Below, one piece after another: positions 1 to 64,000 of a stretch of 64,000 bases of DNA. The DNA is from Eledone cirrhosa (Eukaryota), in the NCBI GenBank assembly GCA_964016885.1, contig OZ024740.1, positions 197,408,001 through 197,472,000 on the forward strand. The letters are read 5' to 3'. Under the pieces are notes generated by a model. The model made no database searches, had not been told where the DNA came from, and saw nothing but the letters and a program-made list of their open reading frames with translations. Both the position numbers and the translations under genes were made by a program. Position 1 is the stretch's first letter. Every line of letters starts with the position of its first letter.

Positions 1-27
1 AACTCCACGCGATAACGAACTAAAACT

Positions 28-220
28 AATAATGATAATTGTTTCTACTTTAGGCACAAGGCCAGCAATTACCCAGTGCATTACTGGTACTTTATTTTAT
101 CGACCCCGTAAGGATGAAAGGCAAAGTCAACCTCGGCGGGATTTGAACTCAGATCGTAAAGGGGCGTAACTATGTTGGAAAGCATGGCGTCCGACCCTCT
201 ACCGATACTGCCAATCCACA
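28..220 (-). mobile_element. tRNA-derived SINE, family S1 (~190 nt)
   Basis: Minus strand has an A-box-like TGGCAGTATCGG, a B-box GAGTTCAAATCC and an (ATT)-type tail; closely similar copies at 10600, 10791 and 43567. Confidence 0.85.
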
Positions 221-410
221 GGCCCAAGGCCAACAATTTTTTGGGAGGGGAAAGTCGATTAAATCGACTCCAGTGCGTGACTGGTATTTTATTTTATCGA
301 CTCCGTAAGGATGAAAGGCAAAGCTCCGCGCGATTTGAACACAGAATGTAAAGGGCTGTCACTCTATGCCACGAAGCAGGGTGTCCGATCCTCTACCGAT
401 TCTGCCAAAC
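221..410 (-). mobile_element. SINE S1, variant subfamily
   Basis: Same body (TTTATTTTATCGAC..CCGTAAGGATGAAAGGCAAAG) with the alternative 3' segment also seen at 25688 and 51275. Confidence 0.75.
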
Positions 411-579
411 GAAGTGCGAGTATTTTTATTGGCCATATGATCCCTCCTGCCAAATATAACAATATATATATTAAGGTAGTAGTAAGTAAAAATATAGATA
501 ACTAAAAATACGAGAAAATATTTGTACTTCCTTTTTTCGACAATAAATAGTACAAAGTGTATTAAGTTTATTTTGGCAA

Positions 580-870
580 TGTTTTCATTTATAGATTATC
601 TGTTTCCCACTTTGACAGTTTTGTTTTTATTTCGGAACAAAATCCTAAAATACCGTCATCTGTCGGCTAACTACATTTTCCAGCCTATGGCGTTCGAGAC
701 GTTTGGGGGAGTCGGACTACTGACTGCGAGATTCCTATCTTCACTGGCGGCTCGCCTAACAGAGGCAACTAGTGATGCTCGTGAGGGCGCTTGGCTGTTC
801 CAGCGCATCAGCCTCGCCATCACCCGAGTTAACGCTGCGAACGTGCTGCCTTGCCTAAAAAATTATTAAA
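580..870 (+). pseudogene. 3' fragment of a CRE-type non-LTR retrotransposon (restriction-like endonuclease C-terminus)
   Basis: Translation KYRHLSANYIFQPMAFETFGGVG...WLFQRISLAITRVNA resembles the CRE RLE C-terminal pattern (F.P.AxETxG..G...L.QRxSxAxxRxNA). Confidence 0.7.
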
Positions 871-1537
871 GAGGTTTCCCAGTGCGCCTCGCCATATTGT
901 TATCTTTTGCTCTGGTAACGTCCACCTCTTTCGCCTGCTTTTGTTGTATGTGGTTTCAGATGTGTGTATTATCTGCTTGTGTTTCTTTTTCTCTTTCTTA
1001 TTTTCCTTTCCCTTTCCTTTGTATATAATATATTTGTTTGTGTTTTCGTTCTGTAAGCATTGTATCATTATACTTTTTTTTTTATACAACTTTGACAGTT
1101 ATATATATGAACTTTATTACGGATTTCAATTTGTATTTTTCACATTTAAAATAGAAACTTTCTTTTTCATGGCATGCCTAATTGCAACTCGCGGCAAACC
1201 AGTGTGTCAAGACTCAGAGTTTGGGAATCACTGCTCCAATTGTTCGCTCAATGTGCTAGAAACTAAGCTAAATCAACTTAGAATCAAAAGCAACTCCCTT
1301 AAAGATATACTTTACGTCATGTAGTCCACAATTCATTATATCCAAAAAGAGAAAAAAGAAGAGGGTCATGGTTGGAATGTATTTGACCACAGTCTCAATC
1401 TATTAAGGCCGACTTAAAGAAAGAAAATCAAGAACACAAAATGCTCCATTAAAGAATTATTTATGTAATTGCATTTATCTCCCATATTAATACAAGAGTA
1501 GTGTCCCTTAGATGCGAAGTTAGTTATTACACGAGAA

Positions 1538-1705
1538 ATGGATGGAGCATGGCTGAATAGTTAAGAAGCCGGCTTTGCTATCGTTAGGTCCCGGGTTCGA
1601 CCCTAGTTCATGGTATCTTGCGCACGTGTCATTTCATATACCTTCGGGTCGATTCATTCCTTGTGAGTTAAAATCGGAAGATGGAAACTGTTTTGAAGCC
1701 TGTTA
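1538..1705 (+). mobile_element. degenerate tRNA-derived SINE (second family)
   Basis: TGGCTGAATAGTTAAG (A-box-like) and GGGTTCGACCC (B-box), followed by a body ending GGAAACTG..GAAGCC. Confidence 0.6.
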
Positions 1706-1974
1706 GATGATCTGTAATCGTTGTCTACACGTATCTGGGGAATCTCAACTACATATACGTTGATCGAACAACTGGAACACTTATCGTTGAAACCGATGAA
1801 GGTCGATTCCATATAAAAAAAAAAAAAAAAAAAAAAAAGGGGAACGAGGAGTGGGATGACTGAAAACCCTAGAATGGAAGGTATATCACAGCTGCACAAC
1901 AACAAAAACAACAATAAAAAAATTAACAGCAATAACAGCTAACATGTTTTGATAAGATTATACATACATGTATA

Positions 1975-3267
1975 TCATCATCATCATCATCATCGTTTAA
2001 CGTCCGTGTTCCACGCTTGCATGGGTTTGGACGGGAGTTTTCCCACTTGCGGCAAGAGTGGTTGTCATTGCTCGCATAGTACTGTCTGGCGGGTTTTCTA
2101 CAGCTGGATGCCCTTCCTAACACCAACCACATTTACAGTGTGGGGCTGGGAGGTTTTTACCGTGTTACCTACACGGCCACATTACAGCGTGGACTGTGTG
2201 TTTTTTTTGTTGTGACACCTACACGATCTCATTTGTTTCGGCCTGGATGTTGTGGCACCAACATAACTTTACATTGAAAGGGGCGGTGTGGATGGGGTGG
2301 GGGTGGTGGGACGGGGTGTGTTTTGTTAGAGATGCCTACTGACTGTAGTAGGTTTTACTTTGTATTTAGGTAAGGCGGGTCTTCTCTATTACTGAGTACC
2401 GCCATAGGTCTCAGTCCAGTGACATTGTCTTGGAGAGGTGTAAGTGTGTGAGGTCGGAATTTATCAGCTCGTCCCAGGTTTTTCTGGGTCTGCCTACTCC
2501 GTGGCTACAGTCTATCTTTATTGCCCTGCACTTTGTTATACAGCTATCGTCTTTCATGCGCATCACGTGACCATACCAACGTAGCCTTCTCTCGAGTAAA
2601 CAACATCTGATCCCTCTTATTTCTAATTTTTTCCTTAGTTCGTTTATGCTTTGCCGTTCACGTATATTACTATTACACATCCAGCGGAGCATGCAAGCTT
2701 CGTTCCTCTCTAGTCTGCGTATATCCTCTGCACACAATGCCCAGGTCTCACTGCCATGCAACATTGCTGTTCGTATGCAGGCATCATACAACCTGCCTTT
2801 CATTTTTAGGGAGAACCCTTTAACGGCTAATAGTGGTATAAGCTCTCTGAATCTTTTTCCATCCAGTTCTGACTCTAGCTACTGTAGTTTCAGAGCACCC
2901 TCCCCCACTGTTGATTTTGTCACCCAGGTAACGGAAGCTGTCCACTATTGCTATAGAACCCTCTGCGCAGTTGAAGGAGGTAGTATTTTGTGGGCACTTG
3001 CTGCTACTTATTGCACCAGAGCACCGGCCACATGTAAAATCTATGTTCTTAGTTAGGTTACCTGTGATCCCACTACATCTTTTATGCACCCATACTTTGC
3101 ATTTGGGACATAAAATGGAGTTTCTACCTACGCCTTTCCTACACACTGAGCATGGCCATTTCCCGGAAGGGACCGCCGCCTTATTTTCTTTCTTACAAAC
3201 TAGAACTTTAGTCTTAGCCAGGTTAATTTTAAGGCCTTTTGATTCTAGGCCGTGCTTCCATGTTTGG

Positions 3268-3270
<3 letters not shown>
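1975..3270 (-). mobile_element. 5'-truncated RTE-clade LINE with a PHD-like finger inside the RT region and a (GAT)n tail
   Basis: Frameshifted frames give INLAKTKVL...CSVC..CPKC..HKRC..CGRC..SFRYLGD and MLHGSETW...RRLRWYGHV...GRPRKTW; the 3' UTR ends in (GAT)n. Confidence 0.85.
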
Positions 3271-3545
<275 letters not shown>

Positions 3546-3634
3546 CAGGTGTAGTACTAAGAGACCGTCATTCATAATAGATGTATATATGAAGGCATAT
3601 ACGACATGTCTATGTATTATAAACATATAAGAGT

Positions 3635-3960
3635 GTCGGCGAAAACAAGACTCCAGGCATTCAAGTATAAGTCCTTCAAAAGGTTGCTATGTACCCCGTA
3701 TAGAGAGCACAAAACAGATTTGTCAGGCAACAAGTCAACAAATACGCTGACAGACTGGAATCAGTTCTTACGATGGACGCTCGCTGATCACATATCCCGC
3801 AACGACGCCCCGTCTAAATCCACACTTCAGGCGTAGTTGAATGAGGGCGAAGATTAGACAGACAAACAAAATTCTGGTCCGAAAACATCAAGGACTGGAC
3901 AGGTCAAAATACCGCAACCTTTCTAGGCATGACGGAGGATAGAAATCAGTGGCGTCCTGG
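3635..3960 (+). pseudogene. degenerate 3' fragment of an RTE/BovB-like LINE
   Basis: Remnant motifs RLQAF...RLL..PYREHKT, HISR.D, WSENIKDWTG and DRNQWR. Confidence 0.65.
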
Positions 3961-4004
3961 CAGCTGGCTGCACAAGGGAACTTCGTAATGATGATATGCA
4001 TATG

Positions 4005-4429
4005 TTATCTCTTTCTCTTAATTTCGAGTATATTTTTTTTGACCGGCCACCTTCCTGGTGGCAAGGTTGTAAAAGAAAAGAAATTGTCATCCCTTGAATC
4101 GCAAGAATGTTTTGCAAATTTTGAAGGTGCCAGCTATCGCAGCCATTTGTAGACTATGAATTAGGGAGCTGCGCTTTTTGTCCGCACATCCAAGTTCAGT
4201 CATACTTTGGTCCAAGCGGGTTGGTATATAACCCGTAGCTCCAATAATGATGGGTATGAAGCTAAAGGTGCATCTTGGATACTGGATTTGTAAACTCCTC
4301 ATCAATGGTCTGTAGATGTCCTCCTTCTCCTGTATTTTTCTGACAACGTTTACATCAAGTGGGCAGCTGATCTCCACAACAGAACACGTTTTCAATGTGT
4401 GGTCCCAAACAACAATATCAGGCCGGTTG
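4005..4429 (-). mobile_element. R4/Dong-type RLE retrotransposon family A, 5'-truncated
   Basis: NRPDIVVWD..KTCSVVEISCP...FIPIIIGATG (PD-(D/E)xK nuclease region); bordered by (TATG)n. Confidence 0.85.
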
Positions 4430-4513
4430 TATGTATGTATGTATGTATGTATGTATGTATGTATGTATGTATGTATGTATGTATGTATGTATGTATGTAT
4501 GTGTGTATGTATG

Positions 4514-4911
4514 TTCTTCTGGTTTTATAATTTCACAAATTTTTTCCCAATAGAGAGAGAGTCGGTTTCTAACATAGACACAAGACTCTCTCATTGGAAT
4601 TTACACATCAACTAGGTAGATTATGTATGGATGTTATTGTATGTGTTGATGTGCATGTTTTGAGTTGTATGTGTGCATGTGTATATGCTTTGTATCTGTA
4701 CATGTGTATAAGCAGTTATTAGATGCAACATTTTTGGAATGTTTTACATATTTTTACTGTTCCATTAATGGATTGTACTTGTAATTTCCTAACTAGTTGT
4801 GTTCTTTCCGTTCCTGTGAAGACTAGCTTCTCAAGATTTGCATTGAGGCAGCTACTAACATACCCCAGTGCCCCAATAATCACAGGCATAAATCTGCAGG
4901 TATAATCAGGG
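4514..4911 (-). mobile_element. R4-type family B, 5'-truncated
   Basis: FMPVIIGALG...KICKTFQKCCI* plus the conserved 3' UTR; (TATG)n on both sides. Confidence 0.85.
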
Positions 4912-4996
4912 TATGTATGTATGTATGTATGTATGTATGTATGTATGTATGTATGTATGTATGTATGTATGTATGTATGTATGTATGTATGTGTAA

Positions 4997-5027
<31 letters not shown>

Positions 5028-5264
5028 TGTATGTATGTATGTATGTATGTATGTATGTATGTATGTATGTATGTATGTGTGTGTATGTATGTATGTATGC
5101 ATGTATGTATGTGTATGTATGTGCGTGTATGTATCTATGTATGTATGTTTGAGTGTATGTATGAATGTATGCACGTAGGAATTTATGTATGTATATATGT
5201 ATATGTATGTTTATATATGTGAGTGTGTGTCTATATATGTATTTATGTATGCATGTAGATGTTC

Positions 5265-5321
<57 letters not shown>

Positions 5322-5412
5322 TATGTATACGTATATACACATATGTATACAGATGTACAGTAGTATGTGTATATATATACATACATGCACACATATATAT
5401 GTATGTATGTAT
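4912..5412. repeat. (TATG)n and degenerate TA/TG tract, paralogous to 23843-24340
   Basis: Shares idiosyncratic interruptions (GTTTGAGTG, GCACGTAGG, GTAGATGTTCG) with 23843-24340. Confidence 0.85.
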
Positions 5413-6013
5413 GTCAGGTCACCAGTTGGTGCTACTGGTAACATGTATCCCAGTACAACCTGTATCATGATCGGGTCGTTGGCGACTAAACTGGCAACCC
5501 CACCAAGGTTTCTTGGTGAGGAGGGTGACTTTGGACATCCTACAGGACTAAAAACAAAACCTGTCAAAGGGCAAAGGAGCTCTTAAGAGTCAATGGCCAT
5601 CCAAAATCACCGGGAGAGATGACCCCTTAGCCTTTGTCAAGGCAGAATTCTAGGAGAAGGAAAACTCTGATATAACACCTGCAACCCTGATGGTATTCAA
5701 TGATGTTGACTTGTTCTTCTTTTTGGTAAATATCATCTTGGTTAAGAGAGTGGGACTGGTTTGTGCAGTGCCTTTGCTCACTATAAAAGCTTCACGGGAC
5801 AGGCATTGCTTTATATCTGGAGATCTCTCTGCACTTGTCGTCACATGGTACCATGGGCCCAGCACTATGTGTCAATGATTGTCACAACTGTAGTGTTTGT
5901 ACCAGAGTTTTCAAGTCGCTGGCTGGACTAAAAAGTCACACTCGTTCAGCGCATCGGTAGGGGTTCTCCTACATGGATATAAAGTAGTGGCCGTACTCGA
6001 AAACGAGTTGGCA
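5413..6013 (+). mobile_element. non-autonomous RTE derivative RS1 (RTE 5' UTR modules plus RTE 3' end), full length
   Basis: The 5' part matches RTE leaders at 7753, 27290 and 45645. The 3' part encodes CSVCTRVFKSLAGLKSHTRSAHR*, like the RTE C-terminal C2H2 finger. Ends in a stem-loop and (ATGT)n. Confidence 0.85.
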
Positions 6014-6039
6014 GGTATGTATGTATGTATGTATGTATG

Positions 6040-6127
6040 TTCTTCTGGTTTTATAATTTCACACATTTTTACCAATAGAGAGAGAGAGAGGGGCGAGTGG
6101 GAGAGAGAGGGAGAGAGAGAGAGAGAA

Positions 6128-6202
<75 letters not shown>

Positions 6203-7267
6203 GAGAGAGAGAGAGTCGGTTTCTAACATAGATACAAGACTATCTAATTGGAATTTACACATCAACTAGGTAGATATGTCTGCATGTCTGCATGCATGCA
6301 TGTGTGTGAAGGTATGGATGTTATTGGATGTGTATGTTTTGACTTATATGTGTGCATGTGCATACGCTTTGTATCTGTACATGTGTATATGCAGTTATTA
6401 AATGCACAATTTTTGGAGTGTTTTACATATTTTAACGTTCCATTAATGGATTGTACTTGTAATTTCCTAACTAGTTGTGTTCTTTCTGTTCCTGTGAAGC
6501 CTAGCTTCTCAAGATTTGTACTGATGCAGTTACCAACATATCCTAGTGCCCCAATAATTATAGTTATAAATCTGAATATATAGTCAGTGTGGAATATCTG
6601 CAGATTTCTCATTAGTTCTGCATAGATATTCGCTGATCTTTAATATTATATTGGCATCTATTGGGCAGTTAACTTCCACTATTGTGCATGCTTTCTTTTC
6701 CCTGTCCCATATCATTATATCTGGTCTGTTTTGTTTGCACTGTATTGGGGTTTTGACTGGAACATTCCAGCAGTACTCTTTGTATATGTTTTCCACATTG
6801 CTGTAACTTTTAATGTGTTTATTGTCGGGACTATCTTTTCTACGGATTGTATTGTATAGTGTTTTGGCCGCGGCACCATGCTTCATAGGTAGATAGTACC
6901 GTGATGACAGCTGCTTATGACATTGGTGATATCTTCAATATTAATTCTGCAGAGTCTGCATTTGTTGTCGCATCTAGGTGTTTTGTCTGCATCCCTATCT
7001 CTTTTATGAATCAGGTATTTTGTGTTGATTTCCTGTTCTTGGATTGCAAAAGCATATCCTTCAAAGTGGGAGCCAATATAGAGGTTGTTGGTCCAAGATA
7101 GACTACTTTGCTTATCTATATTACTTTCACACTGGAGCTTCCTGGCAACATATCCAACTATGACATTTTGCTGATAATCATGCAGTTTTTCATCCATGGA
7201 TTCGTTGCAGTATTGCTGGGCAATTTCCCTGGGTGCGAGCTTTTGATTATCATGCAGGGAGTATCTT
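6040..7267 (-). mobile_element. diverged R4-type family B copy
   Basis: QEQEINTKY, CRLC..EDI, NRPDIMIWD; frameshifted; (GA)n expansion in the 3' UTR. Confidence 0.85.
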
Positions 7268-7354
7268 ATGTATGTATGTATGTATGTATGTATGTATGTA
7301 TGTATGTATGTATGTATGTATGTATGTATGTATGTATGTATGTATGTATGTATG

Positions 7355-7735
7355 TTCCTCCGCCCTTTTCGGGGTCTTGTATTTCAGGGTCTCCAAATAT
7401 CACCCTCCTCACCAAGCTAGCTTTTTCTTTCTTTTTGTTTTTACCTGGGAGTGAAAGGCCCCCAGGTGTTGTCACAACACCCTTCTAGGAGAGGGAAACT
7501 CTGAAAACAAACCTGCGGCTTCGGAAGCATTCGATGATGTTGATCAGTTCTCCTTTTCGGGTAGTGTGGCCTTTCGAGCGCAAGGCCTTTCCCCACTTAA
7601 AAAAACCTTCAAAGCACAGGAATTGCTTGTTCAGGATCTGTTACAGGTTCGTGTGGCTGGCCGTAGCCTAAAAGTGCACCAAACTCTATAATCTGACAAG
7701 CGATTGCAATACTCTTAGCAGTTTGCAGCCATCAT
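7355..7735 (+). mobile_element. second non-autonomous RTE derivative (RS2)
   Basis: Contains the CTAGGAGAGGGAAACTCTG...GATGATGTTGA leader module and a TGCAGCCATC-type 3' end. Confidence 0.65.
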
Positions 7736-7750
7736 ATATGTATGTATTAT

Positions 7751-9185
7751 GTCAGGTCGCTCTTTTGCGCTACTGGTAACATGTAACCCAGTACAATCTG
7801 TCCATGGTCGTCGGCAACTAAACCACCCTCTTCACCAAGCAAGCTCAGTGAGGGCGGCAGTTTTAGACACCCTGAGGGATGAAAAACAAAACCCGTCAAA
7901 GGGCAGAGAGTCAACGACCATCCAATAATGTGTGTACATATGTATATATGCTTATATATAATGCATATTTTTATTTTATTTTATTTATAAACACATTTTA
8001 ATCAATTTCTTCTTTTAACTTGTTTCCCCTACTTTTTAACTTCTTAACATTTTAAAGTATTTTGAGCATTTTAACCTTTTTTTTGAGGGGGCAGTGAGAG
8101 ACCCCTAGTCTTCATTTAAGACATCTCTCTAGGAGAAGGCCACTCTAATATAAAACCTGCAACTTCTTTTGCATCCAATGTTGTAGACCAGTTCTACTTT
8201 TTGGGTAAATGCATTCGATTTTGAGAGAGTGGGATTGGCCCTGTGCCAAGCCTTTCTTCACTTAAAAAAAGCTTCAAGTATAGGCATCTTTTGACATCTT
8301 TTGTGTTAAATGGCTGGCCGTAACCAAAAAAAATATTACCACATAATGATGAGTTATAGTACCTTTCAGACCAATGACAATAAGGACTCTGGAACGGATA
8401 GTAAAAGGGTCCGGCCCGACAGGTGTCCCAGGGTTCTGCAGCCCGGGACCTGTCATCGTCCTGCTACTGCGTGAAATTTCAAGTTTAAGCGTTTGAATAT
8501 TGGGTGCTGGTATGTTCGCACCTTACTAGATTCTCAATATTCTACAATACATCCTGAAAGAAGATCCGCACTGGTAGATAAAAAGATGCAGCGATACAAC
8601 ATGGACGTAATTGGCCTCGTCCGAAACGAGACACCCTGAAGAAGGCCACTTCACAGAACAGTCCGGTGGTTATACCTTTTATTGGAGAAGAAGAGCAGAA
8701 GGATGCAAGAGGGAGGCTGGTGTAACATTTGCTGTTAAGAATTCTCTAGTTTCTAATCTGGAAGAGCTTCCATGTGGATTAACTGACCAGCTTATGTCAA
8801 TGAGAATTCTGTTCTCAAAGAACAGGTTTGTGACCTTAGTGAGTGTATATGCTCCAACCATGCGTTTCTCTGAAGACCGGTAAAGGTCTCTTTTTATCTC
8901 TCAATGAAGGAACTAGTCCACACGATTCCCCAGGGAACCTGGGATGTGGTCGGAAAACATGGAGTTGGAAGGTGCAATAGCAATAGTTTGCTGCTGCTAC
9001 AAAGGTGTCAGGAGATGGCTTTGTGCATAGCAAGCACTCTATTTCAGCAGAAAGATAAATACAAAACAATTTGGATGCACCCTGGCACAAAGCAGTGGCA
9101 CATGATTGATTATGTTCTTGTTTTAGGCGTGATGTTCGTGATGTGTGCAGTGTCAGGGTTATGCGGGGAGCTGAATCATCTGATC
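7751..9185 (+). mobile_element. 5' portion of a degenerate RTE element (structured leader and AP endonuclease)
   Basis: Module 1 (7753-7926), AT-rich spacer, module 2 (8087-8290), then SETR, YTFYW, VSVYAPT and WHMIDYV endonuclease motifs. Confidence 0.85.
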
Positions 9186-10162
9186 ATCGTATTTATGGTG
9201 TTTACAATATTTTAAAATTCCTCTAGTTTATCTACAATTTCGTTCCATAAGATAAAACACCCATCAAATAACTTTGATTCAAAATTTTTTTTTAGTGACT
9301 CTTCATAAATTTTCTTTTCGTGGTAACCCACAACTAAATTTGCATATGTTAGTGCTGTTTTAGTTCCCATGGCTATTCCAGAAATTTGACGGTATGCTAG
9401 TTCGTTGAAGATAAAATTATTTTGTAGAATGAACCTAGGATAACGAAATTTATTTTTATACGGTCTGGTAACTCAAATTTATACTTACTGAGCCAATATC
9501 GAATGGCGACAGTTTCACAACCGAACGAAACAATTACAAGCGAATGAAACAATAATTGTTGTCTTGATTTCTTCATTCTGGTCAATGATTGAGCATATCT
9601 AGTTTATCCCGAACAAAACATGGTATATATTTAAGGAAGGTTATAATAGAATAATATTTCTTTCTCATTTCCTCTTTCTCACTTTCTATCTTTCTCTTGA
9701 AGAAATCTGCTGTATTCAGACCTGGAAAGGGATGGGCTCCACCAGGTTTAAAATACCCGGGAAACGCCGTATGTTACTACCACGCCCCTACGACTACATC
9801 AGGGGTCACGGGACCCTACCATGATAGAATATCGAAAGAAATGCTTAGTTTATGTGTTTCGCATATTATATCCACGACAATACGTCTCAGTTTCAAGTCT
9901 TGTGATGAAAGTAATTTAATGTATTTTGATTTAGATTTTTGTCATTCTTCGCTTATTTATATACTTCTATGGACCTTTGGTAAGGTGTAAAGATTGCTAG
10001 TTTTATATTTGAAGTTCATTAAATAATTCACTTCTTTATCCATCATACGTTTTGGATACAGATTTAATAATATACTCAGTTTTCACATTTTCTTTTGAGT
10101 TTTATATTGATTTGTCTTTTCATGATAGGTATTATCTCTTAGCATGTTTTTGACGAGTTAAA

Positions 10163-10361
<199 letters not shown>

Positions 10362-10599
10362 TTACACATTAAGAACAACAGAAGGCCGGATTGGAAACTT
10401 TATATTTTTAATTCCGCGAAAACATTTTACATATTTTGATGGCTCAGCTTCATCATCAGAATATGGTGCAACATCCAGGCGATTTCATCAGGATTCGGGA
10501 ATGACCTGCCGTTACAATAACACGGAATTAGCGGGCTGTGCCTGAATAAAAAATCGGTCCTCTATTTTGTATTTTCTATTCTCTGTTTGTGTTCACCGC

Positions 10600-10980
10600 T
10601 AATAATTGTTTCTACTTTTGGCACAAGGCCAGCAATTACCCAGTGCATTACTGGTACTTTATTTTATCGACCCCGTAAGGATGAAAGGCAAAGTTAACCT
10701 CGGCGGGATTTGAACTCAGAATGGCAAGGGACGTAACTCTATGCGTCAAAGCATGGCGTCCGACCCTCTACCGATACTGCCAATCCCCGCTAATAATTGT
10801 TTCTACGTTTGGCACAAGGCCAGAAATTACCCAGAGCATTACTGGTACTTTATTTTATCGACCCCGTAAGGATGAAAGGCAAAGTTAACCTCGGCGGGAT
10901 TTGAACTCAGAATGGCATGGCCGTAACTCTATACGTCAAAGCATAGCGTCCGACCCTCTACCGATACTGCCAATCCCCGC
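10600..10980 (-). mobile_element. head-to-tail dimer of SINE S1 (2 x ~190 bp)
   Basis: Two near-identical units; CCGCTAATAAT occurs at all three junctions. Confidence 0.9.
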
Positions 10981-11031
10981 TAATAATGTCGGTCCCTTAT
11001 TGCTTATTTTTTCAAACATTTTTTATTTTAT

Positions 11032-11052
11032 TGATGATGATGTTGATGATGG

Positions 11053-11087
<35 letters not shown>

Positions 11088-11410
11088 GTGCTGATGATGA
11101 TGATGTTGATGGTGATGAAGATGGTGGTGGTGGTAATGGTGATGATGATTATGATGTTGATGATGATGATGTTTATGAGGATGATGTTGGTGATGAGGAG
11201 GATTATGATGATGTTGGGGATGCTGATGATGTAAATGAGGATGATGTTGTTGATGATGGAGGTAGTGGTAATGGTGGTGAGATGATGATGATGTTGTTGA
11301 TGATGGAGGTAGTGGTAATGGTGGTGAGATGATGATGATATTGATGATGATGGAGGTAGTGCTAATGGTGGTGAGATGATGGTGATGCTGATGTTGATGA
11401 TGGTGATAGT
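11032..11410. repeat. degenerate (GAT/GGT)n trinucleotide tract
   Basis: Seen directly. Confidence 0.9.
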
Positions 11411-11523
11411 AGTATCATCACTATCATTGTTGAACGTGAGGAATGGACATGATTGATGATCGAAGTCGAGACTCTGAGCTTGGAATAGAGTTGAACTGTT
11501 TTATTCATTGTATTAAGATGCAA

Positions 11524-11690
11524 AGGCGGCGAGTTGACAGATTTGTTAGGGTACTGGATTAAAGAAAAACCTCCGGTATTTGTTCCGACCCGCTGCTCTC
11601 CGAATTCAAATTTCATCGAGGCCAACTTTGTCTTTCATTCTTTCGAGGTCGATAAATAAAGTACCACTCCAGTACTGGGGTCGAATTTTT
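11524..11690 (+). mobile_element. old S1-related SINE
   Basis: GAATTCAAAT..GAGGCCAACTTTGTCTTTCAT..GGTCGATAAATAAAGTACCA. Confidence 0.65.
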
Positions 11691-12591
11691 CTCTCTCTGT
11701 CTCCTATCTCCGAGAGAAATCGGCTGTGTTCCGACCTCGAGAATGGTGGGATCCATCCACCAAGCAAGTTTAAAATGTTTAAGACACACCGCATGTCAGG
11801 GTGATGTCCCTACAACTCCACCAGGAGTTAAAGGCCCTTTACTTATTAAGATGCAACAAAGTCAAAGTGATTCCCGACGAAGTTTTGATCGCAAATAGTG
11901 AGGCACTCACCTTAAGCATAGGAAATAAATGTTATGTATGTCAACTTTCGTCATTTCACCGCTGGAGGAGTCTTCATCAATTACAAATACATTATGTATG
12001 TTAGCAATAACTTAACTATGAAGTAAATCATGTTTGAGAATGTAGCAAATAAAAAATAAAATTAAAAATGACAATGGGAACAAGAAAAAAAAAACATAAA
12101 GAAGATTTACAAAACCAGTTTATTTTAAGGATTAAAAGCAATTATCTTTGAAAAAAAAAAAATCTTTTTCTGAATATGTCAACTATCATTACCAGAAATT
12201 TCTGGTCCATCGAAACTTTCCAGCGATTTCTCTTCAGTGAAGTTAAAATTAATATTTATTAACGACAAATGGATGTGGTTTGGAACGAGTTATCTCAGGC
12301 AGAATTTTAAAATAAAACATAATAATTGCTTTAAGACATTAGAAGCAGCTTCTGCATTCGTCTTCCATGACTCAACATTGTTGCTAATGTTTATTCAGGC
12401 GTCAAAGGAAAATAGAACATCTCCGCGAAAATCTTAACGAAATAACAAAATGGAAGGTCAGTGTTAGCTTATGGCAGACTAAATGTCGCCTGCCATTTTA
12501 AATTAAAGTGAAATTAAAGAAATATTCCCTTTTTTTTTAAAATATACATTCCTCTGCGAATTCTGTATCCTATACAACATACTTGTTAAGC

Positions 12592-12592
<1 letters not shown>

Positions 12593-12622
<30 letters not shown>

Positions 12623-13425
12623 CTTCTTCTTCTTCTTCTTCTTCTTCTTCTTCTTCTTCTTCTTCTTCTTCTTCTTCTTCTTCTTCTTCTTCTTCTTCTT
12701 CTTCTTCTTCTTCTTCTTCTGATCCGGCTGGATCCCCAAGCGTGACCAGCCTAGTTCATGGATGTTATCCAACCATCTTGCTCGGGGTCTATATCTGGTT
12801 AGTTTTGACCGTAAATTTGTCCAGCGATTCTTTTCTTAGACATTCTAACCACATGCCCATAGTATCGGAGCTGTGATCTCTCAATTCAGAGAAGTAGTGG
12901 CTCTACCAGGAGTGATTCTCTGATTTCCGAACTACGCACTATATCCAGTAACGTTACTCCAAAGACCATTTGGAGGTTCTCCATTTCAGCCGCTTGTATT
13001 CGCGATCGTATTCTTTCGGTTATTACCCAAGATTCATGACTATAGGTAAGGGTTGGCACGAATACTGAATTGAAGATAGCGAGTTTAGCTTTTACACCTA
13101 CCTTCCTTCTTCTGATTACCGAATGCTGAAGCTGGCGAATTACTACAACACCTCCTCTAATTCTTGCACTTAATTCAGCCTCCTGCCTTCCATCACTCGT
13201 GAACATGGCCCAGAGATATTTGAACTTCTCTACCTGCTTCAGTGAAACTCCATTCACACGTAAAGTGCACTGTGAAGGCTTTCTTGAGAGGACGAGTGCC
13301 TCAGTTTCCGCAGCACTGATTTTCATTCCAACAATGCAGCACTCGACATCAAACCTATCAAGTGCAAGCCGGAGATCACCTTCTGTTTAGTCAAGTAACA
13401 CTATATCGTCTGAAAATTCTAGCCG
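12593..13425 (-). mobile_element. RTE-clade fragment with a (GAA)n tail
   Basis: LKQVEKFKYL...PTLTYSHESW...RIQAAEM; followed on the minus strand by a long (GAA)n tract (12593-12719). Confidence 0.8.
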
Positions 13426-13532
13426 ACTCATTTTACACCCGCCTCCCGAAATCTACCCATTATTATTTCTCTGTTTCTTTTCTTAGTATTTCCTCGACAT
13501 TCACTACTATACATATAGATATCCGTGTGTGT

Positions 13533-13604
<72 letters not shown>

Positions 13605-13732
13605 TGTCCTTGTGATCGTTGCAGACGAGCTTGTTTCCCTTCCGTTTCCAGAAGGGGAAAATCCGTTTCCAGAAGGGGAAAATGATATCCCGGGTCTAGT
13701 CATTTGGAAGCCGCTCTGACACTCATACATGG

Positions 13733-13810
13733 AAAGATAGTAAAGTTGACCTCGATGGGATTTGAACTCAGATCGTAGAGAGCTGGAACAAATATGCCAA
13801 ACACCGATTA
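13733..13810 (-). mobile_element. partial S1-related SINE
   Basis: AAAGTTGACCTCGATGGGATTTGAACTCAGA core. Confidence 0.55.
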
Positions 13811-14761
13811 CAGTATTATTGCTCCTATAATGGCGAAATTTAGACTCACTGCAGTAACCAAACACGTATATGAACCAATATACAATACGTCTATTTTTAA
13901 TAAACATATATTTAGTCTAGCTGGTGAAGTTTTAGCTATGATTATGCCATAACAGTTTCAACGGTAAGAACGACTAAGAACAGTAGATACATATATTTTA
14001 TAGTCGTTTCTGTTCGTTAGCATTCATTTACGCCCAGAATGCTAACAGTTATTAACACAGTCATTAAATATGTTTATTTTTGCTGTTGTTGTTTAATCTC
14101 CATGGAAACCTGCCAACCTCTAAAAACCCAAACAGGGAGTGCCATGAAAAAAAGTACCCCAAAACAGGGAGAAATGAAGCAAAATGTGGAGATTTTACAT
14201 AATGAAAGCTATACCCATTTTCACAAGAGAAGACATCTCTCCTCCACCCAAAGATCTCCCTGTCGGATGGGGACAGTTGACAGGTCTGCCTATGTCACCC
14301 CTGATCTAGCAAACCATTGATCAATGACCATCCAATATATTTGTATCTATGGGGATTACATTGTCCAATAGTCAATTAAGTAAGCCATTATTGCAATTAA
14401 TTTAGACATCAGTTAATCGAAATTATTAGTTTTACACAACACACATCCAATCTTTAACTCTGGCTCACAATACAAAACATATATGGATGTTCAGAACAGA
14501 ATACAACAGTTTGTCCTTCTAATCGAATACCTTATAGGAATTTATTTGAATTTACTTCAATTATATTACCTGTGATGAGAACGACATTTTTAATGTAAAG
14601 ATTGTAGGGAGTTGTGGGGAGATTCATGTAGAAATTCTGTCAGCTGTTAGTGATATTTACTTTTATTAAACGTCTGTTGGACATCATGTATGTATGTATG
14701 TATGTATGTATGTATGTATGTATGTATGTATGTATGTATGTATGTATGTATGTATGTATGT

Positions 14762-17597
14762 ATGTGTATATGCTTTGTATCTGTACATGTGTATATGCAG
14801 TTATTAGATGCAAAATCTTTGGAATGTTTTACATATTTTTACTGTTCAATTAATGGATTGTACTTGTAATTTCCTAACTAGTTGTGTTCTTTCTGTTCCT
14901 GTGAAGCCTAGCTTCTCAAGATTTGTATTGAGGCAGTTACTAACATATCCCAGTGCCCCAATAACCACAGGCATAAATCTGAAGGTGTAATCAGGGTGGA
15001 GTATCTGCAGATTTCTCACCAGTTCTGTATAAATATTCTCCTTTTCACTAATCTTTGATATTATATTGGCATCTGCTGGGCAGCTAATTTCCACTACTGT
15101 GCATGTTTTCTTCTCTCTGTCCCATATCATAATATCTGGTCTGTTATGCCTGCATTTTATTGGGGTTTTTACTGGAACATTCCACCAGTACTCTTTCATA
15201 TTATGTACATAGATGTCTTCCACATTGTTGTAGCTTTTAATGTGTTTATTATCGGGGCTATCTTTTTTACGAACTGCATTGTACAGTGTTTTGGCCACTA
15301 CATCATGCCTCATAGGTAGATAGTACCGCGATGACATCTTTGGACAGCTGCTGATGACATGGGTGATATCCTCGATGTTAGTTCTGCAGAGTCTGCACTT
15401 GTTATCACATCTAGGTGTTTTGACTGCATCCCTATCTCTTTTGTGAATCAGGTATCTCGTGCTAATCTCCTGTTCCTGGATTGCAAAAGCGTATCCTTCA
15501 AAGTAGGAGCCAATATAGCGGTTGTTGGTCCAAGAGAGAATACTTTTTTTTATCTATATTACTCTGACTCTGGAGCTTCCTGGCAACATATCCATGCATG
15601 ATCTTTTGCTGATAGGCATGCAGTTTTTCATCCATGGATTCACTGCGATACTGCTGAGCGACATCCCTGGGTGTGAGTTTTTGATTATCACACAGGGAAT
15701 ATCTCTCAAGGAGTTCCTTCCCAACTCTCATGATCTTATCTGTTTCATGCAGATAGACTTGCTCGAGAAACGGGCTCCTACGCTTCGAGGTTCGTAGATG
15801 TTGTCGGAGAGATATGATGCGACATTCAAATGTTGTCTGGACTGATGTTAGGCCTCTGCCTCCCTGCTTACGTTTCAAGTAAAGGCGGTCTATATCACTG
15901 TTGATGTGGAAGTTTCCGGTGATGTTCAGTATTTTTCGAGTTCCAACATCAACTGCTCGGATTTCGTTTATCGTCAAATTAAGTATTCAAAACGTTGGTG
16001 TTAGGACAGGCACAGCAAACACATTGTGAGCCACTGTTTTGTTTTGCGCAGAGAGTTCCAATGACCAGATCTTTCTTAATCGGGTGTAGTATCCCCTGGT
16101 TACGCGTTCTTTATTACAGATACCATTATAGGATATGTTCTCATATATCCCCAGGTATCTGTAGCAGTCCTCATCAGATATCGGTAAAACGGTTAGGCCA
16201 TTGATGACAATGTTGCTAGATTGGGTTGTTGTTTTTCCCCGCTTTACAGTCATGTATGAGCATTTATCTTGGCCAAACTCCATTCCTATATCCTTTGAGA
16301 ACGGTGTAACCAGGTCAAGATTTTTCTTCATCCCATCCATGTTCTTGGCATAGAGTTTCAGATCGTCCACAAAGATATTATGGGTTAGGTTCGTATTTCT
16401 GTCCTCCTGTGAGCCAATGATGTATCCCTCACATTTCTTGAGCAGAAAGGACAAGGGGTTTAAGGACAAGGGGTTTAATGACAAGATGAATAATATCACA
16501 GAGAGTGTGTCCCCCTGAAATATACTCCTGCAATATTTTATTTTATCAGTGAAAATAGAGTCTTCCCTCTCTGTCTTTAACCTTAGGATAGTAGCCCAAG
16601 AAGAAGATAGCCTCTCTATGGCTCTGACAATAATGTCTGGGACTTTAGCAAGTTGGAGGGCCTCTATCATCCAAGAGTGGGGAACAGAATCGAAAGCTTT
16701 CCTGTACTCCAGCCAGACTGTAGTCATATTCCTCCTAAGTTGTCGCACCTCCGACATCGCAGTTTTGTTGATTAGGAGTTGTTCAGCACATCCCCAAACC
16801 CCTTTCTTTCCAGCTGCTTGTTCATCTGTGATGATGTTATTATTTTCACAGTGATCTTGGAGGAATAGGTTCAGGCAGGCTGTCTTATACATCAGGTTCT
16901 GCCATGCAATGGGTCGGTAGTTTTTTGCCAAGTGGGTGTCTTTGTTCTTGGGGACCAGTAATGTTTGTGCTAATGTCAACCATTCTGGTATAAGTGTATC
17001 TCCCTTAAGAACTTGTTGGTAGAGGTCAGTAAGATACCTCCGTTAGAATATCAATTTTTTGTACCAGTGGCCGACAATCATGTCTCTTCCTGGTGTTTTC
17101 TTGTCTTGGAGTTTTCCTATCACAGTCTCAAGGATACCCTCACTTATTTCGTATGTTTTTGTTGTAGTGTAGGAGCAATAGTTCTTTCGGATGTCTCTTA
17201 GCCCCATTGCATCTTGGTTGAAATTCTTCTTTTCATCCCATATTTTTCTCCAAAAGGAATCTATGTTTTTCTGGGATGGGCCCTCAGTGACACTTATTAT
17301 TTTGCCCTTCATATCTCTATAGACTGATGTTTGGTTTCGTCTGAATCTTTTATTAAGCACTTTTCTCTCATCTACCTTCTTCAGGTATCGGCGTTTTTCG
17401 CTAACAGCTCTCAATTCTTGTTTGAGGGTGATCAGCTTATATTGGAGAGTTCTGGTTCTACTGTTACCAAACATCGTCTCTATTTTATTTTTCACTCTTT
17501 GTTGGTGAGGAGTGAGGTTTTTTTGTGTTTGTTTGCATGTAAGGAGCATTGTCACATATCCTATGTTTTTTCGTAGGTCAGCAATCCTTTTTTCTAT
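14762..17597 (-). mobile_element. long R4-type family B copy (RT, CCHC, RLE; frameshifted)
   Basis: YRPIA, YRKAFDSVPHSW, IFQGDTLS, FVDDLKLY, YRYLG, RHD and RPD motifs; (TATG)n on both sides. Confidence 0.9.
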
Positions 17598-17674
17598 GTA
17601 TGTATGTATGTATGTATGTATGTATGTATGTATGTATGTATGTATGTATGTATGTATGTATGTATGTATGTATG

Positions 17675-18147
17675 TTCTTCTGGTTTTATAATTTCACAAA
17701 GTTTTACCAATAGAGAGAGAGTCGGTTTCTAACATAGACACAAGACTCTCTCATTGGAATTTACACATCAACTAGGTAGATACGTATGTATGCATGTGTA
17801 GATATGGATGTTATTGTATGTGTGGATGTGTATGTTTTGAGTTGTATGTGTGCATGTGTATATGCTTTGTATGTGTACATGTGTATATGCAGTTATTAGA
17901 TGCAACATTTTTGGAATGTTTTACATATTTTTACTGTTCCATTAATGGATTGTACTTGTAGTTTCCTAACTAGTTAACTAGTTGTGTTCTTTCTGTTCCT
18001 GTGAAGCCTAGCTTCTCAAGATTTGTATTGAGGCAGTTGCTAACATATCCCAATGCCCCAATAATCACAGGCATAAATCTGAAGGTGTAATCAGGGTGGA
18101 GTATCTGCAGATTTCTCATCAGTTCTGCATAAATATTCTCCTTTTCA
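17675..18147 (-). mobile_element. R4-type family B, 5'-truncated
   Basis: Same 3' UTR and RLE C-terminus as 4514; TATG-flanked. Confidence 0.85.
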
Positions 18148-18233
18148 TGTATGTATGTATGTATGTATGTATGTATGTATGTATGTATGTATGTATGTAT
18201 GTATGTATGTATGTATGTATGTATGTATGTATG

Positions 18234-18510
18234 TTATCTCTTTCTCTTAATTTCGAATATATTTTTTTGACCGGCCACCTTCCTGGAGGCAAGGTTGTAA
18301 AAGAAAAGAAATTGTCATCCCTTGAATCGCAAGAATGTTTTGCAAATTTTGAAGGTGCCAGCAATCGCAGCCAATTGTAGACTATGAATTACGGAGCTGC
18401 GCTCTTTGTCCGCAAATCCAAGTTCAGTCATACTTTGAATACTGGATTTGTAAACTCCTCATCAATGGTCCGTAGATGTCCTCCTTCTGCATTTTTCTGA
18501 CAACGTTTAC
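18234..18510 (-). mobile_element. R4-type family A, truncated with an internal deletion
   Basis: Matches 4005-4350. Confidence 0.85.
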
Positions 18511-18544
18511 TATGTATGTATGTTTGTATGTATGTATGTATGTA

Positions 18545-19117
18545 TTCGAGTACAACCTGTCCCATAGTCGGGTCGTTGGCGACTAAACTGGCAACTCCAC
18601 CAAGGTTTCTTGGTGAGGAGGGTGACTTTGGACATCCTGCAGGACTAAAAACAAAACCTGTCAAAGGGCAAAGGAGCTCTTAAGAGTCAATGGCCATCCA
18701 AAATCACCGGGAGAGATGACCCCTTAGCCTTTGTCAAGGCAGAATTCTAGGAGAAGGAAAACTCTGATATAACACCTGCAACCCTGATGGTATCCAATGA
18801 TGTTGACTTGTTCTTCTTTTTGGTAAATATCATCTTGGTTAAGAGAGTGGGACTGGCTTTGTGCAGTGCCTTTGCTCACTATAAAAGCTTCACGGCACAG
18901 GCATTGCTTTATATCTGGAGATCTCTCTGCACTTGTCGTCACATGGTACCAAGAGCCCAGCACTATGTGTCAACAATTGTCACAAGTGTAGTGTTTGTAC
19001 CAGAGTTTTCAAGTCGCTAGCTGGACTAAAAAGTCACACTCGTTCAGCGCATCGGTAGGGGTTCTCCTACATGGATATAAAGTAGTGGCCGTACTCGAAA
19101 ACGAGTTGGCAGCCACC
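18545..19117 (+). mobile_element. RS1 copy
   Basis: Near-identical to 22410-22985 and similar to 5413-6013. Confidence 0.85.
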
Positions 19118-19172
19118 ATGTATGTATGTATGTATGTATGTATGTATGTATGTATGTATGTATGTATGTATG

Positions 19173-21874
19173 TTCTTCTGGTTTTATAATTTCACAAAGT
19201 TTTATCAATAGAGAGAGAGTCGGTTTCTAACATAGACACAAGACTCTCTCATTGGAATTTACACAACACCAACTAGGTAGATATGTATGTATGCATGCAT
19301 GTGTAGATATGGATGTTATTGTATGTGTGGATGTGTATGTTTTGAGTTGTATGTGTGCATGTGTATATGCTTTGTATCTGTACATGTGTATATGCAGTTA
19401 TTAGATGCAAAATTTTTGGAATGTTTTACATATTTTTACTGTTCCATTAATGGATTGTACTTGTAATTTTCTAACTAGTTGTGTTATTTCTGTTCCTGTG
19501 AAGCCTAGCTTCTCAAGATTTGTATTGAGGCAGTTACTAACATATCCCAGTGCCCCAATAATCACAGGCATAAATCTGAAGGTGTAATCAGGGTGGAGTA
19601 TCTGCAGATTTCTCATCAGTTCTGCATAAATATTCTCCTTTTCACTAATCTTTGATATTATATTGGGATCTGCTGGGCAGCTAATTTCCACTATTGTGCA
19701 TGTTTTCTTCTCCCTGTCCCATATAATATCTGGTCTGTTATGCCTGCATTTTATGGGGTTTTTACTGGAACATTCCACCAGTACTCTTTCATATTTTGTA
19801 CATGGATGTCTTGCACATTGTTGTAGCTTTTAATGTGTTTATTATCGGGGCTATCTTTTTTACGAACTGCATTGTACAGTGTTTTGGCCACTACATCATG
19901 CCTCATAGGTAGATAGTACCGCGATGACATCTTTGGGCAGCTGCTGATGACATGGTTGATATCCTCGATGTTAGTTCTGCAGAGTCTGCACTTGTTATCA
20001 CATCTAGGTGTTTTGCCTGCATCCCTATCTCTTTTGTGAATCAGGTATTTCGTGCTAATCTCCTGTTCCTGGATTGCAAAAGCGTATCCTTCAAAGTAGG
20101 AGCCAATATAGCGGTTGTTGGTCCAAGATAGACTACTTTCCTTATCTATATTACTCTCACTTTGGAGCTTCCTGGCAACATATCCATGCATGATTTTTTG
20201 CTGATAGGCATGCAGTTTATCATCCATGGATTCACTGCGATACTGCTGAGCGACATCCCTGGGTGTGAGTTTTTGATTATCACACAGGGAATATCTCTCA
20301 AGGAGTTCCTTCCCAACTTTCATGATCTTATCGGTTTCATGCAGATAGACTTGCTCGAGAAGCGGACTCCTACGCTTCGAGGTTCGTAGATGTTGTCGGA
20401 GAGATATGATGCGACATTCAAATGTTGTCTGGACGATGTTAGGCCTCTGCCTCCCTGCTTACGTTTCAAGTAAAGGCGGTCTATGTCACTGTTGATGTGG
20501 AAGTTTCCGGTGATGTTCAGTATTTTTCGAGTTCCAACATCAACTGCTCGGATTTCATCTATCGTCCAATTGAGTATTCCAAACGTTGGTGTTAGGACAG
20601 GCACAGCAAACACATTGTGAGCCACTGTTTTGTTTTGCGCAGAGAGTGCCGATGACCAGAACTTTCTTAATCGGGTGTAGTATTCCCTGGTTACGCGTTC
20701 TTTATTACAGATAACATTATAGGATATGTTCTCATTTATCCCCAGGTATCTGTAGCAGTCCTCATCAGATATCGGTGAAACAGTTAGACCATTGATGACA
20801 ATGTTGCTAGATTGGGTTGTTGTTTTGCCCCGCTTTACAGTTATGTATGAGCATTTATCCTGGCCAAACTCCATTCCTATATCCTTTGAGAACGGTGTAA
20901 CCAGGTCAAGATTTTTCTTCATCCCATCCATGTTCTTGGCATAGAGTTTCAGATCTTCCACAAAGAAGTTATGGGTTAGGTTCGTATTTCTGTCCTCCTG
21001 TGAGCCAATGATGTACCCCTCACATTTCTTGAGCAGAAAGGACAAGGGGTTTAGTGACAAGATGAACAATATCACAGAGAGACTGTTCCCCTGCAATATT
21101 TTATTTTATCAGTGAAAATAGAGTCCTCCCTCGCTGTCTTTAACCTTAGGATAGTAGCCCAAGAAGAAGACAGCCTCTCTATGGCTCTGACAATAATGTC
21201 TGGGACTTTAGCAAGTTGGAGGGCCTCTATCATCCAAGAGTGGGGAACAGAGTCGAAAGCTTTCTTGTAGTCCAGCCAGACTGTAGTCATATTCCTTCTA
21301 AGTTGTCGCACCTCCGACATCGCAATTTTGTTGATTAGGAGTTGTTCAGCACATCCCCAAACACTTTTCTTTCCAGCTGCTTGTTCATCTGTGATGATGT
21401 TATTATTTTCACAGTGATCTTGGAGGAATAGGTTCAGGCAGGCTGTATACATCTTATACATCAGGTTCTGCCATGCAATGGGTCGGTAGTTTTTTTCCAA
21501 GTGGGTCTCTTTGTTCTTGGGGACCAGAAACGTTTGTGCTAATGTCAACCATTCTAGTATAAGTGTATCTCCCTTAAGAACTTGTTGCTAGAGGTCAGTA
21601 AGATACCTCCGATAGAATATCAGTTTTTTGTACCAGTAGTCGACAATCATGTCTCTTCCTGGTGTTTTCTTATCTTGGAGTTTTCCTATCACAGTCTCAA
21701 GGCTACCCTCACTTATTTCATATGTTTTTGTTGTAGTGTAGGAGCAATAGTTCTTTCGGATTTCTCTTAGTCACACTGCATCTTGGTTGAAATTCTTCTT
21801 TTCACCCCATATTTTTCTCCAAAAGGAATCTATGTCTTTCTGGGATGGGGCCTCAGTGACACTTATTATTTTGT
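19173..21874 (-). mobile_element. long R4-type family B copy (frameshifted)
   Basis: DYKKAFDSVPHSW, QGNSLS, CRLC..HVISSC, RHD and RPD; paralogous to 14762-17300. Confidence 0.9.
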
Positions 21875-21921
21875 AAGTATGTATGTATGTATGTATGTAT
21901 GTATGTATGTATGTATGTATG

Positions 21922-22345
21922 TATCTCTTTCTCTTAATTTCGAGTATATTTTTTTTGACCGGCCACCTTCCTGGTGGCAAGGTTGTAAAAGAAAAGAAAT
22001 TGTCATCCCTTGAATCGCAAGAATGTTTTGCAAAGTTTGAAGGTGCCAGCTATCGCAGCCATTTGTAGACTATGAATTAAGGCGCTGCGCTTTTTGTCCG
22101 CACATGCAAGTTCAGTCATACTTTGGTCCAAGCGGGTTGGTATATATCGCGTAGCACCAATAATGATGGGTATAAAGCTAAAGGTGTATCTTGGATACTG
22201 GATTTGTAAACTCCTCATCAATGGTCCGTAGATGTCCTCCTTCTCCTGTATTTTTCTGACAACGTTTACATCAAGTGGGCAGCTGATCTCCACAACAGAA
22301 CACGTTTTCAATGTGTGGTCCCAAACAACAATATCAGGCCGGTTG
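21922..22345 (-). mobile_element. R4-type family A, 5'-truncated
   Basis: Same extent as 4005-4429. Confidence 0.85.
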
Positions 22346-22409
22346 TATGTATGTATGTATGTATGTATGTATGTATGTATGTATGTATGTATGTATGTAT
22401 GTATGTATG

Positions 22410-22985
22410 TATCCCAGTACAACCTGTCTCATGGTCGGGTCGTTGGCGACTAAACTGGCAACCCCACCAAGGTTTCTTGGTGAGGAGGGTGACTTTGGAC
22501 ATCCTGCAGGACGAAAAACAAAACCTGTCATAGGACAAAGGAGCTCTTAAGAGTCAATGGCCATCCAAAATCACCGGGAGAGATGACCCCTTAGCCTTTG
22601 TCAAGGCAGAATTCTAGGAGAAGGAAAACTCTGATAAAACACCTGCAACCCTGATGGTATCCAATGATGTTGACTTGTTCTTCTTTTTGGTAAATATCAT
22701 CTTGGTTAAGAGAGTGGGACTGGCTTTGTGCAGTGCTTTTGCTCACTATAAAAGCTTCACGGCACAGGCATTGCTTTATATCTGGAGATCTCTCTGCACT
22801 TGTCGTCACATGGTACCAAGAGCCCAGCACTATGTGTCAACAATTGTCACAAGTGTAGTGTTTGTACCAGAGTTTTCAAGTCGCTAGCTGGACTAAAAAG
22901 TCACACTCGTTCAGCGCATCGGTAGGGGTTCTCCTACATGGATATAAAGTAGTGGCCGTACTCGAAAACGAATTGGCAGCCACCA
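22410..22985 (+). mobile_element. RS1 copy
   Basis: Same structure as the other RS1 copies; TATG-flanked. Confidence 0.85.
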
Positions 22986-23035
22986 TGTATGTATGTATGT
23001 ATGTATGTATGTATGTATGTATGTATGTATGTATG

Positions 23036-23321
23036 TTATCTCTTTCTCTTAATTTCGAGTATATTTTTTTTGACCAGCCACCTTCCCGGTGGCAAGGTTG
23101 TAAAAGAAAAGAAATTGTCATCCCTTGAATCGCAAGAATGTTTTGCAAATTTTGAAGGTGCCAGCTATCGCAGCCATTTGTAGACTATGAATTAGGGAGC
23201 TGCGCTTTTTGTCCGCAAATCCAAGTTCAGTCATACTTTGGTCCAAGCGGGTTGGTATATAACCCGTAGCTCCAATAAAGATGGGTATGAAGCTAAAGGT
23301 GTATCTTGGATACTGGATTTG
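23036..23321 (-). mobile_element. R4-type family A, short
   Basis: Matches 4005-4290. Confidence 0.85.
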
Positions 23322-23424
23322 TATGTATGTATGTATGTATGTATGTATGTATGTATGTATGTATGTATGTATGTATGTATGTATGTATGTATGTATGTAT
23401 GTATGTATGTATGTATGTATGTAT

Positions 23425-23842
23425 GTTCTTCTGGTTTTATAATTTCACAAATTTTTTCCCAATAGAGAGAGAGTCGGTTTCTAACATAGACACAAGACTC
23501 TCTCATTGGAATTTACACAACATCAACTAGGTAGATTATGTATGCATGCATGCATGTGTAGATATGGATGTTATTGTATGTGTTGATGTGCATGTTTTGA
23601 GTTGTATGTGAGCATGTGTATATGCTTTGTATCTGTACATGTGTATAAGCAGTTATTAGATGCAACATTTTTGGAATGTTTTACATATTTTTACTGTTCC
23701 ATTAATGGATTGTACTTGTAATTTCTTAACTAGTTGTGTTCTTTCTGTTCCTGTGAAGCCTAGCTTCTCAAGATTTGTATTGAGGCAGCTACTAACATAC
23801 CCCAGTATATTCAGGCATAAATCTGAATGTGAAATCAGGGTA
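23425..23842 (-). mobile_element. R4-type family B, 5'-truncated
   Basis: Same truncation point and diagnostic bases as 4514-4911. Confidence 0.85.
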
Positions 23843-24144
23843 TCTATGTATGTATGTATGTATGTATGTATGTATGTATGTATGTATGTATGTATGTATG
23901 TATGTATGTATGTATGTATGTATGTATGCATGTATGCATGTATGTATGTATGTGTAAGTATGTATGTATGTATGTATGTGTAAATATGTATGTATGTATG
24001 TATGTACGAGTGTGTATGTATGTATGTGTATGTATGTGTATGTATGTATGTATGTGCGTGTATGTATGTATGTATGTATGTATGTATGTATGTTTGAGTG
24101 TATGTATGAATGTATGCACGTAGGTATTTATGTATGTATATATG

Positions 24145-24176
<32 letters not shown>

Positions 24177-24459
24177 TGTATGTATGTATATATATGTGAG
24201 TGTGTGTCTATATATGTATTTATGTATGCATGTAGATGTTCGTATATATATAAGTATGTATACGTACATACACATATGTATACAGATGTACAGTTGTATG
24301 TATATATATACATACATACATGCACACATATATATATATGTACGTATGGATTCACCGAACATTTATTATAATGTTCGGTGTGTTTGTAAACAAACATCCC
24401 GTATTAAGCCGTTGTGTCTAGCAACCATCGTTGCTCGTTTGTTCAACACTGACAAAGGA

Positions 24460-24502
24460 ACGCTGTACTAGTTTCAAGCTTATTAGCTATCGTCAGCAAC
24501 GT
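24460..24502 (-). ncRNA. minimal type I hammerhead ribozyme
   Basis: ACGUUG-CUGACGA-U-AGCU aaua AGCU-U-GAAA-CUAG-UA-CAGCGU: intact core, 6-bp stem I, palindromic stem III. Confidence 0.85.
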
Positions 24503-24913
24503 ATACCTTCCTGCCAGATGGTTGAACGTCTGAAAGTATATACTTTCCTTATGCATATTAACGGCTGAGCAGCCTAATTTTCGTATCGAGTGGGTTAATC
24601 GGCCGGGTGCACCGAAAACGATAAACGGAAAAAATGAAACGAAATTTCATTTCCCACTCTTAGTACGGCTGTTACTTAAATATACGTATGTATACGTACA
24701 TACATATATGTATACAGACGTACAGTAGTATGTATATATATATACATACATGCACACATATATATATATGTACGTATGGATTCACCGAACATTTATTATA
24801 ATGCTCGGTGTGTTTGTAAACAAACATCCCGTATTAAGTCGTGTGGGTTAATCGACCGGGTGCACCGAAAACGATAAACGGAAAAAAATGAAACGAAATT
24901 TCATTTCCCACTC

Positions 24914-24953
24914 TTGCTGACGATAGCTAATAAGCTTGAAACTAGTACAGCGT
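24914..24953 (+). ncRNA. hammerhead ribozyme with stem I truncated by the inversion junction
   Basis: TTG-CTGACGA-TAGCTAATAAGCTT-GAAACTAGTA-CAGCGT. Confidence 0.7.
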
Positions 24954-25214
24954 TCCTTTGTCAGTGTTGAACAAACGAGCAACGATGGTTGCTAGACACT
25001 ACGGCTTAATACGTGATGTTTGTTTACAAACACACTGAGCATTATAATAAATGTTCGGTGAATCCATACGTATATATATATATGTGTGCATGTATGTATA
25101 TATATATACATACTACTGTACGTCTGTATACATATATGTATGTACGTATACATACTTATATTTAAGTAACAGCTGTACTAAGAGTGGGAAATGAAATTTC
25201 GTTTCATTTTTTCC

Positions 25215-25255
<41 letters not shown>

Positions 25256-25275
25256 TATATATATATACACATACA

Positions 25276-25345
<70 letters not shown>

Positions 25346-25687
25346 CACGCATATATATATACACACACACACACGCACATATATATATATACATATATAT
25401 GTTTGCGTGTTTGTGTGCGTATGCGTTTATGTGCTTTTGTGTGTAGATGTTTGCGTGCTGGTGTGTGTATGTATTTATGTGTATATATGTTTCTGTCTTC
25501 TTTCTTTAGATTACTATTAGTTTTGTTTTGTCTTTTCGTTTGGTAAATACCATCTTGATGGTTTTGAAGAAAGACATTAATTTATTGCACTTCTAGCCTT
25601 CTTTTCATTAGTTATTCTCTTGTCTATTTTTATTGCTTGGCACACATAATAATTTGGAATTTATAACAGAAGATTCTTCCAGTCTAA

Positions 25688-25910
25688 GAATATTGGTTTC
25701 TGATTTAGGTACAAGGCCAACAATTTTTGGGGAAATGAAAGTTGATTGAATCGACCCCAGTGCGTTACTGGTATTTTATTTTATCGAATCTATAAGGCTG
25801 AAAGATAAAGCTAACCTCGGCGGGATTTGAACTCTGAACGTAAAGGACCGTAACTCTATGCTACGAAGCATGTTGTCCGATGCTCTACCGATACTGCCAA
25901 TCCATCGCCC
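25688..25910 (-). mobile_element. SINE S1 variant
   Basis: A-box, B-box and conserved body. Confidence 0.8.
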
Positions 25911-26004
25911 TTTCAAGTCTAATAATATTGATAAGATGAATGGATAGCAATGTATGTATGTATGTATGTATGTATGTATGTATGTATGTATGTATGTATG
26001 TATG

Positions 26005-26038
<34 letters not shown>

Positions 26039-26816
26039 TGTATGTATGTATGAGGGAACTTATAGATAGGACAACGCTGTCTTTTCGTGGGGTAAGTTTT
26101 TAATTAATTTTTGTATTCTGAAACATCAAAATACAACAACTTTTTGGTCACTGGACTCGGGAATGTCACGACAGAAGTTTGTGGAAGTTACACAAATATT
26201 TTAGTATATTTTAGCAGAGCAATCCTTATTTATATCTTACATTTTACATTTACTTACATCTCAATATAACATGGCTAAAATTCAAATTTTGCAAAGAGAA
26301 GAAAACGGTCAAATGAACTAGATACATCTCACTGTCCCCACCACCACAATAACGTCTACACTCTCTCCCCACCATCACATGTCATTACCATACCATACCC
26401 TATCTAGACTAAAGTCATCGACTTGTCAAACTCTCTACTCTCTGTTGAATGTGTATATATATATATATATGTGTGTGTATGTATATGTGTGTATATACAT
26501 CACTCAGTCAAACGACCAGATTTCAACCCCAACATCTACAACAACAACAACACTGGCACTAATGTTTACAGCAACAACAGCTTCAGAATGAACTGAAATG
26601 AACATTTACAACAACAGCGGCATCAAAACATAAAAAAAGGAAGGGAAAAGAAAAGAAAAGAAAAGGGAAGGAAAAAAAACAAAAACAAAAAAACTCAAAA
26701 TAACAAAACACACACACACACACAACACAACAACAACATTAACTGCCACCACCACCACCACCGCCACCGCCGCCGCCATCACCATCACCAGCGACCAGGC
26801 CTTAAGAAAACAACTT

Positions 26817-26975
26817 TAATAATAATTTTTCTGCTTTTGGCACGGATCCAGCGACTGGCCCAGCGCATCACTGGTACTCTCTTTTGTTGACTTCGTGGGG
26901 ATGAAGGGCAAGGTTGATCTCGGCGGGATTTAAGCTCAGAGCGTGGGGAGCCATAACTCTATGCTGTAAAGCAAT
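26817..26975 (-). mobile_element. diverged SINE S1
   Basis: Body similarity and TAATAATAAT tail. Confidence 0.65.
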
Positions 26976-27239
26976 TATAATAATACTGGACTGTAATACG
27001 ATCGGCTTCAACTATACAAACTCTTGAAAGTCAACAGTTGACATAATCTTGTAATCTTGTATCAGTAATGACGGTAATATATATATATATATATGTGTGT
27101 GTGCGTGTAAGTGAGTAGAGTAGCGTGTGTGTGTGTTTGTTTGTATGTATGTGTTGCTGTGTGCGCGCATATGTATGCGTGTGTGTGTATGTCGTACGTA
27201 TAAGTGTCAATAAGTGAGTTTTTTTTTTTTTTTTCTTTT

Positions 27240-30200
27240 TGCGCGGGGACATAGAAATAATCGGGCTGGATGCCCGATCGCGCAGTTAAACCACTGGGAG
27301 TGAAGAACCCCTAGCCCTTGTCAGGGCATTCTTCTAGGAGAAGGCATCTCAGGAAACTGGGTTAACTCCGATATAAAACCTGCGGCTCAGTAGTTACCGA
27401 TGATGTTGATCTTTTCTTCTTTTCGGGTTATAGCTACTGTCGCTCAGAGTGGGATTGGCTCAGTGCACAGTCTTTCCTCACTTTAAAAATATTCGTCACG
27501 CACAGGCATTGCACGAGTGCATTAATAATTATTAATAGTGTACTACTATTATTATTATTATTATTACTATTATTATTACTTTTTTTTTTTTTTTTTTTTC
27601 CAATTCAATGATGTTCCAGAACAATGTAAAAGAGATAATTGGCACTTTAGGTTCTGGAACAAAAAAGATCATTGGCAATAAGGGCAGGGGCCCCAAGTTA
27701 TCACAGCCTGGGCCCGCTCGTCATCGTGCCATTGTAATAGAGCCAAACAAGGCATTTAGTCTTGGCTGCTGGAACGTACGGACGCTGCTTGACAGGGATT
27801 CCTTGGAGCGTCCTGAACGAAGGACCGCTCTTGTTGCAAAGGAGCTTCGACGTTACGATCTTGACATCGTGGCTTTATCTGAGACGAGGTTAGCTGGAGA
27901 TGGTCATCTTACGGAATTTTGTGGAGAATATACATTCTTCTGGAAAGGAAGAGATGAAGGAACCAGAAGAGAGGCTGGGGTAGGATTTGCTGTTAAGACT
28001 GTACTTGTCAATAAATTAGAAGAATTCCCAGTAGGGATTAGTGAGCGTCTTATGTCCATGAGAGTTCCGCTGGACAGAGGAAGATATGCTACCCTGGTGA
28101 GTGTGTATGCTCCAACTATGAATTCTGTCGATGAAGAAAAACTGTCCTTTTACCATGCCTTGAAAGGTGTTCTAAGAAATATCCCTCAGGCAGACAAAGT
28201 CATCGTGCTTGGTGACTTTAATGCTAGAGTGGGTAGGGATTTTAACACATGGAATGTAATCGGAAGGCATGGGGTGGGAAAGTGTAACAGCAATGGTATG
28301 CTCCTGCTGCAGATGTGTGAGGAGCTGGATCTGTGTGTTACCAACACCATGTTCCAACAAAAGAACAAATTCAAGACCACATGGATGCATCCTGCATCTA
28401 AGGAATGGCATCTTTTGGACTACGTCCTAGTCAGGATGCGTGACAGACAGGATGTGCAGTGTGTTCGTGTTCTTCGTGGAGCTTAGTGCTGGACGGACCA
28501 CCGCCTGGTACGCGCAAAAGTGAAACTAATCACCAAACGTAAAATCCGGGCTCCTGGTGTTACCCTGCCCAAAAGATTGAATGCTGTTCGTCTTAAGGAT
28601 AACAATGTGAAGAGGACATTGGAAGAAGAGATGCAGGCTGCAGATCTTGGTGAGGATTGGCCGACCCTTAAAAAGTCGGTTTATGATGTAGGCAGGCGTG
28701 TTCTGGGATTGGTGCAGAGAAAACATCAGGACTGGTTTAATGAGAATGATGTACATATAGAAGACTTGTTGGCTGATAAGAGGCGTGCTCTGTCACGCTA
28801 CTTGACAGCAAAACCAGAGGAGAGGAATACGTTGCATGAGGAGCTCAGGGATGTAAAATCACGTGTTAGGCGGAGTCTTTCTCAGATGAAGGATCAGTGG
28901 TGGAGTGAGAAGGCTGGTGAGATACAAACTGCGTCTGATTCCAATAACACAAAGCTGTTGTACAGTCTCTTGCGTGAGGTTTATGGACCGTCTTCTTTTC
29001 TGGTGACACCGCTTCGCAGCAAGGATGGCAAAGAACTTCTTCGTGACTCACAGGGAATTCTACGAAGGTGGCGAGAGCACTTTGATGATCTTTGAATCAG
29101 CCGTCTGTCGTCAGTGAAGATTTCCTCAATCTCATTCCAGAAAGTCCTGTGAAAGTAGCTCTCGCAGAACCTCCGACGCTTGTGGAGGTTGCAGTGGCTA
29201 TTTCGAAGCTGAACAGTGGAAGATCTCCAGGTATGGATGGCATACATGCTGAGCTCCTACAATATGGTGGTGAGAGACTCCTGCAACATCTGCACTCTTT
29301 GTTTGGAAGGATATGGACTAATGAATCCGTACCTGAGGACTGGAGAGATGCAGTAATGGTGGTCTTGTACAAGGGAAAGGGTAACAGGAATGATTGTGGG
29401 AACTACAGAGGTATATCATTGCTTTCTGTCATAGGGAAAATTTTATGTAGGGTGCTTCTGGACCGTCTGCTGACACACATTGCAGATTGTGTTCTTCCTG
29501 AAAGTCAATCTGGTTTTCGTGCTGGACGCGGCACTACTGATATGATCTTCTCAGCTAGACAGCTCCAGGAGAAGTGCATTGAACAAGGCTTGGATCTGTA
29601 TCAGGTTTTTGTCGATCTGACAAAGGCTTTCGATACTGTCAACAGAGAGGCATTATGGAAGGTTCTCCAGAAACTTGGTTGCCCTGATAAGTTCCTTGCT
29701 TTAGTTAGGTCTTTCCATGACGACATGAAGGCTTGGGTTAATGTCGCAGGTAACATGTCGGAGCCTATCTCAGTAAAAAATGGAGTGAAACAGGGGGATA
29801 TTCCAGCACCGACCCTGTTTGCCATATACTTTGCAATAGTTTTCTGTATTGCATTCAGGAATTGCGAGCATGGTGTTTACATCCGATATCGAACCTCAGG
29901 CAGCATATTTAACATCAGGCGCTTTGCTGCGAAGACAAAAGTATTTACATCAATCATAAGAGACCTCTTGTATGCAGATGATTGCGATCTTGTAGCGCAC
30001 ACAGAGAGTGATATGCAGCACATTTTGAATGCATTTTCTGACCTTGCACTGCCCTGGGTTTGACTGTCAGTCTCAAGAAAACCGTCGTCATGTACCAACC
30101 TGCCCCTAGTAAGCAGTACATTGAACCAAACATCTATGTGTATGGCAAACGACTTGGAGTGGTTGATCAGTTTGTCTACCTGGGAAGCACTGTCAATCGA

Positions 30201-31150
30201 TACGGCAACCTTGACAGTGAAATCTCACTTAGGATTAGGAAAGCAAGTGGTGCTTTCGGAAAGCTAGAAAGGCGACTCTGGGGTCAGCGAGACATATGCA
30301 GGAGGACAAAGGTAAAGGTGTACAGGGCATGTGTACTCTCTTGTCTTCTTTATGCCTGCGAGACCTGGGTCACATATCGACACCACCTTAAGCAATTGGA
30401 GCGTTTCCATCAGATGTGTCTCAGACGGATCCATGGCGTTCACTGGAGGGACCACATCAGTGATGTCGAGATTTTGGAAAGCTCTATGTGTGACAGTATA
30501 GAAGCTCTTGTGCTTAAGCAACGACTCCGTTGGAGTGGTCACCTTGCCAGGATGAAGGATTCTAGAATACCAAAACAACTCTTCTATGGAGAGTTGGTTA
30601 AAGGAAAACGACCGCCACATAAACCAAAAAAGAGGTATAAGGATTCCTTGAAAGCCTCTCTGAAAGACGCTAACATCTCTGCTGTTACATGGGAAAATAT
30701 TGCTGCTGATCGTAATAAATGGAGAAAGACTGTATATGAGGGAAAAGTTGCCTTTGAGGCATCTCGAATCGCACACGAGAAAGTAAAGCGGGATGTGAGG
30801 AAGGGCATTTCTGTTGCACTTCCAGACGGCGAGGGTCCTCCTATGGTGCTGACATGCAGCGTCTGTGCGAGACTCTGCCTAAGCAAAGCTGGACTCGAAA
30901 GTCATCTTCGCAGTCATAAAGTAAGACCAGTGGTTGACTACCAGGCTGCTGTTGGAGATGCTACTCATCATGCTTGCCAAACATGTGGTAGAGAATGTAA
31001 ATCAGCAGGAGGGCTCAAGCGACATGCAAAAGTACACGAACTCCAACCACAGCCGACTATTCCCAGTGAATGTTTTGGTTGCCGACTCTGTGCAAGACAT
31101 TGTAGATCATTGGCTGGGCTAAAAAGCCACATTTGATCGCAGCACTGTTA
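27240..31150 (+). mobile_element. RTE-clade LINE (APE-RT-C2H2 fingers), recently inactivated; its 3' terminus is probably displaced to ~41575-41612
   Basis: CWNVRTL, LSETRL, GDFNARVG, DLTKAFDTV, GVKQG, YADD, YLGS and three C-terminal Zn fingers. Lesions: TAG at 28484 within GA(E)CWTDHRL, 1-nt frameshifts near 29092 and 30040, and probably CGA>TGA at 31134. Confidence 0.95.
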
Positions 31151-31514
31151 GTTGTTATCGTGTGTGTGTGTGTAGATATGCTTATGTACGTGCGTGTGTG
31201 TGTATATATATAGGAATATGTATATTATTATTGTCGTTATTATTATTATTGCTATTATTATTATTATTATTATTATTATTGCTATTATTATTATTATTAT
31301 TGAATGCCATGGTTGACGGAGGCTCGGCTCTGTAAGGTATAGTAATTTTTAACCGTTAAAACAATTGTAAATTGTTTAAAACTTGAACCAAATTGTTGAT
31401 AAAGACACCCTCCTCCTCGTGAGAGGGGTCTTTCTGTCCGTTATTTGGCCCTTCGGGGTTAAATAACCAGTTATTGGGGTTTTGTACCCAAAATTTCATT
31501 TTAAACAAAAAAAC

Positions 31515-33614
31515 ATGGCTACCAAAAAGAAATTTCATACGTCACTCCCACTCATTCCGTCTTCTTCTTCCTCAATCATCACTACAGCAGAGAGAAGATT
31601 GTCTCTCTCCCTCCCTTCTTTAAATGTGTCTCTCTCCCTCCCTTCTCTTTCGCAAGTGACGAAAGAAAAGAAAAGTCTCGTGCAAAGCGTGCAAGGTTTC
31701 TCCACGACGACGACGACAGCGACGAAACAGGTGTGCGGGAAATACGAAAACCCAGTTCATTCGTCTGACGTCAGGAATAATAGCAGTAGCAGCCGTAATA
31801 ACAACAGCAACAGTGACAATGAAAACAACAGTAGCAGCCGCAACAGCATCACCAGCAGCATAAACAACAATAGCATTAGCAGCAGCAACACCAACAACAA
31901 CAACCACAGCAACAGCGGCGGAGGCAGTAGTCGTAGTACCTGCAGCAACAACAAAAGTACCAGCAGCTCTGACGACAACAACAACAGCAGAGAAAAACCA
32001 ATCTCATTTGCAGGTATTGCGAAAAACTTGGAAACAATCCTCATAACAAATGAGGAATTAGAGGAAGCGAAGAAGATGGTGACAAAGAACGGACACCGAG
32101 CAATCTGCAAGGCAGCGAAACATTTTTTCGAAACCCAAGAGCACTGTACGGTCACGTACCGTACAGTAAGTACAAAATCCCGTAGGGTGGAAAGAGCCAC
32201 AGAGGCCCAAATACAAAAAGCCTTGGGGTCTGTGTGGCAGCGGAAAACGCACATCACCCGAGGCAAAAAATATGCCACCGTAGACGTACTTTTTGCCACA
32301 CCCCAGGAGGCAAAGGCCCAATCAGTAGTGACCCTAAGGAGCGAGGAAATGGTGTTGGTGCCCTCCTACTGTGGGCAAAAAATTGTGAGGGTCAAACTGA
32401 CCCACGTCCCCCCCGGAATGACCCCTTCTTGGCTGGCCGCGTCTGTCCTCGTCGGAATCGAGGACAAAACAACTGTACTGCAAGTACAGAAAAAAGTAAG
32501 AGAAGATTGGGTCGGCTCCTCCATTGAGATGCTAATCCAAACCAACCAGGAGTGCATCGAAGCTATCCCGGATGTGATAGACTTCGATAACGGCACTCAA
32601 CTGCCCATAAGTGTTGAGGGCAAACGCCCGAAATGCTTTCGCTGTGGATCGAAGACTCACCTCAGGGCCTTCTGCAACGAGAAGACCCTGAGAAAGGAGA
32701 AAACCCCCCTCCTTCCGAATCCGGCTCCACGGCTACCAGCAACAGGACAAGCGGCAACCAGGAACGATAGGCCCGTGGCACCCATACCCACTCCACGGAA
32801 ATCAAAAACAGCAGCAGCAGTGGAAATACTAACAACAACAACAGCAATACCAAATGCAGCTGCAACAGAGACTCCAGTGCAAACATCACCAACAACAACA
32901 AGTGAAAGAGTGGAGTTGGTACCCCTCCCCGACCTCACAGAATCAGACATGGAGTGTGAGGTGGGAGAGAGATGGCAAAAGGTCGTAAGAAGGCACAAAC
33001 GCAGAAGCAGCGCATCGTCGCCTTTGAAAAGGGAGGAAAGAAATGAGAAAAGGGTAAAGTCTACTGCAAAGAGACCCACAGCAGCAACAACACCAACACC
33101 ATCACCACCCACACTAGCGCCACCATCACCACCGGCGACAACCCCACCGCCAACAACACCTTCAACACCACCACCACAAGCACCAACATCGCAAACACAA
33201 CAACAAAACACACACACCCAGCAACAACGACAAGAAAATAGTAGAACCACACCCCACCCCCAGAAAAACAAATGCACGGCAATAAATACACACAACAAGA
33301 AACTAATGACTTACATAATTGAACACACAGACATTTCACAACAGGACTACATAATACCAGCACCAATCAAAACGCCAACTAACATAAGACTGCTAAAAAT
33401 AGCACAGAAACAATACACAAACATTAAAACGAAATTCCCCAACGCAGTTGGTGATTTCAGGGACCTAGGAGGAACCATCAATCGAAGAGTATACTCAGAC
33501 ATTCTCTTAGAAGAGCCGACGACCAGCCGAAGGGACGATTCAACGGTCCCTTCACCAGACGATCAAGTGAAAAGGGATGTAAAAACCATCCCTCCTCTAC
33601 CAAAAGTACGGTAA
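31515..33614 (+). CDS. Tx1-type ORF1 (gag-like, CCHC zinc knuckle), 699 aa from the first ATG
   Basis: CFRCGSKTHLRAFC knuckle; Asn/Ser-rich N-terminus; Pro/Thr-rich C-terminus; homologous to the ORF1s at 56.7 and 62.4 kb. Confidence 0.88.
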   Translation: MATKKKFHTSLPLIPSSSSSIITTAERRLSLSLPSLNVSLSLPSLSQVTKEKKSLVQSVQGFSTTTTTATKQVCGKYENPVHSSDVRNNSSSSRNNNSNSDNENNSSSRNSITSSINNNSISSSNTNNNNHSNSGGGSSRSTCSNNKSTSSSDDNNNSREKPISFAGIAKNLETILITNEELEEAKKMVTKNGHRAICKAAKHFFETQEHCTVTYRTVSTKSRRVERATEAQIQKALGSVWQRKTHITRGKKYATVDVLFATPQEAKAQSVVTLRSEEMVLVPSYCGQKIVRVKLTHVPPGMTPSWLAASVLVGIEDKTTVLQVQKKVREDWVGSSIEMLIQTNQECIEAIPDVIDFDNGTQLPISVEGKRPKCFRCGSKTHLRAFCNEKTLRKEKTPLLPNPAPRLPATGQAATRNDRPVAPIPTPRKSKTAAAVEILTTTTAIPNAAATETPVQTSPTTTSERVELVPLPDLTESDMECEVGERWQKVVRRHKRRSSASSPLKREERNEKRVKSTAKRPTAATTPTPSPPTLAPPSPPATTPPPTTPSTPPPQAPTSQTQQQNTHTQQQRQENSRTTPHPQKNKCTAINTHNKKLMTYIIEHTDISQQDYIIPAPIKTPTNIRLLKIAQKQYTNIKTKFPNAVGDFRDLGGTINRRVYSDILLEEPTTSRRDDSTVPSPDDQVKRDVKTIPPLPKVR

Positions 33615-33649
33615 GTGGTCTTTCCCATCTTTTCCACTCTATTTTAAAC

Positions 33650-36600
33650 ATGACCTCACTCAGAATAGGCAGCATAAATGCGCGTGGCTTGGGGTCGTCA
33701 TGGAAGCAGGGTCACCTGCTCAACGACCTCAGGTCACTAAACATAGATGTAGTGGCCATCAGCGAGACCAGAATCTCCGAAGCACGGGCCTTCGCACCGA
33801 TCTTCGGCGGCTACGATGTGTACGCATCTCCCAGCCGTCCTGGATCGGGTGGAGGAGTTGCTGTGCTTTTTCGGAGAGGTTTGGATCTCGCCATACGGGC
33901 CATCTTCCTGGACCCAGAGGGTAAGCTGGTGGTGCTGGACGTGACCAGCGGAGACGGGCAAGCTTTCAGGCTAGTGGCCGTCTATGCCCCGACAGGAGCA
34001 GGGCGGTCTGATTTCTTCCGGCGTCTGGAGACCTTTCTTGGAACGTCCCGCTCTTTAGTGTTAGTGGGCGACTGGAACGGGATCTTAGATGCACGCTGGG
34101 ACTGTGTGGGATTAGCGGATAGGGGTGGAGGGTGCAAGAGCCTCACCAACCTGCTCAGGCGTTTTGAACTGTCTGACAGGTACCGATTGGATTTCCCGAA
34201 TGTGCCAATGTGGACTTGGACAAACCGCATAGGGTCATCCAGATCATATCTAGATAGAGTATTTTGTAGGGAAATAGATAGGTCTAGTATAGGCTGTCCA
34301 CAATTCAAGATAGTCAGCTACACGGACCACAAATTCGTGATCTGTGTGCTTGACTTAGATAGGCTTCATAGACGAGGACCCGGCTACTGGAAGCTAAACG
34401 CGTCCTTACCAGCGCGCAAGGCCTACAGAGACCGGATTAGCGAACTAGTTAAGCGGGCGTTGACGGGGGCCATCGTCAACAACAAGTGGTGGTTTGCTCT
34501 GAAAAGAGCGATTAGAATAGAATCGATTAGGTTTAGCAAGGCTTTAGCAATAGAGAAAAATAGAGCAGAGGGAGAACTAGTTAGAAAATTAGACGAGGCG
34601 CTTAGCAAAGGCATTGCGACCGACGTGCTTGCGGCGAAATTAGCCCTTGACCAATTCTTCAATGCAAAGCACGAAGGCTGCGTTGTCAGAGCTAGGGTGC
34701 GTGCTCTCAGACACGAGGGGACGAAAGCCGTTCAATGGGCCCGAGTGGCGGAGGCGCGTCGTGGCAACAAAGCCACGATCCGGTCTTTGGTGGACCACGA
34801 CGGGCGCATGCTACTCGATCCCGGGCAAATGTGTGAAGCTTTTCAGCGACACTTCGCTCAGCTGTTCGGGGGCAGCGGGGGGCCGGGTAGAGGGATGGAC
34901 TTTAGTGTCTACCTCGACGGACTGCCGCGGCTCTCGGCCACTGAGGCGAAGTGTTGCGAAAAGCCGATAACAGCCGCTGAAGTACGGGAGGCAATGACTG
35001 GCTGCACAAGGGGTAAATCGCCTGGTTTGGATGGTCTGCCCTATGAACTTTACGTACAGATGCCAGACTTGTTCGGAGGCCTCTTGGCGGACGTCTACTG
35101 CAACTGGCAACAGAACGGGAGAATTCCCAGTTCTGTGAGCCGAGGAGCGGTGGCACTGCTGAGAAAGGATCCGAACAAGGGGGATAACATAGAAAATTTC
35201 CGGCCCATAACTCTGCTAAACACAGAGTTTAAGATTTTGGCCAAGGTGCTAGCAAAGAGGTTGGCGCTTGTCGTTGGTGGTCTGGTGGGAGAGGCGCAGA
35301 CATGCGCCATTCCCGACAGATCCATCCACGACAACCTCCACCTCATGCGATACATCGTAGAGAGGGTAGCTAGGGAACCTGGCACGGGTGGGTCCTTGAT
35401 CAATTTAGATCAGTCGAAAGCTTTCGATAGGGTCGACCATCGTTACCTAGCGGCAGTCCTGAGGGCGGCTGGCTTTGGGCCCGTCTTCAGAGGCTGGATC
35501 GCTGCCATGCACAGCGACATCTGCTCTGTGGTGAGAGTGAACGGTCACCTGTCGGAACCGTTCAACATCATGCGCTCGGTCCGCCAAGGATGTCCCCTCT
35601 CGTCCCTCTTGTACGTATTGACTCTCGAGCCATTACTGCACAAACTGGAGACGTTGAGGGGGGTCCCGCGCGAACTAGGATGCGGAAGATCCGTGTCAGC
35701 ATATGCGGACGATGTCACCGTAGTGGTGTCGAACGCCAAACACATCGAGGCGATCGGCACTACACTAAGAGAATACGAAGCGGTGACAGGAGCAATGATC
35801 AACCCGGAAAAGTCAGTGGGCCTGCAGCTCGGCACCTGGAGAGGCAGGTCCATGCCGTCCAACAGCGTCGTCGGGCGCTGGACGGACGGACCGGTTAAAT
35901 TGCTAGGGGTCTGGTTCGGTCCGGACCTCCAGACGGACAAAAACTGGGACGAGGTGACGAGCAGGGTGGCTTCTCTCACCCAGAAATGGGCGGAGAGGAA
36001 GCTATCCCTGAAAGGTCGAGCGGAGGTGGCTAACGCGTACATCGCGTCTGTCATCTGCTACCGCCTAACCGTCGTACCTTGTCCTAAGCCTCGCCTGACT
36101 GCGCTGGAGCGTTTGCTCTTTCGCTTTTTGTGGAAGGGACGTGCTCCGATGGTCAGGCGGTCCATCTGTTGTCAACACCCGCTACGTGGAGGGCTGGGCA
36201 TGCCGTGGCTGATGATGCGCAGGCACGCGCTCAGGCTACGACATCTCCACCTCTTCCTCGACGGTGATCAGGTGGGGTCGCCGTTTGCTAGACGCGTTTT
36301 TCCCCAGCTCGTTTCCTTGACGGAGCTGCAGTCCTGGGTCAAGCGAAGACCGAGAGGGAGCGCCTGGAGACTGGAATGTCTTCAGGCGCTCACAGCCCTC
36401 GACCAATCGGGCAATGTGATCGGTGGAAACTCCACCTCGGCGTTCTATAGAGGATTAGTGGAGGGGAAGAGCGACGACGTACTTGGGGAAACTCTAGGCG
36501 TCGACGAAAATCAACTAGCCAATCTCTTCGGAAGAACTTTCGGGCCAGGGCCTATGGACAACTTCCAGAAATCTCTGGCCTGGCAGTGCTACCGAGGAGC

Positions 36601-37069
36601 CTTGCCAGTTCGGGATAAACTCTACAGGCATGGAGGTGCCGTCAGCCGGGCATGTCCGAGATGCGCGCAGGGCGACGAAACCGTCCTGCACGCACTCGTC
36701 CAGTGTCCGAAAATTGCTGACTTGTGGGTTTATGTCGAACACCTGCTGTCGCGTTTAGGACGGATCCAGCTATCATCTGAGTCTATCGTGAGGATTGCCC
36801 CGCCCTCCTCCTTTAGCCGGGAAGGGCAGGCAGTTTTTATCTGTCTGGTGGCCATGGCGAAAGAGATAGTATGGTGGACACGTTTGAAAGGGCTGAAGAC
36901 GAGCACTTACCTCTTCGGTGATGCTCTGATTGACTTTTTCAAATTTCATTTGAAAAGGAAAATCAGAGTAGAGAAGGAAGTGCTCTCTTCCCAGCATTTT
37001 GTTGAAAGATGGGTGAGAGAAGCAAGAATGGCCCGAGTGAATGGGCCGACTCTGAGTATATATCTGTAA
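33650..37069 (+). CDS. Tx1/L1-type ORF2: AP endonuclease, reverse transcriptase, CCHC (1139 aa)
   Basis: SINARGL, SETR, GDWN, SYLDR, TDH, PGYWKLN, SPGLDGLP, DQSKAFD, RQGCPLS, YADD, CPRC..ETVLHALVQC. Confidence 0.97.
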   Translation: MTSLRIGSINARGLGSSWKQGHLLNDLRSLNIDVVAISETRISEARAFAPIFGGYDVYASPSRPGSGGGVAVLFRRGLDLAIRAIFLDPEGKLVVLDVTSGDGQAFRLVAVYAPTGAGRSDFFRRLETFLGTSRSLVLVGDWNGILDARWDCVGLADRGGGCKSLTNLLRRFELSDRYRLDFPNVPMWTWTNRIGSSRSYLDRVFCREIDRSSIGCPQFKIVSYTDHKFVICVLDLDRLHRRGPGYWKLNASLPARKAYRDRISELVKRALTGAIVNNKWWFALKRAIRIESIRFSKALAIEKNRAEGELVRKLDEALSKGIATDVLAAKLALDQFFNAKHEGCVVRARVRALRHEGTKAVQWARVAEARRGNKATIRSLVDHDGRMLLDPGQMCEAFQRHFAQLFGGSGGPGRGMDFSVYLDGLPRLSATEAKCCEKPITAAEVREAMTGCTRGKSPGLDGLPYELYVQMPDLFGGLLADVYCNWQQNGRIPSSVSRGAVALLRKDPNKGDNIENFRPITLLNTEFKILAKVLAKRLALVVGGLVGEAQTCAIPDRSIHDNLHLMRYIVERVAREPGTGGSLINLDQSKAFDRVDHRYLAAVLRAAGFGPVFRGWIAAMHSDICSVVRVNGHLSEPFNIMRSVRQGCPLSSLLYVLTLEPLLHKLETLRGVPRELGCGRSVSAYADDVTVVVSNAKHIEAIGTTLREYEAVTGAMINPEKSVGLQLGTWRGRSMPSNSVVGRWTDGPVKLLGVWFGPDLQTDKNWDEVTSRVASLTQKWAERKLSLKGRAEVANAYIASVICYRLTVVPCPKPRLTALERLLFRFLWKGRAPMVRRSICCQHPLRGGLGMPWLMMRRHALRLRHLHLFLDGDQVGSPFARRVFPQLVSLTELQSWVKRRPRGSAWRLECLQALTALDQSGNVIGGNSTSAFYRGLVEGKSDDVLGETLGVDENQLANLFGRTFGPGPMDNFQKSLAWQCYRGALPVRDKLYRHGGAVSRACPRCAQGDETVLHALVQCPKIADLWVYVEHLLSRLGRIQLSSESIVRIAPPSSFSREGQAVFICLVAMAKEIVWWTRLKGLKTSTYLFGDALIDFFKFHLKRKIRVEKEVLSSQHFVERWVREARMARVNGPTLSIYL

Positions 37070-37329
37070 ACTAAAGGTGGAAAACTGGGAGAGGGCACTT
37101 GCCTTGGTGGTCAGGGTCATTGTGGCTTTTTACTGGGCTTTCTCCACAAATGTCCCTCCGAAGTCTCCCCCCTATTGGGGAATTTTTCATTGTTATTTTC
37201 ATTGTTATTTTTGTTACATCCTCTGTTTTTGTTTTTTTACACGCAGAAATGCCCATTTGTACCGTCCTGCATTGTCCTGCACTGTCCTTAATGTCTACTT
37301 TATGTAAACCCTTGTGGTTAATAAAGAAA

Positions 37330-37372
<43 letters not shown>

Positions 37373-37385
<13 letters not shown>

Positions 37386-37502
37386 GTTATTAATGTATGT
37401 GTGTGTGTGTGTATGTATGTGTGTATGTATATATGTATGTATGTATATATATATATATATATATTTCTTTTTTTTATTTATTTATTTATTATTATTATTA
37501 TT
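37373..37502 (+). repeat. left copy of a perfect direct repeat of up to 130 bp (candidate TSD)
   Basis: Identical to 41356-41485, including microsatellite run lengths. Confidence 0.85.
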
Positions 37503-40500
37503 GTTATTGTTATTCCTTGAATCTCAGTCATTGATGTTGGTTAACTGGAAAGTCCGTTGGATTGAATATCAAGCCACTACCTGCAGCCTCAGATATTCAG
37601 GACGTATCGGAGGGTTCTTGCCGTTCCAAGCAAGCATGCCTTTTGAAGCGTTCCAAAAAGCGTGAAGGGGCCGATTTTCTTTAACCATCCCTGGAAACCT
37701 TTGGAGATAGTCCCCAGTGCGCCTATGACAATCGGGATCACTTTGACTTCATGGCAGTTCCAAATCCTTTTCACCTCCCACTTTAGGTCCTGGTATCGGT
37801 TAATTTTCTCCCTCTCCTTCTCTTGCACTCTCGTGTCGAACGGGCAGGCCACATCCACAATCAGGCACGATCTTTTTTCTTTGTCCACAACCACCAGGTC
37901 AGGTCTATTGTGTTCCAGTTTTTTGTCCGTCTGTATCCTAAAATCCCACAGCACCTTCACCTGACTGTTCTCCATCACCGCCTCTGGCCTATGCTCATAC
38001 CATTTCTCAGAATGTGGTAGATTGTTTACTTTGCACAGGTGCCAGTGGATCACCCTGCCCATCACATCGTGTCTCCAGCCCTTATAGTGGGTCTGGGCTA
38101 GGTGTTTACACTCGGACACAATGTGAGCCACAGTCTCCTCTCTCTCTCCACAGATCCTGCACAGTGGGCTAGCCTCCTCCTTGTAGATATGGTGCTTCAA
38201 CCACTTCGTTTTGAGGGCCTGCTCCTGCGCAGCCATTAGCATTCCTTCTGTAGCCTTTTTGAGGTCTCCTCTTCTCAACCAGTTCCATGTCTGTGGATCT
38301 CTAAATTCAGTTTTCTCAAAGAAGGTACTATGAAGGGATTTTCCCTTAAGGCTGCTCTTCCTCCTTGATGTTATTTCCTCCTTGGGTATCCCCTGGCCTA
38401 CTGTCCCCTCCTTCAGTACAGCTCTGAGCATTGGCTCCTTACTATAGGTCACGTATTTGTATAGGTTGTTTTTCTCCATCTGAACACAGTCCTCTATGCT
38501 GATAAGACCTCTTCCACCCTCAGATCTCCTTAGGTAGAGTCTATCGACATCACTCCTCTTGTGGAACATGTTGTAGATAGTCAATAGCTTCCTAGTCTTC
38601 CTATCCATTTCTTTTTGTTCAGCAACATTCCATCTCAGAATTCCCGCACTGTACCTAATAATAGACACAGCTCGGGAATTTACTGCGCTTATGGCATTTC
38701 TGCTGTTCAGATGTGACTTCAATACGCTCCTTACTCTCCGAATGTATTCAGTTCTTAACAATTCCTTCATTTTTTTGTTCTTTATGCCATCAGCCTCCAG
38801 AACGCCCAAATACTTGTATCCTTCCTCAGAGTCAATTTCCTTTATCATCTCACCTGTTGGTATCTGGATCCCGTTACTTCTGCTCAACCTACCCCTCCTC
38901 ATCACAATGACTCCACATTTACCAATACCAAACTGCATACATATATCACTGCTGAAAATACGGACAGTGTCAACAAGCACATCCAACTCCTTCTCACTTT
39001 TCCCGAAGAGCTTAAGATCGTCCATGAAGAGGAGGTGATTGATGGTAAGCTCTCCCCTTCCCAACTTGTATCCTGCTCTCACTTTTCGCAGCATAATGGT
39101 CAAGGGCATCAGGGCAAGGACAAACAACAGAGGGGACAGGCTATCTCCCTGGAAGATACCTCTCTTGATCTTCACGCTTCCCAAGGATACTCCAGTTGAT
39201 GTCAACTCTGTCTCCCAGGACCCCATACTCCTGCCCAGCAACTGTCTGATGTTATCTGCCACCCTGAAGATCTCCAGGCTTTTGGTGATCCAGGAATGAG
39301 GCACCATGTCAAATGCCTTTCTGTAGTCTATCCATCCCATGGCAAGATCAGTGTGTCTCCTCCTGCAATTCCCCATTACCATCTTATCAATAAGCAACTG
39401 GTCCTTTGTACCACGTGACTTCTTTCGGCATCCTTTCTGTTCGTCCGGCAACAAGTTGTTTGTGTGGAGGTGATGGTAGATTTCCTCAGACACAATGCTC
39501 GTCAACAGTTTCCACATTACGGGCAGACATGTGATAGGTCTATAGTTGGTAACATCATTACCCTTGATTCGGTCTTTCATTATCAGAACTGTGGTACCTT
39601 TTGTCAACCACTCTGGCACCTCACCCGACACCAAACAGTCATTGAACATGGCCGTCAGCTTCGGGTGGAGGGATGTTAAATGTTTAATCCAATACCCCTG
39701 CACACCATCTGGGCCTGGTGATTTCCAGTTGGTTAGTTTTTTGGCTTGCCCCTTAAGAGTTTCAACTGTGATACTCAAATCAGTCTGTTGCTGTGCCTGC
39801 TCACCGATCTCCCTCTGTACTGTCTCAATCCACCCTGCCTGGGCATTGTGTCTAACACCCTGCTCCCATATTCCTCTCCAGAATGTTTTAGCTTGTTCCG
39901 CCCCAGGGATCAAGTCGGTGCCTCTTTCTTTCCCCTCAAGCTGTCCAAACAGCATCTTCTGGTTGTTGTCGAACATGCGGTTCTGTTTATACTGACTGAC
40001 TCTGTTCTCGTATCGCCTGATTTTGGCACTCTTTGCTACAATGCGTTGCTTCAATTCCTCTATGATAATGTTTAGCTTTTTACTCCTAGTTTTGTATTTT
40101 ATTTCCAGTCTATTTTTAGTGCCTATGTTTTTTAGTGTCCCATTCAGTAGTGACTCAAGCTTTCCTATGTCATTTCTCATTTCCCCGATTTGCCCACTCA
40201 GTCGCTTCTTCCACCACGGCTCTGCTCTTTCTTGTCTGTTGTTTCCTCTCGCTTTTATACCAAGTAGTTTCCTCACCGTATTTGCTGTTGCTTTGAGGAT
40301 ATTGTTGCACTGGTGAAGACTCCTCGCCTCAAGGTATGGGATGACTTTGTTTACCTTAGCTGTTATTTCTTTTAACTTTTTCCTGTCTACAAATCTTAGG
40401 TTCATAGGTCTCCCACTATCATTGTTCAACTCATCTACCACTAAATTTAGGATGTCAACCGAATCTTGTCCTAGCCCGTCAGCATTCATCTCCTCAGTGG

Positions 40501-41355
40501 CCGTATCTCTGTTCCAGGTATTATTTATCTCAGTATTCAGATCATTGTCTGCTTCGGGTGGTTCCTCCGCTCTCAGGACCTCCTCACCTTCATTTCCCGC
40601 CGGCTCGCTTGTCTGGCATACTACACCCGCCATCTCCAAGCCATTCTCTCTGCTCAGTTCCTCCAGTTCCAGCTCGCTTATCCACCCATTAGTTCTTATT
40701 ACCCGAGCCTGCCCGGCCAATTTTTGTTCATCTAATTTAAATAAACCAATCTCGTTCCAGATGTTATGCATCCGTCTCCTGTAGCCCCTCTCCTTGGGGT
40801 TACTTTTCAGGTAGCATTGCATAACAGTTCTATTCAATTCTTTCGTCCAGTTGGTTCTGGCCCCTTTCCTTCTTCTTCTTCCTCCAACATCAGCAGTATT
40901 TCGTTGACAGTCAGGTTCCTGCTGCTGAGCCAGGGGGCACCTGTTGGGTGAGAGTCTGTCACATGACGTTCTAGTCTCCATTTCACCGTTATTCGAACTG
41001 TTTATGTTCGATATTTAAACACTCTTATCGAGGATTGGCGAATGTATGTTTACATAGCCATCTGTGGATCCGCCATCCCACTTGGCCCTTGTGTGGCATT
41101 ATCACCACGCTGTATACGGACACACATAAACAAACAAACACACGGGCAGAAAGGGCCCCAAAAATGAATAAGCATAAGTTTCATTGTAATGTAGTATTCG
41201 AATGTCTGACTTAGTTTTTGTTTTTTAAGTTTTACTTTTTCCCCCCTCTTCTCTGTCCGTCCGCCTGCTTCTCTCTTCATTCTTATTTTCTTTACGTTTT
41301 TGGGGTTTCTTTTTTTGTTTTTGTTTTTCTCTGTTTTTCTCGTTTTTTACTGTTG
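37503..41355 (-). mobile_element. full-length R4/Dong-type retrotransposon in (TAA)n
   Basis: Single intact ORF; 3' end abuts TAA repeats; flanked by the direct repeat. Confidence 0.9.
37589..40981 (-). CDS. R4/Dong ORF: N-terminal domain, RT, CCHC, PD-(D/E)xK restriction-like endonuclease (1130 aa)
   Basis: WKSPGPDG, YRPITCL, DYRKAFD, FQGDSLSP, FMDD, YLG, CRIC..HIVSEC, RHD, RPDLVV..DVAC. Confidence 0.97.
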   Translation of the reverse strand: METRTSCDRLSPNRCPLAQQQEPDCQRNTADVGGRRRRKGARTNWTKELNRTVMQCYLKSNPKERGYRRRMHNIWNEIGLFKLDEQKLAGQARVIRTNGWISELELEELSRENGLEMAGVVCQTSEPAGNEGEEVLRAEEPPEADNDLNTEINNTWNRDTATEEMNADGLGQDSVDILNLVVDELNNDSGRPMNLRFVDRKKLKEITAKVNKVIPYLEARSLHQCNNILKATANTVRKLLGIKARGNNRQERAEPWWKKRLSGQIGEMRNDIGKLESLLNGTLKNIGTKNRLEIKYKTRSKKLNIIIEELKQRIVAKSAKIRRYENRVSQYKQNRMFDNNQKMLFGQLEGKERGTDLIPGAEQAKTFWRGIWEQGVRHNAQAGWIETVQREIGEQAQQQTDLSITVETLKGQAKKLTNWKSPGPDGVQGYWIKHLTSLHPKLTAMFNDCLVSGEVPEWLTKGTTVLIMKDRIKGNDVTNYRPITCLPVMWKLLTSIVSEEIYHHLHTNNLLPDEQKGCRKKSRGTKDQLLIDKMVMGNCRRRHTDLAMGWIDYRKAFDMVPHSWITKSLEIFRVADNIRQLLGRSMGSWETELTSTGVSLGSVKIKRGIFQGDSLSPLLFVLALMPLTIMLRKVRAGYKLGRGELTINHLLFMDDLKLFGKSEKELDVLVDTVRIFSSDICMQFGIGKCGVIVMRRGRLSRSNGIQIPTGEMIKEIDSEEGYKYLGVLEADGIKNKKMKELLRTEYIRRVRSVLKSHLNSRNAISAVNSRAVSIIRYSAGILRWNVAEQKEMDRKTRKLLTIYNMFHKRSDVDRLYLRRSEGGRGLISIEDCVQMEKNNLYKYVTYSKEPMLRAVLKEGTVGQGIPKEEITSRRKSSLKGKSLHSTFFEKTEFRDPQTWNWLRRGDLKKATEGMLMAAQEQALKTKWLKHHIYKEEASPLCRICGEREETVAHIVSECKHLAQTHYKGWRHDVMGRVIHWHLCKVNNLPHSEKWYEHRPEAVMENSQVKVLWDFRIQTDKKLEHNRPDLVVVDKEKRSCLIVDVACPFDTRVQEKEREKINRYQDLKWEVKRIWNCHEVKVIPIVIGALGTISKGFQGWLKKIGPFTLFGTLQKACLLGTARTLRYVLNI

Positions 41356-41461
41356 TATTATTATTATTGTTATTAATGTATGTGTGTGTGTGTGTATGTA
41401 TGTGTGTATGTATATATGTATGTATGTATATATATATATATATATATTTCTTTTTTTTATT

Positions 41462-41485
<24 letters not shown>
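41356..41485 (+). repeat. right copy of the direct repeat
   Basis: Offset 3983 from 37373-37502. Confidence 0.85.
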
Positions 41486-41515
<30 letters not shown>

Positions 41516-41574
41516 TTATTTTATTTTATTTTTTTAAAATTTATTTTTTCTTTTTTTCTTTTTTTTTTCTTCTC

Positions 41575-41672
41575 GTGCAATGGCCATACTCGATAACGAG
41601 GGGGCAGCCAGCATGTATGTATGTATGTATGTATGTATGTATGTATGTATGTATGTATGTATGTATGTATGT
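41575..41672 (+). mobile_element. RTE 3'-terminal stem-loop and (ATGT)n tail, probably belonging to the 27.2-kb RTE
   Basis: GGCCATACTCG ataa CGAG GGGGCAGCCAGC(ATGT)n parallels the RS1 3' end. Confidence 0.65.
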
Positions 41673-41673
41673 A

Positions 41674-42047
41674 TTCTAGGAGAAGGAAAACTCTGATATA
41701 ACACCTGCAACCCTGATGGTATCCAATGATGTTGACTTGTTCTTCTTTTTGGTAAATATCATCTTGGTTAAGAGAGTGGGACTGGCTTTGTGCAGTGCCT
41801 TTACTCACTATAAAAGCTTCACGGCACAGGCATTGCTTTATATCTGGAGATCTCTCTGCACTTGTCGTCACATGGTACCATGGGCCTAGCACTATGTGTC
41901 AATAATTGTCACAAGTGTAGTGTTTGTACCAGAGTTTTCAAGTCGCTGGCAGGACTAAAAAGTCACACTCGTTCAGCGCATCGGTAGGGGTTCTCCTACA
42001 TGGATATAAAGTAGTGGCCGTACTCGAAAACGAGTTGGCAGCCACCA
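41674..42047 (+). mobile_element. 5'-truncated RS1
   Basis: Matches 5649-6013. Confidence 0.85.
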
Positions 42048-42130
42048 TGTATGTATGTATGTATGCATGTTCTGGTTTTATTGTTGTTTTATTAATTTCT
42101 CACGCCCCTAAAAAAGAGACAGTGAGAGAG

Positions 42131-42282
<152 letters not shown>

Positions 42283-43413
42283 CGATTCCTATCACAGAGA
42301 CAATTTAGATACCAGCAACGTAATTTTATGTATGTATATCTGTATGTGTTTTTGTGAATGTATGTGCAGATATGAATGCCATTTCAAGTGCGAATCTATA
42401 TATTTATATGTTATATGAGTTATATGAGTTATATGAGTTATATGTGCACATTTAAATATGTTTCTGTATCTATGCGTGTGTATATGCAGTTATTACATGC
42501 TGAATTTTTGGAATGGTATGTTGTCTGGATTGAAGTTAAATATCTACTTCCCTATTTACAATGCCGGTTAGAATTTTTCGGGCTTTAACGTCAATAACTC
42601 AGATTTCATCAAGCGTCCAGTCAAGTAATCCAATTGTTGGTGTCAGCACAGGTACAGCAAGCACATCGTGGGCCATTGATTTATTGCACGCAGAGAGTTT
42701 CAAAGCCATGTTTTTCTTATCCGGGTGTTATATTCCATAGTAACTCGTTCTTTGTCACAAATTCCATAATTGGTTATTTTTCTATCTATCCCTAAGTGTC
42801 TGTAGCAGTCCTCGTTAGATACCGGCGAATATATTGCTAGACAGGGTAACAGTTTACCCCATTTTAAATTCATATAGGAACATTTATCCTGACCAAATTT
42901 CATTCCTATGTCTTTCGAAAATGAAACCAGGTCAAGGTTTTTTTTCATATTCTTGACTTAGAGTTTCAGGCCATCCACAAAGACGCCGTGTATTAGGTTA
43001 TTGTTTCTGGCCTCCTGGGAGCTAAATACGTATCCTTCATACTTCCTCGGCATAAAGGACATGGGTTTACTGACAGTATAAATATCATTACAAAGAGACT
43101 CTCATTGAAATATACTCCATACGATGATTATTTTATTAGTGACAATATAGTCCTTCCTCGTATTTAACTTCAGTATAGTGGCCCATGACGAAGATAACAT
43201 TTTTATGGCTCTTGTGGTATTTGGGACTTTCGCAAGTCGAAGGGCTTCTAGCATCAAAGAGTGGAGAAGATTCGAAGGCTTTCTTGCATTCCATCGAAAC
43301 TGTAACAAAGTTCCTTCTGTGTTGTCTCATCTCTGACATCACAGATTTGTCAATTAGGAGTTGCTCACCCCAGCCAACTGCTTTCTTCCCAGCTGCTTGC
43401 TCATCTGTGATGA

Positions 43414-43565
43414 TACAGAGGGTACTTGCAGAAACATGACAACAACATACATAGGTGAGACAGCTCGTAGCATAGGTGAAAGGATAGACCAACACTGGGG
43501 GGAACTAAAAGGACGAAAAAACGGGTCAGTACTATACGAACATGCTAGACAACAACATGACGGTA
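43414..43565 (+). pseudogene. Penelope-like GIY-YIG endonuclease fragment
   Basis: TYIGETARSIGERIDQHWGELKGRKNGSVLYEHARQQH (YIGET..R...R..(E/Q)H...S.L..H....H pattern). Confidence 0.7.
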
Positions 43566-43566
43566 A

Positions 43567-43746
43567 CGGCAGTATCGGTAGAGGGTCGGACGCCATGCTT
43601 TCCAGCATAGTTACGTCCCTTTACGATCTGAGTTCAAATCCCGCCGAGGTTGACTTTGCCTTTCATCCTTACGGGGTCGATAAAATAAAGTACCAGTAAT
43701 GCACTGGATAATTGCTGGCCTTGTGCCTAAAGTAGAAACAATTATT
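43567..43746 (+). mobile_element. SINE S1
   Basis: Reverse complement of 28-220. Confidence 0.85.
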
Positions 43747-45209
43747 GTCACAGTGATCAAGGAAGAATAAGTTTAGACAGGCTGTATACATTTTATACAT
43801 TAGGTTCTGGCAAGCAATCGGTCGGTTGTTTTTTTTTACCAAGTGAGATTCCTTGCTTTGGGGAGCAATCTTGTCTTTGTCAATGTCAAGTAGTATATCT
43901 CCTTTGAGAGCTTGCTGGTAGAGGTTGATAAGATACTTCTGACAGAAAGTTAATTTCTTGTACCAATAACCGACAATTAAGTCTTTTTCTGGTTCCTTCT
44001 TATTTCGAAGTTTTCATATAACATTTTCGAGGGTATTACCATTGATACTGTATAATTATGGTGTAATCCTTCTGATTTCTTTCAATCATACCGTATTTTG
44101 GTTAAACATCTTTTTCTCATCGCACGTTTCTCTCTAGAATGAATTTGTATCTTTCTGCGACAGAACTTTAATAACATTTATTGATTCGCCCTTCATATCT
44201 CAATAAACTGATGATTGGTTTAGACAGAATTTTTTTATTAACCAATTTTTTTTATCAACTACACTCTTGTACCGAAGTCTCTTACTGAGAGCTTTTAACT
44301 CTTATTTGAGAGTGATCAATTTGTATGTATGAGTTCTTTTTTACTCTCTCCAATCATCGATTCTATTCTATTTTCACTTTATGTTGGTGAGGTATGTAGC
44401 TTTGTTTTTGTTTATACGTGATAAGCATTGCCACATGGCCGATAGTTTTTCGTAGATCAACGATTTTTTTTCTAATACACGTTGGCACTTTTGTGTTGCT
44501 TTGTCTTTGTTTATATCTTCAGTAACCCTAAAATAATACTTTGCAATAGTAGCTAGGAGATATCGACACACGTTAATTTGCCAAAATGTAGGGGCATTAA
44601 TCGATTGCAAATATTTAACTTCGAATCTCTACGATTTTGAATTAAATGCGTTTTCACTGAATGTGATCAGAAGAATATCCAGTAATTTAACAAGGCTGCC
44701 AGTTGTGGCATTATTGTTAGAGATATTATTTATCTTAAATTTAATGAATACCTATAAAATATATATCGATAATGTTTCTCAGTACAAAGCCCAATAAACG
44801 TATGTCCAGAGCATCTATAATATAAGTATAAACGATATAGAACTTGATATATCAATTGAGAAACAAACTAATATTTTGTACACACATATATATAGAACAA
44901 ATAATGTGTAAATTTAAATACAGACTTAAATACATACTCCTCTACTTTAACACTTAGGAGTATGTTAATTTTCCATATTATTTGTTCTATATATATGTAC
45001 CAAATACGTGTTTGTTTCTCAATTGATATATCCAGTTAGAAATCTTTTATACTTACACACACACATATATATGTGTGTGTGTTATCTGTGCATATTGTAT
45101 ATATGTTTGTATGCATGCATGTATGTGTGTGTATGTGTGTATGTGTGTTTGTGTGTGTGTGTGTGGAATCGTAGGGGCATCTTCGCAACATTTAATATAT
45201 ATATACAAT

Positions 45210-45640
45210 ATATATATACAATATATATATATACAATATATATATACAATATATATATACAATATATATCGTAATATAGATACATATATATTATAATATA
45301 CATAATATATATGTATATATTACAATATATATGTATGTATATTACTATGCCTGTATCTATATTACAATATATCTGTATGTATATTACAATATATATGTAT
45401 ATATGTATTACAATATATATGTATGTATATTACAATATATTTGTATGTCTATTGCAATGTCTGTATCTATATTACAATATATCTGTATGTATATTACAAT
45501 ATATATGTATGTATATTACAATATATACGTATGTATATTACAATATATATGTATGTATATTACAATATATATGTATGTATATTACAATATATATGTATGT
45601 ATATTACAATATATATGTATGTATATTACAATGTACGTGT
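45210..45640. repeat. 22-bp minisatellite (TATTACAATATATATGTATGTA)n
   Basis: Seen directly; related units recur at ~50175-50265 and ~50780-50900. Confidence 0.9.
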
Positions 45641-45642
45641 AT

Positions 45643-45894
45643 GTCAGGTCACTCTAAGAGTGCTACTGGTAACATGTAACCCAGTACAACCTGTCGATTG
45701 GTCAGGTCATCGGCGACAAAACCGGCAACTCCACCAAGTTCACTTAGTGAGGAGGGTGTTTTGGACACCCTGCAGGACAAAAAACAAAACCTGACAAAGG
45801 GTGGAAGAACTCATAAGAGTCAACGGCCATCCAAAAATGTGTAAATATGTATATACTGGGTGTGGGTGTGTGTAGTATTGATTGCGCGTTTGTC

Positions 45895-45947
<53 letters not shown>

Positions 45948-48900
45948 GTATATATTTGATAAAAAAACAACAACCTTTTAAACCCTTTTAAAACTTTTAG
46001 AAACCTTTTAAAAATCTTTCTTCTTTTTTTTTGACTTTCAAATTGGATCGAGTCCCTGGTCTACATTTATGAAAAAGTCAGCGAATAATTGAAACTCATT
46101 TCCAGGTGTGGTGGCCTGCAGATGGGTAAAAAGAAAATCCACTGGGAATGAAGGACCCCGAGCTGTTGTTACAGTATCTTTCTAAAAGAGGGAAACTTTG
46201 AAATAAAACCTACGATTGATGTGATTACTGGTCATCTGGCTTAGGTTTGTCACCAGACAATGATCACTAAAACTTAGAGAGTGGTGCTCATGTAGTACAA
46301 GTGTTTGTCACTATAATCCAATGATGTACAGATGTCTCTTTTGTGATCTTCTCATCTGTCATTTTTACAGCTGTAACTCCTATGGTGATGGAGGAGTGGC
46401 AACGTGTGCAGACCTGACCAGTTGGAAGCACATACTTGCAAATCTACACATAGGTGGCAGGGGTCTTATCATAACATCGCTGTTATGTCTTCCTGTAACA
46501 GAGGCAAACTCCGGTGGAGACGCTTGTGTCTAAGCAGCTCTATCAGGGAGAGCACTGCTCACCCAAATTCTTGGGAAGGTGCTAGAAAAGGTGCATTGAA
46601 AATTTCCTGTCACATCAACGTTGGGTAGTTTACTGCGGCTATCGGCAGTTCATTCAAGCAGGAAAAGAAAAAGTGAATTACAAAATAAAAGATTTATGAA
46701 AAATTGAATCAAACTAAATATTTGCTTCTGGAATGCCAGAACCCTTCTGGACCAAAACTCATCGAACCGACCAGAAATAAGAACCGCACTGGTAACAAAG
46801 GAACTCCAAAGATTAAACATAGATATTGCAGCCTTCTCAGAAACACATATATCCGAGTGTGATCACCTGACTGAAGCATTATCAGGTTTCACACTTTTCT
46901 GAGTAGGGAAACCAAAAGGAGAACGGCGAGATGGTGGTGTAGGTTTTGCAGTGCAAGAAACTCTAGCACAACATTTAGAGTGCCCCTCTAGAATCAGTGA
47001 CCGTATAATAAAGTTATACTGTCCACTTTTATGTGGGCGATGTGCAACAATTCTGTCAGTTTATGCTCCAACAAGGCCAGTGAAGAAAGTATGACATTCT
47101 ATGAATCCATTCGTGCTACAATTGCATCTATTCCAGTCGAATAAAACGTGATAATTCTTGGTGATTTCAATGCCCGTGTTGGCAGAGACCATGAGACATG
47201 AGATGCACTAGGCCATTACGGCATCGGTAAGATGAATGCCAATGGTTTGAAGCTACTTGAGCTCTGTTCGGAACTCAACCTAGCAATTTGCAATACATTC
47301 TTCCGCCAAAAGAAGAAGCATAAAGTTACCTGGATACAACCAAGGACAAAAAATGGCCACATGATAGATTTCATAGTAACCCAGAGAGGCGACCTGAATG
47401 ATGTCTGTAATGTGCGCGTCATGCGTAGTGCAGAATCCAACACAGACCATAAGATGGTTCGAGGGAAGTTTAAGTTACGTATTCGGAAAAAAATCTCGTA
47501 TGTGTGGGATCAAAACACTGAAGCGTATTGATGTTGGAAAGTTAAAACAGCAAGAGGTACGTGAGGCTTTGAATAAACGTTTGAATAATATTGATTTCGA
47601 TGGAACGTGGATAAACTCCAGGGATCAATTGTATACAACAGGAGCAGAAGAACTTATATTCAGGGCGAAAAAACAACATAAAGACTGGTTTGATGATAAT
47701 AATCTGGTTATCAGTCAACTATTAAAGAAAAAACATGCTCTTCATGAAAAGCTTCTGGGAGAGTGCTCTACGAATTTAACTGCTATTAAAAAGACATATA
47801 AAGAATATAAAGCCACCTTACAACGTGAGCTGAGAAGGCTTAAAAATAAAGGGTGGTTGAAGATCTCTGAAGATATTCAAAGTCTTGTAGCGCAAAGGAT
47901 TCAAAACTGTTTTATAGTCTTTTGTGTGCAGTATATGGTCCAATAACTTCGTCTATTATTCCCATAAGGTCCAAACACGACACTGCCATCATCAAGGAAT
48001 CAAAGAAAATCATTAAGCGTTGGCAAGAACATTTCACTGATTTATTTGATAATCCATCATCAGTTGATAATTATGTGCTACATGGCACCCCTCCCCCAAT
48101 GTGTTGTAAATTTTAAAATGGATCGATTACCAGATTATAATGAGGTTAAAATGGCCATCAACCAGTTAAACACAGGTAAGGCACCTGGATCAGATGGAAT
48201 CCCTGTGGAATTGTTAAATGTTGGAAATAAGAACATAACACAAACAATACTCCATCTCATCACAGAGTGCTGGGATGGAGCTCCTAAACCACAAGATTGG
48301 ATAGATGGTTTCTTGGTGACTTTGTTTAAAGGTAAAGGGGATAAAGGAATCTGCGATCACTACCGTGGCATGACTTTGTTGGAGTCTGTGGGCAAAGTTC
48401 TTGCTAGATTATTGTTGAACAGATCGATGGAGGACATTTGTCCTACAGTAATCCCTGAATCACAATCTGGCAGAGGGACGGTTGATATGATCTTCTCTGC
48501 AAGGCAGATTCAGGAGAAATGTATTGAGCAGTGGATTCCTCTGTAACAGGTTTTTGTTCATCTGACAAAGGCCTTTGATACGGTGAACAGAGGTGTACCG
48601 AGGTAAATATTCGGGAAAATAGGGTGCCCACCAAAGTTTATTGGTATGTTTGTCCGACTGTACATGAATATGAAGGCTCGGGTTGTCTTAAATAGAGAAT
48701 TGTCCAATAAAATCCCAGTTGATAATGGCATGAAGCAGGGAGATATCCGGGCTCCCACACTGTTTTCAATATTTTTTGCTGTGATGCTACTCATGCATTC
48801 CAGAACTGTGCAAAGGGTGTTCTATTGCAAATTCGAACTACAGGAATGATCTTTAACCTAAGAAGGTTCAATTTCAAATCCAAGATGTTCCAAATATTAA

Positions 48901-50170
48901 TTAGAGAATTCCCGTATACAGACGATGTTGACTTTCTGGCTCACTCTCAAGATGGCATGCAACACATCATGGATTGTTTTGCAGCTTCTTGTAATGTCTT
49001 TGGAATGAAAATTAATCTAAAAAAAGACCAAAGAAATGTTCACCCCATCACCAGGGGAAGCATATATTGAGCCAAATATAATGGTGCATGGAACTAGGTT
49101 GGGTGTAGTTGTCACTTTTGTTTACCTGGGTAGTGCATTATCAAGGGATGGTTCACTGGATGCAGAAATACACCTGCGCATTCAGAAAGCCTCTGTAGCC
49201 TTCGGAAAAGTTAAAAAGAGAGTGTTAGTGCATCATGGCATCAATATCAAGACCAAGATTAATGTGTACAAGGCCTGCATTCTGAATGCTCTGTTGTACT
49301 CTTCGGAGACATGGACAGTACATCGTAGACACCTTAATTTGCTTGAACACTTTAATCAAAAGTGTTTAAGACGAATCCTAAACATCAAATGACAACAAAA
49401 AATACCTGACACACAAATCCTTATAGATGCTGGTTGCTCGAGCATTGAATCTACCATCATATCCTATCATATGCTTTGGGTAGCCCATGTTTTGTGCATG
49501 AATGAGGAAAGACTCCCAAAACAACTATTTTACAGTCAATTGCACACTGGGAAACGCCCCCAGCACAAACCAAGAAAAAGATATAAGGATTGCATAAAAA
49601 CAACCTTAAAGATCTACAGTTTGAAGTTCAGAACTTGGAAGTGCTTGTTTTAAAGAGGGGTAAATGGAGAGGACATGTGAACAAAGGCTGCAGAATTTTT
49701 GAAGAGAGACATCTTGATCATGAAAAACGTAAACATCAGCTTCGAAAAGGCCACAGTATGAACCTCAATAAGAACATAGGGAGATGGAGTTGTGATGTGT
49801 GTGGTCGTTTACTGCTCTCTAAATCTAGGTACGTCACTCATTTAAAATCACATAAAAAGCCAACTGTATGCAGCTCTATCCCTCCAACGCTAGGTGAGAT
49901 AATATGTGTGGTGTGCAAAAAGATCTGCAAATCAATCTCTGGTCTTAAAAGGCATATGAGGGTACATAAGGATGACATCCCACAAATTGACCCAATCAAT
50001 CCAATAGAGGGCACATCTTTTGTCTTTCATATTTGCTACAGACCGTGCAAATCTAATCTGGACTTAAAAGCCACCTAAGGGACCATGGACAGACGTTTGA
50101 AGTTGGTGATGGTTGATGGGGTGCATAGGGAGACGGCAATCATCTGAAAAGATGAAGCAATCACCATGTG
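45643..50170 (+). mobile_element. full-length degenerate RTE element (module 1 leader to 3' stem-loop)
   Basis: Leader modules; WNARTL, GDFNARVG, KAPGSDGIP, MKQGD, YTDD, YLGS; Zn fingers; many stops and frameshifts; flanked by the 22-bp minisatellite. Confidence 0.9.
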
Positions 50171-50265
50171 TAGGTATATTACAATATATGTATATGTATT
50201 ACAATATATATGTATTTATATTTCAATATATATGTATATTACAATATATGTGTATGTACATTACA

Positions 50266-50778
50266 ATAAACGGAAAAAATGAAACGAAATTTCATTTCTC
50301 ACTCTTAGTACGGCTGTTACTTAAATATAAGTATGTATACGTACATAAGTAACAGCCGTACTAAGAGTGGGAAATGAAATTTCGTTTCATTTTTTCCGTT
50401 TATCGTTTTCGGTGCGCCCGGCCGATTAACTCACTCGATATACAAATTAGGCTGCTCAGCCGTTAATATGCATAAGGAAAGTATATACTTTCAGACGTTC
50501 AATCATCTGGCAGGAAGGTATACGTTGCTGACGATAGCTAATAAGCTTGAAACTAGTACAGCGTTCTTTTGTCAGTGTTGAACAAATGAGCAACGATGGT
50601 TGCTAGACACTGTACGGCTTAATTCGGGATGTTTGTTTACAAACACACCGAGCATTATAATAAATGTTCGGTGAATCCATACGTACATGTATATATGTGT
50701 GCATGTATCTATATATATATACATACATACTACTGTACGCCTGTATACATATATGTATGTACGTATACATACTTATAT
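50266..50778. mobile_element. Penelope-like hammerhead-bearing repeat with an inverted ~82-nt end
   Basis: Same unit as 24245-25220; inversion near 50347. Confidence 0.75.
50522..50564 (+). ncRNA. minimal type I hammerhead ribozyme
   Basis: ACGTTG CTGACGA T AGCT AATA AGCT T GAAA CTAG TA CAGCGT. Confidence 0.85.
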
Positions 50779-51274
50779 ATATTACAATTTATATGTATGT
50801 ATATATCATAGTATATGCGTACATTTTAATATGTGTATGTATATTATAATATATGCATACAATATACACATTACAATATCTGTGTATGTGTATTATAATA
50901 TGTCTGTATGTATAGAGCAATTCAATATCAACGTTAATAACAGTGAAATTTCAATCAGATATATAATCACTTAAGGGAACACTAGAGTTGAATGATGAGA
51001 TATCAAAGGAAATGTAAATGTTATAGTTTGGCTATGTAGCTTATAAATATTTCAACAATAACTTCTTCTTTTTTCGCTGACAAGTTGGACAGCTTCTTCA
51101 CTGTAAACATCTGTTATAAGATAATGAAAATGGATCCGTTTTCAAATATAAAGTCTCTGAGAGTAGAATGAAGAGATATCATCAAAGGGAATGGAAATGT
51201 TATAATTTGAGGAGTCAATCGGTATACATCCCCACTTTGCTACCTTGTATTTTTGCCTCTACTTCTTAAATAAC

Positions 51275-51630
51275 GTTGGCAGTATCGGTAGAGCGTCAGA
51301 CACCATGTTTTGTAATCTGACAAGGTCTCATGATTTGGGATACCATCCTTCTTCTTTCCAGCTCTCCCACCAGTCTGGAACTTAACAGTTGCTAAACAAT
51401 ATCTGAATCACACACCACAGTATTTTCGTTGAGAGTTTCTATTTAAATTTCGTTATTATGCATAGAGTTACGGCCCTTTACAGTCTGAATTCAAATCCCG
51501 TTGAGGTTAACTTTGCCTTTCATCCTTACAGGGTCGATAAAATAAAGCACCAGTAACGTACTGGGGTCGATTTAATCGACTTTCCCTCCCCCCAAATTGC
51601 TGGCCTTGTGTCTATAGTAGAAATCATTAT
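51275..51630 (+). mobile_element. SINE S1 variant interrupted by a ~145-bp insert
   Basis: A-box head at 51275-51313; body resumes near 51459. Confidence 0.7.
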
Positions 51631-52016
51631 CGTACTTTATTCACAGTACAAAGGTTTTTTTCAAATAGCTTTTTTGTTTTAAATAGTCTTAATCCTTTGT
51701 TTTTTATTCCCTACATTCCTGTTTTTTTAATACCTTTTTATTCTTTGTTTATCCTTTTTATTAATTTTATTCCTTTCTTTGTTCCTGTTGTTCCTTGGTT
51801 TTAATATAATTTATTGAATGTTGTAATATTTTATATACATAAGTAGTCTCGGGTCCCATATATACATAAGTAGTCTCGGTGGAATAAGTGGAGGGGGGGG
51901 GGGGGCTGAACATTTGCTTAAATTCTTATAAGCGGGGGCGGTTGGAATAAGCGGGGGAGTTGGGAAATATTGGGAGTTCGTAAATATTCTTGTAATATTC
52001 TTTTTTTTGTCATATA

Positions 52017-52191
52017 CAGGTAAAATTCCGTTATAAAGAATACCATTATAACGAATTTTGCAGTATAATGAATTTTTTTCAATACCCGGGTCACACGCTC
52101 GATGTATTAGGTCGATCTCGTTATAAAGATTTTTTCATTACAACGAATGATTTTTATACCCCATGTATTTCGTTATAACGGAATTTCACTG
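52017..52191. mobile_element. Tc1/mariner (pogo/Tigger-like) MITE
   Basis: TIRs CAGGTAAAATTCCGTTATAAAGAA / TTCGTTATAACGGAATTTCACTG; TA on both sides; internal TTATAACGAA subrepeats. Confidence 0.8.
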
Positions 52192-52363
52192 TATAATGTT
52201 TTTTTTTTAAATATAAAATAAAATTATTATTAGATTTTCCAGTTGCTGTATCAATATGAATTAATTACAATAAAATTTCGCCAGAGATAGATTAGCAAAT
52301 TTTAATAAGCGGAGATGGGAAAAAATTTGAAAAATTGGGGGCGATTATTGAAGGTCCGAGAGT

Positions 52364-52657
52364 ATGTGGTTAGGATGTCTCATAAAAGAATCGCTGGACA
52401 AATCTTACGGGCAAAACCAACCGGCTGGAGACTCAAGGGTAGACCTCGAGCGAGATAATTGGTTAACATCCATGAGCTCGGCTGGTCTCGCTTGGGAATC
52501 TAGCTGGATCAATTGGAGACGGTTGCTTCTGACAGGACCCGCTGGAAGGAGTGTTTGAGGACTCTTTCCCCGCGTCGCTCTCAGAAATATGTGGGCGAAG
52601 AAGAAGAAGAAGAAGAAGAAGAAGAAGAAGAAGAAGAAGAAGAAGAAGAAGAAGAAG
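52364..52657 (+). mobile_element. RTE 3' fragment with a (GAA)n tail (same family as 12.7 kb)
   Basis: IHELGWSRLGI motif shared with 12721-12775; DRTRW; GAA tail. Confidence 0.75.
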
Positions 52658-53019
52658 AATATTTTACCCTTATATATTAATTTTATATTTATGAGATGCT
52701 TCATGATATATATTTTAAAATCTTTTAAATATATATCATCTTTTAAATATTTCTTACCTTACGTTGTATACGTAATACTAAATACTCCATAACTAACTCA
52801 ACACGAGACCACCAGAGGAGACAAAGATATTTGAAACAAAGAAATGAGAACAATTTATTAGTGTACAAAACTGAAGGGAACAGTTTATTGCCATAAACGA
52901 ACTCAGCAACCCATAGTAAAAGTTGATTGCGACCACTGACACTCCGCCCATGGATATCTGCCAGCAAAACCATTAATCAATCATGACCATAAATACCTCT
53001 AGACACAAACTTAATAACC

Positions 53020-54100
53020 GAAATCGTGCGAACCGATGAGTGGTGAAGCCTGAACAAGGGTGAGATCGGAATTAACATCAGGCTCACTTCTCTACTCAAC
53101 GGTGTTAAAGATTTTGGCAAATAATGCTCGTTGAGATATTGGGACTTGTAGTCAGTAGTTTAGACACACAAACTCTTGTAATCTTCGGCAGACATATCTG
53201 CATTAAATCTATTTTCAATAGATCTATCTTCAACTATCGTCACATAACGTGTTCGGGGATAAAGCTGGCTTCGGTTGAGATCAGGGAAACGCCTTTTCCA
53301 TTTTGTCCACCGGAGCCGCCGGGCGGCCAGCACGTGGGCCATCATTTGCTCATAATAGTGAGAGATGGGGAGAGCGGGAGAGACGGAGGCAGTGACAGCG
53401 GCAGTTTGGTTCTTTTGTGTTCGGACTTTGTGTATATGTGTCATGGACACATACTCATGTATGTGACGGAAACAATACCAAAGTATTTACTCATCAAATC
53501 TAATCAATTAATGCCAGTCATTACATAGCGGATATCGTAAAAGCAGTTCGTTTTGAGCCCTTCTTCAATGGCTGGATCACGACAATGTATTGAGGAATTT
53601 GTTCCGTAGTCCAATTAAACGGCTAGCTATCGGAATCATTTCTCCTCGTGAAATCGGTCGCCAAGGATGCTCTTTCTAATTTCTTCTGCACTTCTTAGCA
53701 GTCGAGCTATTCATGTTAAGTTTGGAGCCGTGTCTGAACTGGGAGATGACGTCACTGTTATGGTGTTGAGCACCAATAGTTATGTAGTTGACATAATTTT
53801 GGAGGCGTAGCAATACATACATTAATCGTGACAAGTCAGGAGACCTGCAGCACGACACCTGGCGAGGCATTTCTATGCGGTACACGAGTCTTGTTTAGAC
53901 CAAACATCCTGGTGGATAAAAATTGTGAAGTGTTCTATAGCAGAGTGGTCGGTCTCAATCAGAAGTGGGCTGAAAGGATGTTGTCCCGGTATAATCGGGC
54001 AGAGTTAGCTGACGTTTCTATCGCTTCGTCATGTCATATCTCATGAGACATCTAACAAGATTGAAGGGTATGTTCTTTTACTTCTTGTCGAAGGTACGAA
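53020..54100 (+). pseudogene. highly degenerate Tx1 ORF2 fragment
   Basis: Patchy DNA similarity to 35170-36130 (TTAAAGATTTTGGC; GGCTGGATC; CACCTGGCGAGGCA; CAGAAGTGGGCTGAAAGG). Confidence 0.6.
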
Positions 54101-54144
54101 TTTTATATACCATGAGGTCAATTTTCTGCGGACTCCCACTACAG

Positions 54145-54350
54145 GGTAAGTACCTCTCCGAGGTCACTCCTCTCTACGTCACCGATGTTACCAAGGGAAA
54201 AGCAAAGGCTGATACAGCTGAGAGAACTGGAGCAACATGAAATAAAGTGTCTTGCTTAAGAACACAACGCAAAGCCCAGTCTGAGATCGAACTCACAACC
54301 TCACGATTGCAAGCCCGATGCTCTAACCACTAAGCCACGTGCCTTCACAC
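54145..54350 (-). mobile_element. tRNA-derived SINE (third family)
   Basis: Minus strand: TGGCTTAGTGG A-box, GAGTTCGATC B-box, then TGTGTTCTTAAGCAAGACACTTTA. Confidence 0.8.
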
Positions 54351-54516
54351 TACAAGATGGAGTGTCGATATTTCATGGCTAATGATATATATAGGAATGA
54401 TCCGAGGCTGACGTGTTTGCAAAGATTCCTAGACGACGATGATGTTAAAGGACACGTGTGGTCACTGTTCGTGTGTTATGTCTTTCTTTAGTGATGAGTC
54501 ACAGTTTGGATCTTTG

Positions 54517-54612
54517 GCATCTGGATGTTGTTGACATCTGGATGTTTTTAGCATCTGGATATATTTGTCATCTGGGCGTCTTTAGCATCTGGATATATTT
54601 GACATCTGGAAC
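54517..54612. repeat. ~17-bp minisatellite (CATCTGGATxxxTTTxx) x6
   Basis: Seen directly. Confidence 0.8.
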
Positions 54613-54704
54613 ATTACCCGCTTGATCATATGGTCGGTAGGAAGTCGATTCGCCCCGTCAACACTAATCAACGAAAACTCATCACTCATAACTCAACATT
54701 ATCA

Positions 54705-55075
54705 AATCATCATCATCATCATCGTCATCCTCCGCCACAAGCACCAGCACCAGCACCACCACTAGCAGCAGCAGCAGCAGCAGCACCACCACCACTGCCG
54801 CTGCTGCCGCTGCCGCCGCTGCCGCCGCTGCCGCCGCCGCCGCTGCCGCCGCCGCCGCACCACCACCACCACCACCACCACTACCACCACCATCACCACC
54901 ACGACCACCACGACCACCACCACCAGCATCAGCACTACAACCACTAGTACCACCACCATCACGACCACCACCACCAGCATCACCACTACCACCACTAGCA
55001 CCAGCACCTCCACCACCACTATCACCACTACCACCACCACCACCATCACCGTTACCACCACCACCATCATCATCG
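54705..55075. repeat. compound CAT/CAG/CCG/CAC trinucleotide tract
   Basis: Seen directly. Confidence 0.9.
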
Positions 55076-56254
55076 ACGATAACAACTCCGTCAACTGCTA
55101 CCGAGTGAAGCAGACACATGCACATATAAAATGATTATATTTCTTCCAGTTCAGAATATTTGCTGTTATTCTGGTTTCCTATTCGAACATAAAGAAATAA
55201 TAAAGACAAAAAAAACCAAAAACAAACTATACATCTCATCTCCCTAATATGTCTCACTTTATATACACATAAATAAAACATCCACTCACATATACACCAA
55301 CACACACGTATTGTCTTGATATTTATAAGTTTGTTTTCAAAACGTCTGTCCTTAATTGAACGTCACACGGACATATATGAAACATTTAGGTTCAACCACA
55401 TATACTCAAGAGAATTGCAAACACAATTGAAAAATATGTTTATGCATATAGGTTCAATCATATATATACACCTCCGTACGAGAATTACAAACACAATCGA
55501 AAAATAGGTATACGCATAAATATTGATATTTATCGTGGCTTGGTCACATTAACTATTGTCTTCTATTACATAAAATGGCAGTTACTATGAAAACTAATTC
55601 TATCCACCATATTGTATTGATAGAAGAAAAAAAATCCGTTTTTTCTCCTTAAGATAGATATCTTGTATGTTTGAAACAATTTCCTTTCCTGGATGTAATT
55701 CTTCTGTTATATTCGAAGGAAATAGAAATGTAACGAAAAATAAATCTACGAATCAATCTGTCTCATTTTGTACTTTATTTCTGTGTGTCTTCCTCTTCAT
55801 GGTCTTTAGTAGAAATAACTTTTTTTTTCTATTAACTACAACTTTTACTATACTAGCTAAAGAAATACCTTTCTTAGTATAATCTACTTGTAAAATAAAT
55901 GTTTTGAAGCAGCTCGGCTCAAGTTCTGTTTACAGACTCAGGATTTACTGGCGAGTAATTATTCCTAAAACTAAACAAGTGAACACAAATAGAATTATCG
56001 TCATACACATAGGATAGAACGGAACTAAATTATACAGAATATTGAAAGAATGGTAGAAGAAAAAAATGTGTTAAAGTAAAGACTTTATGATCTCGAGAGC
56101 ATTCTTCTCTGGACGTCAATTAAACTGTATGGAGGAATTCTGACTGTAGAGGATAGAGACCGATGTCGAGTTAACAATGGTTTTTCACCGACGCTGTTAT
56201 CCTAAGAATAGTAGAAAAGACCAAGATAAGCACATTCTTACTATATTTGCAAAG

Positions 56255-56345
56255 TTGACCCTGGCGAAATTTGAGCTCAATGTGCAGAGAGCCAGAAAAA
56301 TATTGCAAGGCATTTAACGCGGTGCTCTTACGACTCTGCTAGAAA
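56255..56345 (-). mobile_element. partial old S1-related SINE
   Basis: GCAAAGTTGACCCTGGCGAAATTTGAGCTCA...GACTCTGC. Confidence 0.5.
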
Positions 56346-56473
56346 TGGTAGAAAAACCTCCCTCAAATCACACCATATGGCTTTAACTTGATGCATTCGA
56401 TAAAATAATCTAGATACACAGTCGTTATCAGAACGCATTTGTGTATAGATTTGCATGATTAGAGCATATCTGT

Positions 56474-59400
56474 CTGACGTGTGGAACATCGCCGGTAAGC
56501 TTTTTTGTTAATTTCTATGCAAAAAACTGAACTAATTGTTTGAAAAAACATAACACTTTGTAGATTAACCCCCAAGCTGAATTGTCAGCTGGGTGGTAAT
56601 CTCATTTTTCGCCCCTGTAGGGGCGAACATTTTATTTTAAAATTTTGTTTTAAAATATCAAATTTTACAAACTAAATAACTTGAGCAACACAAGAACGCT
56701 GGAGAACGTTAATATAGAAAAGAGAGAGAAAGAGGCAGATATTAACGTTATATGTGCTTCTGCTACTATGGACGTCGCCATAGATACAAGTGTCAACAAA
56801 GTGAAAAATATATTAACACTTGAAAATTTTAAAATTTCTACCGTCGAAGCGGAGAAAAATAACAATAACACACAGGAAAACACAGGAATTAAACTCATTA
56901 GCATACATACACATGAAAAAGACATCAACAACTCTACTGATACATATACACATAATGTTTCACCTCGACAAGGAACTGAGATTTCCAACAACGATAACAA
57001 CAACAACAACACCACACAAAAAAAGAAAATGTCTTTCGCTGAAACAGTGAACAAAAAACAAGATTTTATAAATCTTGATATCTTCAACGCAAGAGATATG
57101 CTCCAGCAAGGGAGAAAATTTGTAACTTTCGAAGAAAGAGGTGGGTTTAGAATTAACTCACCCCTTGAAATAAAGGAAGACACAATCCGCAGATCAGTCA
57201 CCTTTAGGACTGTACCAAATTCCACAAGAAAGCCGACATTTGTTAACCAAGCAGATATAGAAGATACTTTCAAGGAAATTCTAGCAAATGTCGATTTTCT
57301 CCAGCGAGGAAAACAGTACGGAAGTGTTTCCGTACTGTTTAAAAGCGAGGCACTCGCCCAAAAAAACTCTGTGACACCAATGGTGTCAAAAGCATACACC
57401 TTTTCCCCTACATACATGGGAAAAAGGACACAAAAAATAAAATTAAAAACATACCTCCAAACATTAACATCTGGTGGATCTTGGCTGGCTTCGTAGAGCC
57501 AGAAACTGATATGACACTTTCGATACGAAAATCTATTCGACAAAGGTGGGCGGGCACAGATTTGGAGATTCTGTTGCAAATGAAACCGGAGAGAATCTCC
57601 AAAATACCCGAAAGAGTCGTTATCGATAATAACAACAAAATAAACATTTCGCTAGAAGGACGAAAATTTCATTGCTTTCGCTGTGGTAGCACAGCACACC
57701 TAAAAGCCTCTTGTCCACAAACACACAACAACAACATCATAAAAAAAACGCTATTACCAACACCAACGCCAAAACAACCACCACCACCACAAGTACAACG
57801 ACAGACGAAACGAGCAACCACACCAAAACAAACAGACACTCAACCAACAACAACAGAAAAAACAGAGACAACACCCCTGAAGAACACAGCCCCACTCCAT
57901 CCCACTCCATCAAACACTACCACAAACACACACACCGAAACACCACCACCACACAACATACCCTTACCCCACACACCTGACGATGATTATTCATCGACGG
58001 ATGAAGCTGCTTCTCCTTTAAGTGAAGAAGAGGGAGAACCGCAGAAATCTAAAAAACAAAAAAGAGACACCACAAAACCCCCAAAACTCCAATCACCAAC
58101 ACCAACACACAACCACAGACACAAACAACAACACAAATAACACCACAGTCAAACATCCCCCTATCAGCAAAACCAGCACCAACACCACCCCAAACACAAG
58201 CACCCACCATAAAAAGAAAACTCCCGGACGAACAACAAACTAAAACAACACAACAAAAACACAAACAACAATACGCATACATCAACACAAACAACAAGGG
58301 TTTGATGGAGGTCATCTCCCAAAACCCCAAGGTGGAGACGGAGGGCAAAACTTTCGTCAAGGCAGAATCGTCTCCACACCTTAAACTTATAAGGGTTTCT
58401 ATGGAAACCTATAATGACCTAAAAAATAAATTTTCACAGGACGTGGGCAACCCCTGCCACAAACCCATCAACCGCGTCCTGTTAAAATGTTTCCCCACCC
58501 CACCCAACACCCCATCCAGCACCCAAATGGAGATTGAACAACCCGATCTCCAGGAAACGAAAAGGTAAGTGCACCTTTCGTCTTTTTTCTCCAACTTTTC
58601 TTCACCAACATGGCTAGTTTACGAGTTGGAACCGTGAATGTGCGTGGCCTAGGGATGCCCTGGAAACAGGGCCAACTTTTAAACGACCTTAGGTCATACA
58701 GTATGGATGTGATAGCCATCACCGAGTCCAGGATCCACAACAGGCAGCAACTAACCCCCATCTTCGACGACTTTGAGATCTACGCATCTCTCTGTCAGCC
58801 AGGAGGTGGAGTGGCTGTCATGTTTCGGAAGAACCTGGATTTCGGAGTACAGCAAGTACATTTGGACCCGGAGGGTAGACTGGTAGTCCTAGACGTGAAC
58901 AGTATTGGAGGGGGAGCCTTCAGACTGGTGGCCGTTTATGCCCCGACCGGGCAATCGCAATCACGGCCAGACTTTTTTAAGCGTCTAGAGTCTTTTCTGG
59001 GAACGTTTCGCTCCTTACTTTTAGTGGGAGACTGGAATGGTATCCTAGATGCACGATGGGACTATGTGGGAGCATGTCCCAGTAGAGCGGGGTGCAACAG
59101 CCCCAAAACTTTAATCGGCCAATTCCAACTGGCCGATAGGTATCGACTGGATTTCCCGACTGCACCACAGGCGACGTGGGTAAACCGCAGTGGGACATCT
59201 AGATCGTATTTAGATAGGTTCTTCATTAGAGAAAGGGACAAGGAGATGTTAAGCTGTCCACGAATGCACATGGTTGCCTATTCAAATCACAAGTTAGTTG
59301 TCTGCTTAGTCAACCGTGATAGAATACATAGACAGGGTCCCGGATACTGGAAGCTGAACGTGTCGTTGCCGGCACGTAAAGCTTACAGTGAACGGATAAG

Positions 59401-62160
59401 TAGACTAGTCAAGCAAAAGTTAACGGGAGCCATCGTCAACAATAGATGGTGGTACTCTCTCAAGAAAGCAATTAGAATAGAATCGATAGGGTATAGCAGT
59501 GAGTTAGTCTTAGAGAAAAACAGAATAGAAAGAGAACTAGTAGCCAAAGTAGAGGAGGCACTTAGAAGTGGAAATGCGGCTAGAGTGTTAGCGTGGAGAA
59601 CGGCACTGGACCAGTTCTTCGATGCGAAACACGAAGGCTGCGTGCTCAGAAGCAAAACACGTGCTCTAGCAAACAAAGGAGCGAAAGCTGTCAGCTGGGC
59701 CCGATTTGCGGAGGCAAAAAGTGGCAACAAGTCCACGATTCTGTCTTTGAAAGACCAAAACGGACGAGTGCTACTTGACCCCAAGCAAATGTGCGCGGCC
59801 TTTCAGCGGACACTGAGATACGGGACGCTCTGGGCCGCTGCGGGAAACGCAAGTCACCCGGTCTAGATGGTTTACCCTACGAATTTTACATAGGCATGCC
59901 GGACTTGTGCTCTGGCGTCCTTGAAGTCGGCTACTGCAATTGGCAGCAGAACGAAAGAATTTCTAGTTCTGCAGTTAAGGGCGTAGTAACGCTGATCAGG
60001 AAAGACGAGAACAAGGGGGACGAAATTAACAATTTCAGGCTCATAACTCTGATCAACACATAGTTAAAGATTTTGGCCAAGGTGCTAGCGACGAGGTTGG
60101 CGCTTGTCGTCGAGAACCTGGTAGGGAAAGCGCAAACATGTGCAATCCCGACCAGGTCCATACACGACAACCTCCACCTCATGCGATACATCATAGAGAG
60201 GGTGGGTAGTAAACCCAGCTTCGGTTGGGCTCTGATCAACTTGGATCAATCTAAGGCATTCGATAGGGTCGACCATCGATACTTGGAAGCGGTTCTCAAG
60301 GCGGCCGGTTTCGGTCCCGTGTTCAGAGGTTGGATCGAGGCGATGCACACCAGCATATGCTCGAGGGTCAAGGTGAACGGCTACTTATCGGAGCCGTTCG
60401 CAATCACGCGTTCCATTCGACAGGGGTGCCCTCTCTCCTCCATTCTGTATGTATTGACTCTAGAGCCACTACTGCGGAATTTGGAGCTGTTGCAGGGCAT
60501 CCCTCTAGAACCGGGACTGCGCAAAGCGGCGTCGGCTTATGCTGACGACGTGACGGTAATGGTGTCGAGCACCTCGGAAATCGGGGTGATCGGCAACTTA
60601 CTGAAAGAATACGAAACGCTGACGGGAGCAAAACTAAACCGGGACAAGTCTGTCGGTTTGCAACTCGGTACGTGGAGAGGCAAATCGATGACGTCCGACA
60701 GCGTCGTTGGACGCTGGACGGACGGAGCGGTAAAATTGCTCGGGGTCTGGTTTGGTCCAGACCTCCAGGTGGATAAAAACTGGAACGAGGTCACGGCCAA
60801 GGTGTTTGCACTCACCCAGAAGTGGGCAGAGTGCAAACTGTCCTTGAAAGGTCGAGCGGTAGTGGCGAACACTTTCATAGCGTCCGTCATCTACTACCGC
60901 TTGACTGTCGTGCCTTGTCCTCGTGAACACCTCGCCAAGATGGAACGCATGCTCTTCCAGTTTCTGTGGAAGAAGCAGGCTCCGCTGGTGAGGAGATCCG
61001 TCTTCTGTCAGCACTCTTCCAACGGAGGGCTGGGAATGCAGAGGCTGATGATGCGCAAACATGCGCTGAGGCTGCGGCATCTCCAGGTATTTCTCACCGA
61101 CCCCCAACCGGTGCGGGCACCGTTTGTGAGACAGGCTTTCCCACAGCTCGTCTCGCTGACGGAGCTGCAGTCCTGGGTGAAGAAAAGACCGAAAACGATG
61201 GGCGCCTGGCACATTGAATGCGCTCAGGCACTCACAGTCCTCTGGCAAGCGGGCGCAGCAATCAGTGGAAACTCCACTTCGACATTCTATAGAGGGATTG
61301 TACGTTACAAGGGCGACGACATGCTCGGAGAGACTCTGGGCGTCGAAGACGATGAGCTCACCAGTCTGTTTGGTAGGACTTTCCGCCCGGGACCTATGGA
61401 CAACTTCCAGAGGTCCCTGGCCTGGCAGTGCTACCGAGGAGCTCTACCGGTTCGTGACAAGATCTACAGGCACGGAAGCCCCGGCAGGGATCCTTACAAG
61501 AGGACGTGTCCAAGATGCGCGCAGGACATTGAAACAGTCCTGCACGCAATTGTAGACTGCCCGGGCGTAACCGACCTGCGGAACTATGCAGAACAACTGC
61601 TGTCGCGTATGGGACAAATCCAGTTGACTGCCGAGTCCATAGTAAGGATCAAACCGCCAGCCTCTTTCAAAAACGAAAGAGAGGCGGTTTTCCTCTGTAC
61701 AGTGGCTATGGTGAAAGAAGTTATATGGTGGACGAGGTTGATAGGACTGAGGACAGATGCCTTTCTCTCCGGACAACAATTGATTCCCTTCTTTAAGTAT
61801 CACTTTAGAAGAAGAATCAGGGTGGAAGGAGAGGCACTGCACCCCAGTAAATTTACTGAAAGGTGGGTGAATGAAGCGAAAATGGCCCGAGTGATTGGGC
61901 CTTCTCTGTTTATAAGCCTGTAGGTTGAGGAAGAGAGCAAAAGGAAGAAAGGAGCACTTGCCCAACACGCTCCTGGAGTTGAGGGTTGTTCTATCGACGG
62001 GGTATTAAACAACCCATTTGTGGCGCCTCCCTCCTATTGGGGATTTCGATTGTTGAAATTGTTTGTTTTTATATTTTTTACACGACTGAATGTAAAATCC
62101 CCGGCATGTCTTTGTATTGTCCCCTTTTCTTGTTGCGCACTTGTGGCTAATAAAGAAATC
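56474..62160 (+). mobile_element. full-length Tx1-type element, family 2, disrupted
   Basis: ORF1 56.7-58.57 kb frameshifted (CFRCGSTAHLKASC); ORF2 58610-61923 with a ~100-bp deletion/frameshift near 59810 and TAG at 60061; YADD; ends AATAAAGAAATC. Confidence 0.92.
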
Positions 62161-62183
62161 TAGCTATCTCTCTCTCTCTCTAT

Positions 62184-64000
62184 CAGACGTGTGTAACTTC
62201 GCGGAGAACTTTCCGTTAATTTATGTAAGAAAAAAACGTGAGTTTTTAGTTAAATTTTATATCATCGTGTAACTTGACCCCCCGTCTGAACCTTCAGGTG
62301 GTGGGTCAACTCATTTTCGCACCTATTTCTCCATCGAATCTTGGAAAAAATATTGTAAAATTTTGATTACGTTATGAACACTGCGTCCAACGATAATGGT
62401 GGTGGAGAGGCGGTAAGACTATAAAGCTCGCAGTCAACATCGTCTTCTTCTCTTTCCTCATTAGATACTATAGAGATGGAAAGACGAAATGAAAATGCAA
62501 AAACAAATTCATATCCAAACAACACAAATGACCCCAAACAGTTCAATGACAACAAAAATAACAGCAACACCAATAATGATGATAAAAACAACAATGATAA
62601 CAACAAAGAAAAAAAGAAAGACAACACCAATAACACCAGCATCAAAGACAACAACAACACCAAGGAAAATACGAATAATTTCAACATCGGTGACAACAAG
62701 AATAACAACAACAATAACAACAATAATGACAACACCACCAACACGGATAATTCCACAAAGAAACCAAAATCTCCTTTGCACAGACAGTTCAAAAAAAGGA
62801 GGACTGATATATCTCGACATAACAAATGCCGAACAACTTTTAAAGGACGCTAGGAGATATGTCACTTTCGATAAAAATGGTGCTTTCAGCATCAATTCTC
62901 CGGTAGAAATTCGCAAGGAAACTGCTCTCAAAACGATAGTTTTTAGGACAGTTTCCAATTCTACCCGAAAACCAGTCCAATTGTCACGGAAAGGAATTGA
63001 ACTGGTTTTCAAAAATTCAATGAATGATATTGCATTCATTCAAAGAAGCAAACTTTTTGGGAGTATTTCGGTACTCATGAAGGATCAATTGACGGCCCAA
63101 AATTACTCTGTGTCGCCAATTGTATCCAACCTGTACACCCTTTTCCCTACATACATGGGAAAAAGGACACAAAAGATCAAAATTACGAGTGTCACACCAA
63201 AGGTGAACATATGGTGGATACTGTGCGGCTTCATCAATTTTGATGAAGACAGAATACTGTCAGTAGGAAAGTCCCCCAGAGATGTATTCAATGGGACTAG
63301 CATTGAAGTTCTGGTGCAAATGAGCCCAGAGCGAATAGCTATGATCCCACAACGTGTACTCCTGGACGGACTCACCTACATAAACTTTTCGGTTGAGAGT
63401 AGGCGGCCTTCATGTTACCATTGCTTTAGCAGGGGTCACCTGAGGGCTTCCTGTCCTAAATTAATGAATACAAAAAAGGCTCTTCTGCCGACACCCATCA
63501 AAACAACACAACCACCAACACCACCACAACAACAACAACACCTACACACAAAAATAACCACAACAAACACAGTCCCACCCAACCCCACTCCACCTAAAAC
63601 CACTGCAAAATCACATACAGACACAACAGCTCCCCAAAACATACCCCTCACCAATCACACAGACGATACAACAGATGAGGCTATCTCGCCATCACCCAGT
63701 GAAGACGAGGGAGAACCCCATCGCTCGAAAAGAAAGAAAAGACATCACAAAAGCAAAAAACCAGCAAACACTACCACAAACATACAACCACCAACACAAA
63801 CAACAAAAACATCACAAACAAAACCCCCACCTCCTGAAAACAAAATACCTACAACAAAACGAAAGCACACACAAGAACTACAGACAAAAACAAACACAAC
63901 ACAAGAAAATTACACTTACACTTACATAAACACTGAAAACAAAACACTAATGGAGACCATCACGAACGACCCTTTCGCCCACTCTATTAAAAATAACAAA
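62184..64000 (+). mobile_element. third Tx1-type element (5' UTR and disrupted ORF1), cut by the window edge
   Basis: Starts CAGACGTGTG..AAC.TCGC like 56474; FPTYMGKRTQKIKI and CYHCFSRGHLRASC. Confidence 0.85.

Follow-up and report, generated by a model that had tools for sequence, protein, structure and literature searches.

In bicistronic LINEs the excess of ORF1p over ORF2p is usually ascribed to inefficient reinitiation, and L1 RNA shows cis preference. SART1 and mammalian L1 make ORF2 by termination-reinitiation, the ORF2 start overlapping or shortly following the ORF1 stop as it does in the elements described here, and the passage concerned mentions no donor at the stop (PMC5972666). 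In Ty1/Copia elements of Arabidopsis a conserved donor yields a spliced GAG-only subgenomic RNA (shGAG), U1 also protects the full-length RNA, and the full-length RNA of EVD stays unspliced (PMC5580714). Introns are present in the antisense RNA of TART and have been noted in transcripts of L1, Tad, Penelope and Athena (PMC1636488). For human L1 cis preference has been invoked, and the splices described in the accessible sections (SpIREs) lie within the 5'UTR or lead from the 5'UTR into ORF1 and damage the element, none of them starting from the ORF1 stop (PMC5860796). L1-Tx1 families are listed as active in Octopus vulgaris (PMC13282606, Table 1), and the main text of this octopus repeat annotation contains neither 'splic' nor 'intron'. 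Within the scope of our literature search, which took in the main text of mainly open-access papers, no LINE was described as having a donor at its ORF1 stop.

The window analysed here (the whole stretch of DNA, 64 kb) is AT-rich, eukaryotic and crowded with retroelement remains. It contains three related L1-group LINEs, copies A, B and C, with the following parts.

about 31300-37330, plus strand: copy A, both ORFs open
31515..33614, plus strand: ORF1 of copy A, intact, 699 aa from the ATG
33650..37069, plus strand: ORF2 of copy A, intact, 1139 aa, with Exo_endo_phos, RVT_1 and zf-RVT
about 56470-62160, plus strand: copy B, decayed, holding the donor at 58565
56654..58568, plus strand: ORF1 of copy B, split over three frames, with a CCHC-type knuckle in the middle piece
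58610..61923, plus strand: ORF2 of copy B, encoding endonuclease, RT and zf-RVT, its frame disrupted at 60061 and in the vicinity of 59760-59870
61924..62160, plus strand: 3'UTR of copy B, with AATAAA at 62149 and without AG where copy A has an acceptor candidate
62474..64000, plus strand: ORF1 of copy C, which the window end cuts before the ORF1/ORF2 junction

Assignment to the L1 group rests on an ORF2 with N-terminal AP-type endonuclease, RT and a C-terminal cysteine-rich domain, a separate upstream ORF1, a poly(A) signal, a simple-repeat tail and the absence of LTRs, the last judged from reading of the element ends. ORF2 of copy A matches PF03372, PF00078 and PF13966 in Pfam, and copy B has the same domains in pieces. 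The nearest solved structure to ORF2 of copy A is human LINE-1 ORF2p (best PDB match, E 8e-52), the ESM Atlas matches are unnamed RT/endonuclease clusters only, and the Rfam search gave no matches. The two ORFs, the CCHC knuckle in ORF1, the endonuclease, RT and zf-RVT in ORF2, and AATAAA followed by a simple-repeat tail are all features of L1/Tx1-type non-LTR retrotransposons, and the elements may belong to the Tx1 clade. Between copies A and B, identity is 61-68% for ORF2 and about 30-36% for the core of ORF1. From the L1-group elements described in the literature searched they differ by a consensus donor that is fixed where ORF1 stops, and in a sister branch such a donor is also found after the ORF2 stop.

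The donor at the end of ORF1, hereafter D1, and its surroundings in copies A and B are as follows, with a slash at the predicted cut.

58562..58570, plus strand: D1 of copy B, AAG/GTAAGT, the G of GT at 58565 and the ORF1 stop TAA (58566-58568) inside it
58571..58609, plus strand: inter-ORF spacer of copy B, pyrimidine-rich and AG-free, with A at -3 of the ORF2 ATG
58610..58618, plus strand: ORF2 start and Ser3 codon of copy B, the first AG past the donor at 58616-58617 being a candidate short acceptor
33608..33663, plus strand: D1-to-AG span of copy A, with ACG/GTAAGT at 33611, the stop at 33612-33614, the spacer and the ORF2 ATG at 33650

The original prediction read 58565-58617 as a 53-nt intron at the ORF1/ORF2 junction, equal in length and phase to 33611-33663. 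By consensus and pyrimidine counts, on which all splice sites were judged, its description of the site was accurate: GT...AG ends with an exact consensus donor are present, the donor overlaps the ORF1 stop of copy B, 25 of the 30 nt past it are pyrimidines (24/30 in copy A), and both spans measure 53 nt with the AG in frame, that of copy B having phase 2 at both ends. The donor itself is hardly accidental. The window shows no enrichment of GGTAAGT (5 observed vs 7.75 expected). The heptamer holds only 5 of the 2205 TAA triplets, and the probability of finding GG before and GT after a TAA is 0.003-0.004 per element; because it is that small for each, the presence of D1 at both visible ORF1 stops is unlikely to be due to chance.

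The matching length and phase, which had been put forward as the main comparative support for function, carry little weight. The phase match is nearly automatic, since with the stop TAA within G/GTAAGT the donor has to be in phase 2, and a phase-2 AG is supplied by any AGN codon for Ser or Arg at the start of ORF2. When the ORF2 codons were resampled in 200,000 rounds and the spacers left unchanged, both AGs fell in frame with a frequency of 0.68, also at equal length with 0.12, and with both being YAG as well with 0.016. The first AGs are moreover not homologous, that of copy A (33662-33663) lying in the Arg5 codon and that of copy B in the Ser3 codon, and the donor-to-ATG distance is 39 nt in copy A vs 45 nt in copy B. 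In copy B the pyrimidine tract stops about 12 nt upstream of the AG. The ORF2 ATG and the A at -3 are kept in both copies, although they lie within the 53-nt span.

Scanning of genome contigs yielded 45 loci; 38 of these belong to tandem arrays in G002, and a further one, in G001, is decayed. Both are bacterial genome bins, and they carry long head-to-tail arrays of intact animal-type LINEs (L081-L117 and L124 in G002, L125 in G001); because of these intact arrays the loci are regarded as animal DNA inside bacterial bins, likely as host DNA contamination. In a tree of 33 rows these elements and those of the window form one clade (100/99) with two branches, and a protein named as from Argonauta hians groups with copy B, which makes an octopod the probable host. 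ORF2 of the G002 elements is 40-44% identical to that of the window elements. All 65 ORF1 ends of the main G002 family, collected with a 2-mismatch pattern, continue as a stop followed by G/GTAAGT, these junctions being tandem near-copies with 9 distinct sequences and not 65 independent events. At the loci read, D1 of the sister branch stands 2 nt past the ORF1 stop and 11-13 nt upstream of the ORF2 ATG, the pyrimidine tract is absent, and 15-17 of the 30 nt past the donor are pyrimidines. In L125 the donor lies 5 nt past the stop. Because ORF1 ends before the cut, the sister-branch donor could not fuse the ORFs and could only shorten the message.

Conservation is incomplete within the clade. 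L113, a separate family of the same sister branch, is without D1 and has a TAATG stop-start overlap in its place, and among four decayed G001 copies that cover the D1 region one keeps the donor, two have it altered and one has lost it. The 28 distant loci examined include several near-duplicates, and in none of the 21 with a mechanically called ORF1 end was G/GTRAG found within 10 nt of it. The distant L014 has A/GTAAGT 7 nt past the ORF1 stop. On the tree, two gains of D1 are as easy as one gain and one loss. Members of the window's own branch with further junctions were not found in viral contigs, in plasmids or among 200 relatives of G002; the genome contigs held only the sister branch and distant elements, and the metagenome contigs (80 of 85 kept, best-segment identity 22-41%) likewise held none. 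Two features of the ORF borders were seen in passing. In the distant decayed element at L026:7780-7817 the stop is followed by a pyrimidine spacer and then an ATG, much as in copy B, with C replacing the donor G at +1. Stop-start overlaps occur at L089:5986-6006 (TGATG), L125:5785-5805 (ATGA) and L113:2950-2963 (TAATG), a second in-frame stop beyond the first ORF1 stop overlapping the ORF2 ATG in L089 and L125, and they may be traces of an ancestral overlap.

The feature shared by the two branches is thus the donor at the ORF1 end. The part of the original prediction that concerned this donor stands, and its conservation extends far past two copies and into the sister branch. The fusing arrangement is not conserved: relatives place the donor past the ORF1 stop, where no fusion is possible, and a donor upstream of that stop with an in-frame acceptor was not found in them. 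The original prediction had itself named relatives without the in-frame AG as evidence against it, and these relatives are of that kind. The site is a genuine, conserved donor at the end of ORF1 and was probably misread as a 53-nt fusing intron.

Further candidate splice sites lie in the untranslated regions of the elements.

37202..37246, plus strand: 3'UTR acceptor candidate of copy A, a T-rich tract with CAG at 37244-37246, 177 nt past the ORF2 stop and upstream of AATAAA at 37320
56492..56620, plus strand: candidate 5'UTR intron of copy B, from CCG/GTAAGC at 56495 to a pyrimidine-rich TAG at 56620

A second donor, D2, was present past the ORF2 stop in 61/61 G002 copies. In an alignment of nine 3'UTRs (53-91% identical, 222/682 positions invariant) D2 is invariant save for A/G at +3, with freely variable flanks. 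In the donor consensus, +3 is the one position where A and G are both allowed. GTRAGT is found 15-41 nt past the ORF2 stop in L089:9486, L113:6460-6603, L125:9066 and L109:6192, the last of which contains the ORF2 stop itself. The donor of L113 lies 41 nt past the stop and is followed 144 nt further by a long pyrimidine tract and TAG. Copies A and B have no clear second donor. T-rich runs also lie 3' of the UTR donors, and pyrimidine-led YAG sites are found in the 3'UTRs of A, L089, L081, L101, L105, L109, L113 and L125. With AGs led by such tracts downstream, GTRAGT past the ORF2 stop is a candidate for a retained 3'UTR intron in a LINE. AG is the dinucleotide most often invariant in the aligned 3'UTRs (10/30), but the acceptor candidate at +264 in the relatives is not invariant in the 9-way alignment and no single acceptor can be named. 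Copy B aligns at the acceptor candidate of copy A without having the AG, and its 3'UTR contains no other tract-led YAG. Donor and acceptor pairs in the 5'UTR occur in copy B, L101:202-377 and L109:151-340, with a T-rich run past the donor; the pair of copy B has no recognisable counterpart in A or C. An acceptor-like site 154-160 nt upstream of the ORF2 ATG in relatives was rejected because a conserved motif of the ORF1 protein, found in database proteins too, brings it about as a side effect.

Our leading proposal for the use of D1, which we hold tentatively and at somewhat less than even confidence, is that a splice from D1 to a predicted 3'UTR acceptor removes ORF2, yielding a message that would encode ORF1p alone. 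Binding of U1 to D1, the splice and its landing site are all predicted here from the sequence, from which the motif, its position and its pattern of conservation can be read directly. The spliced RNA would supply excess ORF1p, whereas the unspliced RNA would be the template for retrotransposition and would give ORF2p from its own ATG by termination-reinitiation over the 35-41 nt spacer, which by analogy with SART1 and L1 is the likely route to ORF2p. The pyrimidine run would then be a U-rich element adjoining the donor and not the tract of a 53-nt intron. Lacking ORF2, the spliced RNA would not copy itself in cis, and for this reason the donor would stay in the genome. We favour removal of ORF2 because it is the sole splicing outcome possible in both branches, because it accounts for the good context of the ORF2 ATG, and because it would be evolutionarily stable, an ORF2-less RNA not being copied back under cis preference. 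Read from the sequence, the frame obtained by joining D1 of copy A to 37246 stops ahead of AATAAA. No spliced retrocopies were found among the 9 loci compared, and all 65 G002 ORF1 ends run into the donor.

Several observations count against the removal of ORF2 by splicing. The 3'UTR acceptor is absent from the decayed copy B, the acceptor of the relatives is not pinned down, and A and B are without a clear D2. D1 is lost or altered in 3 of the 4 decayed G001 copies and missing from L113 inside the clade, and the history of its gain is ambiguous. Compared with synonymous shuffles, a depletion of acceptor-like sites in ORF2 was not significant in the 4 elements studied (P 0.09-0.79), and neither donors nor poly(A) signals were significantly depleted in ORF2.

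A Copia-like subgenomic mRNA would call for a conserved donor where the structural gene ends, and these elements have one. The elements resemble EVD in having this U1-type donor near the structural-gene end and in needing more structural than catalytic protein, but EVD belongs to the LTR elements and has a single Gag-Pol frame, its intron is short and polyadenylation premature, splicing has been shown for it where here it is predicted, and the present element is a bicistronic LINE (PMC5580714). Unlike the short intron of EVD, the splice predicted here would pass over about 3.6 kb and land at the 3' end of the element itself. Human L1 (SpIREs) is similar in having donors and acceptors within LINE RNA, functional there and predicted here (PMC5860796). 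A donor that stays at the ORF1 stop while the elements themselves are only 41% alike would suggest a second, splicing-based route to ORF1p excess, similar to that of Ty1/Copia. High-copy elements with perfect donors could, in addition, splice into adjacent host genes.

An intron that fuses the two ORFs, either alone or as a minor product beside the long splice, is an unlikely alternative for the window's own branch. D1 and the first AG would remove 53 nt, among them both the ORF1 stop and the start codon of ORF2, and a natural ORF1p-ORF2p polyprotein of about 1830 aa would then be produced by splicing. The first AG of both A and B is a YAG, in frame and 53 nt away, and the joint codon chance of 0.016 is modest, after-the-fact support for it. 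The spacers of A and B are AG-free and 80-83% pyrimidine, as compared with 15-17 of 30 in the sister branch, and in copy A the last ORF1 residues would restore a similar hydrophobic-then-basic pattern at the lost ORF2 start. Introns of 53-66 nt are described for TART antisense RNA (PMC1636488). Against this, the AGs are by-products of non-homologous codons with the chance frequencies given above (0.68 in frame, 0.12 at equal length), the ORF2 ATG is conserved, and fusion is impossible in 65/65 G002 copies and in L125, where the ORF1 stop precedes the donor. Cis preference should also have seeded fused intronless copies, since a spliced RNA that makes RT would itself be copied in cis, but the spacer is still present in A as well as in B. 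No protein joining the ORF1 core to the ORF2 start was found, in searches that were weak, among 625 long candidates or 46 ORF2 matches; one of 150 ORF1 matches carries both parts, as a 176-aa internal chimera. A comparison of contig sets X4, X1, X5 and X8 with 56400-64000 spoke neither for nor against splicing at the donor: none of the 15 joints listed, out of 596, starts at 58564, and one record of X4, a set of unstated kind, spans 58305-58674 unskipped.

It is also conceivable, if rather doubtful, that the donors are seldom spliced and act as landing sites for U1 snRNP, which would keep the full-length RNA from being polyadenylated too early or would govern whether it is retained in the nucleus or exported. 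The donors are better conserved than any acceptor, the unspliced RNA is indispensable to a retrotransposon, and in the G002 3'UTRs an internal AATAAA follows D2 at a distance of about 430 nt; the same role of U1 is described at the EVD donor (PMC5580714). In the seven regions counted, though, AATAAA and ATTAAA are wholly absent from ORF2 downstream of D1, and with ORF2 free of poly(A) hexamers D1 would have little nearby to suppress. The tract-led YAG sites in the UTRs also speak against a role confined to U1 binding.

Equally doubtful is a motif that plays no part in splicing, the inter-ORF spacer being an ordinary one in which the motif serves as stop-codon context, signals reinitiation or has merely been inherited as a remnant. 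In every close relative ORF2 is in the -1 frame, and stop-start overlaps occur as in the termination-reinitiation of SART1 and L1; L113 manages without D1; and in L026, where the stop is followed by a pyrimidine spacer and an ATG, the donor G is replaced by C. Such a function does not explain that the TAA of the sister-branch motif is not the ORF1 stop, that the same hexamer recurs past the ORF2 stop with an exchange of A and G at +3 only, or that G/GTRAG within 10 nt occurs in 0/21 distant loci with a called ORF1 end. The fold of the junction is unremarkable (z -0.45 to 0.16).

A more inclusive scheme, which we consider quite improbable, would run the expression of the whole clade through the spliceosome, the 5'UTR donor together with those at the ORF1 stop and past the ORF2 stop giving an ORF1-only mRNA beside the unspliced template, and a branch-specific alternative acceptor at 53 nt adding an ORF1p-ORF2p polyprotein. 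If true, this would be a spliceosomal Gag/Gag-Pol switch in a non-LTR element. A -1 frameshift, suggested by an ORF2 in the -1 frame that is open upstream, was rejected, as no shared slippery heptamer was seen by eye and there is no special fold.

Other elements in the window were recorded as well. The minus strand at 37589-41014 carries an intact single-ORF RT element of 1141 aa without a match to AP endonuclease, presumably of R2/R4-type (Dong-like), with decayed relatives at about 4100-6800, 14900-22350 and 42700-43500. On the plus strand, 27539-31136 is a broken endonuclease-RT element of another family with C2H2 zinc-finger matches at its end. A strongly decayed RT fragment at 53040-54150 is of the same family as the L1-group copies, and the GGTAAGT directly past it, at 54145, has no relation to an ORF1 end.

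Copy A is embedded in an (ATT)n repeat. Copies B and C lie head-to-tail (56470-64000) with similar 5' ends and a short (TC)n tail alone between them, a layout that echoes the tandem arrays in G002. The 3'UTRs of A and B have kept a C-run/TATT/G-run motif (37140-37200 and 62020-62050) and the final 25 nt preceding the tail, and are otherwise diverged; it is possible that the motif and these last 25 nt are recognition signals for the RT.
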